IMG/VR virus record: IMGVR_UViG_3300002307_002134 | Coordinates: 1 to 64,000 of that record | Strand: one strand, 5' to 3' | Origin: a virus | DNA length: 64,000 bases | In this document: one piece after another, positions 1 to 64,000 of the stretch | Numbering within the stretch: position 1 is the first letter of the stretch | How the letters are laid out: every line of letters starts with the position of its first letter | Position numbers and translations under genes: made by a program | Notes under the pieces: model-generated | Seen by the model: the letters and a program-made list of their open reading frames with translations, nothing else | The model's database searches: none | Told to the model about the DNA's origin: nothing

Positions 1-138
1 AATTTTTTGGAGTGATGGATATTTTGTTTGTTCTATTGGTGAAGCATCACCAGATACTATTCGTGAGTATATCCTATCACAAGGTTAAGTCGCTTATATC
101 CAACCCACGTAAAAACGATGGATGGGTTTTACGCTCCG
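1..138 (-). mobile_element. IS200/IS605 element, left end (partial)
   Basis: Subterminal hairpin 89-138 (gtcgcttatatccaacccacg...gatggatgggttttacgctccg) closely matches 2697-2745. Flanked on the minus strand by TTGAA, which overlaps the stop codon of ORF 140..391. Confidence 0.8.
2..88 (+). CDS. tnpA: IS200/IS605 Y1 transposase TnpA, C-terminal end (gene starts before the window)
   Basis: Frame 2 reads IFWSDGYFVCSIGEASPDTIREYILSQG*, the typical W-x-x-GYF-x-x-S-x-G...I-x-x-Y-I-x-x-Q tail containing the catalytic Tyr. Not in the ORF track. Confidence 0.85.
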   Translation: MFWSDGYFVCSIGEASPDTIREYILSQG

Positions 139-139
139 T

Positions 140-391
140 TCAATAAATTGATTTTATTGTTATCTCAGCATTATGATACTGTTTTTTTTTTAAATCTAAA
201 TAATCGACTATAGTAGCTTTGAGTACTGTTTCTGATATTGCTGGACAAAAAATTTTTTTTGTAAATTCTAAAACATTGTTAATCGCTGTTTTATGATTTT
301 TAATAGTGCCGCAACAATATAAATATATTACAATATTATCTTCTTGATACTCACGATTTAAAAACTTCCAAATTATTTCTGAATCATACAT
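140..391 (-). CDS. hypothetical protein
   Basis: 83-aa ORF, no recognised motif. Confidence 0.55.
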   Translation of the reverse strand: MYDSEIIWKFLNREYQEDNIVIYLYCCGTIKNHKTAINNVLEFTKKIFCPAISETVLKATIVDYLDLKKKQYHNAEITIKSIY

Positions 392-450
392 TGATTATTG
401 GGTGGGGTTCATTATATTTATAACTATAACAAAATTAAAAAAACAAGTAA

Positions 451-774
451 ATGGCATTAGAACTAACAGACGCAGAGATTGCAAAAATATTAGCTGAAAA
501 AGAATTAACAATAATAGATTTTTGGGCTCCTTGGTGTGGACCATGTAGAATGTTATCACCGATTATTGATGAATTGACAAAAGATAACGCAGATAATGAA
601 AGAGTCAACATAGCGAAGGTTAATGTTGATGGGAACGCAGAAACAGCTGTTAAATATGGTATTAGAGGGATACCAACCCTTCTTTTTATAAAAGATGGAA
701 ATGTTGTTGATAGGGTGACTGGTTTAAAAAATAAAAGTGAATTACAAGAAAAAATAAACACTTTGTTGTCATAA
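451..774 (+). CDS. trxA: thioredoxin
   Basis: DFWAPWCGPC active site, cis-Pro motif GIPTL, 107 aa. Confidence 0.95.
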   Translation: MALELTDAEIAKILAEKELTIIDFWAPWCGPCRMLSPIIDELTKDNADNERVNIAKVNVDGNAETAVKYGIRGIPTLLFIKDGNVVDRVTGLKNKSELQEKINTLLS

Positions 775-814
775 GACAACGGAGTATTTTATTTTGATAG
801 CGATACTTATAAAC

Positions 815-1156
815 ATGAAAAAAAAATTAATCATAACAGAAGGTCAGTTAGAACGTTTAAAAACGAATCTTAAAGAAGGTTCCATTCATTCCAATATTAT
901 TAAACAAATGAAAGAAGATTTGGACACCAATTACGAACCAGTTGAAAAATTTGTTCGTGAGGAAGGTGAATATTTTGAAAAACCTATGATTATGATTAAA
1001 GTTGACCAAGAAGTTATCACTCCAAAATCGTTATACGAATATTTTAAAGACAAGTATAAGATGGGTGAAGAATTTACCAAGCAAGTAATCCGAGATTGGA
1101 TGTACGGAAATATTACTGATGATTATCGCCTATCAAAAAACATTACTATGAATTAA
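815..1156 (+). CDS. hypothetical phage protein with N-terminal KKLIITEGQ motif
   Basis: ATG at 815 preferred over TTG at 794; phage-like composition. Confidence 0.65.
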   Translation: MKKKLIITEGQLERLKTNLKEGSIHSNIIKQMKEDLDTNYEPVEKFVREEGEYFEKPMIMIKVDQEVITPKSLYEYFKDKYKMGEEFTKQVIRDWMYGNITDDYRLSKNITMN

Positions 1157-1160
1157 TAAA

Positions 1161-1484
1161 ATGGATTTGAAATATAAAATAAGGAATGTTCTAAAAAAAG
1201 AATATGGTAATTTTGAAACTATATTAGAACATCAGTATGAAGACAAACTTACTGAAAACCTTATTGAAGGGTCATTATCCAAAAGAAAAGAGTGGGCCAC
1301 ATATAATCAAGTTGTTTTAGAATTAAAACATAGTTTAAAAGATATGCTTCGTGTTAAAGAGTTACAATATAAATTAACCGATGATGGCAACCCCAATGAA
1401 ATAATTATTGAGGCTATTGAAGAGGTAAAAACATTTACACCAGAACTTGAAAGGTTATATTACAAGATAAAGAATTTTAAGTAA
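1161..1484 (+). CDS. hypothetical protein, paralog of 3827..4171
   Basis: Shares W-x-TY...E(L/I)-x-Y(K/R)L(T/S)D-x-x-NPN motif with 3827..4171; its stop codon is now supplied by the IS right end. Confidence 0.7.
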   Translation: MDLKYKIRNVLKKEYGNFETILEHQYEDKLTENLIEGSLSKRKEWATYNQVVLELKHSLKDMLRVKELQYKLTDDGNPNEIIIEAIEEVKTFTPELERLYYKIKNFK

Positions 1485-2745
1485 ACTACCCACCCACGCA
1501 AAGCGATGGGATGGGCTTTAAATCTGAATTATGCAAAGCACAGCTATACATACTCGACTTTTCGGGGTTTATTACAGAACCCCCAAGCGTAGCAATATTG
1601 AGCGATGCGTTTACATCAGCGTCCATATTGTTTCCGCAGTTATTACATTCAAATATTTTTCCTTTCCTATTGCCTATGTGGTGGCAGTTGCTGCAAGTCT
1701 TGCTTGTGTATCTTGGATTAACAAGAACAACTTGAACACCATTAAGAATAGCTTTGTAGGAAATATATTGACGCAACTGATTGAACGACCACTTGCCAAC
1801 TCTTGTTCTAAAATTTTTGCCTTTTTTAAGCGAAGAAAAGCGGATGCCTTTAAGGTCTTCAAGAGCAATTCCTTTGTTTTCTTCTTTAGCAATTTGAACA
1901 ATTTGTTTGGAAATTGTGTGGTTGATGATAGAAGCGGTGGTACGTTCTCTGCCACTAAGCCTTTTCAAGAGTTTTTTACCTCCTCTTGTGCGTTTGCTTT
2001 GAACGGAACTTCTTACTTTTTGTCTTTTTTCTCGATAATCTTGAAGTTTTTTAGAGTTAAATTCTTTACCATTACTAAGAGTTGCAATCGAAACCAACCC
2101 CATGTCCACACCGATAAACTTCTCAATATCTTCCACATCTTCTTCGGGAACATCAACGGTTTGAAACAAGTAAAACTTACCTTTCTTGTAAACCAAATCA
2201 GCTTCACCTTTTATGTAAGGCAAATAGTTTCGGTTATGGCAAACAAAAGGTATTTTAATCCTACCACCAATAGCCCAAAGAGAAACAATATCGTTAGGCT
2301 TGTAGGTCATAATACGACTGTCATAACCAATACTGCCAAGTGGTCTAAATTCTCTTTTTACTTTCTTTTCAAGTTTGTAAGCATCAGCAACTTTTGCTAT
2401 ACATCTTACAAGAATTTGAGAAGAAAGTTTGAATGTAGCCTTATAAGGATGGTAAACTTCGTGATGCAGTTTAAAGTTATTGAAAATACGCTTCTCCCAA
2501 GCCACCTCAGAAATGGCATTACAAACAGAATTAGCTTCCTTCATCGTATCGAGAAGCAAGTTAGCCTGTTCGTCAGTAGGCAAAAGTTTTATTTTCAATG
2601 TAAGTTTCATACAATCATAAATACACACAAAAATACAAAAAGTTTCTTATATCAGAAAATAATTTTAATTTTGTTTAACTTTAAAGGCGTTAGCGTGTCG
2701 CTTACCTCCCATCCACACTACGTGATGAATGGGTTTCACGCTCCG
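1481..2745 (-). mobile_element. IS200/IS605-family TnpB-only (IS1341-like) element
   Basis: Left-end hairpin 2697-2745 preceded by TTTAA on the minus strand; right-end hairpin 1486-1516 ending in TTTAC; no target duplication; removal restores AAT TTT AAT TAA ATG. Confidence 0.85.
1486..2610 (-). CDS. tnpB: TnpB RNA-guided endonuclease
   Basis: RuvC-I GVDMG, RuvC-II IALEDL, zinc finger CSNC...CNNC, RuvC-III DADVNAS; the D-E-D triad is intact. Confidence 0.95.
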   Translation of the reverse strand: MKLTLKIKLLPTDEQANLLLDTMKEANSVCNAISEVAWEKRIFNNFKLHHEVYHPYKATFKLSSQILVRCIAKVADAYKLEKKVKREFRPLGSIGYDSRIMTYKPNDIVSLWAIGGRIKIPFVCHNRNYLPYIKGEADLVYKKGKFYLFQTVDVPEEDVEDIEKFIGVDMGLVSIATLSNGKEFNSKKLQDYREKRQKVRSSVQSKRTRGGKKLLKRLSGRERTTASIINHTISKQIVQIAKEENKGIALEDLKGIRFSSLKKGKNFRTRVGKWSFNQLRQYISYKAILNGVQVVLVNPRYTSKTCSNCHHIGNRKGKIFECNNCGNNMDADVNASLNIATLGGSVINPEKSSMYSCALHNSDLKPIPSLCVGG

Positions 2746-2749
2746 TTAA

Positions 2750-3787
2750 ATGAATAGTTTTAATGTAAGTTATGTTACCACATTGCCAAAAGAAGGCAAT
2801 TCACCTAGGGTAACGATTAGCGGTGATATACCGCAAAAATATTTAGTTAAGTTTTACGATAGAACTAAAGATTTAGTAAGTTCTGGATATTGTGAAACAA
2901 ATCAAACCATAATAGCTAAAGCAAAGCAATGGTTTACACAATGGGTTGTAATGATTGAAGATGAGGGTGGAAAAATGGTTCATATTGATTATTTTAATCC
3001 AACAAACAAAATAATTTCTATTAAGATAGACGCTTTTGCTTTGGGTGATAATATTGCTTGGATGCCGTATATTGAGGCATTTAGAGAGTTACATGAATGT
3101 ACTGTAATATGTTCAACATTCCATAATGATTTATTTGTTGAAAGTTATCCAAACATTATATTTGTAAAACCCAATACAGTAATTGAAAATATTTATGCTC
3201 AATACTACATTGGTGCTTGTGAAGAAGAAAACCCATATTATGCACCAGTAAAGTCACGTGAGGTAGCATTACAATGGGTTGCTGCTTATACTTTGGGATT
3301 ACCAAGAATTGAAATAAGACCAGATTTAACAACCAAATATAAAAATAGAATAATCAACGTAAGAAAGAAATACGTTACGTTATCTGAATTTGGAAGTGCT
3401 GAAAATAAATCTTGGAAAGCTGAGAATGGTTGGCAACAAATTGTTAATTTTTTGGTTGAAAAGGGATATGATGTTGTTGTAATATCAAAAGAACCCACTC
3501 AATTAAATAATGTGGTTAATATGACTGGAAATATTGATTTAAGTTATAGAATCATTGATATAATGAATGCTGAATTTCATTTAGGAATTAGCTCTGGATT
3601 AAGTTGGTTGGCATGGGCGTTGGGTAAACACGTAGTTATGATTAGTGATGTAACACCAACATGGCACGAATTTCAAAGTGATGTTACGAGATTTTGTGCT
3701 AATGATTTAACCAGTGTTAAATATGATGCTGAGGGGTATACAAAAATAGAAGATGTTATTGAAAAGCTCTCCCAAATGGTAGTTTGA
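2750..3787 (+). CDS. GT-B glycosyltransferase, autotransporter O-heptosyltransferase (TibC/AAH)-like / GT9-like
   Basis: ALGDNIAWMPYIE and GISSGLSWLAWALGKHVVMIS motifs. Confidence 0.7.
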   Translation: MNSFNVSYVTTLPKEGNSPRVTISGDIPQKYLVKFYDRTKDLVSSGYCETNQTIIAKAKQWFTQWVVMIEDEGGKMVHIDYFNPTNKIISIKIDAFALGDNIAWMPYIEAFRELHECTVICSTFHNDLFVESYPNIIFVKPNTVIENIYAQYYIGACEEENPYYAPVKSREVALQWVAAYTLGLPRIEIRPDLTTKYKNRIINVRKKYVTLSEFGSAENKSWKAENGWQQIVNFLVEKGYDVVVISKEPTQLNNVVNMTGNIDLSYRIIDIMNAEFHLGISSGLSWLAWALGKHVVMISDVTPTWHEFQSDVTRFCANDLTSVKYDAEGYTKIEDVIEKLSQMVV

Positions 3788-3826
3788 AGATATTTATAGT
3801 AAATAACATTTTTATCTTAAACTACA

Positions 3827-4171
3827 ATGATGGGAACAAATATTTTTTTATTTAACTCTGGTCATAGTAAAAAAACTAAGCTTGACAAAGCCTACAATGA
3901 GCACTTAAAAAACATTATACATACTATTAATGAGGAAGAAGAGAGTAGATGGGAGACATATAGCATAATAATAGAACAGTTGGTTAAACAAGGAAAAGAA
4001 AATTACTTAAACGAAATAAAGTATAGGTTGTCAGATGGTGAAAACCCTAACAAAGTAATTTTAAGTATAATAGACAGAGAATCTGATAATGTAGATGCTT
4101 TGACTTGGTTTTTTAAAAAAAGAATTGAGGAGTATTTGGAGGAAGATTATTTTAAAAGATTTTACTTTTAA
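3827..4171 (+). CDS. hypothetical protein, paralog of 1161..1484
   Basis: Shared motif WETY...EIKYRLSDGENPN; TATTTATA motif upstream. Confidence 0.7.
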   Translation: MMGTNIFLFNSGHSKKTKLDKAYNEHLKNIIHTINEEEESRWETYSIIIEQLVKQGKENYLNEIKYRLSDGENPNKVILSIIDRESDNVDALTWFFKKRIEEYLEEDYFKRFYF

Positions 4172-4216
4172 AACTTGTCTTTAACAAATAATTTTAGTAA
4201 ATTTGTTAAATATACC

Positions 4217-5641
4217 ATGAAAAATACAAATATTACAGATAGATTGACATTTTTGGCTGAACAATTCGATGTTTTTGAATATGTTGGTGATGATTTAGTT
4301 GCTAATCCAATTATGGATAAGCTACAATCTTTGAAAGCTGATGGATATGAAAGCAAAACAATTAGCACTAGTAATGGTGATTTAATTGGTATTGTTTCGA
4401 CAAAGACAAACGAAAAAAACCGTATTTTCAAAAAAATTAGCGTTTCTTCTAAAGTTTTTTCAAATATGATAATGGCAGACCCAACTGAAAATAAAATATA
4501 CTTACAGTGGATGCTAAACATATTTACCAGACTAGTAAAAAATGGTAGTGAGAATGATATTTCATCAGCTATAAGATTTGTAAGTGAAGATTTGCCACAG
4601 GCCAATGTTTATCTTGTATTGTTTGAGGATAATAAAAGAAAACGTAAGTTTAGGGAATTGTGTAAAAACAGTTATAGCCTTAAACATGTGGAAGACCCAA
4701 CCAACATCAATCAGTATAAGTCATTATCACAACTGTTTGATGCCGTTGACCCTTTTATTGAACGAGAACCAAGTGCTGTTGAGAGAACTATGGGTAAATT
4801 TGTGGAATCTGGGCAAGCTGAGATTCCTGTAAAGGATAGAAAGTTTACACTGTTTATCCCTAAAACAACAGCAGCGAATGTTGTGTTTGATAAGTTTGCT
4901 AACTGGTGTACGGCCAAAGAGGGTAATGGTATGTTTAAAAACTATACTCAGAACAATAAAAAGCCGAATGGTAAAAACTCGGATATTTATATTATAATAA
5001 ATAACAAGTTTTTCTCTGGTGAATCTGAAGAGATGTACCAAATACACTTTGAAACCAACCAGTTAAAAGACAGAAAAAACAGCCAAAACGTTAGCATTTT
5101 TGAAAATGTATTGGCTGAAAACGAAGGGTTGAGCAATTTCTTTTACGAAGAATTGATGGGTATGGCTAAAGAATTTAAACTAGGGATTGAGCAAAACAAA
5201 TACTTAGATTATTTAATAAAATTTGGATTTACAGAAAGTTTATTTGAAATGTTTCCAGAGGACACACCATCAATAAGAATTATGAATAAAGAGGTGCCTA
5301 AATTACCAGATTTGAGTAGATTTAAAAAACTTGACCAATTTATTATTACTATGGCAAATTTAACTGAGCTTCACCCATCTATTGGAAATCTAAGTAATCT
5401 GGAGATGTTAGTTTTGACGGATAACAAAATTAAATCACTACCTAAAGAAATAGGATTATTAAAAAATCTTGTGTTTTTAAACCTTACTGGTAATCCGATT
5501 AAAGATATTCCATCTGATATTGCATATTTAGATAAAAGCAATGGTGGGTCGCTGTATCGAATTGGAATAAAAGAAGAAGACATAGGAAAGGAGAATTATC
5601 ATAAATTAAAAAGTTTGTTACCACAAACTAAAATTGACTAA
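4217..5641 (+). CDS. leucine-rich-repeat protein with central WCT-motif domain
   Basis: C-terminal LRRs (LTELHPSIGNLSNLEMLVLTDNKIKSLPKEIGLLKNLVFLNLTGNPI); ANWCTA motif; ATG 4217 follows TAAATTTG. Confidence 0.75.
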   Translation: MKNTNITDRLTFLAEQFDVFEYVGDDLVANPIMDKLQSLKADGYESKTISTSNGDLIGIVSTKTNEKNRIFKKISVSSKVFSNMIMADPTENKIYLQWMLNIFTRLVKNGSENDISSAIRFVSEDLPQANVYLVLFEDNKRKRKFRELCKNSYSLKHVEDPTNINQYKSLSQLFDAVDPFIEREPSAVERTMGKFVESGQAEIPVKDRKFTLFIPKTTAANVVFDKFANWCTAKEGNGMFKNYTQNNKKPNGKNSDIYIIINNKFFSGESEEMYQIHFETNQLKDRKNSQNVSIFENVLAENEGLSNFFYEELMGMAKEFKLGIEQNKYLDYLIKFGFTESLFEMFPEDTPSIRIMNKEVPKLPDLSRFKKLDQFIITMANLTELHPSIGNLSNLEMLVLTDNKIKSLPKEIGLLKNLVFLNLTGNPIKDIPSDIAYLDKSNGGSLYRIGIKEEDIGKENYHKLKSLLPQTKID

Positions 5642-5642
5642 G

Positions 5643-5671
5643 ATAAGGGCTCCATTTTTGGAGCCCTTATT
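5643..5671 (+). terminator. rho-independent terminator
   Basis: ataagggctcc-atttt-tggagcccttatt hairpin after the stop codon. Confidence 0.7.
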
Positions 5672-5700
5672 GTTTATAATGAGTTTTAAAATTAAAGACT

Positions 5701-6210
5701 ATGAAATGGAGAAGAAATGATGAAGTAATCAAAATACCAATTGTTGAATATTTGGAAAAACTTTTTGATGAAGAATTAGAAAAAGGAATAACACTTAAAG
5801 TATCAATAGGAACTGACTCACAAAAAGCTAGTAGAGGTAGCTATAAATTTGCTACAGTTATACTTATTAGAACTTTTGAAGATTTAGGTGATGGTATCAC
5901 TGTTGGTCATGGAGGTATGATTATATCTTCAACATACTATAACCATTTCAAAGCAAAAAATAAAGAACTGGTTAATGAAAGAATGGTATTTGAAGTTAGC
6001 AAATCAGTGGAAGTTGCTTATGAAATAGCAACTTTGTTAGATTTATATGATATACCACTTGAAATTCACGCTGATATTAATCCAGACCCAATTCATGAAT
6101 CTAATAAAGCATTGCAACAAGCTATTGGTTATATTTTAGGAATGGGCTATAGTTTTAAGGTAAAACCAGACGCTTATGCCGCATCAAATGTTGCTGACCA
6201 TAAATGTTGA
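5701..6210 (+). CDS. RNase H-like YkuK (DUF458) family protein
   Basis: IGTDSQ, EIHADIN and KPDAYAASNVAD motifs. Confidence 0.8.
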   Translation: MKWRRNDEVIKIPIVEYLEKLFDEELEKGITLKVSIGTDSQKASRGSYKFATVILIRTFEDLGDGITVGHGGMIISSTYYNHFKAKNKELVNERMVFEVSKSVEVAYEIATLLDLYDIPLEIHADINPDPIHESNKALQQAIGYILGMGYSFKVKPDAYAASNVADHKC

Positions 6211-6294
6211 CATTTATTTTGGTTATGGTTTATCTTTTTGTTAATTTCAACATATTTATATGTAATAATAAGATTTTTTTAAAAACTTAAAAAC

Positions 6295-6504
6295 ATGTCA
6301 AATAAAAAGAAAACAGTTAGAATCAAAGAAAATGACCTTGTTGATTTAATTGATAATATTGTTAATGAAGCTGTTACAATAAAAAAACAAGAGTGGATTA
6401 ACGAACAAGCTAAAAAAGCAACTAACAAAACAGCTGTTTTAGAAAGTAAAATTGCTAAGTTAGAAGCACAATTTAAAGCTTTAACTGAAGGTAAAAAGAA
6501 GTAA
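6295..6504 (+). CDS. small coiled-coil protein (KKTVRIKENDL motif)
   Basis: 69-aa ORF with its own TATTTATA motif and terminator. Confidence 0.7.
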   Translation: MSNKKKTVRIKENDLVDLIDNIVNEAVTIKKQEWINEQAKKATNKTAVLESKIAKLEAQFKALTEGKKK

Positions 6505-6522
6505 TTCTAAATCAAAAATATT

Positions 6523-6560
6523 AATGGCTAGGTTATCTTTTCAGATAGCTTAGCCATTTT
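6523..6560 (+). terminator. rho-independent terminator
   Basis: aatggctaggttatc...gatagcttagccatttt. Confidence 0.65.
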
Positions 6561-6602
6561 ATTTTATTTACTTGTCACAAATTTGGTATATTTTTGTGAC
6601 AT

Positions 6603-7292
6603 ATGGATAACTTGATTGAGAAATTAAAAAAAGAAACCGAGCCATTGGTTTCAACCGTTGCTAGAGATGAATTTATAACTGCTAGCGAAAAAGCCTTTGA
6701 TTGTGCATTTGACGGCACTTCTAGGTTCCACCCATGGAAGATGCCAACCAAGCTTCCAAACACGTTTAAAATTGGTGTAATAGTGGGTAGTAGTGGTTCT
6801 GGCAAATCAACACTACTTAAACATTTTGGTCGAGAAGAAAATCCTATTTGGAATGCCAATAAATCAATCATATCACATTTTGATAGTCCAGATGATGGAA
6901 TCAATAGATTAGGTTCTGTTGGTTTCAATTCAATACCTTCATGGTATAAACCTTACAATATTTTATCCAACGGTGAAAAATTTAGAGCTGATTTAGCCAG
7001 AAAGATTAAATCTGGAGCAGTTATTGATGAATACACTAGTGTAGTTGACCGAACAGTAGCTAAAGCGGCCAGCATCGCCTTATCAAGATATATCAAAAAT
7101 AATGATATAAATAATATTGTTATATCAACATGTCATAATGATATTATTGATTGGTTGGAACCAGATTGGGTGATTAATACGGATACAGGTGAATTGCTTC
7201 ACGGTTTTTTTTTGTCCGACCAAAAATCATTGTCAAAATATATAGGACAAACTATGATAGTTGGGGAATGTTTAAAGACCATCACTATTTAG
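6603..7292 (+). CDS. ABC-type ATPase (N-terminal part of an ATPase-GNAT fusion via a -1 shift at T9, 7205-7213)
   Basis: Walker A GSSGSGKST, signature LSNGEKFR, Walker B VIDEYTS, H-loop TCH. Confidence 0.85.
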   Translation: MDNLIEKLKKETEPLVSTVARDEFITASEKAFDCAFDGTSRFHPWKMPTKLPNTFKIGVIVGSSGSGKSTLLKHFGREENPIWNANKSIISHFDSPDDGINRLGSVGFNSIPSWYKPYNILSNGEKFRADLARKIKSGAVIDEYTSVVDRTVAKAASIALSRYIKNNDINNIVISTCHNDIIDWLEPDWVINTDTGELLHGFFLSDQKSLSKYIGQTMIVGECLKTITI

Positions 7293-7690
7293 ATGGAAAT
7301 GTAAATAAAGCAGCCAGATGTTATGTAGGTATTTGGGAAGACCAAGTTGTTGCTTTTGGTGCAACGTTGACAATGCCCAATGGTTCTTTAAAAAACGCAT
7401 GGCGTGGTCATAGGACGGTAATTTTACCAGATTATCAAGGTATGGGTATTGGGGTAAGATTTTCGGATGCTGTGGCTCAAATACACATAGATGAAGGTCA
7501 TAGATATTTTTCCAGAACCAGTCATCCAAGAATGATATATTATAGAGAAAATTCTTCTTTATGGAAACCAACTAGCAAACATAAAAAGTTACGAAAAGAT
7601 GTTTCGGATAATAATACATATAAACAACATATGTACGATAATAAAAGATTATGTGGTAGTTTTGAGTATATTGGTGAGATTAAATTATAG
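7214..7690 (+). CDS. GNAT (Mom-like) acetyltransferase domain in the -1 frame
   Basis: The -1 frame is open from the T9 run: VRPKIIVKIYRTNYDSWGMFKDHHYL...RTVILPDYQGMGIG (acetyl-CoA motif Q-G-x-G-x-G). Confidence 0.8.
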   Translation, partial: VRPKIIVKIYRTNYDSWGMFKDHHYLDGNVNKAARCYVGIWEDQVVAFGATLTMPNGSLKNAWRGHRTVILPDYQGMGIGVRFSDAVAQIHIDEGHRYFSRTSHPRMIYYRENSSLWKPTSKHKKLRKDVSDNNTYKQHMYDNKRLCGSFEYIGEIKL

Positions 7691-8119
7691 GTTTAAATTT
7701 TCACGAATAAGACGTTTAATCAAAGATTTGGTACCTTCATTTACCTTTTCCTTCCCCCAATCTTTTTTAGCTTTTTTTTCCATTTTTTCTATTCTATCAT
7801 AGTAATCTGGAAATTCAGTAACGTGGTCCATAGCAATTTCAGTTGCTTTTTCTTTATCGCTGGTATGTTCTTTTTCAATCTCTATACCTTTTTTTAGTTG
7901 AGCTTTGATTTTATCAACTGATACTTTGAATTTCTTTGCTATATCTTCGACAGACATCTTATCTGCTTTGCCGCCTTTGATTGTGTTTGTTTCAGTAACT
8001 GATTCATTGGCATTAGCATGAAGGGCTGCTAGATATTTTTCAATAGGCCCTTTGGTACAACCAACCTTGGCACCCGTGTCTTTTTTATAAACACAATTAT
8101 TTTTAACTTTATAAGGCAT
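7685..8119 (-). CDS. hypothetical protein (DUF5661-like GxxxExEH...IAxDH...PDYY domain)
   Basis: Motif recognition; C-terminal LIKRLIRENL. Confidence 0.65.
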   Translation of the reverse strand: MPYKVKNNCVYKKDTGAKVGCTKGPIEKYLAALHANANESVTETNTIKGGKADKMSVEDIAKKFKVSVDKIKAQLKKGIEIEKEHTSDKEKATEIAMDHVTEFPDYYDRIEKMEKKAKKDWGKEKVNEGTKSLIKRLIRENLNL

Positions 8120-8151
8120 AGTTTTAATTATTTTTATATTTCCAATCAATT

Positions 8152-9024
8152 TTATTCATATATTTCTGGGTGTAGTTTACCATAAATTCTAATTATCTTT
8201 CCAGCAACAGCATTTGCTTCGTTTTCTATTTCACTACCATCAGCACCATCTATTTTTGGGTTTGTTAATCTACCATCTAAATTTTGTCTGTGATGTTGAA
8301 GTTCGTGAGCAATCGACCTAATAATATCAACTATGGCTCTGTCTTTTGCGTAAACAACCAAATAACCATTTGTGCTATAATATGCTGTTGTTGTTAGGTC
8401 TGGTGTTCTTTCATAAGCCAAAGCTACCTTGATGTCATCATCGATATCCAAGTATTTTTTAACAAAGTTAATGAAATCACCCATTACCTTAACATCTTTT
8501 TCTTTTTTTGTAAGAATTCTCTCATTAAGAGATTCTTTTTTTGGTGAATTATCGTGACCACATTCGTGACAAACATACAAGTCTTTTTTATCTGATTCAG
8601 ATTCTTTCCAATGCCATCCACACTCGGTACATGTTATGGTTTTATCCAAGGCTTCTCTAAGAAGCGATTTAATCATTGGTTTTAGGTTTTCTTTCATTCC
8701 TGGTAATTTTGGGTATCTAATCATTGTATCTCTGAATTCAAAATTTTTATTGTGACCTTTATTCATTTTGAAACCAAATTTTTTATAAAATTGTACTAAT
8801 CTATTAACATTTCCACCAAAATCGCTAGAAGGTGTTAAAGCTATTATTTGTCCATGTTCATCTGCATATCTAACCAAATCTTCCATTAAACTACTACCAA
8901 TACCAGTATTTCTAATTTCTGGATTAATAATAATCCTAGAAAGTATAAGGCTAGTTTTGGTTTCATATATATCCAAAGCTTTTAAGACTTCTCCGTATTT
9001 ATTTTTTAATATGTCTTCTATCAT
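8152..9024 (-). CDS. modular protein: GNAT acetyltransferase + Zn-ribbon + HExxH metallopeptidase-like domain
   Basis: RNTGIGS and FYKKFGF (GNAT); CTECG...CHECG; SIAHELQHHRQ...ENEANA. Confidence 0.75.
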   Translation of the reverse strand: MIEDILKNKYGEVLKALDIYETKTSLILSRIIINPEIRNTGIGSSLMEDLVRYADEHGQIIALTPSSDFGGNVNRLVQFYKKFGFKMNKGHNKNFEFRDTMIRYPKLPGMKENLKPMIKSLLREALDKTITCTECGWHWKESESDKKDLYVCHECGHDNSPKKESLNERILTKKEKDVKVMGDFINFVKKYLDIDDDIKVALAYERTPDLTTTAYYSTNGYLVVYAKDRAIVDIIRSIAHELQHHRQNLDGRLTNPKIDGADGSEIENEANAVAGKIIRIYGKLHPEIYE

Positions 9025-9036
9025 AGTTATAAATAT

Positions 9037-9067
9037 AAAAAAACCCACAAAAAATTGTGGGCTTTTT
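9037..9067 (-). terminator. terminator downstream of the clpC C-half
   Basis: cccacaa-aaaa-ttgtggg hairpin flanked by A/T runs. Confidence 0.6.
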
Positions 9068-9068
9068 A

Positions 9069-10520
9069 TTATTTTGATTTTGTTTTGGTAGTTTTAATTG
9101 TGATTTCTTCTTTTTCAGTATCAAATCCGATGTTTATTGTGTCACCTTCCTTAATGTTGTCGTTAAGAATCTCATCGGCCACAGCATCTTCAATATAATG
9201 TTGAATGGTTCTAACTAGAGGTCTAGCACCATATGTTTCATCGTAACCTTGTTTTGCCAAAAAATCCACAGCTTCTTTAGAAATTTTTAGTTTAAAATTC
9301 ATTTCCGATAAACGTTTTTCAAGTTTTGCAACTTCAAGATAAATAATTTTATGAATATCTTCTTGAGTAAGGCCTCTAAAGATAATTGCTTCATCAATAC
9401 GGTTAAGGAATTCTGGTCTAAATTTCTTTTTAAGTGCTTTTTCAATGATATCACGAGCTTTATTTTCTTCATTTACAATACTAGCAGCTGTTTCAAAACC
9501 CATATTCTTGCCAAATGAATTTACTTCTCTTACACCAATGTTTGAGGTAAGGATAATCAAAGCATTTTTAAAGTTTACCTTGCGTCCCAAACCATCAGTT
9601 AATTGACCTTCATCCAACAATTGCAATAATAGATTGAACACATCTTCGTGTGCCTTTTCAATTTCATCAAATAAGATAACACAATGTGGTTTTCTTCTAA
9701 CCTTTTCAGTCAATTGACCACCTTGGTCATAACCAACATATCCTGGTGGTGGTCCAATAAGTCTTGATACTGTATGTTTTTCCATGTATTCAGACATATC
9801 CATTCTAATTAGTGCATCTGAATCACCGAATACTTGTTCAGCTAGTAATTTAGCCAACATTGTGTTGTGTGATAAAATTCCATTGGTATAATATCTTCTA
9901 TTGGACCCTTCTTTTAATTCAAGGTCATACATAACTTCTTCATAACCTAAATTTGTAACAGAGGTAACTTCAGATAAAGGAGTATCTAATTTTTCGTGAA
10001 AAAAACTATTATCTTCCGTTACACCAAATTCACCGATAAAAATTTTATCACCAGTTACTAAATTTTTAACAAAAACCTCTTCCATTTGTTCGTTGAATAC
10101 AAAATGATTATCAGCACATTTAAGCTCTTTTCCATCATTTAATTTAAGGTGATATACTTCATATGGTATTGTCTCATGCAATGCTTCTATATCAATAAAA
10201 CCATCATCAGTTAAAACTTCATAGTCTGATATTTTGGTTGTCTTAGTAATCTTTTTTAACGATTCTAATTCGTGTTTATCAAATAATAAAACATTATTTG
10301 ATTTATCAACTCTTTTTTTAATTTCTTCTAGTCTGTTTAATAAATTATAAAAACCATTCATTTCGAATAAATTATAATCTAATATTTCAATTCTATCAGA
10401 ATATGAATTATTATATTTACATTTAACCCCAGATGGTTTAAACTCTAATGTTGTCACACTAACAGGTATTGAACCTAAATCTAAGTAATAGGTTTCATTT
10501 AATTTAATCTCTTTTTTCAT
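9069..10520 (-). CDS. clpC: split-intein C-fragment (aa 1-219) fused to the ClpC C-terminal extein (NBD2)
   Basis: Intein block B CADNHF, block F VMYDL, block G GILSHN|T; then ClpC NBD2 motifs RMDMSEYMEKH, LIGPPPGYVGY, LFDEIEKAH, RPEFLNRID, GARPL. Confidence 0.92.
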   Translation of the reverse strand: MKKEIKLNETYYLDLGSIPVSVTTLEFKPSGVKCKYNNSYSDRIEILDYNLFEMNGFYNLLNRLEEIKKRVDKSNNVLLFDKHELESLKKITKTTKISDYEVLTDDGFIDIEALHETIPYEVYHLKLNDGKELKCADNHFVFNEQMEEVFVKNLVTGDKIFIGEFGVTEDNSFFHEKLDTPLSEVTSVTNLGYEEVMYDLELKEGSNRRYYTNGILSHNTMLAKLLAEQVFGDSDALIRMDMSEYMEKHTVSRLIGPPPGYVGYDQGGQLTEKVRRKPHCVILFDEIEKAHEDVFNLLLQLLDEGQLTDGLGRKVNFKNALIILTSNIGVREVNSFGKNMGFETAASIVNEENKARDIIEKALKKKFRPEFLNRIDEAIIFRGLTQEDIHKIIYLEVAKLEKRLSEMNFKLKISKEAVDFLAKQGYDETYGARPLVRTIQHYIEDAVADEILNDNIKEGDTINIGFDTEKEEITIKTTKTKSK

Positions 10521-11741
10521 TTATTTTGTTTTTAAAAAATTTATACATTTATTTATTATTTCTTGTTTATTCCCCCACCTGTATTCCGAATCCCATATTA
10601 CAATAACTTCAAAACCGTTTTTAATTGCAATATCTAATTTTCGTTTATCTTTACCCCACATATCTTGTGCTGTAATATTTTTTCTAAAAGGATGTGGATA
10701 ATCAGTAGAATTATATTTTTTTGGGTTTCCATGATACATATCACCATGAAATTCAATTATTTTTTTATTAATAGTATCAGTAAAATCATATAACCAAACA
10801 CCACCTTCTTCTTTCTCTAATTTAAATTCTTTATTATGTGTGGCAAAATAAATTTTATCTTTTTCACTAATATCGTAACTTTCCAATAGTTTATAAAACA
10901 ATTCTTGAGAAATTTTAGAATATCCAATCACCACATTACCATTGTTTAATAATGAATTTAACCATTTGTTTTGTCTTTCAGTAAAACGTTTTTTACCGTT
11001 TTCTTCACCATATTTTAAAATACATTTTTCAAGACTAAATGTTGATTGGTGTTCGGACACATTTTGTTTCGCTTCTTCTTCTGTATGTCCCTTATTAACC
11101 CAATATTCAACATTTGATGGTATTAATCTTTTTTCAAAATCAACTTGTTTGGCTGATTTTTTTTGGTTTTTACTAATAATATCTTTTGCCTCATTTTCAG
11201 AATGACCCTTATTAACCCAAAAATCGGAATTTGTTGGTGTTAGACAAATACGTTTAATTTCTTCTTCACTGTAACCTTTATCGACTAACATTTGTTTTGA
11301 TTTACCATGGTAGATTTTAACACATTTAGATGATTTTTGTTGTTGTTTAGAAATTTCATCGATAGCTTCTTCTTTAGTGCAACCTTTATTAATCCAATAT
11401 TCTTCACATAAACGGTTTCTTTGTTTTAATTCTTTATTACGTTTATTAATTTCACCTAAAGCGTTTTCTTCTAACCAACCACGTTCAATGAAATACTCTA
11501 TATTACCCCATTTTTTAGTTTTAAAACCATAATTTTTAACCAACCAACCACGCATCAACGATAATGAAACAACACCTTCTTGTTCTTCTAATTTAACCAT
11601 CAATGATTCAATTTCTTTTTTAATTGTTTCATTATCATAGCGTATGTTTTTATCTAACATTAAAACATGATTCTTAAATATTTCTAAATTTGGAAACACT
11701 TCATTTACCTCTTTTATACCTTTACTTGTTTTTATCTTCAT
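10521..11741 (-). CDS. free-standing Vsr/DUF559-like homing endonuclease
   Basis: Repeated YW(I/V)NKG-x-x-EEEA helical units and a C-terminal YDF...IIEFHGDMYHG...IVIWDSE nuclease domain; lies between the two split-intein halves. Confidence 0.8.
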   Translation of the reverse strand: MKIKTSKGIKEVNEVFPNLEIFKNHVLMLDKNIRYDNETIKKEIESLMVKLEEQEGVVSLSLMRGWLVKNYGFKTKKWGNIEYFIERGWLEENALGEINKRNKELKQRNRLCEEYWINKGCTKEEAIDEISKQQQKSSKCVKIYHGKSKQMLVDKGYSEEEIKRICLTPTNSDFWVNKGHSENEAKDIISKNQKKSAKQVDFEKRLIPSNVEYWVNKGHTEEEAKQNVSEHQSTFSLEKCILKYGEENGKKRFTERQNKWLNSLLNNGNVVIGYSKISQELFYKLLESYDISEKDKIYFATHNKEFKLEKEEGGVWLYDFTDTINKKIIEFHGDMYHGNPKKYNSTDYPHPFRKNITAQDMWGKDKRKLDIAIKNGFEVIVIWDSEYRWGNKQEIINKCINFLKTK

Positions 11742-11787
11742 AATATCTATTTTATAATAAATATCACGAAGTTTTAAAAAGTTCGGA

Positions 11788-13596
11788 CTAATTGGTGTTG
11801 GGTACGATATTTTTTATATTAATCGTTTTAATCTCACCAGTTACCTTGTTTCTAACAGTAATTTCTGTATCACCACAAATACATTTACCAACACCAGTAG
11901 GACCTAAGAATATAAATGAACCAACAGGTTTGTTTTTATCTTTGATACCGATACGATTACGTTTGATGGCTTTGACAACTTTGCTAACCGCAGCATCTTG
12001 ACCGATAACTTTACCCATAAGTTCTTTGTCCATATTCATAAGACGTTTGCTTTCTTGTGTGGAGATTTTGGTCAGTGGGATACCAGTCATCATAGACACA
12101 ACTTCAGAAATAAGTTCGACACCAACTTCTGTTGTTTTCTTCTCAAACCTATCATTCCATTTATCCATAGCGGTTTGCAACTGTTCAATAACTTTTTTTT
12201 CTTCATCTCTAAGTTTTGCGGCTTCTTCGTATTTTTGTTTGATAACAACTTCTTTTTTTCTTTCGTTAATTTCAAGTTTTTTAATTTCAAGTTGTTTAAT
12301 TTCTTCTGGTTTTTCAAAATTTACATTAGTGGTGGCACCAGCCTCATCCATTACATCAATAGCTTTATCTGGCATACTTCTTTCCATAATATAACGGTCA
12401 GCCAATTTAACACATTCATCAATAGCTTCTTCAGTATATTTTACCTTATGATGTTTTTCATATTTTTCTTTAATGTTCATAAGAATAATCTTAGTTTCTT
12501 CAAGGGTTGGTTCTTCAATCAATACTTGTTGAAAACGTCTTGTTAAAGCACCATCTTTTTCAATATTTTCACGATATTCATCAAGAGTTGTCGCTCCAAT
12601 AATTTGAATTTCACCACGTGCCAACGCTGGTTTAAAGATATTTGATGCGTCCAATGAACCAGACGCATTACCAGCACCAACAATTGTATGTAATTCATCA
12701 ATAAATAAAATAATATCGGGATTTGCTTTACATTCTTCTAAAACAGCTTTCATCCTTTCTTCAAATTGACCACGATATTTGGTTCCAGCTACCAATGAAG
12801 CTAAATCCAAAGTAAATATTCTTTTATTAACCAGTGTTCTAGGTGCATTGCCATCTTTTATAAGTTGGGCTAACCCTTCTACTATGGAGGTTTTTCCCAC
12901 GCCAGGTTCACCAATCAATATTGGATTGTTCTTTTTTCTTCGTGATAGTATTTGAGATACACGTTTTATTTCAATTGTTCTACCAACTACAGGGTCTATT
13001 TCACCGTTATCAACAGCTTTTGAAACATCTCTACAAAAATTATCCAACACAGGTGTTTTATTTTTTCCGTCACCTTGTTTTAATTTACGTTTAAATGATT
13101 CTTGGTCATCATTTACTTCATCATTTTCATAAGCACTATTACTAAAATTTTCTCTCATCCTATTCATTTCTTTTTTAAAACTATTGTAATTTACACCATA
13201 AAACTCATTAATAATTTTAGTCGATGGTAATTTTTTTAATAAAATTGATAACATGATATGAGTAGTATCAATCATATTATCATCCATTTTTTCACATTCT
13301 TTATCTAAATCTTTGATAACCAATTTGGTTTCTTCAGAAAAAGGAAGTTTTGCTTTTGATGAATTAGTAACCCTAGGTGTTAAGTCGTTTTGTCTTATAT
13401 ATTCAGCTATTCTGTCATATAATTCTGTGGTATTTACGTTTAGTCTTTTAAGAACGTCAACGCATTCATTATCGTCATCTGACAAAATAGACATTACTAT
13501 ATGTTCTGGCCTAACTTTAACATCATCAAAAGATTTAGCCTCTTTCATTGATTGACTAATTATCAATTTTACTTTTGGGTAAATCTCTCTATTCAT
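11788..13596 (-). CDS. clpC: ClpC N-terminal extein (Clp-N, NBD1, UVR) fused to a 31-aa split-intein N-fragment
   Basis: GEPGVGKT, LFIDELH, PDKAIDVMDEAG, UVR YEEAAKLRD; ends in FLGPTGVGK|CICGDTEITVRNKVTGEIKTINIKNIVPNTN*. Confidence 0.92.
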   Translation of the reverse strand: MNREIYPKVKLIISQSMKEAKSFDDVKVRPEHIVMSILSDDDNECVDVLKRLNVNTTELYDRIAEYIRQNDLTPRVTNSSKAKLPFSEETKLVIKDLDKECEKMDDNMIDTTHIMLSILLKKLPSTKIINEFYGVNYNSFKKEMNRMRENFSNSAYENDEVNDDQESFKRKLKQGDGKNKTPVLDNFCRDVSKAVDNGEIDPVVGRTIEIKRVSQILSRRKKNNPILIGEPGVGKTSIVEGLAQLIKDGNAPRTLVNKRIFTLDLASLVAGTKYRGQFEERMKAVLEECKANPDIILFIDELHTIVGAGNASGSLDASNIFKPALARGEIQIIGATTLDEYRENIEKDGALTRRFQQVLIEEPTLEETKIILMNIKEKYEKHHKVKYTEEAIDECVKLADRYIMERSMPDKAIDVMDEAGATTNVNFEKPEEIKQLEIKKLEINERKKEVVIKQKYEEAAKLRDEEKKVIEQLQTAMDKWNDRFEKKTTEVGVELISEVVSMMTGIPLTKISTQESKRLMNMDKELMGKVIGQDAAVSKVVKAIKRNRIGIKDKNKPVGSFIFLGPTGVGKCICGDTEITVRNKVTGEIKTINIKNIVPNTN

Positions 13597-13610
13597 AGAC
13601 TTAATTTATA

Positions 13611-13676
13611 CAAAGTTACTACATTATTTTTAATTCTGCAAGAACTTGATTCTTTAAATAAATATTAGTATCTTTG
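13611..13676. promoter_or_regulatory. divergent Bacteroidota-type sigma-A promoters
   Basis: TAACTTTG on the minus strand (13611-13618) before clpC and TATCTTTG on the plus strand (13669-13676) before 13692; both match the -7 element TAnnTTTG. Confidence 0.6.
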
Positions 13677-13691
13677 TACAAAAAGTAAATT

Positions 13692-13925
13692 ATGGTTACA
13701 AATACAGAACCTAAATTTAGTAAGGTTGAGTTGTTAATTAAATCTAAAAGTTCTGACTTGCCATCCACATTAAATATAAGTTTTGAAAACTGTGGTTTTA
13801 TGATAACTGGTGATTATATTGTAATAATAATAGACGAAAAAAACGAAGATAACAATACTGTAACTAGTACAGGAAAAATTTTTTCTTTAAAAGAAATAAC
13901 AGCATATAAAACACATTTAAAATAA
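13692..13925 (+). CDS. hypothetical protein
   Basis: 77-aa ORF directly after a promoter. Confidence 0.65.
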   Translation: MVTNTEPKFSKVELLIKSKSSDLPSTLNISFENCGFMITGDYIVIIIDEKNEDNNTVTSTGKIFSLKEITAYKTHLK

Positions 13926-13949
13926 TAATGTATAAAAAATAAAATAAAC

Positions 13950-14429
13950 ATGATTTTAAAAAAACAAGAAAAAAACGGAAAAATAAAAGCGATGTATTCT
14001 TCTTCAACGGTTTGTGCTTCGATATTTGACACGGTAACAAGAGACTTAATTGTTATTTTTAACAATGGAGGACAATACAAATACCCTAGTGTTGAATTGA
14101 CTGATTACACAAGATTTGAGACATCTGATAGCAATGGTTCAACGTTCAACACTTACATCAAGAAAAAATATACCAATTTTGAAAAATTAAATAATCTTGA
14201 TGAAAATACTACCAAGTCTATTTTAAAAGAAGTTGATGACCTAAAATCAGCTGAAGAAAAAGCTTCAACTGAAGGTGCCGCAAAATCTATGATGGAAATA
14301 ATGGCAATTATGGTTGCAAACTACATAAGCACTGGAAACGTTGATAACGGTATACTTCGTAAATTGGAAAGCAAGATTGCCGCTTATGATAAAATAATTA
14401 GTCCTCAAGTAGAAACAGAAGAAGCTTAA
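13950..14429 (+). CDS. KTSC-domain protein
   Basis: SSTVCASIFD...LIVIFNNGGQYKYPSV...F...S-x-G-x-x-FN-x-x-IK pattern. Confidence 0.75.
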   Translation: MILKKQEKNGKIKAMYSSSTVCASIFDTVTRDLIVIFNNGGQYKYPSVELTDYTRFETSDSNGSTFNTYIKKKYTNFEKLNNLDENTTKSILKEVDDLKSAEEKASTEGAAKSMMEIMAIMVANYISTGNVDNGILRKLESKIAAYDKIISPQVETEEA

Positions 14430-14437
14430 TAAATTAA

Positions 14438-14547
14438 TATTAGATGATGGAATTGGAAGACATACCCTACTGTCTCTAGGGTGAGGATACACTGATAAAC
14501 CTTAAAAAGCTAAAGTCCTCTTGGAGGTTCGAGTCCTTCTCTAATAG
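14438..14547 (+). tRNA. atypical tRNA / tRNA-like RNA with GUC (Asp) anticodon and a long variable arm
   Basis: Acceptor TATTAGA/TCTAATA with G73; D-loop GGAATTGGAAGA; anticodon stem CCCTA/TAGGG with loop CTGTCTC; GAGGA/TCCTC variable stem; T-arm GGAGG-TTCGAGT-CCTTC. Confidence 0.7.
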
Positions 14548-14584
14548 CAATTATAGTATATAACATAAAAAATATTAATTAAAT

Positions 14585-15355
14585 ATGAACAACAAAAAAT
14601 TATTAATTACATTGATATTATCAACAATAATATTAAACGTCTTTTCTCAAAATGTTGGTATCAACACAAATTCTCCAAACACAACATTAGATGTAAATGG
14701 TCAAGCAACTATAAGAGGCCTTGCTGGGAGTTCAGGTAGTTATATAAAAGTTGATGCTAATGGAAAACTTTTAATTGCATCTGCCCCATCTAATGGAGTT
14801 ACAGGACCAACAGGTGTTACAGGACCAACAGGTGTTACAGGACCAACAGGTGTTACAGGACCAACAGGTGTTACAGGACCAACAGGTGTTACAGGACCAA
14901 CAGGAGCTACAGGAACAGCAGGACAATCGGGTACAACGGTTTATGGTTCTTCACAATTATCTGTTACTACAAGCACTACTTCGTTTACGTTAATTCCTGG
15001 ATTAACAACCACATTAACTATTCCGTCAAGTTCTTTTGTTTATATTTCTACTGATGGTGGTTTTTATACTAATTCATCAACAACAAATAGTTCAGTTATT
15101 GATGTGGCCGTTAAAATAGATGGTACATTATTAACTAATGGTGGTTATGCTAGGTTAACTTCAACTAACCCATCTAGTTATACAGTAGGAAACTATGGAA
15201 CAAGATGGGGTATATCTTTTTATACTACTTTATCAGCTGGGTCACACACAATAACAGTTAATGCTGTATGGGTGGCTGGGGTAAGTTGTCAAGTATCTGG
15301 CAGTAATACATCTGCAACTCAAGGAGAATTAACAGTTGTAATTATAAAACAATAA
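14585..15355 (+). CDS. secreted collagen-repeat protein, Bacteroidota type
   Basis: Sec signal peptide, [18 protein letters not shown] motif, (GVTGPT)x6 collagen repeat, beta-rich C-terminal domain. Confidence 0.8.
14795..14902 (+). repeat. 18-bp tandem repeat x6 encoding collagen G-X-Y
   Basis: unit ggtgttacaggaccaaca. Confidence 0.95.
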
Positions 15356-15359
15356 ATTT

Positions 15360-16379
15360 ATGAAAAAGAAACTATTATTATTATTTTTGATTATATCTAA
15401 AATAGTCGCAAGTCAATCAATACATTTTGATAATAATTCTTATATTTCTTTAAAATCTGGTGGTTATGTTTTTATTAAAGACACTAGTGTAAATGCTATA
15501 CAAACATTGGGAGGTGGTTTTTTTATACCCGATACTTTAAACGGATATGTTGAGTGGGAAGTTGAAAATAATAAAGGAAAATATACAGTTCCTTACTTAT
15601 CATATGATAATTTATATTTTCCAATTTCTTTAAATATTAGTGCTGCTGGTTTGGGTACTAGTATAAAATTTTTAACAATTGATACATTTATAAACCGTAC
15701 TAATCAATATTACAACACTATTAGTATTGGCCGTTATTGGAATATAAACCTATCTAATTACATAACAAAACCACAAGGTACTGTAACATTAAAATACGAT
15801 ACAACAAGATATCCTTATTCAAGTGTTTATTTAAATTATTATAATTCAAGTAATGTTTGGGAACAGTTATACCTAAACGCATATACATCTGGTACAGCTA
15901 GTTTTGTATTAGACACGACCAAAACTAATGTTAGATTAACTCTTCTTAACACAAATTTTGGATTACCAATACAATTGGTATATTTTAAAGGTGAAGCTAT
16001 AGAAAACAAATACTCTCATTTATATTGGCAAACCGCTACCGAAACAAATAATAAAGGTTTTATAATTGAAAAAAGTAAAAACGCTTTAGATTTTGACAGT
16101 ATTGGATGGGTTGATGGCCAGAATAATTCTAATTGGTATAACGAATATCAATTCAATGATTACGATATTAAACCAAATAACACTTATTATTATCGTTTAA
16201 AACAAATAGATTTTAACAATGAATATAGTTACGTACATATTATTTATATAAAGTTTATATCTACGCCAGAAGTTATAGAATATTATAATATATTAGGTCA
16301 AAGAATATACACAATTAACAACGCTGGTTTTTATATTAAAGTTAGCAATACCAAATCAAAATTATTTATTAAAATATAA
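15360..16379 (+). CDS. secreted protein with a T9SS-type C-terminal sorting-like domain
   Basis: Signal peptide; LPIQLVYFKGE...LYWQTATETNNKGFIIEKS...YYRLKQIDF Ig-like domain; tail YYNILGQRI...GFYIKV...KLFIKI. Confidence 0.75.
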   Translation: MKKKLLLLFLIISKIVASQSIHFDNNSYISLKSGGYVFIKDTSVNAIQTLGGGFFIPDTLNGYVEWEVENNKGKYTVPYLSYDNLYFPISLNISAAGLGTSIKFLTIDTFINRTNQYYNTISIGRYWNINLSNYITKPQGTVTLKYDTTRYPYSSVYLNYYNSSNVWEQLYLNAYTSGTASFVLDTTKTNVRLTLLNTNFGLPIQLVYFKGEAIENKYSHLYWQTATETNNKGFIIEKSKNALDFDSIGWVDGQNNSNWYNEYQFNDYDIKPNNTYYYRLKQIDFNNEYSYVHIIYIKFISTPEVIEYYNILGQRIYTINNAGFYIKVSNTKSKLFIKI

Positions 16380-16382
16380 ATT

Positions 16383-16577
16383 ATGAACAAAGAACAATTA
16401 ATAGGGGCAACTTTTGAATTAGACCTTGGGTTATTACATCCAGTTTCAGTTGAGGTAATTGATTTAACTGATTATGTTGTTACTGTAAAGTATAAGAATT
16501 CAACACCCAATAGAATTGAAGAATTTAGTATATTTGGTTTTAAAAAGTTAACTGGGATTAAAATAGATAAAATATGA
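16383..16577 (+). CDS. small hypothetical protein homologous to the N-terminus of the ClpC IntC protein
   Basis: LDLG..PVSV...V..KY.NS...RIE shared with aa 1-55 of 9069..10520. Confidence 0.7.
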   Translation: MNKEQLIGATFELDLGLLHPVSVEVIDLTDYVVTVKYKNSTPNRIEEFSIFGFKKLTGIKIDKI

Positions 16578-16611
16578 ATAAAATAGATAAAATATGAATA
16601 AAATAGATAAA
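16559..16611 (+). repeat. 20-bp tandem repeat (~2.6 copies) spanning the thyA start
   Basis: unit taaaatagataaaatatgaa. Confidence 0.9.
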
Positions 16612-16920
16612 CAATATACTGACCTACTTCAAGATATTCTTGATAATGGTGTTAAAAAATCTGATAGAACAGGTACAGGAACCATGTCAGTATTTGGAAG
16701 ACAAATTCGTCACAAAATGAGTGATGGTTTTCCTTTACTTACAACCAAAAAAATGGCTTGGAAACAAATTGTAACAGAACTTTTATGGTTTTTGCGTGGT
16801 GATACTAATATTAAATATTTGGTTGATAATGATTGTCATATTTGGGATGGTGATTGTTATAAGAATTATTTAATAGAATGTGAGAAATTAAATAACATAA
16901 ACAAAAATAAAAAAGAATGA
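16594..16920 (+). CDS. thyA: thymidylate synthase, N-terminal fragment
   Basis: [31 protein letters not shown]. Confidence 0.9.
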
Positions 16921-17419
16921 AAGTAAAAAAAGAAGATTTACATGAATCTGGTAGACCATTAAGTCAATCAGAATTTATTGAACGGGTTAAAAATGATGAG
17001 GAATTTGCTAAACGTTTTGGTGATTTAGGACCTATTTATGGTTCTGGTTGGCGAAATTTCGAAGGTATTGACCAAATAACTGAATTAATACATGGGTTAA
17101 AAACTAACCCAGATTCTAGAAGACTTAGAGTTTCTGCGTGGCAACCACATAAACTTAAAGATATGGTACTCCCACCTTGCCACACTGATTTTCAACTTTA
17201 TACAAGAGAGTTGAGTAATGATGAAATTATTAACTATTATTATAAGAATATTAAACCAAATAGTAAATGGAAAAAAGATGACAATGGTAAATATTTTTAT
17301 TTTATTGAATCTGATGACGAAAATTATTGGGTTGAACATTCTACTTCTGATATAATATTTGGTATGAAACCGTTATGTCCAACTAGGGCCATCTCATTGA
17401 TGTGGAGTCAACGTTCCGT
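16917..17419 (+). CDS. thyA: thymidylate synthase, second fragment, exon 1
   Basis: [19 protein letters not shown] (catalytic Cys), QRSV up to the intron. Confidence 0.9.
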
Positions 17420-18437
17420 AAACGAAAAATCTGCGGCTTAACATAGTAATATGTTTCGAAAAATTCATCTAAACGGGGAATACCTAAAGAAGTCATGTTG
17501 TAGACAATCCCGTGCTAAATTTTATGATGATACCGTTTTAGGGTTACTTTTTAATTTATCTACATATTTATAATAAAAAACATTATGGGATACATTTATA
17601 AAATTATTAATTTAGAAACAAACAAATACTATTTAGGTAGTACTAAAGAAATAAAAAAAAAAGAACTTTAAAACATTTTAACGAACTTAGAAAAAATAAA
17701 CACCATTGTATTCATTTACAAAGAGCGTTTAATAAATACGGTGAAGATAATTTTAAATTAGAAATTATTTTAGAATGTGAAAACTATAAAGATAAAGAAC
17801 AAGAATTATTAGATTCAATATCTTTTTATGAATTGTACAATGTTTCAAAAAGTGCTAGTGGTGGTGATTTAATATCTAACCACCCAAATAAAGTTAATAT
17901 AATCAAAAAAGCGATTGAAAACCTTAGAAAGGCACCTAAACAAGAACCAAGATTTAAAAGCGATAACCCTAATTGGAAAGGTGGTAAAACTTTTTGTGAA
18001 TGTGGTTCTAGAATAGATAGTGTGACAAAAAAATGTATAAAATGTTTAGATAGAAGTGGTGAAAAGAACCCATTTTTTAATAAACAACATTCACAAGTAA
18101 CCAAAAAAATTTTAAGTGAGAAAAGAACTGGGAAATATAATGGTAACCAAGAAAAAATAGTAATTGTTAACGATGAAGAGTTTAAATCCTTATCAGAATG
18201 TGCTAGAGTCTTCAACGTTAAACCAGCAACAATTTTGAACCGAATTAAAAGTGTTAATTACCCAGATTATCAATATAAATAAATGCCTAACGACTATCCC
18301 GACAGGGAGTACACTCAAGTGAGTGGAAAAGATGAAAACCCAAATATTTGGGTTGTGATATAGTCTAATCTTTATGGAAACATAAAGAAGTTCATAAGAG
18401 AACTGCATAAGATTAACAACCTTATGTGAATATAGTG
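17420..18437 (+). mobile_element. group I self-splicing intron in thyA
   Basis: P1 exon CCGU pairs with IGS GCGG (U.G wobble); P10 ATCT pairs with 3' exon AGAT; P7 GACTAT/ATAGTC; terminal G at 18437; splicing restores QRSV-DTFLGLPFNIASY. Confidence 0.93.
17585..18282 (+). CDS. intron-encoded GIY-YIG homing endonuclease, frameshifted at A10 (17653-17662)
   Basis: MGYIYKIINLETNKYYLGST in frame 0; continues in the -1 frame HLQRAFNKYGEDNF...E...YN, followed by NUMOD-like NPFFNKQHS and HTH tail. Confidence 0.85.
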
Positions 18438-18735
18438 AGATACATTTTTAGGTTTACCATTCAATATAGCCTCTTATGGATTATTATTAGAAATAATTGC
18501 AAAAGAAGTTAATATGGTTCCAGATGAACTAATTGGTAATCTTGGAGATGCTCACTTATATTTGAACCATATTGAACAAGCTAAAGAACAGATTAGTCGA
18601 GAACCATTTGAGCTGCCTAAATTAAATATTCATCCAGGCATGTTGGTTTATGAGTTGTCTAAATTAGACAAAGATATGTTTATTTTAGAAAACTATCAAT
18701 CACACCCAGCAATAAAAGCACCTCTATCAAATTAA
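18438..18735 (+). CDS. thyA: thymidylate synthase, exon 2
   Basis: DTFLGLPFNIASY, GDAHLYLNH, YQSHPAIKAPLS. Confidence 0.92.
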
Positions 18736-18759
18736 AAATAATAATTAAAAATATAAAAA

Positions 18760-18972
18760 ATGGAATACAAACTACGTGATTTTATTAATTATCCAAATTA
18801 TGATATAGCTTGGATAAGTTGGGAGACTTCTTCATCTTATGGTATAGTGAAAACTAATGAATGTTATACTGAAAAAGGTTGGTCAATTACCCCATTAGAG
18901 TTTGAATGGATACTTAAAAAAGATTTTAACTATCCAATAGTTGATTATGTAAGTAAATTTAAGAAAAAATAG
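18760..18972 (+). CDS. hypothetical protein
   Basis: 70-aa ORF followed by a terminator. Confidence 0.55.
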   Translation: MEYKLRDFINYPNYDIAWISWETSSSYGIVKTNECYTEKGWSITPLEFEWILKKDFNYPIVDYVSKFKKK

Positions 18973-18995
18973 TTTTTGATAATTTATTTGAATAA

Positions 18996-19023
18996 TAAAA
19001 AGCACTATAATAGTGCTTTTTTT
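18996..19023 (+). terminator. rho-independent terminator
   Basis: aaaaagcact-ataat-agtgcttttttt. Confidence 0.75.
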
Positions 19024-19058
19024 ATTTTTAAGCGATATTTATAATAAAACAAATAAAA

Positions 19059-19316
19059 ATGGCAAATATTACTGATGTTCATAGTATTATTGTTCCAGCT
19101 CAGTCAGCTAACTTGACAGCACATACGTACAATGAAATATATGGTGGTACATATGGGTGTACTATGGTGCTTAATGGGGTTACTATTGATGTAGCTTCTT
19201 CATCAAACATAAAGGTTTGGGTTAAATCAATAAGTGGTGGGACTGGTTGTTACCTATTGGGTGAAAAACAAAATGTTCTTCAAGGATTAACAAATGGTTA
19301 CTATTTGGGACAGTAA
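19059..19316 (+). CDS. hypothetical (probable virion) protein
   Basis: 85-aa beta-rich ORF after a TATTTATA motif. Confidence 0.65.
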   Translation: MANITDVHSIIVPAQSANLTAHTYNEIYGGTYGCTMVLNGVTIDVASSSNIKVWVKSISGGTGCYLLGEKQNVLQGLTNGYYLGQ

Positions 19317-19356
19317 CATATTTATATTAAAATAAACAAACACAAAAAGATATAAT

Positions 19357-20322
19357 ATGAAAATTAATAACAGAATAACTCCAGTTGGTCTTAAGGGGCA
19401 AGAAATAAACAAACGTATGAAAGAATTGATGGGTGTCAAACCTATCAACGAAAACCAATCTAAAGTTGTTGTTGAATTGACCAAAATGGGTCCAGACGGA
19501 AATGCTTATGCTATTATAAGAGAAAACCACGAATGGTATATTAAAAAATCAACCAAAACCTCTAATCTAGTTGCTGAAGACTTCAAATATATTGGAGGTT
19601 TGATGAACAAGAAGGATGAGGCTTACAATTCATATGCCAAAGCTATCAAGCATTTGAACCTTAAATTCAAGAGTCTAGCTGAAGTTTATAACTTTGAAGG
19701 CGAAATCAACGTATTTGTAAACGACAATCTTTTAACTGAAAACACGCCAATGGCTGGTGGTTTCTCTGAAATGAAAGGTAATGGTTTTACAGGTGAAGGT
19801 AACTTGGAAGAAAACAAACCTATGTGGGAAGAAGAAGACAAAGATAAAAACAACCCATGGGCTATTTGCACATCTAGTGTTGGTAGAGAAGACAAAGACA
19901 AATACGAAGCTTGCGTTAAAGACGTTAAGAAAAAAATGGGTATGGACGAAAGCATGACTGAAGAAGGTTGGGCTGAAGAGTGTTGGATGCGTGAAAACAT
20001 GACCGATGAAGAAAGAGCTATTGATGAAATGATTGATGGTTATCAATCTACTGATGATAATGAAAATCAAACATCAAATGATGACGCATATGGTAAAGCT
20101 TTTAATTCAATGGAAGAAGAAGGAATTGATGAAGAAATGACCGACAAACAAAAAAAGTTTGCAGCATTGGCACCGCCATATGATAACATCACTTATGCTG
20201 ATAAAATTGCTGGTGCAAAAAAAGGCGAAACAAAAGAATCAAAATTTAGCATTTCAGAAGGACTTAAAAACATTGACCAATTAATTGAGAACTTTACCGA
20301 AGGGTTAAAAAAAAAAGTCTAA
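19357..20322 (+). CDS. acidic head-associated protein, short form (N-terminal part of a frameshift fusion)
   Basis: 321 aa ending LKKKV* on an A10 run (20307-20316). Confidence 0.8.
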   Translation: MKINNRITPVGLKGQEINKRMKELMGVKPINENQSKVVVELTKMGPDGNAYAIIRENHEWYIKKSTKTSNLVAEDFKYIGGLMNKKDEAYNSYAKAIKHLNLKFKSLAEVYNFEGEINVFVNDNLLTENTPMAGGFSEMKGNGFTGEGNLEENKPMWEEEDKDKNNPWAICTSSVGREDKDKYEACVKDVKKKMGMDESMTEEGWAEECWMRENMTDEERAIDEMIDGYQSTDDNENQTSNDDAYGKAFNSMEEEGIDEEMTDKQKKFAALAPPYDNITYADKIAGAKKGETKESKFSISEGLKNIDQLIENFTEGLKKKV

Positions 20323-22766
20323 CTGAAGACACAAAATATAAGTTAAAGCTTGCAGCCCCTAAACAAGAGCCATTAGTTTCAACTGAACCAGCACCTGTTG
20401 ATGATGCTCCACCAGCAGATGCTTCATTTGGTGATGAAAAACCATCAAGTTCAAGCAAAAAGCCTTTTGATGATGAACCATTTGATGCTGGTGTTGAGGC
20501 TGATGAAGAATCAGACCCAAAAAAATTCATAGAACAACTAACTGGAAAGTTAGGTCAATCCCTAAGAAAATATAACGAAGAACAAGGTCAACCAGATTTC
20601 GAACTAGAAAAGTTCGCAATCAATTCGTTATTGTCAGCAACTCACACTTCTGAAATGGATGCTGAAGACCAAAAAGATATTATAAGCAAAGTCAAAAAAG
20701 CTGGTCAAAAAGATAAAAATGTTGCTCCAGAGAGCGATGAAACACCTAGCGAAGAACCAGCACCAGAATCTGAACCATCTGATGAAGAAGGTTTGGATGA
20801 ATTGCATGTTTATGAAAACATGGATAATTTGTTTGTTGACCCTAAGAAAAACAATATGTTTCAAGATGGTTCAAATGACATACTGGATGAATATGGCTCT
20901 TTTACATTAAAAGAAGAATATATCAATGAAGGTTCTGGTAATATTTTGGAAGAAACTGAAGATTATGTAATATATGAAGTAATTGAAGAAGGTAAAAAGA
21001 AAAAGAAAAAAAAGAAAAAAGATGCATGCTATCGAAAGGTTAAAAGTAGATATAAAGTATGGCCATCTGCTTATGCTTCTGGTGCTCTAGTTAAATGTCG
21101 TAAGGTTGGAGCCGCTAATTGGGGTAAAAGTACGGATGAAGGTGAAGAACCTATAGAAGAAAAATGGTCAGAAAAATATAAAAATAGTATTGATTGTAAC
21201 AACCCAAAGGGTTTCAGCCAAAGAGCACATTGTCAAGGTAGAAAGAAACATGATGAATCAGTAGAAGAAGCAGCTAAAAAAACTGACTTTTCTAAAGAAA
21301 AAGAAAGCGGTCTTCATGGTTGGTTTTCTAGAAGAGGCGGTGGAGGTAGTAAAGGTTGGGTAGATTGTAACACATGTAGAGAAGGAAAATGTAAATCATG
21401 CGGAAGAAAAAATGGTGAAAGCAGAGCTAAATATCCTTCATGCAGAAAAACACCTAGTGCTTGCAAAACCAAAGGAAAGGGTGACTCATGGGGTAAAAAA
21501 TCCGCAAATGAATCTGAATATAAGGTTTATGAAAATATAGAAATTATGAATGAAACTAACAATTACATGTTTTGGTCTAACCTTAAAACTATTGTTCACG
21601 CAACTGGTGAACTAATGAAAATGGACTGTGGTAAAATTGATTCAATTTTATCAGATGGTCATGGTTGGGCAATAGACCACATTGCTACTTCAAATGATGA
21701 TATTGAAGAAGTTTATCATTTCTTGGAGGGTCAAATTAATTATGAAGGTGCTGATGCTGACCGCATGACTGAAGGAGAACATGAATCGAACAATTACATG
21801 TTCTGGCAAAATCTAAAAACCATGCATCATGGTGCCAAAGAAATGTTAGAAATGGACCCATCTAGAGTTGATTCAATTTTATCAGATGGTCATGGTTGGG
21901 CACTAGACCACGTAGCTACTTCAGCTGATGACGTTGAAGAAGTATATCATTTCTTGGAAACAGAAGTTGATTCTTATGATGGTGATACACAAGGTGGTTA
22001 TAGTGATGAATTCGGTAGTGTTCAAAACACAACCATGAATGAATCTGAATATAAGGGCAGAACCGTAAAATTGGGCAAACCAATGAAAGGTGATGTTAAG
22101 AAATTCAAAGTATTTGTTAAAAACAAATCTGGTAAAGTGGTAAAAGTTAACTTTGGTGACCCTAATATGGAAATCAAACGAGACAACCCAGAAAGAAGAA
22201 AATCATTTAGAGCAAGACACAAATGTTCTCAAGCACATGATAGAACAACACCTAAATATTGGTCATGCAGAATGTGGTCAAGAAAACCAGTATCTAAAAT
22301 TATTGAAAAAGACTTGTCAGAGTCAAATAAAAATAGTATCTTTGACAAAAACTATATAAAGATGATAATTCATGAATCATTAAATACACATACAGAACCA
22401 GTTGTAAAACCAGCACCAACTAAACCAGCTGAACAACCTGTAAAACAACCAAGTAGAAAAGATAAGCCATTTTTACCAATGCCAGAAGTTAATCCAGACC
22501 CAAAAGCTGTAAACGAAAGCAAATCAAAATACGAGATTTACCATAAGACTCTTAGTCAAACGATTCAAGAAATTGAGCGTTATGTTATGTCACATGGTTA
22601 TGAACCAGTTGAATTTGATATCAATGATATCCAACACGTTCCTTATGGTGAAACTGCAAGGATTCAAAAACCATTGGTTAAAAACGGTAAACAAAAAGGA
22701 AATCTTAACGCTCAAATCTATCGTATGGATGGTGGAACGTATGAATTAAACATGTACGTAGGATAA
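20316..22766 (+). CDS. -1 frame extension of 19357 (includes ORF 20631..22766); modular basic/Cys-rich and acidic protein
   Basis: The frame is open from the A10 run (SLTEDTKYKLKLAAPKQEP...) for ~105 codons before the annotated TTG, with no in-frame ATG in that stretch. Confidence 0.8.
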   Translation, partial: SLTEDTKYKLKLAAPKQEPLVSTEPAPVDDAPPADASFGDEKPSSSSKKPFDDEPFDAGVEADEESDPKKFIEQLTGKLGQSLRKYNEEQGQPDFELEKFAINSLLSATHTSEMDAEDQKDIISKVKKAGQKDKNVAPESDETPSEEPAPESEPSDEEGLDELHVYENMDNLFVDPKKNNMFQDGSNDILDEYGSFTLKEEYINEGSGNILEETEDYVIYEVIEEGKKKKKKKKKDACYRKVKSRYKVWPSAYASGALVKCRKVGAANWGKSTDEGEEPIEEKWSEKYKNSIDCNNPKGFSQRAHCQGRKKHDESVEEAAKKTDFSKEKESGLHGWFSRRGGGGSKGWVDCNTCREGKCKSCGRKNGESRAKYPSCRKTPSACKTKGKGDSWGKKSANESEYKVYENIEIMNETNNYMFWSNLKTIVHATGELMKMDCGKIDSILSDGHGWAIDHIATSNDDIEEVYHFLEGQINYEGADADRMTEGEHESNNYMFWQNLKTMHHGAKEMLEMDPSRVDSILSDGHGWALDHVATSADDVEEVYHFLETEVDSYDGDTQGGYSDEFGSVQNTTMNESEYKGRTVKLGKPMKGDVKKFKVFVKNKSGKVVKVNFGDPNMEIKRDNPERRKSFRARHKCSQAHDRTTPKYWSCRMWSRKPVSKIIEKDLSESNKNSIFDKNYIKMIIHESLNTHTEPVVKPAPTKPAEQPVKQPSRKDKPFLPMPEVNPDPKAVNESKSKYEIYHKTLSQTIQEIERYVMSHGYEPVEFDINDIQHVPYGETARIQKPLVKNGKQKGNLNAQIYRMDGGTYELNMYVG
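21559..21960 (+). repeat. internal duplication of a ~57-aa His-rich module
   Basis: NNYMFW.NLKT..H...E...MD....DSILSDGHGWA.DH.ATS.DD.EEVYHFLE twice. Confidence 0.9.
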
Positions 22767-23179
22767 TGAAAGAACTTTTTTTAATATATGTCAATATGGT
22801 TGGCAAGGATTATAAAGGAAATTATATTTATGAATTTATATTTTCTGATACGACCAAAAATATTGATGGTGACGAATGGGATACGTTTCCAGCTTCTGGT
22901 CGACCAGAGGCACCATATGAACATTTTATTAAAAAAGTTGGTCGTTTGGAATCAGAATTAAAATTGGATGTTATTCAAAATAGCGACACTTTTGCTGTTT
23001 GGGATGCTATAGATGGTGTCATAGCTTTAGCTTGGGAGAATATAAATGCTTATGATTCTTACCCAGATAAAAGACTTTGTTTTAAATTTGGTGAGTCTTT
23101 GAAAGATGTTGAAGGCAAGCTATACGAAAAAGACATAATACTAAATTACAATAAAGAATATCATGGAGAAACAAAATGA
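22766..23179 (+). CDS. hypothetical protein
   Basis: 137-aa ORF translationally coupled to the previous gene (TAATG). Confidence 0.75.
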   Translation: MKELFLIYVNMVGKDYKGNYIYEFIFSDTTKNIDGDEWDTFPASGRPEAPYEHFIKKVGRLESELKLDVIQNSDTFAVWDAIDGVIALAWENINAYDSYPDKRLCFKFGESLKDVEGKLYEKDIILNYNKEYHGETK

Positions 23180-24143
23180 TTTAAACAAAATAAATATGGA
23201 TTATAAAACCTATTCAAAAATAAAAGGTAAATTAAATCCACAAGATAGAAAAAACGTAACTATTACTGGCGATAAACCAACAACATCTTTATCTTCTATG
23301 TTAATGGAAGAAAATGAAACGTCAAAACCAGAATCGATAATTAAACCTCAAGATAAAGCTACCATCAAGTATCTTTCTAATGTAAAAGATGCGAAAACTG
23401 GAGAGATTTCAAAACCGTTTGCTATTGGAGATAAGAAATATCAAATGGTTAGGGGTGTTCATCCTAGCGGAGAAGTTGGTTTGGCTGTATTTTGCCATGA
23501 TGATGTGGATGATAGTGGTGAAAACATGATTCATTCAGTTGAGTATTTTGAAGAAAATATAGCCATACCCATGAAAGAACAAATGGGTATGATTGGTCAA
23601 GATATTAAACCATTAACAGAAAAAAAACCAATACATAGTTTAAGTGAATTTAAACATTTTATAGTTAATAATAAAAACGGAAAAGTTAGAAAATTTAAAA
23701 CCATAGAAGAATTGGCAAAGTCAAATATGACCGAAGAGGAATCTTATATGAATTTACCTCAATTTAGAAAACACGTGTCTGAAAAACTTTTTGGTTCTAA
23801 ACATAGGGTTATAAAAGAAGTAGAACCTACTGGTAATGTTAATGACGAAGAAATAACTACAAAAGCTAAAAATCTTATGAAGGTTATTGAAAAAAATAGT
23901 ACAATTCAAACTAGCATAAATAGTATTAAAAATAATCCATTAGCTCAAAGAGAAGTAATTGCCGCTTTTGCTGAAACAATCGGTGTTAAAAGAAGTCAAT
24001 TACCTAAGTTTGTTGCTGATATAAAAGACATAGCTATAGCAAAATCACAACAACAACCACAACAACAACCACAACAACAAGAACCAAAATTATTTGAAAA
24101 CGTAATAAAAATAATAAAAGTAAAAGATATAAATAATGAATAA
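23163..24143 (+). CDS. hypothetical protein
   Basis: 326-aa ORF with a QQQP repeat. Confidence 0.75.
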   Translation: MEKQNDLNKINMDYKTYSKIKGKLNPQDRKNVTITGDKPTTSLSSMLMEENETSKPESIIKPQDKATIKYLSNVKDAKTGEISKPFAIGDKKYQMVRGVHPSGEVGLAVFCHDDVDDSGENMIHSVEYFEENIAIPMKEQMGMIGQDIKPLTEKKPIHSLSEFKHFIVNNKNGKVRKFKTIEELAKSNMTEEESYMNLPQFRKHVSEKLFGSKHRVIKEVEPTGNVNDEEITTKAKNLMKVIEKNSTIQTSINSIKNNPLAQREVIAAFAETIGVKRSQLPKFVADIKDIAIAKSQQQPQQQPQQQEPKLFENVIKIIKVKDINNE

Positions 24144-25407
24144 CTATAAAAAAATAGTTGAAAATGCTTTAAAAAGAACCAACAAAATTAAAACTTTGAA
24201 TGAGGGGGTTGTGTATCCAGAAGGCATGACTGAAAGAATGCATAAACATCTTGAAGAAGACTTGTTAAATGGAACCCATTCATTAGGTAAACATCCTATT
24301 TTTCCAGAAGGAGATGAATCTTCTTTTGAAGAAAAAATAATGGGTGAACGTTTTAGTGAAGTTGCTAAACGTTACAAAAGAGCATTTGATGTTGAGGTGA
24401 TTGACAATGGTAAGGTGATGACAGAAATAATGCCATTGGTTTACGAGACTATGGGTTTGGAATCAAAACATAGAAAGGCTCTTTGCAAACTGGCCGAAGA
24501 AATGGTACGTGAAGAATTTAATATGAGCAAAGATGTTGTTGAAATTCATGCTGAATTAACAACAGAAATAAATATGGTTGGTACCAAGAAGAATCCAAAA
24601 CCTATGACCACAGAAATAGGTTTTAAAAATCATGATGAAATGGTGAACGCCAAAGATGAGGTTTATAGAAGAAGGTTTATGAATGCTATGATACAAGGTG
24701 CTGCTAAAAAATGCAATCATATGTTTCATATGGTTGATGATGAATTGACTGATTTAGACCCAAGACTTCCAAATAAATATTCCAAAATGATGGCAGCTGC
24801 TGATTACATGTACTATGTTATACCTAACATGGAAAATGGTGTTAACGGTGGTGTTGTAAGGGTTCAATTCCCAACAGCATCAAATCCTAAAGCTGTTATA
24901 TACGCACAAGCAATGGTATTCCCAGTTCTTATCCATGAATTGGTAAAAGGCGTTATGGAATTATTGTCAGCACATGCGTTGCCTAAAAACAAAAAATTGG
25001 GTGAGTATGTGATTAATAAATCAGATTTCTTGGCGGCTGAGCCGTGGGATATGAGAATGGGTCCAGGTTTATGGAATAGATTCACAAATATGATTGAACC
25101 AGATGATTTCCATTTAAAACATCACATTTATACTGAGTTAGCTTCTTTGCCAGTTAAAGAATTCAATATTAAAATGAGAGAAATTATGGCTGGTACCAAA
25201 GAAGGTAAGAAAATAATCCAAGGCATTGTTAACGAGGTTAAAGCTGGGTTACAAGAAGACGAATTTAATGAGGCAATGAATGAGATTAATAAAAAAAGTA
25301 AAGATGTTATTGAAAAAAATAAAGGTTTTGATTTTGAAGACCTTTTTGGTAATAGCAAAGATTCAGATGATGATTCTGATGGTTTTGAATTTGATGAGCT
25401 ATTCTAA
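24136..25407 (+). CDS. hypothetical head-module protein
   Basis: 423-aa ORF immediately upstream of terL. Confidence 0.75.
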   Translation: MNNYKKIVENALKRTNKIKTLNEGVVYPEGMTERMHKHLEEDLLNGTHSLGKHPIFPEGDESSFEEKIMGERFSEVAKRYKRAFDVEVIDNGKVMTEIMPLVYETMGLESKHRKALCKLAEEMVREEFNMSKDVVEIHAELTTEINMVGTKKNPKPMTTEIGFKNHDEMVNAKDEVYRRRFMNAMIQGAAKKCNHMFHMVDDELTDLDPRLPNKYSKMMAAADYMYYVIPNMENGVNGGVVRVQFPTASNPKAVIYAQAMVFPVLIHELVKGVMELLSAHALPKNKKLGEYVINKSDFLAAEPWDMRMGPGLWNRFTNMIEPDDFHLKHHIYTELASLPVKEFNIKMREIMAGTKEGKKIIQGIVNEVKAGLQEDEFNEAMNEINKKSKDVIEKNKGFDFEDLFGNSKDSDDDSDGFEFDELF

Positions 25408-25506
25408 AATAAAACTTATATAAACATAATGAGGCCTCAAATGAGGCCTTATTTATTTGAAATAGGGCACTTTATCAGAGACTAGTATATTTATATTAAA
25501 AAGAAT

Positions 25507-28500
25507 ATGCTAACAACAACTGAGGTATTTAAAGAATATGCCAAGTGTTTGACGAGTCCAATCTATGCGATTGAGACTTACTTGGAAGTTTTTGACAAAA
25601 CTCAAGAGGGGTTTGTACCGTTCAAGCTATTTCCTAGACAGAAAGAAATTATCCATGCTTATGATAAGCATAGATTTAATCTTATTACAAAACCTAGACA
25701 GGCTGGTGTATCTACTACAACAGCTGCATATATGGCAATCAAGGTTGGTTTTGCTGATGCTGAAAACCCAGAAGCGGTACTTATCATTGCCAACAAACAA
25801 GAGTTGGCGTTTGAATTCCTTGCTAAGATTAAAGATTTTCTATCTCAATTACCAAGATGGGTTTGGGGTGCTGAATACTACGGAAACGCAAAAAATGAAG
25901 CCAAGAGTATCTTCCTTACAGATTCTAAAAAAGAAATCAAGTTGCCTAACGGTAGCCGTGTAAAAGCGGTTGCAACATCCAAAGATGCGTTGAGAGGTTT
26001 TACTCCTACATATCTTGTAATGGATGAGGCCGCTTATATTGTTAACGGTGCTGAAGTATTCGGTGCCGCATTGACAGCGTTGGGTTGTTTAACTAAAGAC
26101 TCATTGATACTAACCGAAAATGGTTTAGTTGAATTGAATGAATTGGTTGCTGAAAAAGATAAATTAGGTTTTACTGATTTAGAAACACCGCATATGGTTT
26201 GTAATAAATACGGTATTTTAACACCAGCGACCCAAACATTTGTAAGTGAGTATGGTGAGACGTATAGGATAAAAACTAAATTGGGTATAGAGTTAGAGGG
26301 TAGCTGGAAACATCCATTATTAATAAAAAGAGGGTTGGAAGAAATTTGGGTTAGAATGAATGAGTTAGTTATTGGAGATAAACCAGTTATAAACTACAAC
26401 CAGAATTATTTTGGTGTTAATAGTAAATTTGATTTTACTTTCAATAAATCAAATTACAACCAAAAAAACATCAACTTACCATTAAATTTATCAGATAACT
26501 TAGATTTTTGTTATTTATTAGGTTTATTCGTTGCTGAAGGTAATTTTACTAGTAGAGGTATAACAATAACAAATGTTGATGAACAGATAACTAATTTTTT
26601 AATAAACGATATAGCTAAATTAGGCAATGGATTTAAGAAAGTAGATGATAGACATTATATGTTTCATTCAACTGAATTAGTACAATGGTTTGAGGAGTTT
26701 GGGCTTAAAAAACATAATGCTAGAGATAAAGAGATACCATTATCAATACTTAAAATGTCTAAAGAAGTTATTGTTAATTTTTTACAAGGTATGTTTGATG
26801 GAGATGGAACGTCAACAATAAAAGATATTAAATATAGTAGTACATCTAAAAAATTAATTAGAACATTACAAACACTACTTTTAAATTTTGGTATTGTTTC
26901 ACATGTAAAAAAAGTAATACGAAAAACTTCTGAATCATCCATAATTTCAAATAAAAACCATATTTGTATTATATATAATTTAAAAATTTATTCTAATCAC
27001 GCATTAAAATTTTATTCTGAAATAGGTTTTAGATTAGATAGAAAACAAAAAAATGCAGAATATTTAATTGGTAAAAAATCAAATAGTAGATTTGTTGATG
27101 TGTCTCAGAAAACAATATTAAATATTTTAGAAAAAAACGGGTTAACTAAGTATAAATTTAGATTCTTAGACCGTTTTTGGGTTTCAAAATATGAGCGATT
27201 AAGTTATGAATCATTGAAACGTTTAATGATTGAAATACCTAATGACGTTAATTTATTGGGGTTATCTGAAAAAATAAAAAATAATGAGAAATATTATATT
27301 GATGAAATAATTGAAATAACTAATGGTATGGATTACACATATGATTTACACGTACCAGAAACTAATTCATTCATATCAAATGGTATAGTTAGCCATAATA
27401 CTGGTGGTAATGCAACTCTTATCTCTACACCACGTGGTATGGATGCTTTGTATTACAAAACATACGACCAAGCCAAGAAAAAAGAAAACGACTTCAATAT
27501 CATTGAAATGAAATGGTATGAAGATTTGCGTTATAACAAAGATTTGAAGTGGTTGAAAGATGACCTAGTTGAAACAGAAGTAGAATTTACCTTTGATTCA
27601 TATAAAAGAAGACTTGATGATGGGTGGAAACCTACTTCATCATGGTATGAAGAAATGTGTCGAGGTATGAACAATGATGCCAAGATGATTGCACAAGAGT
27701 TAGATGTATCATTTATTGGTTCTGGTGGTAACGTTATTGATGAACAGTACATTGAATTTCAAAATAAACACAATGTTAAGGACCCAACTTTTACACATGG
27801 AGCTGAGAATGAAATATGGGTATGGGAAGCACCCAAAGAAGGGCATCAATATATCATGGGTTGTTTACCACCAAATGAGAAAGTATTAACCGATAAGGGT
27901 TTAAAAAACATACAAGATGTTGAATTAACTGATATGTTAGTTAGTGAAAATGGTGATTATGTTGAGATTAATAATAAACAAATATACCCAGTTGTTAATG
28001 AAGATATTTTTGAAGTGCAAGTTGCTAATACTTTTAGAGCAACAACCTTCACAAAAGAACACCCTTTATTAACTAGTAAACCAAATTTAAAACGTAATTA
28101 TCTTAAAAATCATGAAAATTTAAAGTTTAATGAAAGGTATTGGGATTTTGATTTTAATTACACTAGAACTGAAGAGGTTGAGAAAGGTGATTGGATTAAG
28201 GTTCCGAACATTTATAAAAAAGAAATTCATGATATTTTGGACAATAAATGGATTATTTCTAAAGATATTAGAAAGGATTTTAACATTGATTCACCATTAA
28301 AGGATAAAGAATTTTGGTGGTTTATTGGTATGTGGTTAGGTGATGGTTGGTTAGGTAATTTAAATAATAGTTATTCAATATCTATTTGTTTTAATTCTAA
28401 AGATGAATATTATTTAAATAAAGTAAATGATTTAATAATTAGATTGTTTGACAGGTCTCCATCATTTATTGATAGGGGTAAAAACACTTTTGAATTGGTT

Positions 28501-29844
28501 TTTAATTCAAAATTTCTTTACCATTTCATATTGGAGAATTTTGGTCAATATTCTTACGGTAAAAAAATAAATGAATGGGTTAAATTTATACCTAAAGATT
28601 TTAAAATTGAACTGTTAAAAGGTTATTTAGCTAGTGATGGTTCTTGGTTTAAGACAGAAAAAAACGGTAAGGTTAACTCTAAAATAAGTTTTGTTAGTAT
28701 AAATTTAGAATTATTAGAATCAATACAAGATATAATATTTTCATTAGGTATTATATCATCATTAAAAAAATTAAGGAATACTAATAATAATCATTATATA
28801 CAAGGTAAATTAGTAAATCAAAAAGAAGCATATAATTTATGTTTGGCCAATCAAGATAGTTTAGAATTAGTGCAATTATTAAATAATGATATTTTAGACC
28901 CTAAATTAAATAGATTTAATATATATGATTTTAGTGTAATTAATAATAAAACAATAAAATCATGTCATTTTGATGAAAATAAAGATTTTATTTATTTTAG
29001 AATTAAAAATATAGATAAATCAAAATATACTGGTAACGTTTACAATTTTGAATGTGATACGCATACATTTATGTGTCATCACATTACAACACATAATTGT
29101 GACGTATCCAGAGGTGATGGTGAAGACTCTTCTACTATTGTTGTAGTTGACTTTACCACTATGGAACAAGTTATGGAGTATAAAGGTAAAATACAACCAG
29201 ACTTATTGGCTCAATTGGTAGAAGAATACGGTGAATTGTACAAAGCATATACCGTAGTCGATGTTACTGGTGGTATGGGTGTATCAACTGTATTAAAATT
29301 GCTTGAATTTGGTTACAAAAGACTTCATTATGATAACCAAAACGGTAAGATTTTATCAGCTAGACAAAGAGAATTATCTACTTACAACAAAGAGAACAAA
29401 ATCCCAGGTTTTCATGCAACATCAGTTCGTTTACCGATGATTTCAAATCTTGAATTCAAGATTAGAACAGATGCTATAAAGATTCGTTCAGCAAGAATGA
29501 CTTCAGAAATGAAAACATTTATATATAGAAATGGTAGACCAGACCACATGGATGGGTATCATGATGATTTGCTTATGGCTTTGGGTATGTGTTTATGGGT
29601 TGTTGAGCATTCATTCAAAAATCTAGAGAAGTTAGAAAAACAAAATAAAGCTATTTTAAATAGCTGGTTGGCTGGTGCTAATACTAATCCTACACAAACA
29701 GACCTTGAAAAAGGAACTGGTTTTGTTAGTAAAGAAAACAGAAACAAAACAGCAACACAAAAACCTAAATTTAATCCAATAGTATCCAAAAATATGCAAG
29801 ACCCTACTGGTCAGTATATGTGGTTATTTAGCGGAACAAAATAA
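25507..29844 (+). CDS. terL: terminase large subunit (T4 gp17-like) with two inteins
   Basis: Walker A KPRQAGVST, Walker B LVMDEAAY, coupling motif LISTP, nuclease G|CDVSRG...D and HDDLLMA; ~595 aa after splicing. Confidence 0.95.
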   Translation: MLTTTEVFKEYAKCLTSPIYAIETYLEVFDKTQEGFVPFKLFPRQKEIIHAYDKHRFNLITKPRQAGVSTTTAAYMAIKVGFADAENPEAVLIIANKQELAFEFLAKIKDFLSQLPRWVWGAEYYGNAKNEAKSIFLTDSKKEIKLPNGSRVKAVATSKDALRGFTPTYLVMDEAAYIVNGAEVFGAALTALGCLTKDSLILTENGLVELNELVAEKDKLGFTDLETPHMVCNKYGILTPATQTFVSEYGETYRIKTKLGIELEGSWKHPLLIKRGLEEIWVRMNELVIGDKPVINYNQNYFGVNSKFDFTFNKSNYNQKNINLPLNLSDNLDFCYLLGLFVAEGNFTSRGITITNVDEQITNFLINDIAKLGNGFKKVDDRHYMFHSTELVQWFEEFGLKKHNARDKEIPLSILKMSKEVIVNFLQGMFDGDGTSTIKDIKYSSTSKKLIRTLQTLLLNFGIVSHVKKVIRKTSESSIISNKNHICIIYNLKIYSNHALKFYSEIGFRLDRKQKNAEYLIGKKSNSRFVDVSQKTILNILEKNGLTKYKFRFLDRFWVSKYERLSYESLKRLMIEIPNDVNLLGLSEKIKNNEKYYIDEIIEITNGMDYTYDLHVPETNSFISNGIVSHNTGGNATLISTPRGMDALYYKTYDQAKKKENDFNIIEMKWYEDLRYNKDLKWLKDDLVETEVEFTFDSYKRRLDDGWKPTSSWYEEMCRGMNNDAKMIAQELDVSFIGSGGNVIDEQYIEFQNKHNVKDPTFTHGAENEIWVWEAPKEGHQYIMGCLPPNEKVLTDKGLKNIQDVELTDMLVSENGDYVEINNKQIYPVVNEDIFEVQVANTFRATTFTKEHPLLTSKPNLKRNYLKNHENLKFNERYWDFDFNYTRTEEVEKGDWIKVPNIYKKEIHDILDNKWIISKDIRKDFNIDSPLKDKEFWWFIGMWLGDGWLGNLNNSYSISICFNSKDEYYLNKVNDLIIRLFDRSPSFIDRGKNTFELVFNSKFLYHFILENFGQYSYGKKINEWVKFIPKDFKIELLKGYLASDGSWFKTEKNGKVNSKISFVSINLELLESIQDIIFSLGIISSLKKLRNTNNNHYIQGKLVNQKEAYNLCLANQDSLELVQLLNNDILDPKLNRFNIYDFSVINNKTIKSCHFDENKDFIYFRIKNIDKSKYTGNVYNFECDTHTFMCHHITTHNCDVSRGDGEDSSTIVVVDFTTMEQVMEYKGKIQPDLLAQLVEEYGELYKAYTVVDVTGGMGVSTVLKLLEFGYKRLHYDNQNGKILSARQRELSTYNKENKIPGFHATSVRLPMISNLEFKIRTDAIKIRSARMTSEMKTFIYRNGRPDHMDGYHDDLLMALGMCLWVVEHSFKNLEKLEKQNKAILNSWLAGANTNPTQTDLEKGTGFVSKENRNKTATQKPKFNPIVSKNMQDPTGQYMWLFSGTK
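26086..27399 (+). mobile_element. TerL intein 1 (438 aa, LAGLIDADG)
   Basis: G|CLTKDS...SWKHPL...LLGLFVAEG...FLQGMFDGDG...TYDL...GIVSHN|T. Confidence 0.93.
27862..29097 (+). mobile_element. TerL intein 2 (412 aa, LAGLIDADG)
   Basis: G|CLPPNE...TKEHPL...FIGMWLGDG...LLKGYLASDG...VYNF...ITTHN|C, inserted just before the nuclease catalytic Asp. Confidence 0.93.
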
Positions 29845-29854
29845 ATAAATCAAG

Positions 29855-30112
29855 ATGATACAAGTTAGACCAAAATGTCACAAGGTGTTTGTCAAAAAGA
29901 CTCACCAAGCTCAAATGTACAAATGGACACCCAATTGTCCAGATTTTAGCAAATCAGCTAGAGAACAAGTCAAGGGTAAACAACCATATTTTTGCACAGC
30001 TACGGCTGGTTCTCAAGGTCAAGATTGGACTACTAGTTATGTTTACACATTATTGGTAGTAAACGGACAAGCGGAACACTTGGCTTACGTTGAATGTGAT
30101 TATGTTCAATAA
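29855..30112 (+). CDS. hypothetical protein
   Basis: 85-aa ORF between terL and portal. Confidence 0.6.
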   Translation: MIQVRPKCHKVFVKKTHQAQMYKWTPNCPDFSKSAREQVKGKQPYFCTATAGSQGQDWTTSYVYTLLVVNGQAEHLAYVECDYVQ

Positions 30113-30160
30113 CCTTTATTTTCATTGAAAAAATAGTATAATTTAAGAAAAAATACAAAT

Positions 30161-33100
30161 ATGGCAGAAAAACAAAAATTAACAATTTTTCAAAGACTAG
30201 GACAAATTATTGGCCCAGACGGACCTAAAATAAAACAAAACCAACCACAACCACAAAGATACAATATTGGAAATGATGTTCTGTTAAAAACAGATAATAA
30301 AGTTGATTTTGAAAGGGCCAAGTTACAAGCACAACAAAACAAGTATCTAGGCCAAATGTGGAAAAAAGTTGAGAGTGGTTTGTTTCAACAATCAATCAAC
30401 TATGAAACCACACGTATTGGTTCTTATTCTGATTTTGAAGCTATGGAATTTTATCCAACTATAGCCGCTTCTTTGGATATTATGATGGAAGAATCAACTA
30501 CTCTTAATGATAAAGGTAGAATCATGAATGTTTATTCAGATAGCAAACGTGTAAAAGGCATCCTTGAGGATTTATTTTTCAATAGATTAGATTTACACGT
30601 ATCATTACCTATGTGGGTTAGAAATACACCTATTAGAGAAAATAGTATTATACCGTTATTAGATGGTACGGAAGTAACTATTAAAGAACTTTCTAGTAGA
30701 GTTAAATCTGGTGAAGAAATATGGTCTTATGCTATACAAGATGGTACCAAAGCAATTGTACCAAGCAAAATAATATGGTGTGACCTTACTAGAAAGGATT
30801 CTGAATTGTATAGGGTTACACTTGACAATGGTACTCATATTGATACAACACCAGACCACGAATACATGCTTAGAGATGGTTCATATAGAAGGGCTGATGA
30901 ATTAACAGAAGGTACTAGTCTTATGCCTTTTTATACAATGACTAGCACGGAAAAACAAGATAAAATAACTGGTTATGAAAAAATATACAATCCAACGTCA
31001 AACAGATACAGATATACACATAGAATTGTCGCCAATGAGTGTGTTAGAGACTATAGGCATGAAAACACAATAAATGACAAGTTTTTAAGACATCATAAAA
31101 ATTTTATCAAAAAAGATAATAGACCAACTAATTTAGAAAGAATGACTTTTGGTGACCACGCTATTTTACATGAAAGAAATTCCAAACATTTAGAAAACTA
31201 TAGAAATCTTCCAGAAGTAAAAACCAAAAGAATGGTTGGTATTGATAAGTATCTTAGGTCTGACGCTAGAAAAGAAAGGCTTTCAAAAGAAATGTCTGGT
31301 ATATACCCTAAATATTTTAATGAATATAATAATAGCCAGTTACACGAAGAACATAATAGTGTTAGGTCAGAAAAAATGACAATTACTTGGGGCAAAGAAA
31401 ACTATAAACAAAAAACCAAAGAATTAATGACAATAACCATTAATGACAAAGCTTTTGATTATATTACTAACTTAATAAAAAATTTTGATGGATACGTTGG
31501 TATTAATTTATTATCTGACCTACTTAAAAAAGATGTTGAATTTATAAAATTATTTAGTGAAGGATATACCCTCAGAAAAGACCCAGCAAAAGCAATTAAT
31601 CCGACTACGTTAAATAAATTAATAACTAGAAAAACTCAACAAAACTATTTTGATTTTGTTATTTCAATTAAACCTAGTTTAGTAATAGATAAAAAATATA
31701 TAAAAGCTAAAGCAATATTCTTAGGTAAAACAAACAAAAAAATTCTTAACCATAAAGTTGTTTCAGTTATTAAATTAACTGAAACATCAGATGTTTATTG
31801 TCTTGAAGCTGTTGGCCCAAATAATGAACAGGATAGACATAATTTTCCTGTGTGTAGTATTGACATAAGCGGTTCATTTTCAAGAGATGGTGTGTTTTTA
31901 TCAAATTGTAAGTACGGTGATAATTTTATATATTTAAACATTGATGAAAAACATGGTATATTGGGTGCCAAACAAATGCCTAACTATGAAATGGAACGTA
32001 GAGAAAGCGGTTTATTTGATATGATTACAGGTCGTGAGACTGTAAATGCTGAAGTGGCCACCGCTGATAAAACTAAATTTTTCTGGAGAGGTCGTGATGT
32101 TGAATTTAATTCATGGCAAATTGCTCACTTCCGTTTATTGGGTGATGACAGACGTTTACCTTATGGTACTTCAGTTTTGGAAAAAATTAGACGTATTTGG
32201 AAACAGCTTATTCTTTCTGAAGACTCAATGTTGGTTTATCGTGTAACTCGTGCACCAGAAAGACGTGTATATAAGATTTACGTTGGTAATATTGATGATG
32301 GCGATGTGGAAGCATATGTAAACACAATTGCTGATAGATTCAAACGTATGCCTATTATTGACCCACAAACTGGTCAAATGGATTTGCGTTACAATCAATT
32401 AAGTAATGACCAAGATTATTTTATACCTGTTCGTACTGAAGATGCTCCTAACCCGATTGATACCCTACCAGGTGCTACAAACCTAGACCAAATTGCCGAC
32501 ATTGAATATTTAAGAAGTAATTTATTTACAGCTCTTAGAGTCCCTAAACCATTTTTAGGGTTTGATGAAACTGCTGGTGAAGGTAAAAATCTTGCGTTGC
32601 AAGATATTCGTTTTTCTAGAACTATTAATAGAATTCAACAAGCCATATTACAAGAGCTTAACAAAATTGCTATAATACATTTATATTTGTTAGGTTTTGA
32701 AGAAGATTTTGATAATTTTACACTTACACTTAACAATCCATCAACTCAAGCTGAAATGCTTAAGATTGAGCACTTGCAAACAAAAGTTACGCTTTATAAA
32801 GATGCAGTATCTGATGCTGGTAATGGATTTGGTGCTATGTCAATGACTCGTGGTAAAAGAGATATATTAGGTATGTCTGATGATGAAATAAAACAAGATT
32901 TACTTGAGCAACGTATGGAGAAAGCTGCTGCTGCTGAATTGGCAAATTCTGCCAACGTAATCAAACATACAGGTATGTTTGATGTTGTTGATAGAGTTTA
33001 TGGTGATTTCAAATTAGCCCTTAAAGGTGGTGGTGGAGGTGGAACTGAAAGTGAACAAAGTGGTAAAGAAAACAGTGGTGGCGGAGGCGGTGGTCTTGGC

Positions 33101-33466
33101 GGAGGCTTTGGAGGCGGTGGAGTTTCTGGCGAAGATTTAGATTTTGGAACTGAAGAAGCTGGAACTGAAGAAGCTGGAACTGAAGAAGCTGGAACTGAAG
33201 AAGTTGGAACAGAACAACCAACAGAAGTAACTGAATCAGTAAAAAAAGTACAAAAGATACTTAAAGAACAAAAAGTTATTTTGGCTAAAAAATTAGATGA
33301 AAGAACCAAAAAGTATCAAGGTAAATTTTTAGATAGACTAATCGAATCAGTTGAAGATACACCAAAACAAAAAGAAGAAAAAGTAAAGATTTATGATAAA
33401 ACCGTCAAAATTAATAAAGAAATTGGTGACATGATTGATGGTATTGATAAAATGTTGGATGAGTAA
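30161..33466 (+). CDS. portal protein (T4 gp20-like) with an intein
   Basis: YRVTRAPERRVYKIYVGN, DYFIPVR, IDTLPGA, DIEYL, ALRVP, DIRFSRTI; Gly/Glu-rich tail. Confidence 0.95.
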   Translation: MAEKQKLTIFQRLGQIIGPDGPKIKQNQPQPQRYNIGNDVLLKTDNKVDFERAKLQAQQNKYLGQMWKKVESGLFQQSINYETTRIGSYSDFEAMEFYPTIAASLDIMMEESTTLNDKGRIMNVYSDSKRVKGILEDLFFNRLDLHVSLPMWVRNTPIRENSIIPLLDGTEVTIKELSSRVKSGEEIWSYAIQDGTKAIVPSKIIWCDLTRKDSELYRVTLDNGTHIDTTPDHEYMLRDGSYRRADELTEGTSLMPFYTMTSTEKQDKITGYEKIYNPTSNRYRYTHRIVANECVRDYRHENTINDKFLRHHKNFIKKDNRPTNLERMTFGDHAILHERNSKHLENYRNLPEVKTKRMVGIDKYLRSDARKERLSKEMSGIYPKYFNEYNNSQLHEEHNSVRSEKMTITWGKENYKQKTKELMTITINDKAFDYITNLIKNFDGYVGINLLSDLLKKDVEFIKLFSEGYTLRKDPAKAINPTTLNKLITRKTQQNYFDFVISIKPSLVIDKKYIKAKAIFLGKTNKKILNHKVVSVIKLTETSDVYCLEAVGPNNEQDRHNFPVCSIDISGSFSRDGVFLSNCKYGDNFIYLNIDEKHGILGAKQMPNYEMERRESGLFDMITGRETVNAEVATADKTKFFWRGRDVEFNSWQIAHFRLLGDDRRLPYGTSVLEKIRRIWKQLILSEDSMLVYRVTRAPERRVYKIYVGNIDDGDVEAYVNTIADRFKRMPIIDPQTGQMDLRYNQLSNDQDYFIPVRTEDAPNPIDTLPGATNLDQIADIEYLRSNLFTALRVPKPFLGFDETAGEGKNLALQDIRFSRTINRIQQAILQELNKIAIIHLYLLGFEEDFDNFTLTLNNPSTQAEMLKIEHLQTKVTLYKDAVSDAGNGFGAMSMTRGKRDILGMSDDEIKQDLLEQRMEKAAAAELANSANVIKHTGMFDVVDRVYGDFKLALKGGGGGGTESEQSGKENSGGGGGGLGGGFGGGGVSGEDLDFGTEEAGTEEAGTEEAGTEEVGTEQPTEVTESVKKVQKILKEQKVILAKKLDERTKKYQGKFLDRLIESVEDTPKQKEEKVKIYDKTVKINKEIGDMIDGIDKMLDE
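30629..31906 (+). mobile_element. portal intein (426 aa), Pro1 class-3-like, with HNH endonuclease
   Basis: RNT|PIRENSIIPLLDG...TTPDHEY...RHHKNFIKKDNRPTNL...DVYCLE...GVFLSN|CKYGD. Confidence 0.85.
33146..33205 (+). repeat. 15-bp tandem repeat x4 (GTEEA) in the portal tail
   Basis: unit ggaactgaagaagct. Confidence 0.9.
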
Positions 33467-33512
33467 CCAATTTTTGTCGTAAACAATGATATTTATTAAA
33501 CAAAAAGATTTC

Positions 33513-34304
33513 ATGATAGATTTAACACAAATAACAAAAAATTTCGGACATATCAAGAGTGTTTATAATACTATTTTAGCTGAAAGCGTTATGTCAGATG
33601 ATAAAACAAAAAAAGAGTTATTTAAAAATTACGTTAAATCCATAAAGGAAAACGAAATACTTAAAACCCAATTTTTGGTTTACACCAACATTGAACAAAA
33701 AGTGGAACCAGATGCGTTCAAAGCAACTATGTTTGTAAAGGAAAATATTGATTTGTTTTTGAAGTTCAGTAAAAAAGACATTCAAAAGGCCAACAGCAAA
33801 TTAATTGAAAAAGTTTTATTTGAACAAAACGTAGTAAATGAAAACAAAGAGCTTTATGATAATATTTCAACTCTTATCTTTACAAATAGAACCACAGAAA
33901 CTATTGATACTATTGTAGAGGCTACAAGCAAAATTGTTGACTACATAGTAAATAACAAACCAAAGGTAATATCTGAGGTAATTGAGTTACCTAACAGTAT
34001 GCTGACCAATATGATGGTTGATAAATACAATGAAAAATATGCTTCTTTGGATGAAACAGAAAAGAAAATATTAAAAACATTGATTGGTTCTACTGATGAA
34101 GAAAAAAAAGAAATATATTCTAATACAATCAGAGAATGTGTTAATTTGATTAATAAGAAACTTGATACTAACGATTTAGATGCTAAAGATAAACTTTTAA
34201 GAGTTAAGGATAAGCTCTTAAATGACAGTCAAGAAATTAATGAAGATTTCATAAAAAATATTTCAAAGCTTGTAGAGCTAAGAAGTAATTTAAAAGAAAA
34301 TTAA
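33513..34304 (+). CDS. hypothetical head-module protein
   Basis: Helical ORF after portal; ATG 33513 follows TATTTATT. Confidence 0.75.
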   Translation: MIDLTQITKNFGHIKSVYNTILAESVMSDDKTKKELFKNYVKSIKENEILKTQFLVYTNIEQKVEPDAFKATMFVKENIDLFLKFSKKDIQKANSKLIEKVLFEQNVVNENKELYDNISTLIFTNRTTETIDTIVEATSKIVDYIVNNKPKVISEVIELPNSMLTNMMVDKYNEKYASLDETEKKILKTLIGSTDEEKKEIYSNTIRECVNLINKKLDTNDLDAKDKLLRVKDKLLNDSQEINEDFIKNISKLVELRSNLKEN

Positions 34305-34314
34305 AAGTTATAAA

Positions 34315-34545
34315 ATGGCAAACACAGTTATAAGCGAAAATATTTTAAAGTTAAGAGAATTAACTGAAAAAATGAATATAATTTCAAATAAAGATGAATA
34401 TGAAAATGTTTTAAAAAGTATTAGGTCTGTGATTGAAGAAAATGAGCAAGAGATTTCAAATTTAATATCAACACAAAGTAAAATTAAGTGTTACGAAAAA
34501 ATGTGCACAAAACTAAATAAAATTTTAAATAATATTAATTTTTAA
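34315..34545 (+). CDS. hypothetical protein
   Basis: 76-aa ORF. Confidence 0.6.
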   Translation: MANTVISENILKLRELTEKMNIISNKDEYENVLKSIRSVIEENEQEISNLISTQSKIKCYEKMCTKLNKILNNINF

Positions 34546-34547
34546 TT

Positions 34548-34889
34548 ATGTCAGAAGGAAAAGACACTTGGGGTGATTACAGTAAGTTAGTTCTAAAAGA
34601 ATTGGAACGTCTTAATGATAATTATGATAAGATGAGAAGCGATATGGACAGTCGTTTTTCAGAACTTAATCAAAAACTAACTGAATTTAAGAATACTGAG
34701 GGTAAAGTTGAAAATCAAGCCAAGTGGATTGAGAAGGTTAATGACGTATGGTCTCCTTCGCAAATGAAAGAAGCCAAAGACGAAATTTATAAACAAAAGA
34801 ACAGGTGGGCAGCTGCTATTGCTATTGTAACTTTTGTTCAATTAGCGGTAGGTATAGCAATAGCTATTTGGGGCAATTTAAAAAAATAA
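34548..34889 (+). CDS. coiled-coil protein with a C-terminal transmembrane helix
   Basis: WAAAIAIVTFVQLAVGIAIAIW hydrophobic segment. Confidence 0.7.
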   Translation: MSEGKDTWGDYSKLVLKELERLNDNYDKMRSDMDSRFSELNQKLTEFKNTEGKVENQAKWIEKVNDVWSPSQMKEAKDEIYKQKNRWAAAIAIVTFVQLAVGIAIAIWGNLKK

Positions 34890-34893
34890 TTAC

Positions 34894-34924
34894 TTGACGG
34901 TATAAATTTTTTTCATTATACTTG
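34894..34924 (+). promoter_or_regulatory. host-type promoter
   Basis: TTGACG-N17-TATACT(TG) upstream of 34940. Confidence 0.5.
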
Positions 34925-34939
34925 TAAAAACCAGGTATC

Positions 34940-35383
34940 ATGAAAACAGGAAAAGAAATAAAAACCAATAATTTCAAAGATTATAACATAATCTTTGGTA
35001 GTGTGAATAACAAAAACCCAAAGGCTGTTTATATTAATCTTTCAGCATGGGCAGAACCCAAAAATGAAGTTGAATTAAACTATTCTAGAATTATCAGAAA
35101 TATAAATAAAAAGGTAAAACAAGAACTTTACCTTTTATTTAATAATGATAAAAATTTTCATTTTATAAAAGATAGAACAATTGTAGATTTTGATATAAAG
35201 CAGTCTGGCATTAAATACGGTAAACGTAGTTTTATGAATTGTGAAATTACATTATTTTCCAAAATTGAAATACCTGTTAATTCGGAGCATATGAAAGAAG
35301 TGCTAACAAATATATCAAATCAATTAATTAAAAAAATTTTTGAAAACAACGATTCTTTTATTTTTAATAAGAAAAAGAAATAA
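34940..35383 (+). CDS. hypothetical protein
   Basis: 147-aa ORF with its own promoter and terminator. Confidence 0.7.
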   Translation: MKTGKEIKTNNFKDYNIIFGSVNNKNPKAVYINLSAWAEPKNEVELNYSRIIRNINKKVKQELYLLFNNDKNFHFIKDRTIVDFDIKQSGIKYGKRSFMNCEITLFSKIEIPVNSEHMKEVLTNISNQLIKKIFENNDSFIFNKKKK

Positions 35384-35387
35384 AACT

Positions 35388-35418
35388 AAAGCCTCACTGT
35401 TCTAGTGGGGCTTTTTTT
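35388..35418 (+). terminator. rho-independent terminator
   Basis: aaagcctcact-gttct-agtggggcttttttt. Confidence 0.75.
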
Positions 35419-35457
35419 ATTTATATCACATATTTATATCTATAAGCTAAAAAAATT

Positions 35458-36180
35458 ATGGATATAAATTACGATAAAATTAAAACGCTTAGACGTGGAG
35501 AAACTGGGTTTGGTTATTTAATTGAAAACGATGCTGGCTATATAAGCCCAGATGAACCAAGGAACCAACCATTTATAAGCGAAATAAAGAAACTAGAAAC
35601 TGGTAAGTTGGTAATTTCTGAACCACTTGTAGTTTATGTTATTCTTCAAAAATACGGTATCTTAAATCGTAATGGACGTGTATATCCAGAATCCATACTT
35701 AAAAAACAAAACGAATTATATCAAAAAACAATCAGAGAACGTAGTGCTGTTGGTGAATTAGACCATCCAGAATCTAGCGTTATTTCTGGTGATAGAATAT
35801 CTCATAATATTATTGAAACATGGTGGGAAGGTCATACTCTTATGGGTAAGATGGAAATTATTATGACACCAGGTTTTATAAACTATGGTATTGTTTCAAC
35901 CAAGGGTGATTTAGTAGCAAATTTATTAAGGAATAGAATAAGAATAGGTGTTTCTTCTAGAGGGGTTGGTTCTTTAAAAGATGGAAAAAACGGTGAACAA
36001 ATAGTACAAGATGATTTTGAAATAATTTGTTGGGATGTAGTTACGGCACCATCTACACCAGACGCTTGGATATTTAATAATATCGAGCAAGCTAAACCTT
36101 ATGTTGAGGGTGTTGAAATTAAAAAAACTATTATTAAAGAGAATTTAAACGAAAAACTTGATAAATTTTTAGCTGAATAA
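35458..36180 (+). CDS. prohead core protease (T4 gp21-like)
   Basis: NRNGRVYP, GELDHP, GVSSRGVGS, WDVVTAPS. Confidence 0.93.
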   Translation: MDINYDKIKTLRRGETGFGYLIENDAGYISPDEPRNQPFISEIKKLETGKLVISEPLVVYVILQKYGILNRNGRVYPESILKKQNELYQKTIRERSAVGELDHPESSVISGDRISHNIIETWWEGHTLMGKMEIIMTPGFINYGIVSTKGDLVANLLRNRIRIGVSSRGVGSLKDGKNGEQIVQDDFEIICWDVVTAPSTPDAWIFNNIEQAKPYVEGVEIKKTIIKENLNEKLDKFLAE

Positions 36181-36297
36181 AATAAATGTATAATTTTTTT
36201 TAGCTGTATTTGTCTTTTCGTTAAAATACACATATTTATTATCAAATAAGATGAATAATTTTTTTATTTATCTAATATTTAAAATAAAAAAACTAAA

Positions 36298-37518
36298 ATG
36301 GCAGACAAAAAATCAATACTTGAAGAAGCTCTTTTGGATATCAAAAATATTCAAAGTGCTCTTAACGCCAACACTAAAGAAATACTTCGTAGCGTAGCTA
36401 GAGAAGAAATTGATGGTGTCGTAAAAGAATCTCTAACTAAAGAGGTTTATGAAGAAGAAGAAGTTGATTCTGTAAATGAAGAATCTCACGAAGAACATGA
36501 GAAATCTGAAACTCCAGCGGAGGAAAAGAAAGAACATGGTAAAGGTGGTTCGGAAAAGAAAGAAAAAGTAGAAAAAATGACTGAAAACATGGAAGAAGAA
36601 GGCATGGAAGAAGAAGGTATGACTTATGAAGGCATGGAAGAAGAAGGCATGGAAGAATTAGACATGACTTCTGCATCAGATGATGATGTTATCGCGATTT
36701 ACAAGAAATTAAGTGGTGATGATGAAATAGAAATTGTAGGTGATGAAATTCACTTCAATGTTTCTGAACCAGGCGAATACGTTATTAAAACTTCTGACCT
36801 TGAAGGTAACCTTGAAGGTGATGAAGAAGGTGACGTAGATTACGAAATCGAAATGGATGATGAAGAAGGTGACGAGCCAACTGATTTGGAACCAGTAGAT
36901 GACGAAGAAGAAGAAGAAGAAGAAGAAGAAGAAGAAGAAGAAGAAGAAGAAGGAGTTGAAGAACCAATTGAAGAAAAAATTAGCATTGGTACTGGTATGA
37001 GCGTGGGAACACATCGTGGCCAAGGACCAAAATCAATTGGTGCCCCAGAAAATCCTAAATCTGAAGCTATTACTGAATCTGCTAAGAAACTTGTTTCTGA
37101 AACAACAAAAAAATATAATCTTTTATTGACTGAAACTAGCAAATTAAAAGCTGAAAACTTAGAGTTCAGAAAAGCTTTGAAAGAGTTTAGAAATAAGTTG
37201 GTAGAGACTGTAGTGTTCAATAGCAATCTTACTTATGTAACTAAATTGTTTACTGAACACGCAACTACTAAAGGTGAAAAACAAAATATCATCAAAAGAT
37301 TTGATGAAGAAGTTACAAACCTTAAGGAGTCTAAAAAATTGTACAAAACTATTGTTAACGAATTGGAATCTAGAAAACCAATTGCTGAATCAGTAGGGAA
37401 CAAAATAATTAAAGAAGCTACTACCAGTTCTTCAAAACAATTAAATGAAAGCACTGCGTATGTAGACCCTTCAACTAAGAGAATCTTAGATTTGATTAAC
37501 AGAGTTGAAAAAAAATAA
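36298..37518 (+). CDS. prohead scaffold protein (gp22-like)
   Basis: Very acidic coiled-coil protein between protease and MCP. Confidence 0.8.
   Translation: MADKKSILEEALLDIKNIQSALNANTKEILRSVAREEIDGVVKESLTKEVYEEEEVDSVNEESHEEHEKSETPAEEKKEHGKGGSEKKEKVEKMTENMEEEGMEEEGMTYEGMEEEGMEELDMTSASDDDVIAIYKKLSGDDEIEIVGDEIHFNVSEPGEYVIKTSDLEGNLEGDEEGDVDYEIEMDDEEGDEPTDLEPVDDEEEEEEEEEEEEEEEEGVEEPIEEKISIGTGMSVGTHRGQGPKSIGAPENPKSEAITESAKKLVSETTKKYNLLLTETSKLKAENLEFRKALKEFRNKLVETVVFNSNLTYVTKLFTEHATTKGEKQNIIKRFDEEVTNLKESKKLYKTIVNELESRKPIAESVGNKIIKEATTSSSKQLNESTAYVDPSTKRILDLINRVEKK
36904..36951 (+). repeat. (GAA)16 poly-Glu microsatellite
   Basis: read directly from the sequence. Confidence 0.95.
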
Positions 37519-37551
37519 AATAATAACAAAAAAACAAAAACAAATAAAACT

Positions 37552-39441
37552 ATGTCACATTTATTAACATCTGGACAAGTGGGTAATATCGGATTGAACC
37601 ACATGAAGGCTATCCGTAAAGAAACCCAAGCAAAATGGAATAGCTTAGGCTTCCTTGATGGTCTTGAAGGCCACGTAAGAGAAAACGTTGCTCAATTGTA
37701 TGAGAACCAAGCTTCTTCATTACTTACTGAGTCTACAAATGCAACATCATCTGGTTCTTTTGAAACAGTTGTATTCCCAATTGTAAGACGTGTATTCTCT
37801 AAATTATTAGCTAACGATGTTGTGTCTGTACAAGCTATGACCATGCCAATCGGTAAATTGTTCTACTTTGTACCACAAACTTCTAGCCGTATTGACGGTA
37901 ATGGTGTTGCTGGTAATGACTATGCTAACGAAAATTACAATAGCACAAATAGTCCATATTCAGCTCACACAGGTCTTAACGGTGAACACAATGGTAAACC
38001 TAGTGCTGTTGCATTGCCAGTTGCTGTAAGTGGTGTTAATGGCACTATTCTTACTCAATTTTCGGCTAAAAACTTGTACGATATATTCTACAATGATGGT
38101 TTATTTGATAACTCAAAAGGTACTCTTACAATTGTAGGTATGACAGGTTCTTCTAACTACCTTGGTTATACATTTAACGGTAGTGGTACATTAACACAAG
38201 GTGCTGCTGGTGATACTGTTCCTACAGCTACTGATGGCAGTGTAAGAGGTGTTATTATCGGTGTAACTGGATTTAGAGGTGGTGCTGGTTCTAGCGGACG
38301 TGAAGTATTAACTGGTCCAGACGGTAACAACATGGATACTGAATCATTCTTGGCTTCATTACACGTTGTAAACGGTGCTAGTGCAATCCTTGATAGTGAT
38401 GGTAATACTATTATCGCTGCTAACAAAGAAATTCCTTTCCGTATCGTAACTCAACAATATGGTAAAGGTATCGTTCAAAACTCAACCAACAACTTGGTTA
38501 CTGATAAAGGTCTTATGTTTATTGAGCTTGACCTTCGTCACCCAGTTGGTACTTCTAATGGTACTGCTGTAGTTGGTACATCAACTTATGATGGTTATGT
38601 AGGTGCTGCATCTACAGGTTCAACTGGTTATTTCAGTGGTTACACTGGCTTAACAATTGCTTGGGCTGAATACTCTTCATTGGAACTTGAAACTGAATTG
38701 GGTGAAGTATCTTTCAACCTTGCTGAAGTTGTAGTTTCTGTAGAAGAAAGAAAATTACGTGCAACATGGTCACCAGAATTGGCTCAAGACGTTAGTGCAT
38801 TCCACAACATTGATGCTGAAGCTGAATTGACAGCTATGTTGTCAGAACAAGTTGCTGCGGAAATTGACCGTGAAATCCTTAGAGATTTGCGTAAAGCTGC
38901 TGCATGGCAATTACGTTGGGACTACAACGGTTGGAGAAAAGCTTCTTCTGCTGCTAGCCCATACACTCAAAAAGACTGGAACCAAACTCTTATCACTAGA
39001 GTTAACCAATTGAATGCTCAAATCCACAAATCAACTCTTCGTGGTGGTGCTAACTTCATCGTGGTTTCTTCTGAAATCAGTGCAATCTTCGATGATTTGG
39101 AATATTTCCACGTATCAGATGCTAACCCAGAGCAAGACCAATACAACATGGGTATTGAAAGAATCGGTACATTAAGCGGTAGATATCAAGTATATCGTGA
39201 CCCTTATGCTCCAGCTTACTCAGTAATCGTTGGTCACAAAGGTAAATCATTATTGGATACAGGTTACATTTACGCACCATACGTGCCATTGCAATTGACT
39301 CCAACAATGTACAATCCTTTCAACTTTGCTCCAGTTAAAGGTATCATGACTCGTTACGCTAAGAAGCTCGTAAATAATAGGTTCTATGGACATGTTAGAG
39401 TAGATGGTGTGCCAACGTTCAACGTAGCAGAATTGAGATAA
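37552..39441 (+). CDS. major capsid protein (T4 gp23-like)
   Basis: VSVQAM..P.G..F, RKLRATWSPELAQD, DAEAEL...EIDREI, GYIYAPYVPL, GIMTRYA. Confidence 0.96.
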   Translation: MSHLLTSGQVGNIGLNHMKAIRKETQAKWNSLGFLDGLEGHVRENVAQLYENQASSLLTESTNATSSGSFETVVFPIVRRVFSKLLANDVVSVQAMTMPIGKLFYFVPQTSSRIDGNGVAGNDYANENYNSTNSPYSAHTGLNGEHNGKPSAVALPVAVSGVNGTILTQFSAKNLYDIFYNDGLFDNSKGTLTIVGMTGSSNYLGYTFNGSGTLTQGAAGDTVPTATDGSVRGVIIGVTGFRGGAGSSGREVLTGPDGNNMDTESFLASLHVVNGASAILDSDGNTIIAANKEIPFRIVTQQYGKGIVQNSTNNLVTDKGLMFIELDLRHPVGTSNGTAVVGTSTYDGYVGAASTGSTGYFSGYTGLTIAWAEYSSLELETELGEVSFNLAEVVVSVEERKLRATWSPELAQDVSAFHNIDAEAELTAMLSEQVAAEIDREILRDLRKAAAWQLRWDYNGWRKASSAASPYTQKDWNQTLITRVNQLNAQIHKSTLRGGANFIVVSSEISAIFDDLEYFHVSDANPEQDQYNMGIERIGTLSGRYQVYRDPYAPAYSVIVGHKGKSLLDTGYIYAPYVPLQLTPTMYNPFNFAPVKGIMTRYAKKLVNNRFYGHVRVDGVPTFNVAELR

Positions 39442-39462
39442 TCTAATTAACTCTATAAACTT

Positions 39463-39493
39463 AAAAAGGCTAGAATTTATTCTAGCCTTTTTT
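39463..39493 (+). terminator. rho-independent terminator after MCP
   Basis: aaaaaggctagaat-tt-attctagccttttttt. Confidence 0.85.
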
Positions 39494-39516
39494 TGTTTTA
39501 TGCGTATATTATAACC

Positions 39517-40494
39517 ATGAATATTTTAGTAACAGGTGGTCTTGGTTATATTGGTAGCCATACCGTAGTAAAACTTATTGAAGAGGGTCATAATCCGATT
39601 ATTGTTGACAACCTATCAAACTCATCAATTGATGTTCTTGATAAGATTAAAACCCTAACAGGTAAAGAAGTGGTTTATCATTTTATTGATTTGAGCGTTT
39701 TTTCTATTGAAGACGTTCTTGCTGATATTGACTGTATTATACACTTTGCAGCATATAAATCAGTTTCTGAATCAGTAAAAGAACCAATAAAGTATTTTGA
39801 TAACAACATCACTAGTACGATTAAACTTTTACAAGCTGCACAGAATATGGGTATTAAGAAATTTATTTTTTCATCATCATGTACTGTATATGGTGAACCA
39901 GATATTTATCCAGTAAATGAAAACACACCAATAAAACCAGCTAAAAGCCCATATGGGCTCACAAAACAGATTTGTGAAGAAATACTACAAGAAGTAAGTA
40001 AAACTGGTTTAAATGTAGTTATATTGCGTTATTTTAATCCTATTGGAGCTCATCCATCTGGAATTATATTTGAAAAACCCAATGGAGTTCCAGAAAATCT
40101 TATGCCGTATATTACAGGAGTTATAGAAGGTAAATACCCTAACTTAAAAGTTTTTGGGAATGATTACAACACTCATGATGGCACTGCAATTAGAGATTAT
40201 ATTGATGTAAATGATTTGGCAGACGCACATGTGAAGGCAATAAAAGTAACTGAAAAAGAAACATATTCAGTTATCAATATAGGTTCTGGAAATGGTTATA
40301 GTGTTATGGACGTGTTGGAAGCTTTTAAAAGAAATGGTTTTGAGATTCCATATGAAATTTGTCCACGTAGAGATGGAGATATTGAAAAAATATTTTCTGA
40401 TAATTCAAAAGCAAAATCTATTATGAATTGGGAACCCAAAAAAACAATTGATGATAGTGTAAAATATATTATAAAAACGTTACATCAATCTTGA
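39517..40494 (+). CDS. galE: UDP-glucose 4-epimerase
   Basis: TGGLGYIGSHT, HFAAYKSVSES, YGLTK, LRYFNPIGAH, DGTAIRDYI. Confidence 0.92.
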   Translation: MNILVTGGLGYIGSHTVVKLIEEGHNPIIVDNLSNSSIDVLDKIKTLTGKEVVYHFIDLSVFSIEDVLADIDCIIHFAAYKSVSESVKEPIKYFDNNITSTIKLLQAAQNMGIKKFIFSSSCTVYGEPDIYPVNENTPIKPAKSPYGLTKQICEEILQEVSKTGLNVVILRYFNPIGAHPSGIIFEKPNGVPENLMPYITGVIEGKYPNLKVFGNDYNTHDGTAIRDYIDVNDLADAHVKAIKVTEKETYSVINIGSGNGYSVMDVLEAFKRNGFEIPYEICPRRDGDIEKIFSDNSKAKSIMNWEPKKTIDDSVKYIIKTLHQS

Positions 40495-40710
40495 TAGTTC
40501 ATCAAAACCACTAAAGGGCTTTATTGTATGTAGACCAACAAACGCTGTTTTGGTTCCTCTGGCTCTAAGTGCTGGGGATAGTATTTCATCATCATTCTGG
40601 TGCTTATTTAAGTCTTCTGGGGTTACTATACCTAAGATACCAAAAGTATCGTCAGATAGCCTTAAAATGATTATTTCTGGCCTTTCTGAACGTTTAAATA
40701 TTACAGGGTA
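40480..40710 (-). pseudogene. start-less remnant of a hypothetical gene
   Basis: 77-codon open frame YPVIFKRSERPEIII...GTKTAFVGL preceded by a stop; the upstream ATG frame ends early. Confidence 0.35.
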
Positions 40711-40755
40711 TTATGTCCGTTTAAACGGCTATTAACCAAATAGTTATAGATAATT

Positions 40756-40920
40756 TTATCTATTTGTTTCATCTTCTTTTTTTAGTTTTTCAAGCTTTTC
40801 TTTGGTATCGTTTATCAGTCTTCTAGCGTGATTGCCAAACTCTGCATCATTAGGATAATTTTTAGCTAAGTTTTTTAGTTCTTTTGCCAAACCCAAGTTA
40901 AGTATTGTTTCTCTTGTCAT
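40756..40920 (-). CDS. small hypothetical protein (54 aa)
   Basis: MTRETILNLGLAKELKNLAKNYPNDAEFGNHARRLI...; TATATTTG promoter upstream; below the ORF-track cutoff. Confidence 0.6.
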   Translation of the reverse strand: MTRETILNLGLAKELKNLAKNYPNDAEFGNHARRLINDTKEKLEKLKKEDETNR

Positions 40921-41008
40921 AAAAAAATTTTTTTACAAATATACATAAAAAAAACCGAAGATGCAAGTCCTCGGTTCTTTTTATTTTTGCGTTAACTATT
41001 ATTTTTGA

Positions 41009-41881
41009 TTAGGCTTTTTTACCACAGTTGGCACAGAACTTATTAGTCTTGCCCAATTTTGAACCACAGTCGGTACAATATTTTTTTACATTAATATCAG
41101 CCACTGTGTTTATTTTTTGTGATACTGGAAGAAGTTTGTATTCTACTGTATGGAATGCGTAGTATTCAAAAGATTTGTTCACATAATCGAACTCTTGTTC
41201 TGAATGAGAACCTTTTTCAACTCTACCAGTTTCTATGCATTTTTTGAGTCTAAAGTTATTTTTTTTAATATCTTCAAATGATTTTGTATTATCTAAAGTA
41301 TTAATATCAAATAAATCATTAGTAGTAGTAATAGTAGTAGTAGTTACTGAGTTATTAATTAATGAATTCATGGATAATGTTCCGTTATGACCATTACTTA
41401 AATATTTAGGGTCAGTACCTGTAGTGTATGGACCACGAATATTTGTATTGCTAAAATATATAGCAGGTCTATAAGTCCAATCTGGTCTTATGGTAATTGG
41501 GGTGTAGTATTGTTGACGTTCTTTATAAAATTCAACTTTGATGTCACCATTGTTTTCAATGGCTTTTTTAACCTCAGCGGTTTTGGCCACTTCATAGGTA
41601 TCAAATAAGAATTTTTTAGCAACGTCCAAGTGGCGGTCAAGGAATACACGTTGGCCTGGGTTTAACACCAAACCACCTTGGGAAATAACTTTTCCATTCA
41701 AGTGAATTTTTGCTAGTACTACTTCTGATGTTGGGTTGAATAGTTCAATTGAAAATTCCTGTCCCTTTTGAAGGTAATAGGTTGGCATATCGCCAGCCTT
41801 GGTGTAGAGCTTAATACGGCTCTTGTTTACAGCAATGTGAGCTGTAGGCACCGTGTTCGGTGCGTAGATTGTTTGTTTCAT
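41009..41881 (-). CDS. hypothetical protein with C-terminal double zinc ribbon
   Basis: CTDCG...FCANCG at the C-terminus. Confidence 0.75.
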   Translation of the reverse strand: MKQTIYAPNTVPTAHIAVNKSRIKLYTKAGDMPTYYLQKGQEFSIELFNPTSEVVLAKIHLNGKVISQGGLVLNPGQRVFLDRHLDVAKKFLFDTYEVAKTAEVKKAIENNGDIKVEFYKERQQYYTPITIRPDWTYRPAIYFSNTNIRGPYTTGTDPKYLSNGHNGTLSMNSLINNSVTTTTITTTNDLFDINTLDNTKSFEDIKKNNFRLKKCIETGRVEKGSHSEQEFDYVNKSFEYYAFHTVEYKLLPVSQKINTVADINVKKYCTDCGSKLGKTNKFCANCGKKA

Positions 41882-42010
41882 TGTTTAACTTTTTACACTT
41901 ATGTTATTTGTACCAATACCTTTGTTACCGAAGCAACTCTGAACCTTATAAGGGGTCGGGACTGATACGTTAGTTAACGCTTTACCAATATAATACAATA
42001 TTTTGGTTTG

Positions 42011-42259
42011 TCAAGTGGTTTTATTACTTTTGTTTAAATTACCAAAATAAGATACATCATTGACCATTCTTGTTGTTGCCCATAGTGGTTGTGAATTACT
42101 TAAAGAATTGACTACATTCATTGGTGTGTCTTTATGAAATTTAGACACTGGTGTTTTGTGGTCAATATGCCATTCACCATAATTATCCCAAGTAATACCA
42201 TCAGTAAATAAAGCTTCAAGGTGTTGTTTAAGGTCTACCGCTGAATAACCTAATAAATA
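42011..42259 (-). pseudogene. truncated HNH homing endonuclease remnant
   Basis: LGYSAVDLKQHLE...WDNYGEWHIDHKTP...NSQPLW...NLNKSNK with no start codon. Confidence 0.75.
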
Positions 42260-42269
42260 TTATCGTTAT

Positions 42270-43676
42270 TTATAGGCCGCTTCTTAATTCGACCTGATTT
42301 ACAACATCAAATGAAATTATGTTTCTTAATGTAGTAACTTCGAGATTAGAAATAGCTTTAATATCAAGCTTATATGTATTGGGTATAAGACTAGCTGTAT
42401 CTAATAAGAAGTAATAATAGTTGTTGGCCATTTCTACTGGTTGGTAATCGATTACAGTAAGTTCACGAACACCTTCAGATACATATAATCTATATTTTAT
42501 TTCATCGATAGCTTGTGTTTGTTCAACAGTGTAAGGTATTCTAGCTGAAACAATAACTTTACGTATATCACCACGTTTGATTCTTTCTTTGTTTTGTAAT
42601 CCACCAATAGATACAGCAACTTTTTTAGGTAGCATATCATTGTTACCAATATTATAAAAACCAAATGAATCTTTAACTACAAAATCAAGGCTAATATTGG
42701 CTCTAGAAACCCCGTTTACTGTTATACCAGTCCACACATCATTATACATTGTTTCAACATTGGATGCGGTTGTTGGGACGTTGATATCAATTGAATAAAC
42801 TCCTAATGTTACATGGTTTACATCTGAAGGTGTATAGGCTGATAATAAAGTACCTATATTATCATAAACATTTACACTTGGAATATTATCCAAATTGGTT
42901 GGATTACCAGCTAAATTTACGTAAAGATATAATTTGTTTGGTTTATCCAAGAAAAAATTATTTCTATCATCAGTTATGTGTTTATCGTAAATTGTTTCAA
43001 CGTAAGGTTCATAAAATGTTTGTGTATTGTTTGTAAAGAACCCAACATATTGTAATGTTGTTGTATTCATTACTTCAAAAGGTCTAGTATAAGCAATACC
43101 TAAACCATAATTTGTATCTCCAGTCAATAAACCATTAACATAATCTGTAATGTCCATTTCTATATTTTCATTACCTTTATCAAAATGTTGTGTGGTTACT
43201 GTAATACCAGAAGGACTACCAGAATAAACACCAGTGCCATTACTCCAAGCAACACCTGTTTGGGCTTCAACCCAATTAGAAGCACCATTTGAAAAAGCAC
43301 CTTCACCTAAAATCAAAATTGGTATTTCATAGTCATATCCGACACCATTATCCCATGGTTGATTTATTTTAAATGCTATTAAATCAAATGAACTGGCTCT
43401 GTCTTTACCACCCATTGTACCGTTTAAATATGCTGTATCAAACGAAGCTGTATTGGTTAATCTAAGCGTATGTTTTAGTTTTGTTATATCAGTAAAAGTA
43501 CCACCAGTATATAAATTTTTTATTCTTGTTTCATCAAAATGAAATAAAAATCTACTATATTTTTGTTCACCAATAGCACCACCATAAAATAATTCAGCGA
43601 CTGGGTTTAAACCAGTGTTTACGTCTAGGTTGCTAACAATAGTGTTGTTTTTATCAAAAAATGTACGAATTACCAT
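42270..43676 (-). CDS. probable virion structural protein
   Basis: 468-aa beta-rich protein downstream of the baseplate hub gene. Confidence 0.65.
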   Translation of the reverse strand: MVIRTFFDKNNTIVSNLDVNTGLNPVAELFYGGAIGEQKYSRFLFHFDETRIKNLYTGGTFTDITKLKHTLRLTNTASFDTAYLNGTMGGKDRASSFDLIAFKINQPWDNGVGYDYEIPILILGEGAFSNGASNWVEAQTGVAWSNGTGVYSGSPSGITVTTQHFDKGNENIEMDITDYVNGLLTGDTNYGLGIAYTRPFEVMNTTTLQYVGFFTNNTQTFYEPYVETIYDKHITDDRNNFFLDKPNKLYLYVNLAGNPTNLDNIPSVNVYDNIGTLLSAYTPSDVNHVTLGVYSIDINVPTTASNVETMYNDVWTGITVNGVSRANISLDFVVKDSFGFYNIGNNDMLPKKVAVSIGGLQNKERIKRGDIRKVIVSARIPYTVEQTQAIDEIKYRLYVSEGVRELTVIDYQPVEMANNYYYFLLDTASLIPNTYKLDIKAISNLEVTTLRNIISFDVVNQVELRSGL

Positions 43677-43707
43677 GTTTTTTTTATTAATAAATATATG
43701 AAAACCC

Positions 43708-44709
43708 TTAATTAATACGAATGTTTTTAGATAACATGGATTTTTCTAAATCATCAGCTTTTGCCTTGAACGCCGCTATTGATTGTTTATTTCCATCTGT
43801 AACTAAATCAGTTGCTGGATTTCCACTTCCATTATGAACATGGTTAAACAAGGCTTCTTTCATAAGAATCAGATATTGTAATAAAACATCACCAAATGGC
43901 AACTGATGAGCTTGGTCTAGTATATTTGCTAATTCATCATCACTAATTAAATTATCTTGATTGGTCACATCAAATCTTGGGCTTCCATCAGCATGTGTAA
44001 TAAGATTTATTTTACTGCCAACAATGTTTGTAACTGAACCTCTTTGTTCATCTTGGTTATTTGATTTAGGTACAACAATTACATCATTTTTTATTTGAAT
44101 ATATCCTTGAGTTTTTGCATTAAATTTAAAAGGGTAAGGGTTATTATCATTAGGTAATGATGTTTCAAATTTACCAGCCCTAATAACAACCTCATTATTT
44201 TTTTGAGTTATATCAGTATTATACCTACCTTGAATTGATATTTCATCACTTTTAGGGAATACACCATTTAATTCCGCAATTTGGCTTGGATTTATATTAG
44301 GTTCTGCTGGGGCAAAACTAAATCCAGCCAAAGCTGAAAATAAAAATGGGTCGTTGTTTAATAATGGTAATTGAGAAATTATTGGACCAATGTATAATCT
44401 ATCAACATTTTGTTGATATTTACTAAAAGTAAATATAAGTACTACTTCACCTAGTTTAGGTGTTATTGATAAATGTTTTGGTAGCATTGGAAAACACCAA
44501 GGTAAATTATCATCTGTTGTATCACCATCACCGCCTTGAGATATTGGACCTTTAATATATACTTTTATTCTGCCCAAACCTTTATTAACAGTAGGACCTC
44601 CATCATCTTCAATAACTTTAACAACACCATATCGTATGTTAGGTGTTATATCTATATGGTCATATAGATTGGTTTCATTTCTAAGTATTTTTGAAGTACT
44701 ATTATCCAT
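43708..44709 (-). CDS. baseplate hub/spike protein (gp5-like OB-fold)
   Basis: GRIKV...LPWCFP...PKLGEVVLI OB-fold; HVH spike-tip motif. Confidence 0.7.
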   Translation of the reverse strand: MDNSTSKILRNETNLYDHIDITPNIRYGVVKVIEDDGGPTVNKGLGRIKVYIKGPISQGGDGDTTDDNLPWCFPMLPKHLSITPKLGEVVLIFTFSKYQQNVDRLYIGPIISQLPLLNNDPFLFSALAGFSFAPAEPNINPSQIAELNGVFPKSDEISIQGRYNTDITQKNNEVVIRAGKFETSLPNDNNPYPFKFNAKTQGYIQIKNDVIVVPKSNNQDEQRGSVTNIVGSKINLITHADGSPRFDVTNQDNLISDDELANILDQAHQLPFGDVLLQYLILMKEALFNHVHNGSGNPATDLVTDGNKQSIAAFKAKADDLEKSMLSKNIRIN

Positions 44710-44710
44710 A

Positions 44711-44887
44711 TTATTCGCCTTTCAATCTTTTTAAGATTATTTTATTAGCTCTTTCAAATTTTTTTTCAATTTCTTCCATTTTATCATAATCTTTAAGCAT
44801 TTTTAATTTCAATGCTTCATAATCGGCTTCCATTTGTTTAATTTCAAAAAGTATTTCGTTGTTTGATTTGTTTTCTAAGTCATCCAT
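44711..44887 (-). CDS. small coiled-coil protein (58 aa)
   Basis: MDDLENKSNNEILFEIKQMEADYEALK...; fills the gap in the operon; not in the ORF track. Confidence 0.65.
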   Translation of the reverse strand: MDDLENKSNNEILFEIKQMEADYEALKLKMLKDYDKMEEIEKKFERANKIILKRLKGE

Positions 44888-44900
44888 AATTATTATTTTA

Positions 44901-45335
44901 TTATCTTATTATACCGTCTCCAATACCCATAGCTGTTGTGGCACCTTGTGAAACCACAGGTGCACCTAAATTACCGACACCTACTGTTAATACTGATACG
45001 CCTGGTGGGATAACAACATCAACTTTAGCTTCATTTAATAAAGCATCAATGATTGCTTGAGCCCTTATGACTTCCATTGCTTCTTCAACATTAGGGCCGT
45101 CAGCAAATACATCACCCACAACTCTACCAGTATTGGATTGTTTGCTTATAATTTCAGATGCAATGCTTTCTGCCGAAAGTCCAGGACGTAATTTAGCTCC
45201 AACCATAATAAGTGGTGGTGGCAAAGGTTCAACTGGTGTTTGTGGTATTGAAAACGCACTTAATATTATATTTAACACTCCATTTATTGATGAAGTATTA
45301 AATCCAGAAGTTGGTATTGGTTTTGTGTCTGCCAT
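44901..45335 (-). CDS. hypothetical structural-module protein
   Basis: 144-aa ORF in the operon. Confidence 0.7.
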   Translation of the reverse strand: MADTKPIPTSGFNTSSINGVLNIILSAFSIPQTPVEPLPPPLIMVGAKLRPGLSAESIASEIISKQSNTGRVVGDVFADGPNVEEAMEVIRAQAIIDALLNEAKVDVVIPPGVSVLTVGVGNLGAPVVSQGATTAMGIGDGIIR

Positions 45336-46756
45336 TATAATAAATTATCTAATATTTTTTTTATTGTATCTGTTGGTATTCCGATAAGACTTTGTAATTG
45401 AGCCAATCTATTAACAGCTTTTTCTTTTTGTCTTTTAACAATTTTAGCCGCTACTAAAGATGATATTTCTCTTAAAGCTATAGCCAATAGAATTTTTATC
45501 AATTCTTCAGCTATAACTTTCATAATATTATTCATTAAGTTTTTATTCTTTTTGATAAAATCTATAGCATCAGTAAATGTAGCTGTTGGACCATAAACTA
45601 TTTTGTAGTTGATAACAAATGAAAAAATAACTTTTGGTGATAAAAATATATTGACAATTGCTTTAATCATACTACTAATAATCTGTTGTATGAAATTAAG
45701 TTTAACTGTTGGTACATCAATTTTACTTGGTACATTTAAAGCACTAACATTGGCCATTTTATTTAAGTGGTTAGTCAATGCATCTTTCTTTTGAAGAGTT
45801 GTTGATGCATTTGCCATATCAATATTAAAATTGGTTAAGTTACTGATAGGTACACTAGAACTAACTTTATTTGATGTATCAACACTGATGGACCCTTTCT
45901 TTCTGTTTATAGCTTCTAACTGATGAGCGTAAGTTTCTTCTTTTGAAAAATTAAAAGCAGAATCATTTATAGGATTTTTATTAACGTTGTTAACCATTTT
46001 GTCAACAATAGTATTAATCTTAGCTTCGTTTTCTAATTGTTTTAATGACTTTCCAATTGTAGAAGAAATTGAACCATAAATAACATCCATTATCTTATTG
46101 ACGATGTTTTCAGTACTAAGCAATGTTAGGCTATCTACAAAGTCATTGTTAAGGTTAGTAAGTGTTTTGGAGTTATAAGCTGGGTTGGCTTTGATGGTCA
46201 ACGTGTTGTTCGGGTTACCACCTGTACCTAATGAATTAAATGTGATGTCAAATATATTACGCCATGTATGCGTATTACCATCGTCTTGTATTACAGCGTA
46301 TAAAAATGTATTGAAATCAGAACTATTAATCAACGGTGTTGTTACATCATTATAAAGTAATTTACCACCTACAGAATTTGGGTCAGTTCTTAATATATCT
46401 ATAAAATCTATTTTATGTACTTCAATTACTATTCCGTTACCAGTTGATTGCATCCATGACGGCAAGTGTGGGTCAACACCACAACTTACAATAGTTTTAA
46501 GCTCCAACTTTAAAGCTTTTTTTATTCCATGTTCTATTTTAGGTATTGAATTGGTTAGAGTATCTACAACAACACTAACAAAAACTTCATAACCTACCAA
46601 AGATTTAATTAAATCAGTAAGAAAAGAGATAGAATCACCATTATTATTGATGGATGGAAATGAAGAACTAAGTTTTAACTTAGGTAATCCTTGTGTTAAA
46701 GTTTTAGCAGCTGCAATTTTTCCAAAAACTTGTTTTTTCTTATCAATTAATGACAT
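45335..46756 (-). CDS. hypothetical structural-module protein
   Basis: 473-aa ORF in the operon. Confidence 0.7.
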   Translation of the reverse strand: MSLIDKKKQVFGKIAAAKTLTQGLPKLKLSSSFPSINNNGDSISFLTDLIKSLVGYEVFVSVVVDTLTNSIPKIEHGIKKALKLELKTIVSCGVDPHLPSWMQSTGNGIVIEVHKIDFIDILRTDPNSVGGKLLYNDVTTPLINSSDFNTFLYAVIQDDGNTHTWRNIFDITFNSLGTGGNPNNTLTIKANPAYNSKTLTNLNNDFVDSLTLLSTENIVNKIMDVIYGSISSTIGKSLKQLENEAKINTIVDKMVNNVNKNPINDSAFNFSKEETYAHQLEAINRKKGSISVDTSNKVSSSVPISNLTNFNIDMANASTTLQKKDALTNHLNKMANVSALNVPSKIDVPTVKLNFIQQIISSMIKAIVNIFLSPKVIFSFVINYKIVYGPTATFTDAIDFIKKNKNLMNNIMKVIAEELIKILLAIALREISSLVAAKIVKRQKEKAVNRLAQLQSLIGIPTDTIKKILDNLL

Positions 46757-46758
46757 AA

Positions 46759-47151
46759 TTATTCAATTTCTGTTTCGTTATCGGTATCAGAATTGGAATT
46801 TTTAAGCATTTCTCTAATTGATTTGAAATCACTTAGTGATGCGGCTCCATTACTTCTTTCTGAAATAGTTGAATCAACATCACCACGATTTTTAATAATA
46901 TCACTTTGGAGTTTAGCCAACTCTAATTTTACTCTAATAGCGGAATCTTTAACCTTTAAAAGACCAGCCTTTTCTTTGGCAATCTTGGTCAAATCATCAA
47001 CATCAGTTGGATTGGCACTTGAGGACAACTCATTTATGGTTTTTTGAGCATCATTAATTTGTAAACAAGCATCATTATAAGTTTCTTGCATAAGACCTTC
47101 TAATGATTCGGTATCGTTTACTTTTACATCTTGTCGTTTTTTTCTTGGCAT
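46759..47151 (-). CDS. hypothetical coiled-coil protein
   Basis: 130 aa; TATTTATA motif upstream. Confidence 0.7.
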   Translation of the reverse strand: MPRKKRQDVKVNDTESLEGLMQETYNDACLQINDAQKTINELSSSANPTDVDDLTKIAKEKAGLLKVKDSAIRVKLELAKLQSDIIKNRGDVDSTISERSNGAASLSDFKSIREMLKNSNSDTDNETEIE

Positions 47152-47202
47152 AGCTATTTGTTTTACTATAAATACCTTGAAAACTGGTTTTATTGCAATT
47201 GT

Positions 47203-47928
47203 CTATAAACCATGATTTTTTAATAAATCATAAAGTTCTTTGTATCTTTTCATGGCTAATCTAATATCTTTAGTGGATAAATTGGTATAATTTCTCATGG
47301 TTTCCAAAACAGAATTTTTATTGTATTTGGCACCACCATTCATTGATTCAAAAGCAGTTTCCCAATTTTCAAGTATTTCTATAAGGGCATAACCTACTTT
47401 TTTTTCATTATCACTTAGTTTCTTTTTTGGTATTTTATTTTGGTCATTCAACTCTTCTTTTATACCGTCCGTAATTTTTTTAATAAAATCATCCATTGAA
47501 AAAACATCATCGTCCATAACATAAGACATATCACTTCTTTCTTCTAAATCATCGGATATATCTTCATAAGAAGCTGTTTGCTTCGTGTACTTTTCATCTT
47601 TAATAAGTAATCCTAAAATATAGTTTTTACTTATTGTGCCAAAGTAAGAATAAGCTTTTTTACCTCTCCCCCTTTCGAACTTATGTACTTTTGTCATTAA
47701 GAAAGAAACTGTGTCACTATGAAGTTCATCAAAAGTTTCACCTTTTCTATATAATTTGTACCTTCTAATTATCGATTCAATCATCTTATCAAGCGGTGCT
47801 TTTAACCACTCGTTAAAAATTTGATTCCTTTCTGTTTCGTCTGTTGATTCTAAAAATTTAATAACGGCTTCTTCTTCATTTGGACCAAAATACATCTCAT
47901 TTGTTCTTTTGCGTCCCCTTTTAACCAT
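47203..47928 (-). CDS. phage sigma factor (T4 gp55-like late sigma)
   Basis: Sigma region-2-like segment DELHSDTVSFLMTKVHKFERGRGKKAYSYFGTISKNY. Confidence 0.7.
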   Translation of the reverse strand: MVKRGRKRTNEMYFGPNEEEAVIKFLESTDETERNQIFNEWLKAPLDKMIESIIRRYKLYRKGETFDELHSDTVSFLMTKVHKFERGRGKKAYSYFGTISKNYILGLLIKDEKYTKQTASYEDISDDLEERSDMSYVMDDDVFSMDDFIKKITDGIKEELNDQNKIPKKKLSDNEKKVGYALIEILENWETAFESMNGGAKYNKNSVLETMRNYTNLSTKDIRLAMKRYKELYDLLKNHGL

Positions 47929-48729
47929 TTATACTAATTGTTCACTATACGTTATTTTTCTGTCTTTAGCAAAATAATATTCTTTTTTAGCCTGTGCCAA
48001 CCACCATCTAGCTTCACTAGGGTTAATTGTTTCTTTATATGTTGCAAACAAAGAACCTACCCTTTGATTTACGTGTTTATACCCAAACCTAGGGATTACC
48101 ATGGTTTTAACTGATTTGAACGTCATACGCAACAAAAATTCATAAATAAATGTTAATTTTATGCTTGATTTAAAACCACCGAATGCTTCATAAACTGATT
48201 TTTTCATTACAATTCCGTCAATGTTAAAGTTTTGATAGGTTAGTAATGCATTATTATCCAAAATGCCTAATTCATCTGAAAAGCTTTGAGCCCAAACAGC
48301 TTCATTGGTTAAACCGATAAACTGGCCAGATGCATCTACGTCTACAACGATAGGCATAAATATTTCAACATCAGTGTGAGCTGCCCTATATTCAACAACA
48401 TTTTTAAACCAGATGTTGGCATATTCATCATCAAATTCTAAAATACTAAACCAATCTGATTTACTAGTTTTAACACCAAAATCAATTTGAGTTGCAAAAT
48501 CTGTTTCACCATCATTCTCAGCAATGGTTATGTTTGAAGTATAATCACCAAAATCCAATGATTTAATATAAGTAGCTACTTCACTATCTTTAGGTACTAC
48601 AATAACCAATTCGTCTGGTCTTACAGTTTGTGATTTTACACTTTGAACAGCATTGTCAAAAAGTGTTTTGGTTTCATCATTTAACTCATGAACTGGTAAT
48701 ATAACAGAAATATTATTTTTTTCTTTCAT
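47929..48729 (-). CDS. GT2-family glycosyltransferase
   Basis: ISVILPVH...QTVRPDELVIV...LEFDDE. Confidence 0.75.
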   Translation of the reverse strand: MKEKNNISVILPVHELNDETKTLFDNAVQSVKSQTVRPDELVIVVPKDSEVATYIKSLDFGDYTSNITIAENDGETDFATQIDFGVKTSKSDWFSILEFDDEYANIWFKNVVEYRAAHTDVEIFMPIVVDVDASGQFIGLTNEAVWAQSFSDELGILDNNALLTYQNFNIDGIVMKKSVYEAFGGFKSSIKLTFIYEFLLRMTFKSVKTMVIPRFGYKHVNQRVGSLFATYKETINPSEARWWLAQAKKEYYFAKDRKITYSEQLV

Positions 48730-48744
48730 TTTATTTTAATTTAA

Positions 48745-49893
48745 TTAAACGTTAGTTTTTTCTTTGATTTGTTCTTCTAGACTAGAAATAATATTTTTAA
48801 ATTCTCCAATTCTTCCTGTTAACAAACCACCATATACGTTTGATAGGGCTTCTTTTTGTTTTTCACTTGTGTATTGGCCTTTGCTTTCTTTGATACTGTT
48901 AATCATTTCATTTGGTACTGAATCTTCTAACCAAACCTTGATGTAAGTTGCAATTAATTCTGGAATATTTATTGTAGTGTTTGTCCAAACACCATTATTT
49001 TTAATAGAATAGTTACCTTCATCATCTTTTGTTTCCATCCATTCTGGGATTAGATTTGGCATTTTACCAATTACTGGCGTTTCACATTCCATAGCTTCCA
49101 ATGGAAACGTACCGAATCCAGATTGGTCATCGACCCATACTGCCAAACAAGATTTTGCCAATTCAGTAGCAAATTGTTGTCTAGGTAATCCTCTCAATTC
49201 TTTAAAAGTAATCCATTTATATACAGGAAATTGCAAATAAAAAGATTTTGCAATTTTAGCGGCATCTCCTTGATTTCTAGTTAAAATGCTAACAAGTGGA
49301 ATCTTAGGTTTATCGCTATTTTTGAAATAACTAGGTATTGATACAGGTACAACATATGTTCTGATTGATGGGAACAGATTGTTTACATACTGGGCTTGTT
49401 TAAAGCTTGTGGTAATTACATCATGAAACCCATAATCTGTATTCCATCTTTTACCTATAGGAAGTAGTTCTAATAGGTAGTCATAACTTTGTGAGAACAC
49501 AATTTTTTTGCATGGAAAAGTTTTTATTTGGTCCATAATATTTGAAAATATTTCTGGAATAACAATAAAATCAGCTGGACTGATATTAAGTTGTTGACCT
49601 TCGATTGATACGTGAGGCAAAGCTGCGTATTCTTCTCCTAACCAATCAGCAATGCCTTGTCCATTGTTGTCACCTCTTAATTTATAATCATTTTTTTCAT
49701 GAAGGATAACCGCATCATAACCTAATTCAATTAATAGTTTTACATGTTCGTAAATGTTAGCAATACCAGCTGTTGGATTTCCTTTGGTGTCCAAAGTAAA
49801 AAAGTATATTTTGAAATCTTTGTTTTCTAATTTTTCAATAACCCCTTTAGCTTGGCTAATTTGGTCTTCAAATTGTTTTAAATTTTCTGCCAT
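48745..49893 (-). CDS. GT-B (GT4-like) glycosyltransferase
   Basis: SGFGTFPLEAMECETPVIG. Confidence 0.7.
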   Translation of the reverse strand: MAENLKQFEDQISQAKGVIEKLENKDFKIYFFTLDTKGNPTAGIANIYEHVKLLIELGYDAVILHEKNDYKLRGDNNGQGIADWLGEEYAALPHVSIEGQQLNISPADFIVIPEIFSNIMDQIKTFPCKKIVFSQSYDYLLELLPIGKRWNTDYGFHDVITTSFKQAQYVNNLFPSIRTYVVPVSIPSYFKNSDKPKIPLVSILTRNQGDAAKIAKSFYLQFPVYKWITFKELRGLPRQQFATELAKSCLAVWVDDQSGFGTFPLEAMECETPVIGKMPNLIPEWMETKDDEGNYSIKNNGVWTNTTINIPELIATYIKVWLEDSVPNEMINSIKESKGQYTSEKQKEALSNVYGGLLTGRIGEFKNIISSLEEQIKEKTNV

Positions 49894-49913
49894 ATTTTTG
49901 TTTTTTTTTTAGT

Positions 49914-50273
49914 TTATAATTCTTTTTCTTTTAGTATACCATAATTGTATAAGGTATTAAAAGCTAATTTGTAAGATAAAGGCATTTTTTCTAATGCTCT
50001 TTCGGCACCCAATGAAGTATCTGATTCATCTTCGTAATCTAGAACTATTTCAAGCATTGTTCTTATTACTTCAAATTTTGCAGTATCGATTTCTTTACCT
50101 CTAGGTGCTGATGTTTCATATTCTTCAATAGCAAGAATATTACCATCACCATCTTTCATTATTTTTTTTTCATTTGATGTTACTAAATCTGTTGGTTTAA
50201 GACCATTTGGGGCTAAAACTTTGTCAAAAGCAGATAAATCAATATAATAAAATGTTTCACCGAATTCTATCAT
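49914..50273 (-). CDS. hypothetical protein
   Basis: 119-aa ORF. Confidence 0.65.
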   Translation of the reverse strand: MIEFGETFYYIDLSAFDKVLAPNGLKPTDLVTSNEKKIMKDGDGNILAIEEYETSAPRGKEIDTAKFEVIRTMLEIVLDYEDESDTSLGAERALEKMPLSYKLAFNTLYNYGILKEKEL

Positions 50274-50277
50274 GTTC

Positions 50278-50883
50278 TTAAATTTCTTCGTAAGTAGTTG
50301 TTATTGTTGGTTTTAATATTTTATTTCGTAGTTCTTCATCTTTAAAGAAATCTAGAATTGAATCAATTTCATAATCAGCTTTAGCGTCTGTATTGTAATT
50401 TGTTTTTACTTTAACACTTATTTTTCCAGCTGGTTTTGCTTCTAAAGCTTTTGGGTTTGCCGTAATTAAAACATCGACATTATTCCATTTTTGTTCGTAT
50501 TTTTTTACAAATCTAATATTGGTTGGTCTGGCACCTGTTTTAGATAGAAAGAAAAATGTTGACGGGATAGCTTTGTTTACTTCTCGGCTAACCAGTTCTA
50601 TTTCATGTTCTCCTTCATATTCAATGTCTATTAAAAATTCATTGAATCGGTTGATGATGCCATCATGTAATTGGTCAGCATGACCAAAAATTTCTAGAGG
50701 TGCTTCCAAATAAAGGAAGTTGTTAAATTTGTCAACACTATCAAATTTAAAAAACTCCATCAAATCAAAGTTTGTTACATCTTTAACAGTAATATTTGTT
50801 TCAGCAATGTACTTGTTATAAGTGTAAGCAAATTGGCCGATAAAGTCTCTTAGTACCTCGTTTAGACTAATTGCTATTTTCAT
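50278..50883 (-). CDS. 5'(3')-deoxyribonucleotidase-like HAD-fold protein, catalytically degenerate
   Basis: MKIAISLNEVLRD where active enzymes have IAIDxDxVLxD; TNYN near the C-terminus. Confidence 0.55.
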   Translation of the reverse strand: MKIAISLNEVLRDFIGQFAYTYNKYIAETNITVKDVTNFDLMEFFKFDSVDKFNNFLYLEAPLEIFGHADQLHDGIINRFNEFLIDIEYEGEHEIELVSREVNKAIPSTFFFLSKTGARPTNIRFVKKYEQKWNNVDVLITANPKALEAKPAGKISVKVKTNYNTDAKADYEIDSILDFFKDEELRNKILKPTITTTYEEI

Positions 50884-50932
50884 GTAACCAATTTAATGGT
50901 TAACCCTAAATAAGTAAAGTAAAAGGAAATTA

Positions 50933-51751
50933 TTACTTAAATATTTTTAAAAATTTTTCAAACCAATTTAATTTTTTATGTTTTTCAAATTTTATTTCTT
51001 TTGGTTTTTCTGTTGGCTCTTTAAAAATATTAATAAAATAACTGGTTAATCTATGTCTAACTATATCGGTTTCATTAAATTCAACAACATCAACACCATC
51101 GATAGGGTGTTTTTTAACTCTAGAAACCAAACGCTCAAGAGAGCTATCTTTTTTATTTTTGATATCAATTTGTTCACAGTCACCCAATATAATTGTTTTG
51201 GTATTGTCTGAAAATCTAGTAAGAAATGTTTTGGCATTATCGTGACTAATATTTTGAAATTCATCCACAATCAATATAACATTTTCGAATGACCTGCCAC
51301 GGATGGCCCCAAAAACTTCAAAATCAATCAATTTAGCCTCCATTAATTTGCTAGTGTTTGTTTCACCTATTAGTTTATAAAAAGCATCCATAAATGACAT
51401 CATATGGAATTTAAGTTTTTCTTTTTCATCACCTGGTAAAATACCCAATTCTTCATTTTTAAGTTGGGTAATTGATTTCACCAATTTAATTTGTTTATAT
51501 TTTTCTGGATATGTCTTTAGAAGCATAAGGGCTTCAAAAACACTCAATAGAGTTTTTCCAGTACCAGCAGGACCAGTACATATTGTTACATCATTTTTCT
51601 TGATGGATTGGGTAAGTTTCTTTTGGGGTTCATTTTTATGTTTAATATCAAATTTTAAAGTAAAAAGTAGATTATTGTTAAAACCTGTTATAATATCTGA
51701 GATATCTTCATTTTGTTTTTTAGCTCTGGTAACAGATGGTTTTCTACCCAT
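50933..51751 (-). CDS. phoH: PhoH-family ATPase
   Basis: GPAGTGKT, LGILPGD, IRGRSF, IVDEFQN, LGDCEQID, DIVRH. Confidence 0.92.
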   Translation of the reverse strand: MGRKPSVTRAKKQNEDISDIITGFNNNLLFTLKFDIKHKNEPQKKLTQSIKKNDVTICTGPAGTGKTLLSVFEALMLLKTYPEKYKQIKLVKSITQLKNEELGILPGDEKEKLKFHMMSFMDAFYKLIGETNTSKLMEAKLIDFEVFGAIRGRSFENVILIVDEFQNISHDNAKTFLTRFSDNTKTIILGDCEQIDIKNKKDSSLERLVSRVKKHPIDGVDVVEFNETDIVRHRLTSYFINIFKEPTEKPKEIKFEKHKKLNWFEKFLKIFK

Positions 51752-51802
51752 GTATTTGTTTTCTAATAAATATCTTAAACAGTAAAGATGTTCAAATTTT
51801 TA

Positions 51803-52603
51803 TTACATTAAAAAATTTTTGTATTTTTTTCTGTAATCTATTTTAAAATAATAATCGATTATTTCATCTTTTGACATGTTATTTAACATTAAATAAATTT
51901 CATTATTATTATTGAAATATTGATTAGAATTGTCGCTGAATGGTGTTCTCGAATGTTCTAAATGATAAATATCGTTAACAATTCTATCTATACGATAACC
52001 AATTTTTTGAAATCTTTCGTATCTCTCACTATCTTCTGGCCCATATGCTATAAATTTTTCATTTTCTCCACCAATTGCTCTATATTTCTCTGTATTTAGA
52101 AAAACGCAATGTCCATATTTTGCATCCCACATATCAAAATACCCAAGCTCAATATCATTAAGGTTAAAACTTTGATTGAAGGTTTCTCTGTTGAATGTTG
52201 TGAATACTCTTCTTTGAAACACGCCATTACCATAAGGATAAACAACATCTGATTCACCAGAAATTATCATATTAACAGCTTCAATATATGATTTAACTGG
52301 TAAAATAACATCTATATCATAATTAACAACTACAGGTGTATCCACTATATTTAACATTTCATTTAATTGTCTTGTTCTATGGTATATTGTTAAATCAGAT
52401 ACATCAATAATATGTTTTATATTGGTATTTTTATAATTATCTAAAGGCGGTAAGTTTGTTTTTCCAGATGTTATTTCATGAATAATAATATTAGTCTCAA
52501 AATGATAATTCAAATAACCTAAAACAGTTATTGCGTTGTTTAATCTATCGATAGATTCAACACATACTGGGATTATAAATGTTGTTTTTTTTAAATTTTC
52601 CAT
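51803..52603 (-). CDS. glycosyltransferase (GT-A, GT7/GT2-like)
   Basis: NYDIDV, GGENEKFIAYGPEDSER, YHLEH. Confidence 0.75.
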   Translation of the reverse strand: MENLKKTTFIIPVCVESIDRLNNAITVLGYLNYHFETNIIIHEITSGKTNLPPLDNYKNTNIKHIIDVSDLTIYHRTRQLNEMLNIVDTPVVVNYDIDVILPVKSYIEAVNMIISGESDVVYPYGNGVFQRRVFTTFNRETFNQSFNLNDIELGYFDMWDAKYGHCVFLNTEKYRAIGGENEKFIAYGPEDSERYERFQKIGYRIDRIVNDIYHLEHSRTPFSDNSNQYFNNNNEIYLMLNNMSKDEIIDYYFKIDYRKKYKNFLM

Positions 52604-52606
52604 ATT

Positions 52607-53425
52607 TTATAGTAAATATATTGCACCATGTTGGTATTTAAACCCTTTAACAGGTATTATTTTGCTAGGCTCACAGAATAAAGTAACACCTAAATATTTT
52701 ATAGGTGCGTCACCCCATCTTTTAATATATATATTTCCGCTTTTATCAATTTCCTTATAATAATTATAATATTTTGAATTTATAAACCAATCTACTTTAC
52801 CTAATTCAAAATTAGTATAAAACATTTTCCCATCTGGAATTAAATTGATGTCAGTATAAGTTTCAATATTATTTGTTCTAATATAATTTTCAGTAAAGTT
52901 TTTTAACCCTTCAACAACTTTTGGGTTATCAATTTGCACCGCTGGTTCACAATAACCATATATTAAATCATTATTTTTTGCAAATAAAAAAATATCATAA
53001 TTTAATGGTGATAAGATATAAGAATCAGTATCTAACCTAAGATAATAATCATAATCTTTTAATATTTTAAGTTCATGGAACTGACCAGAAAAAAATCTAC
53101 ACATGTTTCTATAACCAATAGTAAACCCTGGGTGGCCAAACGCTACTGGTCCGTTAGCGTGTGTTGGGTGTGGATAAAACTCTGGAATTTTAAGTTTAAT
53201 TTCATCATTATAATCTGGTAAACCCATTTCTATTTCATAATAAATTAATTTATGATTAGATATTATACCATTTTTAAGTTCACCTAAATCTTTTTCATGA
53301 AAAATAATAATATCAAAACTATTAGTAAAACACATTAAATTATTTTCCAATAATGATAATGATTTATTAATCATGTTGATATCATCAATTGATGAACGTA
53401 GTAAATATACTATACAATTTTTCAT
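52607..53425 (-). CDS. GT15 (Kre2/Ktr-like) alpha-mannosyltransferase
   Basis: GYRNMCRFFSG, YDYYLRLDTD, FYTNFELG, GNIYIKRWGDAPI. Confidence 0.8.
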   Translation of the reverse strand: MKNCIVYLLRSSIDDINMINKSLSLLENNLMCFTNSFDIIIFHEKDLGELKNGIISNHKLIYYEIEMGLPDYNDEIKLKIPEFYPHPTHANGPVAFGHPGFTIGYRNMCRFFSGQFHELKILKDYDYYLRLDTDSYILSPLNYDIFLFAKNNDLIYGYCEPAVQIDNPKVVEGLKNFTENYIRTNNIETYTDINLIPDGKMFYTNFELGKVDWFINSKYYNYYKEIDKSGNIYIKRWGDAPIKYLGVTLFCEPSKIIPVKGFKYQHGAIYLL

Positions 53426-53429
53426 ATAT

Positions 53430-54128
53430 TTATTTTATGTATTTTTCCCAATTAATTATTGGTGATAATAATCCATCACAATGAGTTGAAAAAGCTGGGA
53501 TTGGTGTGAATAATGTTCTGCCAATCCTTCCTAATCTAAGAAATTTTCCATTGTCATCTGTGACATTATTATGGCAATTAATTGAATGTAGTTTGTGAAT
53601 CCCCATATCAGTTTTTAGCGTAATCATTTTACAAGCATACGTATTACAAGTTGACGGTACCGTCCTCCAATGAACAGATTTTGTTAATACTATTTTAGAA
53701 TTTAAATCTGGATAGTCTAAATATTTATCTAAGTGGTCATATAATGATATATAATCACTGATTTCAACACCTTCAATTATAGCATTGCACCAATTTTCTC
53801 TATGTAAATAATCATCTTCTAAAATATAAATAATACTATCATCACTCAAATTATCATTTTCAATAATTTTAAGTATTTCTAAAAAACTACTAGCTTCAGT
53901 GCCACAATTAATTTTAATCACTTCAATATCTTCAGTAAAAAAAATATCTGAATTATCACCAAAATATGTATCATAAATAATTTTAACATTACACATTTCT
54001 TTATTAACTGTTTCAATAAAATTATTCCAGATTTTCTTTTTATCAAACCATACTGGCCTTATCCTATTTCCTATTACTGAGTTTGGCGAATAAAAAGCGT
54101 GTCTAACATAAACATTAATTTTTTTCAT
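53430..54128 (-). CDS. GT-A glycosyltransferase
   Basis: IYILEDDYLH. Confidence 0.65.
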   Translation of the reverse strand: MKKINVYVRHAFYSPNSVIGNRIRPVWFDKKKIWNNFIETVNKEMCNVKIIYDTYFGDNSDIFFTEDIEVIKINCGTEASSFLEILKIIENDNLSDDSIIYILEDDYLHRENWCNAIIEGVEISDYISLYDHLDKYLDYPDLNSKIVLTKSVHWRTVPSTCNTYACKMITLKTDMGIHKLHSINCHNNVTDDNGKFLRLGRIGRTLFTPIPAFSTHCDGLLSPIINWEKYIK

Positions 54129-55122
54129 TTTCCCAAAATTTATATATTCCTTTATCTAATTCATATTTATTCCAAATAAATCTATTTCTAATTGGTTGTT
54201 TTTTTGCCCATTCCCACATTTTAGTTAAACCTTCCTTAAGATTAGTTTTGTGCTCAAATCCAAGAATGTCAACAGATTTACACCAAGTTGGTATTGAATG
54301 TTTTACTTCATGTCGTTGTTCATAAAATTTAGTTTCACCACCACCAATAACTTCTTTTAAAATATTATTTGATTCTAAAATAGAATATTCTTCAATACCA
54401 CCTAAATTAATTATTTCTTTTGATGCACGTGGTTCGATTGCTGTTCTCCATAATGGTTCTAAACTATCATCGATATAACTAAAAGCTCTTGTTTGAGACC
54501 CATCACCAAAAATAGACATTGGTTCATTATTGAGATGTTGATACATCCAGATACCTAAAACGTTTCTGTATTTATCCCATATGTTTTGATTGATACCGTA
54601 AACATTATGTGGCCTAATGATACACCAATCTAAATTATGTTGTTCTCCAGCTATCATTATATCCATTTCACAGGCGTATTTAGCCACGCCATAAGGGTCT
54701 ATTGGTTTTGGTTGTTGTTGTTCATCGAATAGACCATTAACAGGGTGTCCGTAAACGGCTAGTGTAGATGTAAAAATTAATCTATCTATATTATATCTAA
54801 TACTTTCATTAATTACATTTGCAGTAGCTACTAAATTATTTTGGTAATTAAATTGTCGAATGAATGGCGATAACCCTTCTGCTGCATATGCGGCAAAATG
54901 AAACACATAGTTTGGTTTAAACTCATCAAAAATTGATTTAAGTTTTTGGTCTTTTAAATCCATCTTATAAAAAATAACTTTTGAATTTACGTTATTAATA
55001 TAACCACCACTTAAATCATCTATGCCAACAACAATATATGTTGGTTGGTTTTCTATTATCCAATTGGCTAATCTAGAACCGATTAAACCAGCAACGCCAG
55101 TTATTAATATTGTTTTATTCAT
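54115..55122 (-). CDS. NAD-dependent nucleotide-sugar epimerase/dehydratase
   Basis: TGVAGLIGS, YGVAK, RPHNVYG, GDGSQTRAFSYI. Confidence 0.88.
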   Translation of the reverse strand: MNKTILITGVAGLIGSRLANWIIENQPTYIVVGIDDLSGGYINNVNSKVIFYKMDLKDQKLKSIFDEFKPNYVFHFAAYAAEGLSPFIRQFNYQNNLVATANVINESIRYNIDRLIFTSTLAVYGHPVNGLFDEQQQPKPIDPYGVAKYACEMDIMIAGEQHNLDWCIIRPHNVYGINQNIWDKYRNVLGIWMYQHLNNEPMSIFGDGSQTRAFSYIDDSLEPLWRTAIEPRASKEIINLGGIEEYSILESNNILKEVIGGGETKFYEQRHEVKHSIPTWCKSVDILGFEHKTNLKEGLTKMWEWAKKQPIRNRFIWNKYELDKGIYKFWENEKN

Positions 55123-55837
55123 TATTAAATTTTAAATTAATTAATTCGTTTGAGTTTAAGAAATTATGCCCGTGAAAACCAAAATGATTTTCTGGATTAT
55201 AATTAACTCTATTAACATCTCTTATTTTCATTTCATCACCAATGAAAGCGTTTTCATACGAAAATTTTAACGCTAATTCAAATGGTGGGTGTTTAATTCC
55301 AAATTCATTTGCTTTATTATTATTTACTATATTTAAAAAAGAATCCTCACCAATTCCATTACAAGTAGTAAATTGTGATGAGTATTTTAAAAACTTATTG
55401 CTTCTTAAACTAAAACCACCATTACCAACTCTAGTGTGTTTAAGGTTTTCATACATATATTGTCTTATATTTTGGTTTTGTAATTCAATCCAAGCACTAT
55501 CTTCATGTGATGACCAAGGTGCACCAATATAATCATAGTTTAAAAACAAGTCATCCCATTTATTTTGATTGATTATGAAGCCATCATCTTGTACAACCAA
55601 AACAAATTCATTATTGATAAATTGATTCAATCTCAAAACAAAATCGTTATATTCATTGACAGAATTTAATTTTTTTATTTTAATAATTTCTATTGTATCA
55701 GCAACAATTTCGTCATGTGTAAACATAATAGCTCTACCAAAATTAAAATATTTTTGGCAATGTTTAATTGCCATAATACCAGCATGCGTGTTGGTGCAAT
55801 TAATGGTTATTATATCAATGTTTTTCAAATCTTTCAT
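55115..55837 (-). CDS. DUF5672-like GT-A protein
   Basis: VQDDGF, YDYIGAPW, VGNGGFSLRS, FGFHG. Confidence 0.75.
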   Translation of the reverse strand: MKDLKNIDIITINCTNTHAGIMAIKHCQKYFNFGRAIMFTHDEIVADTIEIIKIKKLNSVNEYNDFVLRLNQFINNEFVLVVQDDGFIINQNKWDDLFLNYDYIGAPWSSHEDSAWIELQNQNIRQYMYENLKHTRVGNGGFSLRSNKFLKYSSQFTTCNGIGEDSFLNIVNNNKANEFGIKHPPFELALKFSYENAFIGDEMKIRDVNRVNYNPENHFGFHGHNFLNSNELINLKFNNE

Positions 55838-55840
55838 ATA

Positions 55841-56491
55841 TTATATTGGTATACCACCAGTTGTTATAACTCCTCGTTCAATCCAAGGTAATTTAGTTAC
55901 TGAAAATAAATCTTTAAAATCTTTCCTAATTAAATAAACATTACCGCTATCTCTCCCAACATAACCAGACATACCAATAAACTCATAACCTAATTCTAAA
56001 CCCATATTAACCAACATTTCAATTGATGAACCTTCTGGGTTTCTTTTTTCAATAACATCACCGTTTGGTTCTACAATTAAAATGATAGGTTTATATTTAC
56101 CCAAGCTTTTAGTTACGTTTAAATCATCCCCATCAATATCAATTGATGCTAAGATAAAATTATTATTATCAACATTAAATTTAGATTCATCAACCATTCG
56201 TTCCAAGCTATTTTCAATACTTGCAAATGATTTATAACAATGAATATTAGGGTATTTAGCTTGTAGGTCATTAACATTTAATCTATCTGACCCTTCGATT
56301 AAAATACCCTTGTAATTATTATTTTTTGACCACAGATTTGCTGTATTACTTAAATAAAAACCATCCCACGCACCAATTTCTAATACTACACCACTATCCA
56401 ATTTTAAATAATTAAATAACGATTGATTTATACCGTCTTCACCATTTTGTGAAAATGTATCTACACTATATTCATATAAATATTTTTTCAT
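55841..56491 (-). CDS. FkbM-like SAM-dependent methyltransferase
   Basis: SQNGEDGI, LEIGAWDG...SNT, SIDIDGDD. Confidence 0.75.
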   Translation of the reverse strand: MKKYLYEYSVDTFSQNGEDGINQSLFNYLKLDSGVVLEIGAWDGFYLSNTANLWSKNNNYKGILIEGSDRLNVNDLQAKYPNIHCYKSFASIENSLERMVDESKFNVDNNNFILASIDIDGDDLNVTKSLGKYKPIILIVEPNGDVIEKRNPEGSSIEMLVNMGLELGYEFIGMSGYVGRDSGNVYLIRKDFKDLFSVTKLPWIERGVITTGGIPI

Positions 56492-56593
56492 ATTATTTAT
56501 TACAATTATAAATACGGTAAACACATTTACCCCAATGACATTTTTTTTCATATATTTGGGCAGCTTCCCAACATTCTTTTGTTATTTCTTGTT

Positions 56594-57412
56594 TTAACAT
56601 GGTCTTGATGTGTTTATTTTATTGTTTATTTTATTAGCATGTCTTTCATAGACAATTCTTGTGTTTTTTTGGTTTGAAGCTAATTGCCAAGCCGCTGGTT
56701 GACCATTTATCCTAGTTCCACCCCAGTTAGGGTCCGATATGTAATCAATCCAATAACAACCAACAACTTTATTTAATTTTTCGGACATTCTAAAACATAA
56801 ATCATGGTCATCCATGTCTAATGGTGCAAATGCTTCATCAAAAAAATCTAAATTTTTAAAATCATCATAATTAATTGCTAATGGTCCCCTATTAACACAC
56901 TGTCTAATTGCAAATACATCTCGTGGTATCGTATTTTTATTTGCATGGTCAACATGTATTAAAATATCGCTCCATTCATAATCATTATTTTCATTTGTTA
57001 AAATATGTTTTGAATTTTGATTAATTTCCCAATTATGGGCACAGTTTGCCGTTACAGCAAACACATCATCAAATTCCCTAAAAGGTTTCGTTAATCTATG
57101 ATTCCAATCTTGTTCATTGATGACCATATCGTCTTGTATTATAATAACTATGTCACCAGTAGCTTCTTTTAGGCCAACATTATTCGCTTTGGTCTCAAAT
57201 ACATCTGGAGTGTTTAATATTTTAATATTCATTTCTGAATTATTATCTTTAAAAGATTTAATCATCTCAGAAGAATTATCGGTTGAACCATCATTTATAA
57301 TTATTAATTCATAAGTACCATGAGTATATTGTTTTATACTATTTAATACACGTGTTATTAAATACCCTTTATTATGTACCGTTAAAATTAATGTTTGATT
57401 ATTAGTAAGCAT
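56594..57412 (-). CDS. GT2-family glycosyltransferase
   Basis: INDGSTDNS, IQDDM, FDEAF...DDHDLC. Confidence 0.85.
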   Translation of the reverse strand: MLTNNQTLILTVHNKGYLITRVLNSIKQYTHGTYELIIINDGSTDNSSEMIKSFKDNNSEMNIKILNTPDVFETKANNVGLKEATGDIVIIIQDDMVINEQDWNHRLTKPFREFDDVFAVTANCAHNWEINQNSKHILTNENNDYEWSDILIHVDHANKNTIPRDVFAIRQCVNRGPLAINYDDFKNLDFFDEAFAPLDMDDHDLCFRMSEKLNKVVGCYWIDYISDPNWGGTRINGQPAAWQLASNQKNTRIVYERHANKINNKINTSRPC

Positions 57413-58067
57413 TGCAAGTAATATATTGTCTAAGCAAATTATTTATGTTTAAACCATACTTAACAGCCAAATTAGTTAAAACACTTTGGTCATATCTATG
57501 TTCAACAAATCCAATTAAATTATTACCATAAATATTATCAATATTAGTTAAAATATGTTCATTTTTACAATATTCTAACCATTTATTTAATAAAAAAATC
57601 ATTTTATCACTTTTTTTAATTGTTATAATTCCAGCTTCTATTTGAATTTGATTATGATATATTTGTTCATCACAACCCATCAATATAAAACAATCTCTTT
57701 TAGTAAAATTTTTTTGTAGATAAACACCAGCTGTTAAAATTAACTCTTCTGATGTCTTGGTAAAATATTGTTTTAAAAAATCAACTAATCCATTTTCAAA
57801 TATATCGGCTGAATCTAAATAAAAAATAACATCACCATTTTCTAAGTGTTTAAGCGTTTCTAAGATAACATATGGTTTCCAAAGACAAAAACCAGCACCA
57901 ACCTTTTGGTCTAAAATTTTTTTATTTTCTAAGTAAAAATCAGTAGTAATAAGCCATTCACGGTCATAAGTATATACACCGTCAAATGATTTTTCAGCTT
58001 TAATGTTAAGTTTTTTTCGATGAAAATCAAATTTTTCATCAGAATAAGTTATAAAATATGTTTTCAT
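57402..58067 (-). CDS. putative glycosyltransferase
   Basis: WKPYVI, YLDSAD, EHRYDQSVL. Confidence 0.65.
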   Translation of the reverse strand: MKTYFITYSDEKFDFHRKKLNIKAEKSFDGVYTYDREWLITTDFYLENKKILDQKVGAGFCLWKPYVILETLKHLENGDVIFYLDSADIFENGLVDFLKQYFTKTSEELILTAGVYLQKNFTKRDCFILMGCDEQIYHNQIQIEAGIITIKKSDKMIFLLNKWLEYCKNEHILTNIDNIYGNNLIGFVEHRYDQSVLTNLAVKYGLNINNLLRQYITCNAY

Positions 58068-58069
58068 AA

Positions 58070-58885
58070 TTAAATTATTATCATTTCTTTTGTGTATAAA
58101 TCGGTTAGGTCGTGTTGCATTTTTTCACCAAACCAATTTTTAGGTGCTATTATTTTTTTTGTTTTATTTTTAGATAGATAACTGCTCCACCAGCTGAATG
58201 AACTATTTGATATTATATGATGCTGACATAAAGATAGCGTTACAAAATCAATATACGGTGATTTACTATCAATTACAGTAAAATTATTTTTATCGTTCCA
58301 AATCCCTTTACACCATTCAATATCATCTGAAGAGATAATGTAATGAAAATTGCCGTTAAGTTCTTCGATTGCTTTTTCAACATAATCAATTCCATTCAAT
58401 GAATGGAACCCTTCTAAGTATAAATAATCACCTCTTCTAATATGAATGCTAACTAATTCTTTATCTGTTTTAGGTAAAAGATTATTTGCTTTATCAATAA
58501 GTTCTTGTTTTATTTTAAGAGTGTTAATTATTTTTTCTTTACAGTGTTCAAAATATTTTTCACTTTGTAAATAACCATCAATATTAGTCATATCAGTAAT
58601 TTCAAATAATTCTTTATCAAAATGAAAGAATCTTTCTCTTTTTGTTTTATTGATTAAAATATTATTTGAAAAATATTTTTTATCAATGTCAAAACAATCT
58701 AACAAATCAAACCTAGCGTTAAACGCCACGCCATTAGCGTTTATTTGAACTATTGAATTTATTATATTAAAGTTTGGAAATAAAACATCGTAACCAAGTT
58801 TTTCACCAATACCTATAGTACCAGCAAATTGAAAAATTTGATTTCCGAATCTACCGTTATAACCTATATTTTGATATGTTATCAT
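58070..58885 (-). CDS. GT11 alpha-1,2-fucosyltransferase
   Basis: GRFGNQIFQ, GYLQSEKYF, HIRRGDY, SNSSFSWW. Confidence 0.88.
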   Translation of the reverse strand: MITYQNIGYNGRFGNQIFQFAGTIGIGEKLGYDVLFPNFNIINSIVQINANGVAFNARFDLLDCFDIDKKYFSNNILINKTKRERFFHFDKELFEITDMTNIDGYLQSEKYFEHCKEKIINTLKIKQELIDKANNLLPKTDKELVSIHIRRGDYLYLEGFHSLNGIDYVEKAIEELNGNFHYIISSDDIEWCKGIWNDKNNFTVIDSKSPYIDFVTLSLCQHHIISNSSFSWWSSYLSKNKTKKIIAPKNWFGEKMQHDLTDLYTKEMIII

Positions 58886-58889
58886 TAAA

Positions 58890-59603
58890 TTATAATTTTA
58901 AATATCTTTGTTTATTTCTAATTTTTATTGCTATATCGTTGACCAAAGTTAAATCTACTTTGTGGTCATTTAAAGGATTTTCTTCATTATAAATATAATT
59001 TATCTCTTCCATAAAATAATATCTTTCTTCACCAGCCATTTCAAGCATAGGAAACATAAAAGATAAATCACCAGTTACTTTCCAATAAATACCCGTTTCA
59101 TCTTTTAAATCTTCTTGATTTATTTTTCTCCATAAAAAAGCCCTCCAAGTTCTTATATGTGAAGCCGTGAATCTAGAGCCTCTTAAATTACCAAAGTTGG
59201 TTTGTTTGGAGGAAAATCCAATAGTTCCGTTTGAGTAACGAAAACTACCATTAGCTATCCAAATATTTGGGTTTGAATAGACTTTGTTAATCCTAGATAA
59301 TGTGTTGGCATCTGGTAACCAATCATCACCATCGACCTCTACTATTATTTCATCATTAGATATTTTATCATTGTTTCTAATTACTTGGTCGTAATTACCT
59401 GGTTGATAAAATTTTGTTTTGTTTTCAACAAGTATAAATCTATTATCACCTTGAATCATTTGTTTTACAACTTCTACAGTATTATCTGTTGACATGTCAT
59501 CAGTAATATAGCATGTAAAATCATCAAATGTTTGACCCATAAGTGAACCGATACATTTTTCAATATAGTTAACACAATTATATGCAGTCGTAACTATTAC
59601 CAT
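58890..59603 (-). CDS. GT2-family glycosyltransferase
   Basis: DDMSTDNT, VDGDDWL. Confidence 0.82.
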   Translation of the reverse strand: MVIVTTAYNCVNYIEKCIGSLMGQTFDDFTCYITDDMSTDNTVEVVKQMIQGDNRFILVENKTKFYQPGNYDQVIRNNDKISNDEIIVEVDGDDWLPDANTLSRINKVYSNPNIWIANGSFRYSNGTIGFSSKQTNFGNLRGSRFTASHIRTWRAFLWRKINQEDLKDETGIYWKVTGDLSFMFPMLEMAGEERYYFMEEINYIYNEENPLNDHKVDLTLVNDIAIKIRNKQRYLKL

Positions 59604-60352
59604 TAGCTTAAAATTTTTAATCTACTATTAAGGTATCCGTTATAATCTTTTTTTTGTTCTTCTTCATTCATAAGATAGTAAAGACCTAACCCTCTTTCTT
59701 TATTAAAATTACTTAATCTTTCACCCCTTATTTTTTGTTTTAACATGTGGTCCTTCAAACCTAGAAATTTATAGTGTAGCATTTTTAAACTAGTGTCATT
59801 TGACACCATTATATTCCCTATTGGGTTGGCAGTATGGCATCCGAAATTGTAATTTATATTTGAAATAGCATTACAATCAAACATCATAAATTTATCTAAA
59901 ACATTTGCTCTAACACCTTTTTTTACTTTTTCTAAAATATTATCAGTAGGTGTTAACTCTAAATCTTCATCACCAACCATATGATAACCTTCTGGTTTAA
60001 AAATAGTAACACCCTTTTGTTTCGATTCTTGCAAAAATTCAATCATATTTTCATGGTATAAAAATTCATCACAATCACCAACAATTACATAGTCAGCATA
60101 CCCAACACTAGATTTCCACACGTGATTCTTTAGTTTCAAATAAATACTATCATTTAACTCGTTGTTAGAATCATAAGGAATTATTTCAGCGTTAGGAAAC
60201 GATTGAATAATTTCGCAACTTTTATCTGTTGAATGATTATCCAAAATAATTACTTTCTCACAAAAACTTAAATAATGTTTTAATAAATGAGGTAATATAT
60301 TTTCTTCATTAAAACAAATAAAAAAAGCATGTACTATTGGTTTATTTTTCAT
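59603..60352 (-). CDS. GT2-like glycosyltransferase
   Basis: DNHSTDKS, VGDCDEFLY, LHYKFLG. Confidence 0.78.
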   Translation of the reverse strand: MKNKPIVHAFFICFNEENILPHLLKHYLSFCEKVIILDNHSTDKSCEIIQSFPNAEIIPYDSNNELNDSIYLKLKNHVWKSSVGYADYVIVGDCDEFLYHENMIEFLQESKQKGVTIFKPEGYHMVGDEDLELTPTDNILEKVKKGVRANVLDKFMMFDCNAISNINYNFGCHTANPIGNIMVSNDTSLKMLHYKFLGLKDHMLKQKIRGERLSNFNKERGLGLYYLMNEEEQKKDYNGYLNSRLKILS

Positions 60353-61341
60353 TTTTTCTTAGTTTTGTTTTCATATTTTTCATCTAACCCAATCATTCTA
60401 TGTTTTTCCAAAATATCTTCACCATCAACTTTTACAGTTGCCAAAAACTTTATCAAATAATGCCCGTTGTATTCAACAATCTTGTCAAAAGAAGTAATTT
60501 CATAATTATATATTAAAAAATCGTCAGCCCCAGCTGTTTTATACGTTATAAATTCAACTTCTTTTATTTCCAGCATATTTGATGTCAAAGGATTAACCAT
60601 CGCTTTTTTAATTTCTCTAATAAACAAATTAGAATTTTTATTATATTCGTCTGGATAAACGCTAACATAAAATTCTAATAGTTTTGTTCTTTCATCAATT
60701 GTTCTAACATTTAATTTGGTAGTGTAGTCTTCAATGTTAAATTTAGGAGCAAATAATCTTTTTACATTAACGGGTTTTTGTGTCTTATGACTAGCAAAGA
60801 AATCAGTAGAATTGATACCGCCATGTATTGCAATTTTTTCTTCATTTTCTTTTACTTCTTCAGAACCATTATTTACCTCAACAAAGGTAGTTATTTCCTT
60901 TTTTGGTTGATTAAAAGTGTTGATAAAAGAGTTACCTAAAGACTCATTAACGCCCAATGTAATCTCATTATTGTCAACAACCATTTCCAAAGGATATGAA
61001 TCTGTTGGGTCTGTTTTTATTTTACCTAACCCTAATTTTTTATTAACTTTTTTGGTTGTAACTATTGGCATACCATCTTCATCATAACCTACTATTTCAC
61101 AGACTAAATCTTCAGCATGTTTTAATATTTTATATGTCCTCCAACGCAAATCCATTACTTCTTGTGTTATTTCGCCATGAACCAAAGAATCAGCTAATTG
61201 ACCTTGAGAGTGCCTTCTTTCTTGATTAACATCACTACCTAAAGGGGTACCATTCTGGCTAAATGCATTTTTTTCAACATTTGCCATAGCCAAGGAAATA
61301 ATAGCAGCTTGTTTTTTTGCCCAATTTTTTATTTTTTTCAT
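60349..61341 (-). CDS. hypothetical protein
   Basis: ~330-aa ORF within the glycosylation operon. Confidence 0.65.
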   Translation of the reverse strand: MKKIKNWAKKQAAIISLAMANVEKNAFSQNGTPLGSDVNQERRHSQGQLADSLVHGEITQEVMDLRWRTYKILKHAEDLVCEIVGYDEDGMPIVTTKKVNKKLGLGKIKTDPTDSYPLEMVVDNNEITLGVNESLGNSFINTFNQPKKEITTFVEVNNGSEEVKENEEKIAIHGGINSTDFFASHKTQKPVNVKRLFAPKFNIEDYTTKLNVRTIDERTKLLEFYVSVYPDEYNKNSNLFIREIKKAMVNPLTSNMLEIKEVEFITYKTAGADDFLIYNYEITSFDKIVEYNGHYLIKFLATVKVDGEDILEKHRMIGLDEKYENKTKKK

Positions 61342-62126
61342 TAGTTTAATTCCAAAATTTTTAACCATTTTTGTATTATTTCATCATTTGTTAATAAAAC
61401 TGGTGGGTTTTCAGTTGCCTCATTTCCATTAAATATAACACCAGTTGATTCGCACTCATCTTTTACCAAACAGGCTACTTCACTTTTAGAAGAATGATAT
61501 ACACAACCAATCATATCATACATAGATTGTTTATCTTCAATAAAACCTTTTAATATAACTTTTTCACTTAACAAAGGTTTTATATATTTTTCATAATATT
61601 CCCCACGTGGTTCACCAAACAAATAAACTTTTTCACAACCATCAGTCAATGCTCTTTGAATTGATATATGCGTTTGTTTATTTTCATCAAAAGAACCAAT
61701 AACACCAGCTATATTTTTCAAATTTTTTTTATCTCTGACAATAAAGTTTTTTTTTAAATTTGGTATTATTGTAAATTTACCCGTGTATTGATTATGATAA
61801 TCTTTATGTCGTTGATTTAAAAAAACCACTTCGTCCCAAAATTGTTTAATTTTACCAACTTCATATAAATTTTTTTCATGGCAAGATAAAATTACTTTTT
61901 TTGCCGCTGGTCTGCTAGGTAGTTGCAAAAAATGACAAATCAATATATCATCTGGGTTTACAATAAACCCATCATTTAATAATGCAGATTTGCATTTATC
62001 CAAATGCCATTGATGTGGCCCATAAAAAATTGTGTTGTCCCCTCTCTTATTGAATTCATTTGTTAAATCAATAAATGCTGAGGTTGACCCTCCTTTATCT
62101 GAATATCCAGAAACTATTTTTATCAT
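61341..62126 (-). CDS. GT4-like glycosyltransferase
   Basis: N-terminal GGS, IGSFDENK, YHSSKSE. Confidence 0.65.
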   Translation of the reverse strand: MIKIVSGYSDKGGSTSAFIDLTNEFNKRGDNTIFYGPHQWHLDKCKSALLNDGFIVNPDDILICHFLQLPSRPAAKKVILSCHEKNLYEVGKIKQFWDEVVFLNQRHKDYHNQYTGKFTIIPNLKKNFIVRDKKNLKNIAGVIGSFDENKQTHISIQRALTDGCEKVYLFGEPRGEYYEKYIKPLLSEKVILKGFIEDKQSMYDMIGCVYHSSKSEVACLVKDECESTGVIFNGNEATENPPVLLTNDEIIQKWLKILELN

Positions 62127-63316
62127 TATATTACGTCATTATAACCCTTTACTATGTTATCTATATCTATCTTTTGAACTTCACTAATGTCATTTGAAAT
62201 ATCAATAGTTGATTTTACCAAAGGATTGACATCAGTATTAACAAATAAGCTATTTGATGATTTGGTGTTTACTAAAACTGTACCAGCATATAGTTTATTC
62301 ATATGTTCAATTATTTCATCATCAAATATATGTATAATATCGTAATTAAATTCTTTTATTTTATATAAAGTATTTGGTTGTGACGCAACTTGTCCATTTG
62401 GGGTGTTCATAGTCCATTTACCATCACCCAAAGCAAACCCTGGTGGTTGTTGAATTGGTGCTAATTTAATACCATTTTGTTTTGCCGACATCGGCAATCG
62501 ACCATTTACATTTGAACAAATAGTAACATCGTGGTTATTTTTTCTTAATTTGTTTGCCAATTCTAAAATTATTTTGCTCTTAGATGAATTATCATCAAAT
62601 GCCAACGAAGTCATCATGATTTTTAATTTCTCACCTTTTCTCAAAACCTTTTTAATTGATACTGGCAAATTATCTTTGAAACGCTCAGCAAATTGTTGTC
62701 TGTTGTTTTCCCATTCATCATTGGTGATACCGATAGATTTATGGTTTATTCTTATAGTGGTAGTCACACCAATCTTAACACCTTCCAAGTAATTTTCAAA
62801 ACAGAAAGTCACGTCATAGAAATGGAAACCAATAACTTCTTCGTTGAATGATTTTTTGATTTTGGTTTTATTGATTGCAAAAAACACACCATCAACCGTA
62901 ACTGCTTCTTCAATTTCTTGATTCAAATCCTCAGAGTATGTTGATAACCAAGTTTTTCCCTCGTGCGTGTGTGCGACACGGCCATACATTTTCTTAGGGT
63001 TTTCCCACCATCTTCCGCTGGCTGGCATATACTTGGTACCAGCAACACCTAGAATACCATATTCTGGGTGTTTTTCAAACATCTTTAATAGTTTGTTTCC
63101 CCATTGTTTGGTTTCGATGGTGATATCATGGTGCAAAAAAACCACAATATCGTTTGTAGCTTCTTTTAAACCTCTATTATAAATTTCAGTTAAAGAAAAT
63201 TCGCCTTTATTTTCATAACCTAAGAATTCAATTTTTTTATGTAATCCAGATGATTTAATTATTTTATCTTTAAAATCATCAAGTGGATATTGCGATGAAC
63301 ACACAACTGTTATCAT
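62126..63316 (-). CDS. GT2-like glycosyltransferase with a C-terminal GT-B-like domain
   Basis: YNRGL, FLHHDI, GILGVAG, FHFYDV. Confidence 0.75.
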   Translation of the reverse strand: MITVVCSSQYPLDDFKDKIIKSSGLHKKIEFLGYENKGEFSLTEIYNRGLKEATNDIVVFLHHDITIETKQWGNKLLKMFEKHPEYGILGVAGTKYMPASGRWWENPKKMYGRVAHTHEGKTWLSTYSEDLNQEIEEAVTVDGVFFAINKTKIKKSFNEEVIGFHFYDVTFCFENYLEGVKIGVTTTIRINHKSIGITNDEWENNRQQFAERFKDNLPVSIKKVLRKGEKLKIMMTSLAFDDNSSKSKIILELANKLRKNNHDVTICSNVNGRLPMSAKQNGIKLAPIQQPPGFALGDGKWTMNTPNGQVASQPNTLYKIKEFNYDIIHIFDDEIIEHMNKLYAGTVLVNTKSSNSLFVNTDVNPLVKSTIDISNDISEVQKIDIDNIVKGYNDVI

Positions 63317-63921
63317 ATTTTTTTCTTATTTTTTAGCAATCTTATTTTATTATATACTGACTCTAACTTTTTGTTCAACATTTTTGCACATTCAACCCCG
63401 CCAATTTTATTATATTGAGAAATTAAAAACGATTCATCTTGAACAGACCAAAATTTATTAGCTTTGCTTTCAATATAATTTATAACATCATTATATTTTT
63501 TGTATTTCCTAGTAAAACCAATGTTGTCAAAATCAGAATAAATGTAGTCACATATAATTTTAACATGTTGTTTTTTATTAATTCTAAAATGAGAATACCC
63601 ACCTTTTTTAACTAATCTATTATCTATTGAAAAATCAACACCTAATTCAAAACATAATAATTTCATAAAAGACCAATCCTGATTATATGGACCAGTAAAA
63701 ACGACTTCAACACCATATTTTCTACCTAATTTAATACAACCATCCCCATCTAAAAAACCCCTAAACCAATATTTTCTTAATTCATGTGGAATTTCACAAA
63801 TTATTCCATTGGGGGCTGAGTGGCTTTTTTCTAAATAACCATGTCTTTTAAGTATATCAAATAAACCCCAAGTTGTTGTTGATAATTTTTTCTGTGTTTT
63901 AACAACTTTATCTTTGTGCAT
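63313..63921 (-). CDS. LAGLIDADG homing endonuclease (possibly N-truncated)
   Basis: WFRGFLDGDGCI motif; C-terminal HTH-like segment. Confidence 0.75.
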   Translation of the reverse strand: MHKDKVVKTQKKLSTTTWGLFDILKRHGYLEKSHSAPNGIICEIPHELRKYWFRGFLDGDGCIKLGRKYGVEVVFTGPYNQDWSFMKLLCFELGVDFSIDNRLVKKGGYSHFRINKKQHVKIICDYIYSDFDNIGFTRKYKKYNDVINYIESKANKFWSVQDESFLISQYNKIGGVECAKMLNKKLESVYNKIRLLKNKKKI

Positions 63922-64000
63922 TTTTTTTATTTTTCCGCTAATTATCCAATCACCAGTTTCTAAAAAAACTGGTAAAATGTCATTTATATCACTTTCTACA

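Follow-up and report, generated by a model that had tools for sequence, protein, structure and literature searches.

The clpC locus described here raises the question of how the C-terminal half of a split intein (IntC) came to begin with a segment resembling a small free-standing gene of the same phage, and whether that segment takes part in splicing. The window, meaning the whole stretch of 64,000 nucleotides that was analysed, covers the opening 64 kb of one contig of 171,472 bp with approximately 30% G+C. In the initial annotation the start of IntC was read as a captured copy of a 64-aa ORF (ORF64) and was placed at 10350..10520, where residues 1-57 of the 483-aa ORF are indeed encoded. Coordinates are collected in Table 1. 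WIN denotes the window's own locus, with L- and P-numbers used as labels of related loci and proteins, respectively.

The ORF list of the window places three abutting ORFs on the minus strand, encoding the IntN half of the protein, an endonuclease and the IntC half in a row. As read from the sequence, clpC is a "fractured gene" in this phage. The TAA stop codon of the endonuclease gene directly abuts the ATG of the domain and IntC. The same order of IntN gene, endonuclease gene and IntC gene on one strand was also found in L004, L006, L008, L010, L014 and others, and a split clpC with neither the endonuclease gene nor the domain was found in L003. Fractured genes have been described from phage and environmental DNA as intein-split host genes with a Vsr-like endonuclease gene between their halves (Dassa, London, Stoddard and Pietrokovski, 2009, NAR 37:2560; PMC2677866). 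They share with the present locus the order of the three genes on one strand and the tight or overlapping stop/start junctions. They differ in that the split usually lies at the endonuclease insertion point, whereas here it lies near the N-terminus of the intein.

Table 1. Features of the fractured clpC locus and of ORF64 in the window
Feature	Coordinates	Strand	Basis
ClpC N-half + IntN, 602 aa	11788..13596	-	Pfam Clp_N, AAA (D1), AAA_lid_9; start of D2
IntN, 31 aa, Cys1...PNTN	11791..11883	-	Alignment to cis-intein proteins P0200 and P0201; tails compared
Putative Vsr-like homing endonuclease gene, free-standing, 406 aa	10521..11741	-	Fold model, phrog_22677, same-gap homologs
IntC protein, 483 aa	9069..10520	-	Pfam Intein_splicing, then AAA_2, ClpB_D2-small
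Passenger domain, IntC aa 1-58, subtype A	10347..10520	-	BLASTP, shuffles, profile, HMM, tree, dN/dS
Fusion junction, TTA (Leu61) in place of ancestral IntC start ATG	10338..10340	-	Codon-level comparison
IntC proper, aa 61-219	9864..10340	-	Pfam Intein_splicing aa 84-219; colinear with P0200 cis mini-intein
C-extein, ClpC D2 ATPase, Walker A Thr (+1) through stop codon	9069..9863	-	Pfam
ORF64, 64 aa, free-standing subtype-B member, directly upstream of thyA	16383..16577	+	

The N-terminal half of the gene product ends with GVGK followed by C-I-C-G-D-T-E-I, with the nucleophilic Cys1 directly after the N-extein, as is also seen in the cis-intein proteins P0200 and P0201. IntC proper is ordered as a helical lead-in (NRLEEIKK...KITKTTK), block B (A-D-N-H) and blocks F/G, ending in S-H-N with Thr220 at the +1 position. 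The Pfam Intein_splicing match (E 2.3e-6, 27.9 bits) is under the gathering cut-off of 35.8, and in the PDB the sequence of the IntC part came closest to the C fragment of the engineered Cat intein (6dsl_B, E 4.6e-7), with the gp41-1 intein also being matched. The C-extein gave E-values of 3e-58 for AAA_2 and 2e-26 for ClpB_D2-small. When GVGK and the Thr are rejoined, a Walker A motif of GPTGVGKT results, the same motif being uninterrupted in intein-less homologs; dozens of related phage contigs (L024-L089) encode uninterrupted Clp proteins of 830-870 aa. The split falls between blocks A and B, leaving an IntN of 31 aa (28-36 aa in relatives) and an IntC holding blocks B, F and G. These features point to a class-1 split intein in the D2 Walker A loop that is broken after approximately 31 residues and is predicted to be active in trans-splicing.

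Inteins with such an atypical split are known (PMC11766414), with IntN lengths of 25 aa for AceL-TerL, 37 aa for GOS-TerL and 30 aa for the engineered Cat-TerL, and natural examples with a short IntN are described as rare. They are like the present intein in their short IntN with block A only, their long IntC with blocks B, F and G, and their origin from phages or metagenomes. The present intein differs in its host protein (ClpC rather than terminase), its +1 Thr, its IntC of 159 aa and, in this lineage, the further 58-aa domain at the N-terminus of IntC. The length of IntC is due to a helical lead-in of about 35 aa, which is also present in the cis form. That form, a mini-intein at the same site, occurs in a contiguous ClpC (P0200, 1013 aa, of locus L079), where 26 IntN-like residues are followed by the lead-in K-D-R-F-D-E-I-Q-K and the domain is absent. 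IntN itself is near-identical between WIN and L004, which have the domain, and L003, L014, L016 and L022, which lack it, and a second IntN type is common to L008/L010 (with the domain) and L012/L017 (without). Across these loci, there is no covariation between the IntN sequence and the domain.

The 406-aa ORF between the two halves had no Pfam match and no real match in a phmmer search against the PDB, but matched phrog_22677 at 8.5e-28. Its AlphaFold model (pLDDT 80) consists of helical repeats and a C-terminal domain. The highest Foldseek probabilities were obtained with Vsr (1cw0_A, 1.00, TM to target 0.55; 1vsr, 1.00), followed by I-Bth0305I (3r3p, 0.99, TM to target 0.63, 21% identity), the E-values of these matches being weak (0.03-0.15) because the query has several domains. 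Residues D319, E330, G333 and H337 were invariant across 20 homologs, and homologs of the endonuclease occupy the same gap in relatives. Rfam at gathering thresholds gave nothing in the window, L001 or L002, and at E <= 1 no group I intron was found in the window between 16300 and 19500.

The likeness between the N-terminus of IntC and ORF64, which had been noticed by eye, is real. BLASTP of IntC aa 1-95 against ORF64 aligned IntC aa 1-52 with 21 of 53 positions identical (40%), 58% positives and an E-value of 1e-8 for this single comparison. Against 5000 shuffled controls, which gave Smith-Waterman scores of 22.8 +/- 4.4 with a maximum of 54, the observed score of 80 is significant (z = 13). 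With tblastn against the whole 171,472-bp genome each sequence was the other's only significant match (E 3e-5 and 9e-6; next best 0.13-0.33), and since no other match was significant, the genome holds exactly two copies of the domain. A profile built from the IntC domain and ORF64 was used to search 1.84 billion proteins (cluster representatives) and retrieved 79 representatives at E <= 1e-3, which shows that the similarity reflects a real domain family. Chance similarity is ruled out by the shuffles, the reciprocal best matches and this family of 79. The BLAST extension also brought out a likeness between P-S-G-V-K-C of the domain and P-T-G-V-G-K-C at the P-loop/IntN junction, which is judged to be coincidental because G-V-x-C is a feature of subtype A that is also found in free-standing members.

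The family, of about 75-79 cluster representatives, consists of domains of approximately 58 aa that occur as free-standing proteins of 45-75 aa or are fused N- or C-terminally in proteins of 100-260 aa. Over these 58 aa a motif of L-D-L-G-S..P-V.V ... Y-(L/N)-N-S..G-R.E ... F is shared, and the family HMM detects IntC aa 1-59 at E 5e-28 and ORF64 at E 5e-23. Neither copy of the domain had a match in Pfam or PHROGs, a word-indexed homolog search returned the query itself as the sole match, and the ESM Atlas gave only unnamed viral clusters with scores below 0.9. A search for related loci with one of the alignments found only two viral and six metagenome loci, and the phage collection contained no DNA-level relative of window positions 9000-17600. 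The family therefore appears to be previously undescribed, being found in neither Pfam, PHROGs nor the literature searched.

The domain tree divides the family into subtypes A and B (SH-aLRT 98). The IntC domain belongs to subtype A, with a C-terminal end of Y-E-L-F-E-M-N-G-Y, whereas ORF64 and gp030 of Cellulophaga phage phi14:2 belong to subtype B, with an end of E-F-S-I-x-D-F-E-Y-F. The closest relative found for the IntC domain outside inteins is the N-terminal domain of a 146-aa protein (P0122, 66% identity) encoded in phage genomes of 429-462 kb, and the nearest relatives of ORF64 are of subtype B, for example P0129 (61% identity) and phi14:2 gp030 (46%). Genes of subtype B lie in ordinary arrays of small genes, often near thyA, with no intein nearby. 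The domain at the start of IntC is thus one that is found elsewhere as a small free-standing phage gene, as had been suggested, although it is not a copy of ORF64. With only 40% identity to ORF64 against 66% to P0122, the two copies are deep paralogs from different subtypes, which also rules out a recent duplication of ORF64 into IntC.

An AlphaFold model of ORF64, built with 33 family members as the alignment (pLDDT 87.5), shows a four-stranded domain with a helix at its C-terminus. It is structurally closest to Tudor, KOW and SH3-like barrels, with Z-scores of 4.6-6.1 and Foldseek E-values of 0.16 or above, with no clear winner; the best match was 7c9n_B (Z 6.1, 51 residues, rmsd 2.2). An SH3/Tudor-like barrel is therefore a plausible fold class for the modelled domain. 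The predicted fold is like that of these small beta-barrels; sequence similarity and Pfam or PHROG matches are absent. The Z-scores are too low to distinguish kinship from a shared arrangement, and the Tudor, KOW or SH3 likeness gives no basis for assigning a function.

A search with IntC aa 1-226 returned at least 859 homologs, of which the best 120 clusters were classified by their N-terminus. The majority (78) have their own start, M-(N/S/D)-R-I-E-E-I-K-K, which matches IntC of the window from residue 61 onward; 13 bear the present domain, and 29 have other N-terminal extensions of 28-335 aa in at least five classes. Together with the cis-intein P0200 of L079, which also lacks the domain, the 78 clusters indicate that the domain was gained after the split, as had been proposed. 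The possibility that the same segment is an ordinary insertion of cis-inteins at this site was examined with P0200 and was not borne out, and an origin of the domain as an ancestral part of the intein is ruled out by the same protein.

The junction itself was examined by codon-level comparison. In the four independent contigs WIN, L004, L008 and L010 the codon at the ancestral start position is TTA, with the last codons of the domain in frame before it, whereas in eight canonical loci (L003, L012, L013, L014, L016, L017, L018 and L022) it is ATG with stop codons before it. A junction of K-P/N-L followed by N/S/D-R-I-E-E is common to all 12 closely related fused proteins. The exception is P0026 (L006/L007), in which the domain is attached by a different link of 106 aa and which may represent a second fusion event because of that difference. 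As the ancestral ATG has become TTA, the domain now supplies the start codon in this lineage. The earlier proposal that IntC gained its translation start by fusion is borne out only to this extent; IntC had no need of a start from elsewhere, since its common form has an ATG of its own. No free subtype-A gene was found directly upstream of a canonical IntC, or between an endonuclease gene and a canonical IntC, among approximately 110 loci, and the direct precursor of the fusion is to this extent missing.

For four loci with a shared junction dN/dS was estimated. The 58 codons of the domain gave 0.13-0.30, much as in the intein part (0.14-0.32), and the extein gave 0.08-0.24, these being rough estimates because of the small number of codons, the high dS (0.5-1.4) and the AT-rich genome. 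Residues conserved across the family and the N-terminus MKKEIKL are kept in the fused domains. These results indicate that the fused domain is under purifying selection and is probably still functional. On the domain tree all 12 fused domains group together within subtype A (SH-aLRT 84). In the tree of the downstream intein and extein, inferred with FastTree from mosaic sequences, the fused proteins are scattered and the starred branches force at least nine changes. The fraction of domain-bearing proteins with another such protein as best match was 0.60 for aa 61-95 and fell to about 0.2 distally, where 0.12 is expected by chance. Three subtypes of the endonuclease accompany the domain, with 84%, 62% and 41% identity to that of the window, and endonucleases 80-82% identical to that of the window occur with a canonical IntC lacking the domain (L014, L016, L022 and L023). 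This pattern fits a single fusion event, which would have been followed by modular recombination around the endonuclease site.

The domain is not the only passenger at this position. In L013, L014, L016, L018, L023, L082 and L102 assorted small ORFs lie in the gap between the endonuclease gene and IntC. One of these, ORF79 of L013, which lies immediately before a canonical IntC, is similar to extension class E1 (E 3e-9), and ORF63 of L102 matches extension class E2 with 86-90% identity. Protein P0017 joins three modules, E2, E3 and E1, around the old start region. Some other extension classes (P0022, P0029 and P0107) keep the canonical Met, so that reading through in ORF calling could account for their extensions. 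Near thyA, where ORF64 lies in the window, related phages also have small genes of these families (L095), and for this reason the donors seem to come from the ordinary small-gene pool of these phages. On these comparisons of sequence, the present fusion to the N-terminus of IntC is one case of a general process.

It is probable that a small gene upstream of IntC became fused to it and was tolerated since splicing would excise its product. In outline, a class-1 intein in the D2 Walker A loop of clpC is split, with a putative Vsr-like endonuclease gene between the halves, and small accessory ORFs gather between this gene and IntC in related phages. In one lineage a subtype-A small gene was fused in frame to IntC, the old ATG now being TTA. 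Because of this change, initiation is expected at the domain's own ATG (Met1), directly after the endonuclease stop codon. IntN and the domain-bearing IntC would then associate and trans-splice to give a normal ClpC of approximately 835 aa, and the domain would leave as a domain-IntC by-product bound to IntN. Fusions may be tolerated at this terminus because everything N-terminal of IntC would belong to the excised intein. The purifying selection suggests that the domain retains a function of its own, and the fused module was probably shuffled among diverged clp genes by recombination, likely aided by endonuclease-induced repair.

The proximity of the endonuclease gene offers another reading, in which the domain is functionally part of the homing endonuclease cassette, for instance a cofactor with coupled translation or a partner in target-site binding; it would travel with the endonuclease, and the fusion to IntC would be secondary. 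In all domain-bearing loci with an upstream region the domain ATG is at the endonuclease stop codon or at most 15 nt from it, the two abutting or overlapping in WIN, L004, L006/7, L008/15, L010/L111 and L110, and the pairing extends to the three endonuclease subtypes mentioned above. The subtype-A protein P0139, cut by a contig end, starts on the stop codon of a 406-aa ORF with no Clp context, and the intervening sequence of the phi14:2 PolB gene contains a subtype-B member. However, this reading is considered unlikely in view of the closely related endonucleases that accompany a canonical IntC without the domain, and of free subtype-A genes located in small-gene arrays without an endonuclease (L093, L112, L113 and L114).

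Should the domain instead be an adaptive part of the splicing apparatus, serving docking, solubility or regulation when IntC associates with IntN, a trans-acting role of ORF64 would be conceivable, and both a docking or regulatory role and a modulation of trans-splicing by ORF64 had been put forward. Atypical split inteins with a short IntN are described as having low or medium affinity (PMC11766414), which makes a splicing helper conceivable; the domain is located exactly at the end of IntC that must capture IntN, and it is under purifying selection in the fused state. Against this, 78 of the best 120 IntC clusters and the cis form manage without the domain, both IntN types are common to loci with and without it, and unrelated modules take the same position in other lineages. 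ORF64, for its part, belongs to the other subfamily, whose members occur in the intein-free contexts described above. A role of either copy in splicing is thus unsupported and is regarded as highly improbable. It is hardly credible that the fusion is apparent only, owing to ORF calling, or that it is a decaying remnant, with the real start of IntC at Met54 and the upstream part untranslated or non-functional. In favour of such a reading, no internal Met other than Met54 (L-F-E-M-N-G) precedes the intein core, and the canonical Met is kept in the three extended proteins named above. Against it, the canonical ATG is replaced by TTA in the four contigs compared, and both the dN/dS values and the preservation of residues invariant in the family speak for translation of the domain. 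The 12 diverged proteins have almost the same N-terminus, MKKEIKLNETY; Met54 is a residue of the domain rather than a new start, as it is conserved in free-standing members; and the sequence before Met1 is A-rich, much like that before the start of a canonical IntC.

The fusion of a small upstream gene to IntC, the preferred explanation, has a parallel in the homing endonuclease domains nested in inteins, which are also foreign, independently folding modules inside a spliced-out element. A module nested in this way costs the host protein nothing because it is removed after translation. Nested endonuclease domains lie between blocks B and F, whereas the passenger described here sits at the free N-terminus of IntC, is not a nuclease and derives from a family whose members are small free-standing genes of phages. 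Of the components, fractured genes, Vsr-like endonucleases and atypical split sites are already known. In PMC2677866 Clp ATPases are not named among the hosts of fractured genes, the term "Clp" being absent, and term matching in that paper found no mention of an IntC with N-terminal passenger domains. The literature searched contained no report on ClpC as a host, on an IntC with folded N-terminal passengers from small phage genes, or on this domain family.

Split inteins with a short IntN are valued as tools for protein labelling. The ClpC intein family adds a new host protein, with natural variants in the hundreds that range from a cis form and a plain split form to split forms with an endonuclease gene and IntC proteins with extra N-terminal domains. 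The recurrent, selected retention of folded passengers suggests that such IntC N-termini tolerate cargo, which would be useful for the engineering of tags, cages or solubility domains. It also suggests a route for foreign domains into inteins other than the classic endonuclease insertion point, and a family of small phage proteins with two subtypes, unnamed until now, is defined by the analysis. More speculatively, and with a low likelihood, the N-terminus of this split IntC may act as a launch pad onto which phages would repeatedly load small accessory proteins, including this barrel domain and five or more other modules, whose production, stability or release would be tied to assembly of the intein, or the passenger may gate trans-splicing and so confine the completion of ClpC to a particular stage of infection. 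If such gating were true, it would represent conditional protein splicing in nature.

In Cellulophaga phage phi14:2, the PolB gene is annotated in RefSeq as a two-piece join, and its intervening sequence contains gp030, the phage's subtype-B member of the small beta-barrel family. A match to the group I intron model RF00028, spanning the full model length, was detected at 5045-5351 of the phi14:2 locus (L001), with a sub-threshold score of 41.5 bits against a gathering score of 50 bits. This match overlaps the 3′ half of gp030.

Within the window, thyA (16594..18282 region) was found to be fragmented and lies directly downstream of ORF64, the free subtype-B gene (see table). No group I intron was detected by Rfam at E <= 1 in 16300-19500 of the window. 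In another phage contig (L095, 4001-6464), a subtype-B gene is located 1.1 kb upstream of thyA, and the ORF directly upstream of thyA encodes a 71-aa protein homologous to E1, one class of other N-terminal IntC extension, and to its free counterpart ORF79 of L013 (E 1e-9). Because of this layout, the small genes that became joined to IntC seem to be members of a pool usual around thyA. Two neighbouring ORFs at 14585..16379 of the window have N-termini that by eye appear signal-peptide-like; by the same inspection, one contains collagen-like G-V-T-G-P-T repeats, and the C-terminal tail of the other looks like a type IX secretion sorting domain, a hint that the host belongs to the Bacteroidota.

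Coordinates of the phi14:2 subtype-B gene and of the ORFs at thyA
Feature	Location	Remarks
gp030, subtype-B family member, Cellulophaga phage phi14:2	L001 5001-5177 = KC821624 10633..10809	
thyA piece, 108 aa	window 16594..16920	Thymidylat_synt match
thyA piece, 174 aa	window 16917..17441	Thymidylat_synt match; ATGA overlap with the 108-aa ORF
ORF resembling homing endonuclease accessory region	window 17833..18282	by eye

In several related phage loci (L012, L017, L021, L029/L032, L040 and L081), Clp has an intein of the same type in its D1 Walker A loop as well, and a related gene for a Vsr-like endonuclease is often present too; the window has no counterpart of this D1-site intein. As the D1 site is also interrupted, clp is fractured twice in L012, L017 and L021, giving three pieces. 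Among the long Clp proteins, P0201 (1386 aa) is a contiguous ClpC with an intein at the same D2 site as that of the window, accompanied by a LAGLIDADG match (PF14528). At the N-terminus of P0202 (1129 aa) stands an IntC-like fragment, which is attached at the D1 Walker A site. Cis, endonuclease-bearing and split versions of the Clp intein therefore coexist in nature.

The subtype-A domain, the passenger of IntC, was also found in P0139, encoded at the end of a 7479-bp contig (ENA sample ERZ1426828) in a context with a Hexapep gene upstream and no Clp gene. This ORF begins on the stop codon that closes a 406-aa ORF, for which Pfam gave no match. If this neighbour is the Vsr-like endonuclease, endonuclease and domain may move as a unit.

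Follow-up and report, generated by a model that had tools for sequence, protein, structure and literature searches.

The window, the whole stretch of DNA analysed here, comprises 64,000 nt (positions 1 to 64,000) of the IMG/VR virus record IMGVR_UViG_3300002307_002134, from an uncultured T4-like giant phage, and contains a run of ten adenines (A10) inside a presumably late gene. The features given below with start and end coordinates lie on the plus strand. ORF1, in the zero frame (19357–20322), encodes a protein of 321 aa and its 3' end reads TTA AAA AAA AAA GTC TAA, as stated in an earlier note made from the letters of this DNA. The run maps to 20307–20316, and the product finishes in KKKV before the zero-frame stop TAA at 20320–20322, two codons past the A10. 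Directly behind a TGA (20286–20288), which confines the stretch open in both frames to 34 nt around the run, the -1 frame opens at 20289 and continues up to a TAA at 22764–22766. In this frame, the earliest of ATG, GTG or TTG is a TTG at 20631 and the earliest ATG lies at 20655, which leaves 113 codons without a start codon and bears out the earlier description of an open frame lacking an ATG. The addition of one A to the run yields a fused product of 1136 aa, residues 321–1136 of which are encoded, together with the stop, at 20316–22766; the two product lengths proposed earlier, 321 and ~1136 aa, are both reproduced.

The part common to both products starts with an alpha/beta domain (residues 14–125, 19396–19731) that represents the signature of the family, with eight invariant columns over 120 sequences and an AlphaFold pLDDT above 94 at residues 41–120. 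No convincing known-fold match was obtained for this domain (Foldseek against the PDB, E>=0.1; best VIA Z 5.4), and a search of the ESM Atlas returned hypothetical viral clusters only. Since it has no recognisable fold relative, a role as an anchor or targeting part is a guess. A conserved (I/L/V)-N-E motif (residues 30–32, 19444–19452) lies in the loop that connects the N-terminal helix to the beta domain; it has I, L or V in 111 and the E in 112 of the 120 sequences and is a candidate propeptide cleavage site. Further downstream are the NPWAICT...EACV helical module (residues 166–232, 19852–20052; helices with pLDDT 80–95), present in many relatives and missing from some, and a conserved amphipathic helix (..LSI..AL..MD.IID.LTEG..; 20251–20304) located immediately before the run. 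ORF1 has no match in PHROG, and neither half of the protein scores up to the cut-off of any Pfam family.

Directly after the run, the -1 frame encodes a KYKLKL motif (20334–20351) with no start codon before it. KYKLK(L) follows the run in all 17 sequences compared, and it is also found in relatives with a continuous ORF. The next conserved element, core-2, is a three-helix segment (PFD..PFDAGVEA..DPKKFI.QL.GK.GQSLR..ELEKF.INS..SATHT; 20457–20705; pLDDT ~80) detected in every family member, including the distant continuous ones. Module A (DACYRKVKSRYKVWPSAYASGALVKCRK; 21021–21125), helical with two Cys and a pLDDT of ~90, matches phrog_727, phrog_38880 and phrog_3477 and has at least ~8000 homologues; in one relative, L013, it is interrupted by an intein-like insert. 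Module B (KWSEKYKNSIDCNNPKGFSQRAHC; 21162–21251) is also helical with two Cys. Module C (KTDFSKEKE..LHGWF..GWVDCNTC..CKSCGR..YPSCR.TP..C; 21279–21503) is Cys-rich and basic, is modelled with a low pLDDT (40–55) and could, to judge by its CxxC spacing, bind metal. It is followed by two copies of a His-rich helical module (NNYMFW..SDGHGWA.DH.ATS.DD.EEVYHFLE), at 21558–21728 (pLDDT ~88) and 21789–21959, in agreement with the duplication noticed earlier.

Towards the C-terminus lies a beta-rich basic module (EYKGRTVKLGKP..FRARHKC..YWSC; 22047–22301; pLDDT ~88) that matches phrog_7595 at 7.5e-12 and exists as a stand-alone gene of 93 aa in Pelagibacter phage HTVC111P. Its assignment to Pfam DUF5754 was discarded, the likeness being weak (16.2 bits, E 0.011, under the 27.4-bit gathering threshold). 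A Pro-rich basic motif (..PSRKDKPFLPMPEVNPDPKA; 22395–22511) comes next; most family members, as well as the separate module-bearing genes, end in this motif. The extra alpha+beta domain beyond it (22521–22763; pLDDT ~90) is common only to the closest relative, L001, and found no match in a PDB search. The motifs listed in the earlier note (NPWAICT, DACYRK..VKCRK, KWSEKY..AHC, LHGWF..CNTC.. and EYKGRT..YWSC) all occur in the translation. Furthermore, its 'beads-on-a-string' description is supported by two AlphaFold models, in which at least nine modules of the long protein appear as folded beads joined by disordered linkers.

With regard to the genome context, the gene is flanked by the thymidylate synthase region on one side and by the block upstream of the terminase gene on the other; this synteny is conserved in relatives. 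The terminase is of the gp17 type, ~34% identical to cyanomyophage gp17; a Gp23-type capsid protein is encoded as well (Pfam Gp23, 1.7e-72), and the prohead protease postulated earlier was identified as a T4 gp21-type core protease at 35458–36180 (Pfam Peptidase_S77, 5.8e-25). On these gene assignments, the phage is T4-like and the gene lies in the context of a T4-like head module. A promoter-like motif, ATATTTATA, is found at 19318–19326, ~30 nt upstream of the ATG, and also precedes the terminase (25487) and protease (35430) genes. There are 13 matches to it in the window against 4.9 expected, a number reached in 0 of 100 shuffles, and it may represent a late promoter. The gene is predicted to be late and its products to be virion-associated; the proposed virion association draws on gene context and on a module-sharing protein that is not an orthologue.

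At 30% GC, one A10 run would not be surprising by itself, and the 171-kb genome contains five A/T runs of at least 10. Another A10 interrupts a gene (GIY-YIG) at 17653, but the homologue of that gene in the relative L016 is continuous. The run at 20307 is the sole one of the five found at a two-frame junction that is conserved in relatives; with 128 of 133 related loci showing it at the same junction, the site cannot be put down to chance. Long A runs are avoided elsewhere in the genome: AAA accounts for 86% of Lys codons genome-wide, and only 4 of 35 KKK tripeptides are encoded by AAA throughout, against 22 expected.

The earlier note had suggested checking whether related phages conserve the run and the frame break, and they do. 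Among 133 viral loci with both halves, a -1 shift is required in 128, a +1 shift in one (L043, with A9) and none in the four that are continuous. The claim of recoding is thus strongly supported, one continuous ORF being confined to those four loci, two of which (L101 and L102) keep an A10 run in frame; there, one extra A leads to a stop after 3 codons in L101 and after 1 codon in L102. Because these two loci retain the A10, it is the run itself that is conserved, in either arrangement. The -1 junctions fall into 84 distinct contexts, with A10 in 66, A9 in 12, A11 in five and one odd locus, L140; the run is hence 9–11 nt long in 83 of the 84, and none shorter than nine was found among the 83 A-run contexts. 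L140 has GGGTTTTT and then TAA in place of the run, and its sample identifier hints at an early metagenome, in which a homopolymer miscall is presumably plausible. All three codon phases of the run occur among relatives. In phase-2 contexts the first A occupies the wobble position of TTA, GTA, GGA, TCA, CCA or ATA, codons for six different amino acids, and phase-1 variants read CAA AAA AAA AAG; flanks and amino acids differ between contexts while the A's stay. In phase-0 variants a TAA of the -1 frame takes in the first A's, which confines the shift to the inside of the run. A zero-frame stop is met at most 9 codons past the run in all 65 relative contexts examined.

The conservation extends to the proteins. 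Single BLASTP alignments of fused proteins span the junction (for example, residues 1–508 of the window product against 1–511 of L002), both halves are conserved down to ~38% identity, and distant relatives carry the two halves in one ORF devoid of an A run. In a library of 1.84 billion proteins, 1134 cluster representatives match ORF1 at E<=1e-3, and among the best 150 of these, 107 terminate in KKK plus at most six residues. A few continuous proteins in this library are singletons, which may be DNA-level variants or miscalls.

Taken together, the two ORFs very probably form a single gene in which recoding is programmed at the A run, a kept slippage signal from which both the 321-aa protein and the 1136-aa module string would be made. 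Standard decoding of the A10 template would give the short protein, made up of the N-terminal domain, the NPWAICT module, the amphipathic helix and the KKKV end. A fraction of expression events would move to the -1 frame inside the A run and give the long protein, in which the shared N-terminal part carries the conserved helical core and a variable series of small folded modules, with acidic disordered linkers between them. That a shift occurs, how often and by which mechanism are predictions drawn from the sequence of an uncultured phage.

Slippage of the RNA polymerase appears to be the most likely mechanism, and we favour it with moderate confidence: a host-type enzyme would slip on the T10 template and produce an A11 mRNA. 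Bacterial RNA polymerase has a hybrid of 9–10 bp and slips efficiently on runs of nine A/T (reviewed in PMC5009743). This mechanism is favoured because the run at the junction never falls below nine (L140, which has no run, aside), whereas a ribosomal heptamer needs only seven.

The same two products could also result from -1 ribosomal frameshifting on A_AAA_AAA(G) or from ribosome sliding on poly-A, which is possible but on the present evidence unlikely to be the main route. A_AAA_AAA is an efficient ribosomal -1 site, and the zero frame offers this heptamer in the window as well as in all three phases. The phase-1 variants contain the classical dnaX-type A_AAA_AAG, and L140 carries at its junction a G_GGT_TTT with a stop behind it, which resembles a ribosomal heptamer. 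Sliding of ribosomes over iterated AAA codons has also been reported (PMC4363877). However, runs below nine are absent although a ribosomal site would need only seven, and the surplus A's are retained even at wobble positions of varying codons. Moreover, folding z-scores pointed to no consistent RNA structure near the junction across related contexts, nor to a consistent stimulatory structure downstream of the run: the mean z was -1.07 over the 60 nt downstream (below -2 in 18% of contexts) and -0.73 upstream, with downstream values as different as +0.7 in the window and -6.1 in L001. The in-frame A10 of L101 and L102 in turn fits slippage with mixed transcripts. Polymerase slippage and a ribosomal slip may both contribute.

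A contingency locus at the DNA level, with genomes toggling between A10 (off) and A11 (on) and the long protein made only from on-genomes, seems very improbable. A10 runs are mutable in replication, a few relatives and library proteins are continuous through KKK, and the A9 of L043 is in a +1 state; nevertheless, a switching locus should be found on and off at comparable frequency across lineages, and the same out-of-frame consensus recurs in 128 of the 133 loci, from many different samples. Artefact or decay (under-calling of the homopolymer in assembly, a pseudogene, or two genes with an unusual second start) is scarcely credible despite the non-conserved break at 17653, as the identical break is seen in 84 distinct contexts and three run lengths, both halves are conserved as proteins, and the sequence right after the run is conserved with no start codon for 113 codons; an assembly error is rejected because so many loci share the -1 shift and protein similarity runs straight across the junction.

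The recoding mechanism is of a known kind; no description of this protein family was found. One of the closest parallels is the dnaX gene of Thermus thermophilus (tau/gamma), in which programmed transcriptional slippage at a run of ~9–10 A/T gives mixed mRNA and two products sharing their N-terminus (PMC5009743). The likeness lies in the homopolymer run within the gene, the common N-terminus and the nearby stops in the alternative frames (PMC5009743), and L101 and L102 have exactly the in-frame layout of dnaX. In contrast, it is the long product that requires slippage in the window and in 128 of 133 relatives, standard decoding giving the short one, and the gene is a putative late phage gene of an undescribed family rather than a replication gene. 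Slippage on A/T runs that restores or extends an interrupted gene is also described for Shigella spa13/mxiE-type transcriptional frameshifting (PMC5009743) and for Citrobacter rodentium tssM, which gives two length variants (PMC4256274). Both resemble the present case in that slippage extends a broken gene to give two lengths; they are, however, single bacterial loci, whereas the present run has been maintained throughout a large virus family, in which it links a conserved domain to variable modular cargo.

A comparison can also be drawn with phage structural and assembly genes that share one start between a short and a long product and lie in the morphogenesis region of a tailed phage. T7 10A/10B is a short and a long structural protein made from one start through recoding. 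Phage lambda gpG/gpGT is a protein extended C-terminally by recoding, likewise from one start (PMC5009743). In both, the -1 shift is ribosomal and takes place at 7-nt sites, as opposed to the 9–11-nt run seen here. The gpG/GT genes lie between those of the tail tube and the tape measure, whereas the present gene is upstream of the terminase gene. An identity as a G/GT tail assembly chaperone was rejected on account of this position and the lack of a PHROG or Pfam chaperone match for ORF1.

As for the long product, it had been proposed to be a head-internal polyprotein, the linkers of which the gp21-type protease would cut after hydrophobic-x-Glu, leaving small basic Cys-containing peptides, putative binders of nucleic acid or metal, with the capsid DNA. 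We regard this reading as tentative, its chances being somewhat below even. T4 gp21 cuts core proteins into fragments and removes propeptides (PMC5694885), which provides a precedent, and a Peptidase_S77 protease is encoded in the window. The fused protein contains 24 [IL]-x-E motifs against 11.6 expected (z 4.1; genome mean z 0.44, sd 1.1), an enrichment that ranks second-highest among the ORFs tested when its pieces are taken singly and highest as the fusion. Motif density is 2.3x higher in linkers than in folded parts (0.032 against 0.014 per residue). The earlier claim that linkers end in (I/L/V/M)-x-E was confirmed in part: [ILMV]-x-E ends at most 10 residues upstream of 7 of the 9 modules (p ~0.005 against random placement), but the strict T4 form [IL]-x-E precedes only one of the nine in the window, where M/V-x-E prevails. 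In aligned relatives, L/I-D-E is retained directly before modules A, B and C. The conserved (I/L/V)-N-E at residues 30–32 would fit the same protease, as would LLTE|S at the expected propeptide position of the capsid protein and QLNE|S in a scaffold-like protein. These figures are tempered by the fact that module borders were picked after viewing the sequence, and Glu-rich linkers beside amphipathic helices may produce such motifs in the absence of cleavage. Furthermore, these modules exist as small stand-alone genes in phages devoid of a T4-type protease, podophages among them (for example, HTVC111P gp26), and elsewhere fused to enzyme domains.

Several known phage proteins offer partial parallels. 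The T4 core and internal proteins processed by gp21 (gp22, gp67, gp68, IPI-III and Alt) share with the present case the T4-like head module and the gp21-type protease; acidic linkers, enriched hydrophobic-x-Glu and the conserved I-N-E near the N-terminus add to the likeness. Nonetheless, the protein has no sequence or fold similarity to any of them, and the motifs before its modules are mostly M/V-x-E. Polyvalent proteins (Iyer et al. 2017, PMC5512222) likewise gather many unrelated domains in one polypeptide beside virion genes, with a content that varies between relatives, and homologues of the present modules are elsewhere fused to GNAT, a Zn_protease-like domain, DUF5661 and, under the Pfam cut-off, ART-PolyVal. 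The modules here are, by contrast, very small (30–90 aa), Pfam detected no polyvalent hallmark or effector domain (MuF, MPTase, ART, methylase-helicase) in either half, and that paper does not mention a frameshift. ORF29 of Synechococcus phage S-SCSM1, a 517-aa protein annotated 'virion protein' and encoded two genes upstream of the terminase gene, shares module A, related Cys-pair modules and a beads-like build. The virion proteins of S-SCSM1 were identified by mass spectrometry of CsCl-purified particles (PMC9602691), so that a module-sharing cyanophage protein has been detected in virions. ORF29 lacks the family N-terminal domain, core-2 and the A-run break, and is thus a relative of the modules only. 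Given the beads-on-a-string models, the linker-enriched hydrophobic-x-Glu and this virion protein, cleavage into capsid peptides stays a plausible hypothesis.

If the N-terminal domain acts as an anchor and the modules as cargo, the A run would set the cargo dose. According to this proposal, which we consider doubtful in its full form, the domain bearing (I/L/V)-N-E would target both forms to the prohead core and the gp21-type protease may cut the linkers of the long form; the acidic linkers would leave the capsid, and the small basic Cys-pair or metal-binding peptides would stay with the DNA and be injected with it. Should this capsid-cargo reading be true, phages would exchange the cargo modules freely, even in an intein-bearing state in one lineage.

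The break in ORF1 (19357-20322, plus strand, 321 aa) is in the sequence exactly as the earlier note had claimed. The ORF ends in TTA AAA AAA AAA GTC TAA, with a run of ten adenines (A10) read at 20307-20316 on the same strand, and the -1 frame is open from a TGA at 20286-20288 through to 22766. The earliest ATG, GTG or TTG codon of that frame is a TTG at 20631, and its earliest ATG lies at 20655. One added A gives, as a conceptual fusion, a reading of 1136 aa; the quoted module motifs and the duplicated His-rich module can all be found in the sequence. The source IMG/VR record, which opens with the 64 kb of the window, has a length of 171 kb, a GC content of approximately 30% and a CheckV completeness of 48%, and contigs of relatives reach 345-362 kb.

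Conservation of the run and of the frame break, the check that had been proposed, was assessed in related loci retrieved from a viral contig collection with three queries, by comparing the frame of the N-terminal domain with that of the conserved post-junction segment. Both features are kept. A -1 shift is needed in 128 of the 133 loci that contain both parts and a +1 shift in one (L043, with A9), while the continuous arrangement that the earlier note had named as the counter-case was found in only four. After removal of duplicates, the 84 distinct -1 junction contexts comprise 66 with A10, 12 with A9, 5 with A11 and one without a run. Identity to the nearest query in the N-terminal domain falls to 38% among these loci, and the junction flanks differ widely. 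All three codon phases are seen among the -1 contexts; in the 58 phase-2 contexts, the first A occupies the wobble position of a TTA, GTA, GGA, TCA, CCA or ATA codon, such that the amino acid varies while the nucleotide stays. In phase-0 variants, a -1-frame TAA overlaps the first adenines of the run, and therefore the shift is only possible inside it. In the first 17 sequences, the +1 frame meets a stop within 6-8 codons. Furthermore, ORF1 has 1134 relatives at E<=1e-3 among the 1.84 billion representative proteins of a large library, and in 107 of the best 150 the C-terminus consists of KKK followed by no more than six residues. Under-calling of homopolymers as the cause was rejected, as dozens of independent assemblies show one and the same offset at three run lengths. 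Nor is the run explained by tolerance elsewhere in the genome, because only 4 of the 35 KKK tripeptides in the whole record are encoded by AAA throughout, against 22 expected, even though AAA accounts for 86% of Lys codons. Long A runs are avoided in its coding sequence, and runs of ten or more A/T number only five in 171 kb.

On sequence grounds, the two halves are one protein and not two. BLASTP alignments of the fused protein span the junction unbroken (for instance, residues 1-508 of the window protein against 1-511 of the related locus L002), with a conserved helix before the run (..LSI..AL..MD.IID.LTEG..KKK) and, in the -1 frame after it, a conserved (S/K)L.E.TKYKLK without a start codon. 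More distant relatives have both halves in a single continuous ORF, which either retains KKK at the junction (P0091, P0102, P0105, P0111, P0112 and P0108) or lacks any KKK (P0142, P0135, P0141 and P0149, and loci L130/L131). Several independent contigs carry the P0108 type; the remaining continuous proteins with KKK are singletons, and a metagenome scan queried with P0105 found no relative. In two viral loci, L101 (3520-3529) and L102 (3431-3440), A10 is in frame, the long form is the product of standard decoding, and with one added A translation would end after three codons in L101 and after one in L102. Since either arrangement preserves the run, this argues that what selection would maintain is a mixture of short and long product.

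With regard to mechanism, slippage of RNA polymerase on the run seems the somewhat better bet. Where a lineage has an A run, it is never below nine in length, although seven would suffice for a ribosomal site; the modal length of ten matches the RNA-DNA hybrid of bacterial RNA polymerase, which spans 9-10 bp; no consistent RNA structure adjoins the slip site across related junctions; and the in-frame A10 of L101 and L102 mirrors the layout of Thermus thermophilus dnaX. Late genes of T4-like phages are transcribed by the host polymerase, and therefore bacterial slippage rules should apply. Runs of nine A/T slip efficiently in vivo, a property exploited by T. thermophilus dnaX (PMC5009743). A possible alternative is -1 ribosomal frameshifting, given that A_AAA_AAA(G) is a sequence on which ribosomes, too, slip very well and that a strong hairpin lies downstream of the junction in the related locus L001; the consistent length of at least nine speaks against it. 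The run-less junction, in L140 (2810-2830), reads TTG GGT TTT TAA with the -1 frame open, and appears to be either a G_GGT_TTT ribosomal slip site, which would fit this alternative, or a homopolymer miscall, which is plausible if the sample, as we presume from its identifier, is an early metagenome. Phase variation at the DNA level is unlikely as the main mechanism, since the out-of-frame state is nearly universal among relatives.

A second A10, at 17653-17662, splits the ORF of a GIY-YIG endonuclease (17585-18282), whose zero frame reads ..GSTKEIKKKEL before a stop, with the remainder of the enzyme in the -1 frame. This break is not conserved, as the homologue in L016 (approximately 3310-4010) has no A run and reads through as a single ORF; it lends no support to a phage-wide slippage habit and may reflect decay or slippage-limited expression.

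The phage can be placed in the T4 superfamily, as a distant member. Its terminase large subunit contains inteins and is approximately 34% identical in its N-terminal part to cyanomyophage gp17; the portal gene lies at 30161-33466, and the prohead protease reported in the earlier note is indeed encoded, as a Peptidase_S77 (gp21-type) at 35458-36180. Between the protease and capsid genes lies a very acidic scaffold-like protein (36298-37518), with a stretch of some 18 Glu and, near its end, QLNE followed by STAYV. The Gp23-type capsid protein (37552-39441, 629 aa) matches the Gp23 profile at residues 339-614 only, and the large part N-terminal to this region is left uncovered; LLTE followed by S is found about 17 residues before its conserved FPIVRR block. 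In all relatives the order is a split thymidylate synthase, two small ORFs, the gene under study (the slip gene), three genes of unknown function and the terminase gene. A tail-chaperone reading of the slip gene was ruled out by its position and by absent similarity. The window has 13 copies of the motif ATATTTATA, where 4.9 are expected, with plus-strand sites including 414, 3790, 17564, 19035, 19318, 25487 and 35430, mostly 20-40 nt upstream of start codons. A copy precedes each of the slip, terminase and protease genes in this way, so that the three may share late regulation, with ATATTTATA as a candidate late-promoter motif. The minus strand of 47200-64000 holds more than 15 back-to-back ORFs of approximately 200-270 aa each, possibly a paralogous family.

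AlphaFold models a confident N-terminal alpha/beta domain (residues 14-125), then a helical NPWAICT module and the helix ahead of the run. After the junction follow a three-helix segment (core-2), two helical modules with two Cys each (A and B), a Cys-rich basic module (C) that is modelled poorly, a pair of helical His-rich repeats, a beta-rich basic module and an extra C-terminal alpha+beta domain, the folded parts being set apart by long disordered linkers, acidic or Pro-rich. The family core is made up of the N-terminal domain, KYKLK and core-2, with a Pro-rich basic motif (..KPFLP...NP.PKA) at the C-terminus; the beads in between differ among relatives. In L002 (8585-10637), as in several relatives, modules A-C reside in a separate downstream gene of 528 aa. 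This gene encodes a small N-terminal domain of its own and shares the C-terminal ..KPFLP..P.PKA motif; in L002, a Cys-rich gene of 158 aa separates it from the slip gene. EF-hand-like loops (..LDVNKNGKLD..DF.KLR..), sometimes duplicated, are present in the variable middle of ORF1 in P0005, P0006, P0032 and other homologues, and absent from the window copy. Module A of L013 (6684-9482) carries an insert of approximately 260 aa that looks like an intein, with a Cys start after ..WPSAYA and a ..TGN end before SGAVVRCRK; Pfam found no Hint-domain match in it and so does not confirm an intein.

None of these parts has a convincing counterpart in the PDB, Pfam or the ESM Atlas. Pfam returned nothing above cut-off for either half, and PHROGs only families of unknown function for two modules and none for ORF1. 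The ORF1 model had no Foldseek match in the PDB at E<=0.001, just two uncharacterised family relatives in BFVD, and a best VIA-align Z of 5.4 against 48,161 chains, which is within noise; an 819-aa model had no Foldseek match in the PDB, and the ESM Atlas gave hypothetical viral clusters only. A tblastn comparison of ORF1 with 50,697 phage records was likewise negative, so that no cultured phage is known to carry the N-terminal domain or to represent the family. Literature searches retrieved no paper on the WPSAYA motif and nothing relevant on transcriptional slippage in jumbo phages.

Among aquatic phages, modules A-C are found extremely often, with at least some 8000 homologous sequences. 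They occur as free genes, such as a 156-aa protein of Flavobacterium phage immuto and gp26 of HTVC111P, and fused to GNAT, Zn_protease-like and DUF5661 domains (ART-PolyVal being below cut-off). ORF29 of the cyanophage S-SCSM1 (517 aa), two genes upstream of its terminase gene, is built from such modules; its genome annotation lists it as a virion protein, and the virion proteins of that phage were determined by mass spectrometry (PMC9602691). The three genes upstream of the terminase gene in the window showed no homology to the S-SCSM1 neighbours.

The long form could perhaps be a polyprotein cut in its linkers by the gp21-type protease of the same phage, a reading that we put forward tentatively, as the main working hypothesis. 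The protein contains 24 [IL]-x-E motifs against 11.6 expected (z 4.1; mean of genome ORFs 0.44, sd 1.1), at a density 2.3 times higher in linkers than in folded parts with similar Glu counts. The claim that linkers end in [ILMV]-x-E stands for seven of nine modules, which have such an end no more than ten residues upstream (p ~0.005, for module borders picked after the sequence had been seen), and fails for the strict T4 motif, found ahead of only one of the nine in the window. Aligned borders in relatives keep ..ILDE/SDRCT.., ..Q(L/I)DE/KWSEKY.. and ..IDE/AAKKTDF.., and comparable motifs are found in the capsid protein (LLTE/S, at the T4 gp23 cut position) and the scaffold-like protein (QLNE/S). 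Additionally, (I/L/V)-N-E at residues 30-32, present in more than 90% of 120 family sequences, could be a putative propeptide site of the kind found in T4 internal proteins (PMC5694885). Nevertheless, Glu-rich linkers beside amphipathic helices can yield such motifs, and the modules also occur in phages without a T4-type protease.

This kind of recoding is already known. As in T. thermophilus dnaX, tssM and spa13, slippage on an A/T run would give two products sharing one N-terminus, and there is a functional likeness to phage recoding that yields extended structural proteins, such as gpG/GT and T7 10A/10B. What is new is the large family of the slip gene in uncultured T4-like giant phages, for which no published description was found, together with the out-of-frame, in-frame and run-less states within one family and an extension that is a variable chain of small modules. 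Because gene callers split the gene in every relative, this widespread family of more than 1100 protein clusters is mis-annotated as two genes, and protein databases lack the long product. The site offers a clean natural case of a slippage run that has been kept across a deep virus clade, and its three junction states make the family a good system for the evolution of recoding and of protein-ratio setting. If the modules are indeed capsid cargo, marine and freshwater phages would be packaging and injecting a very abundant set of small modules.
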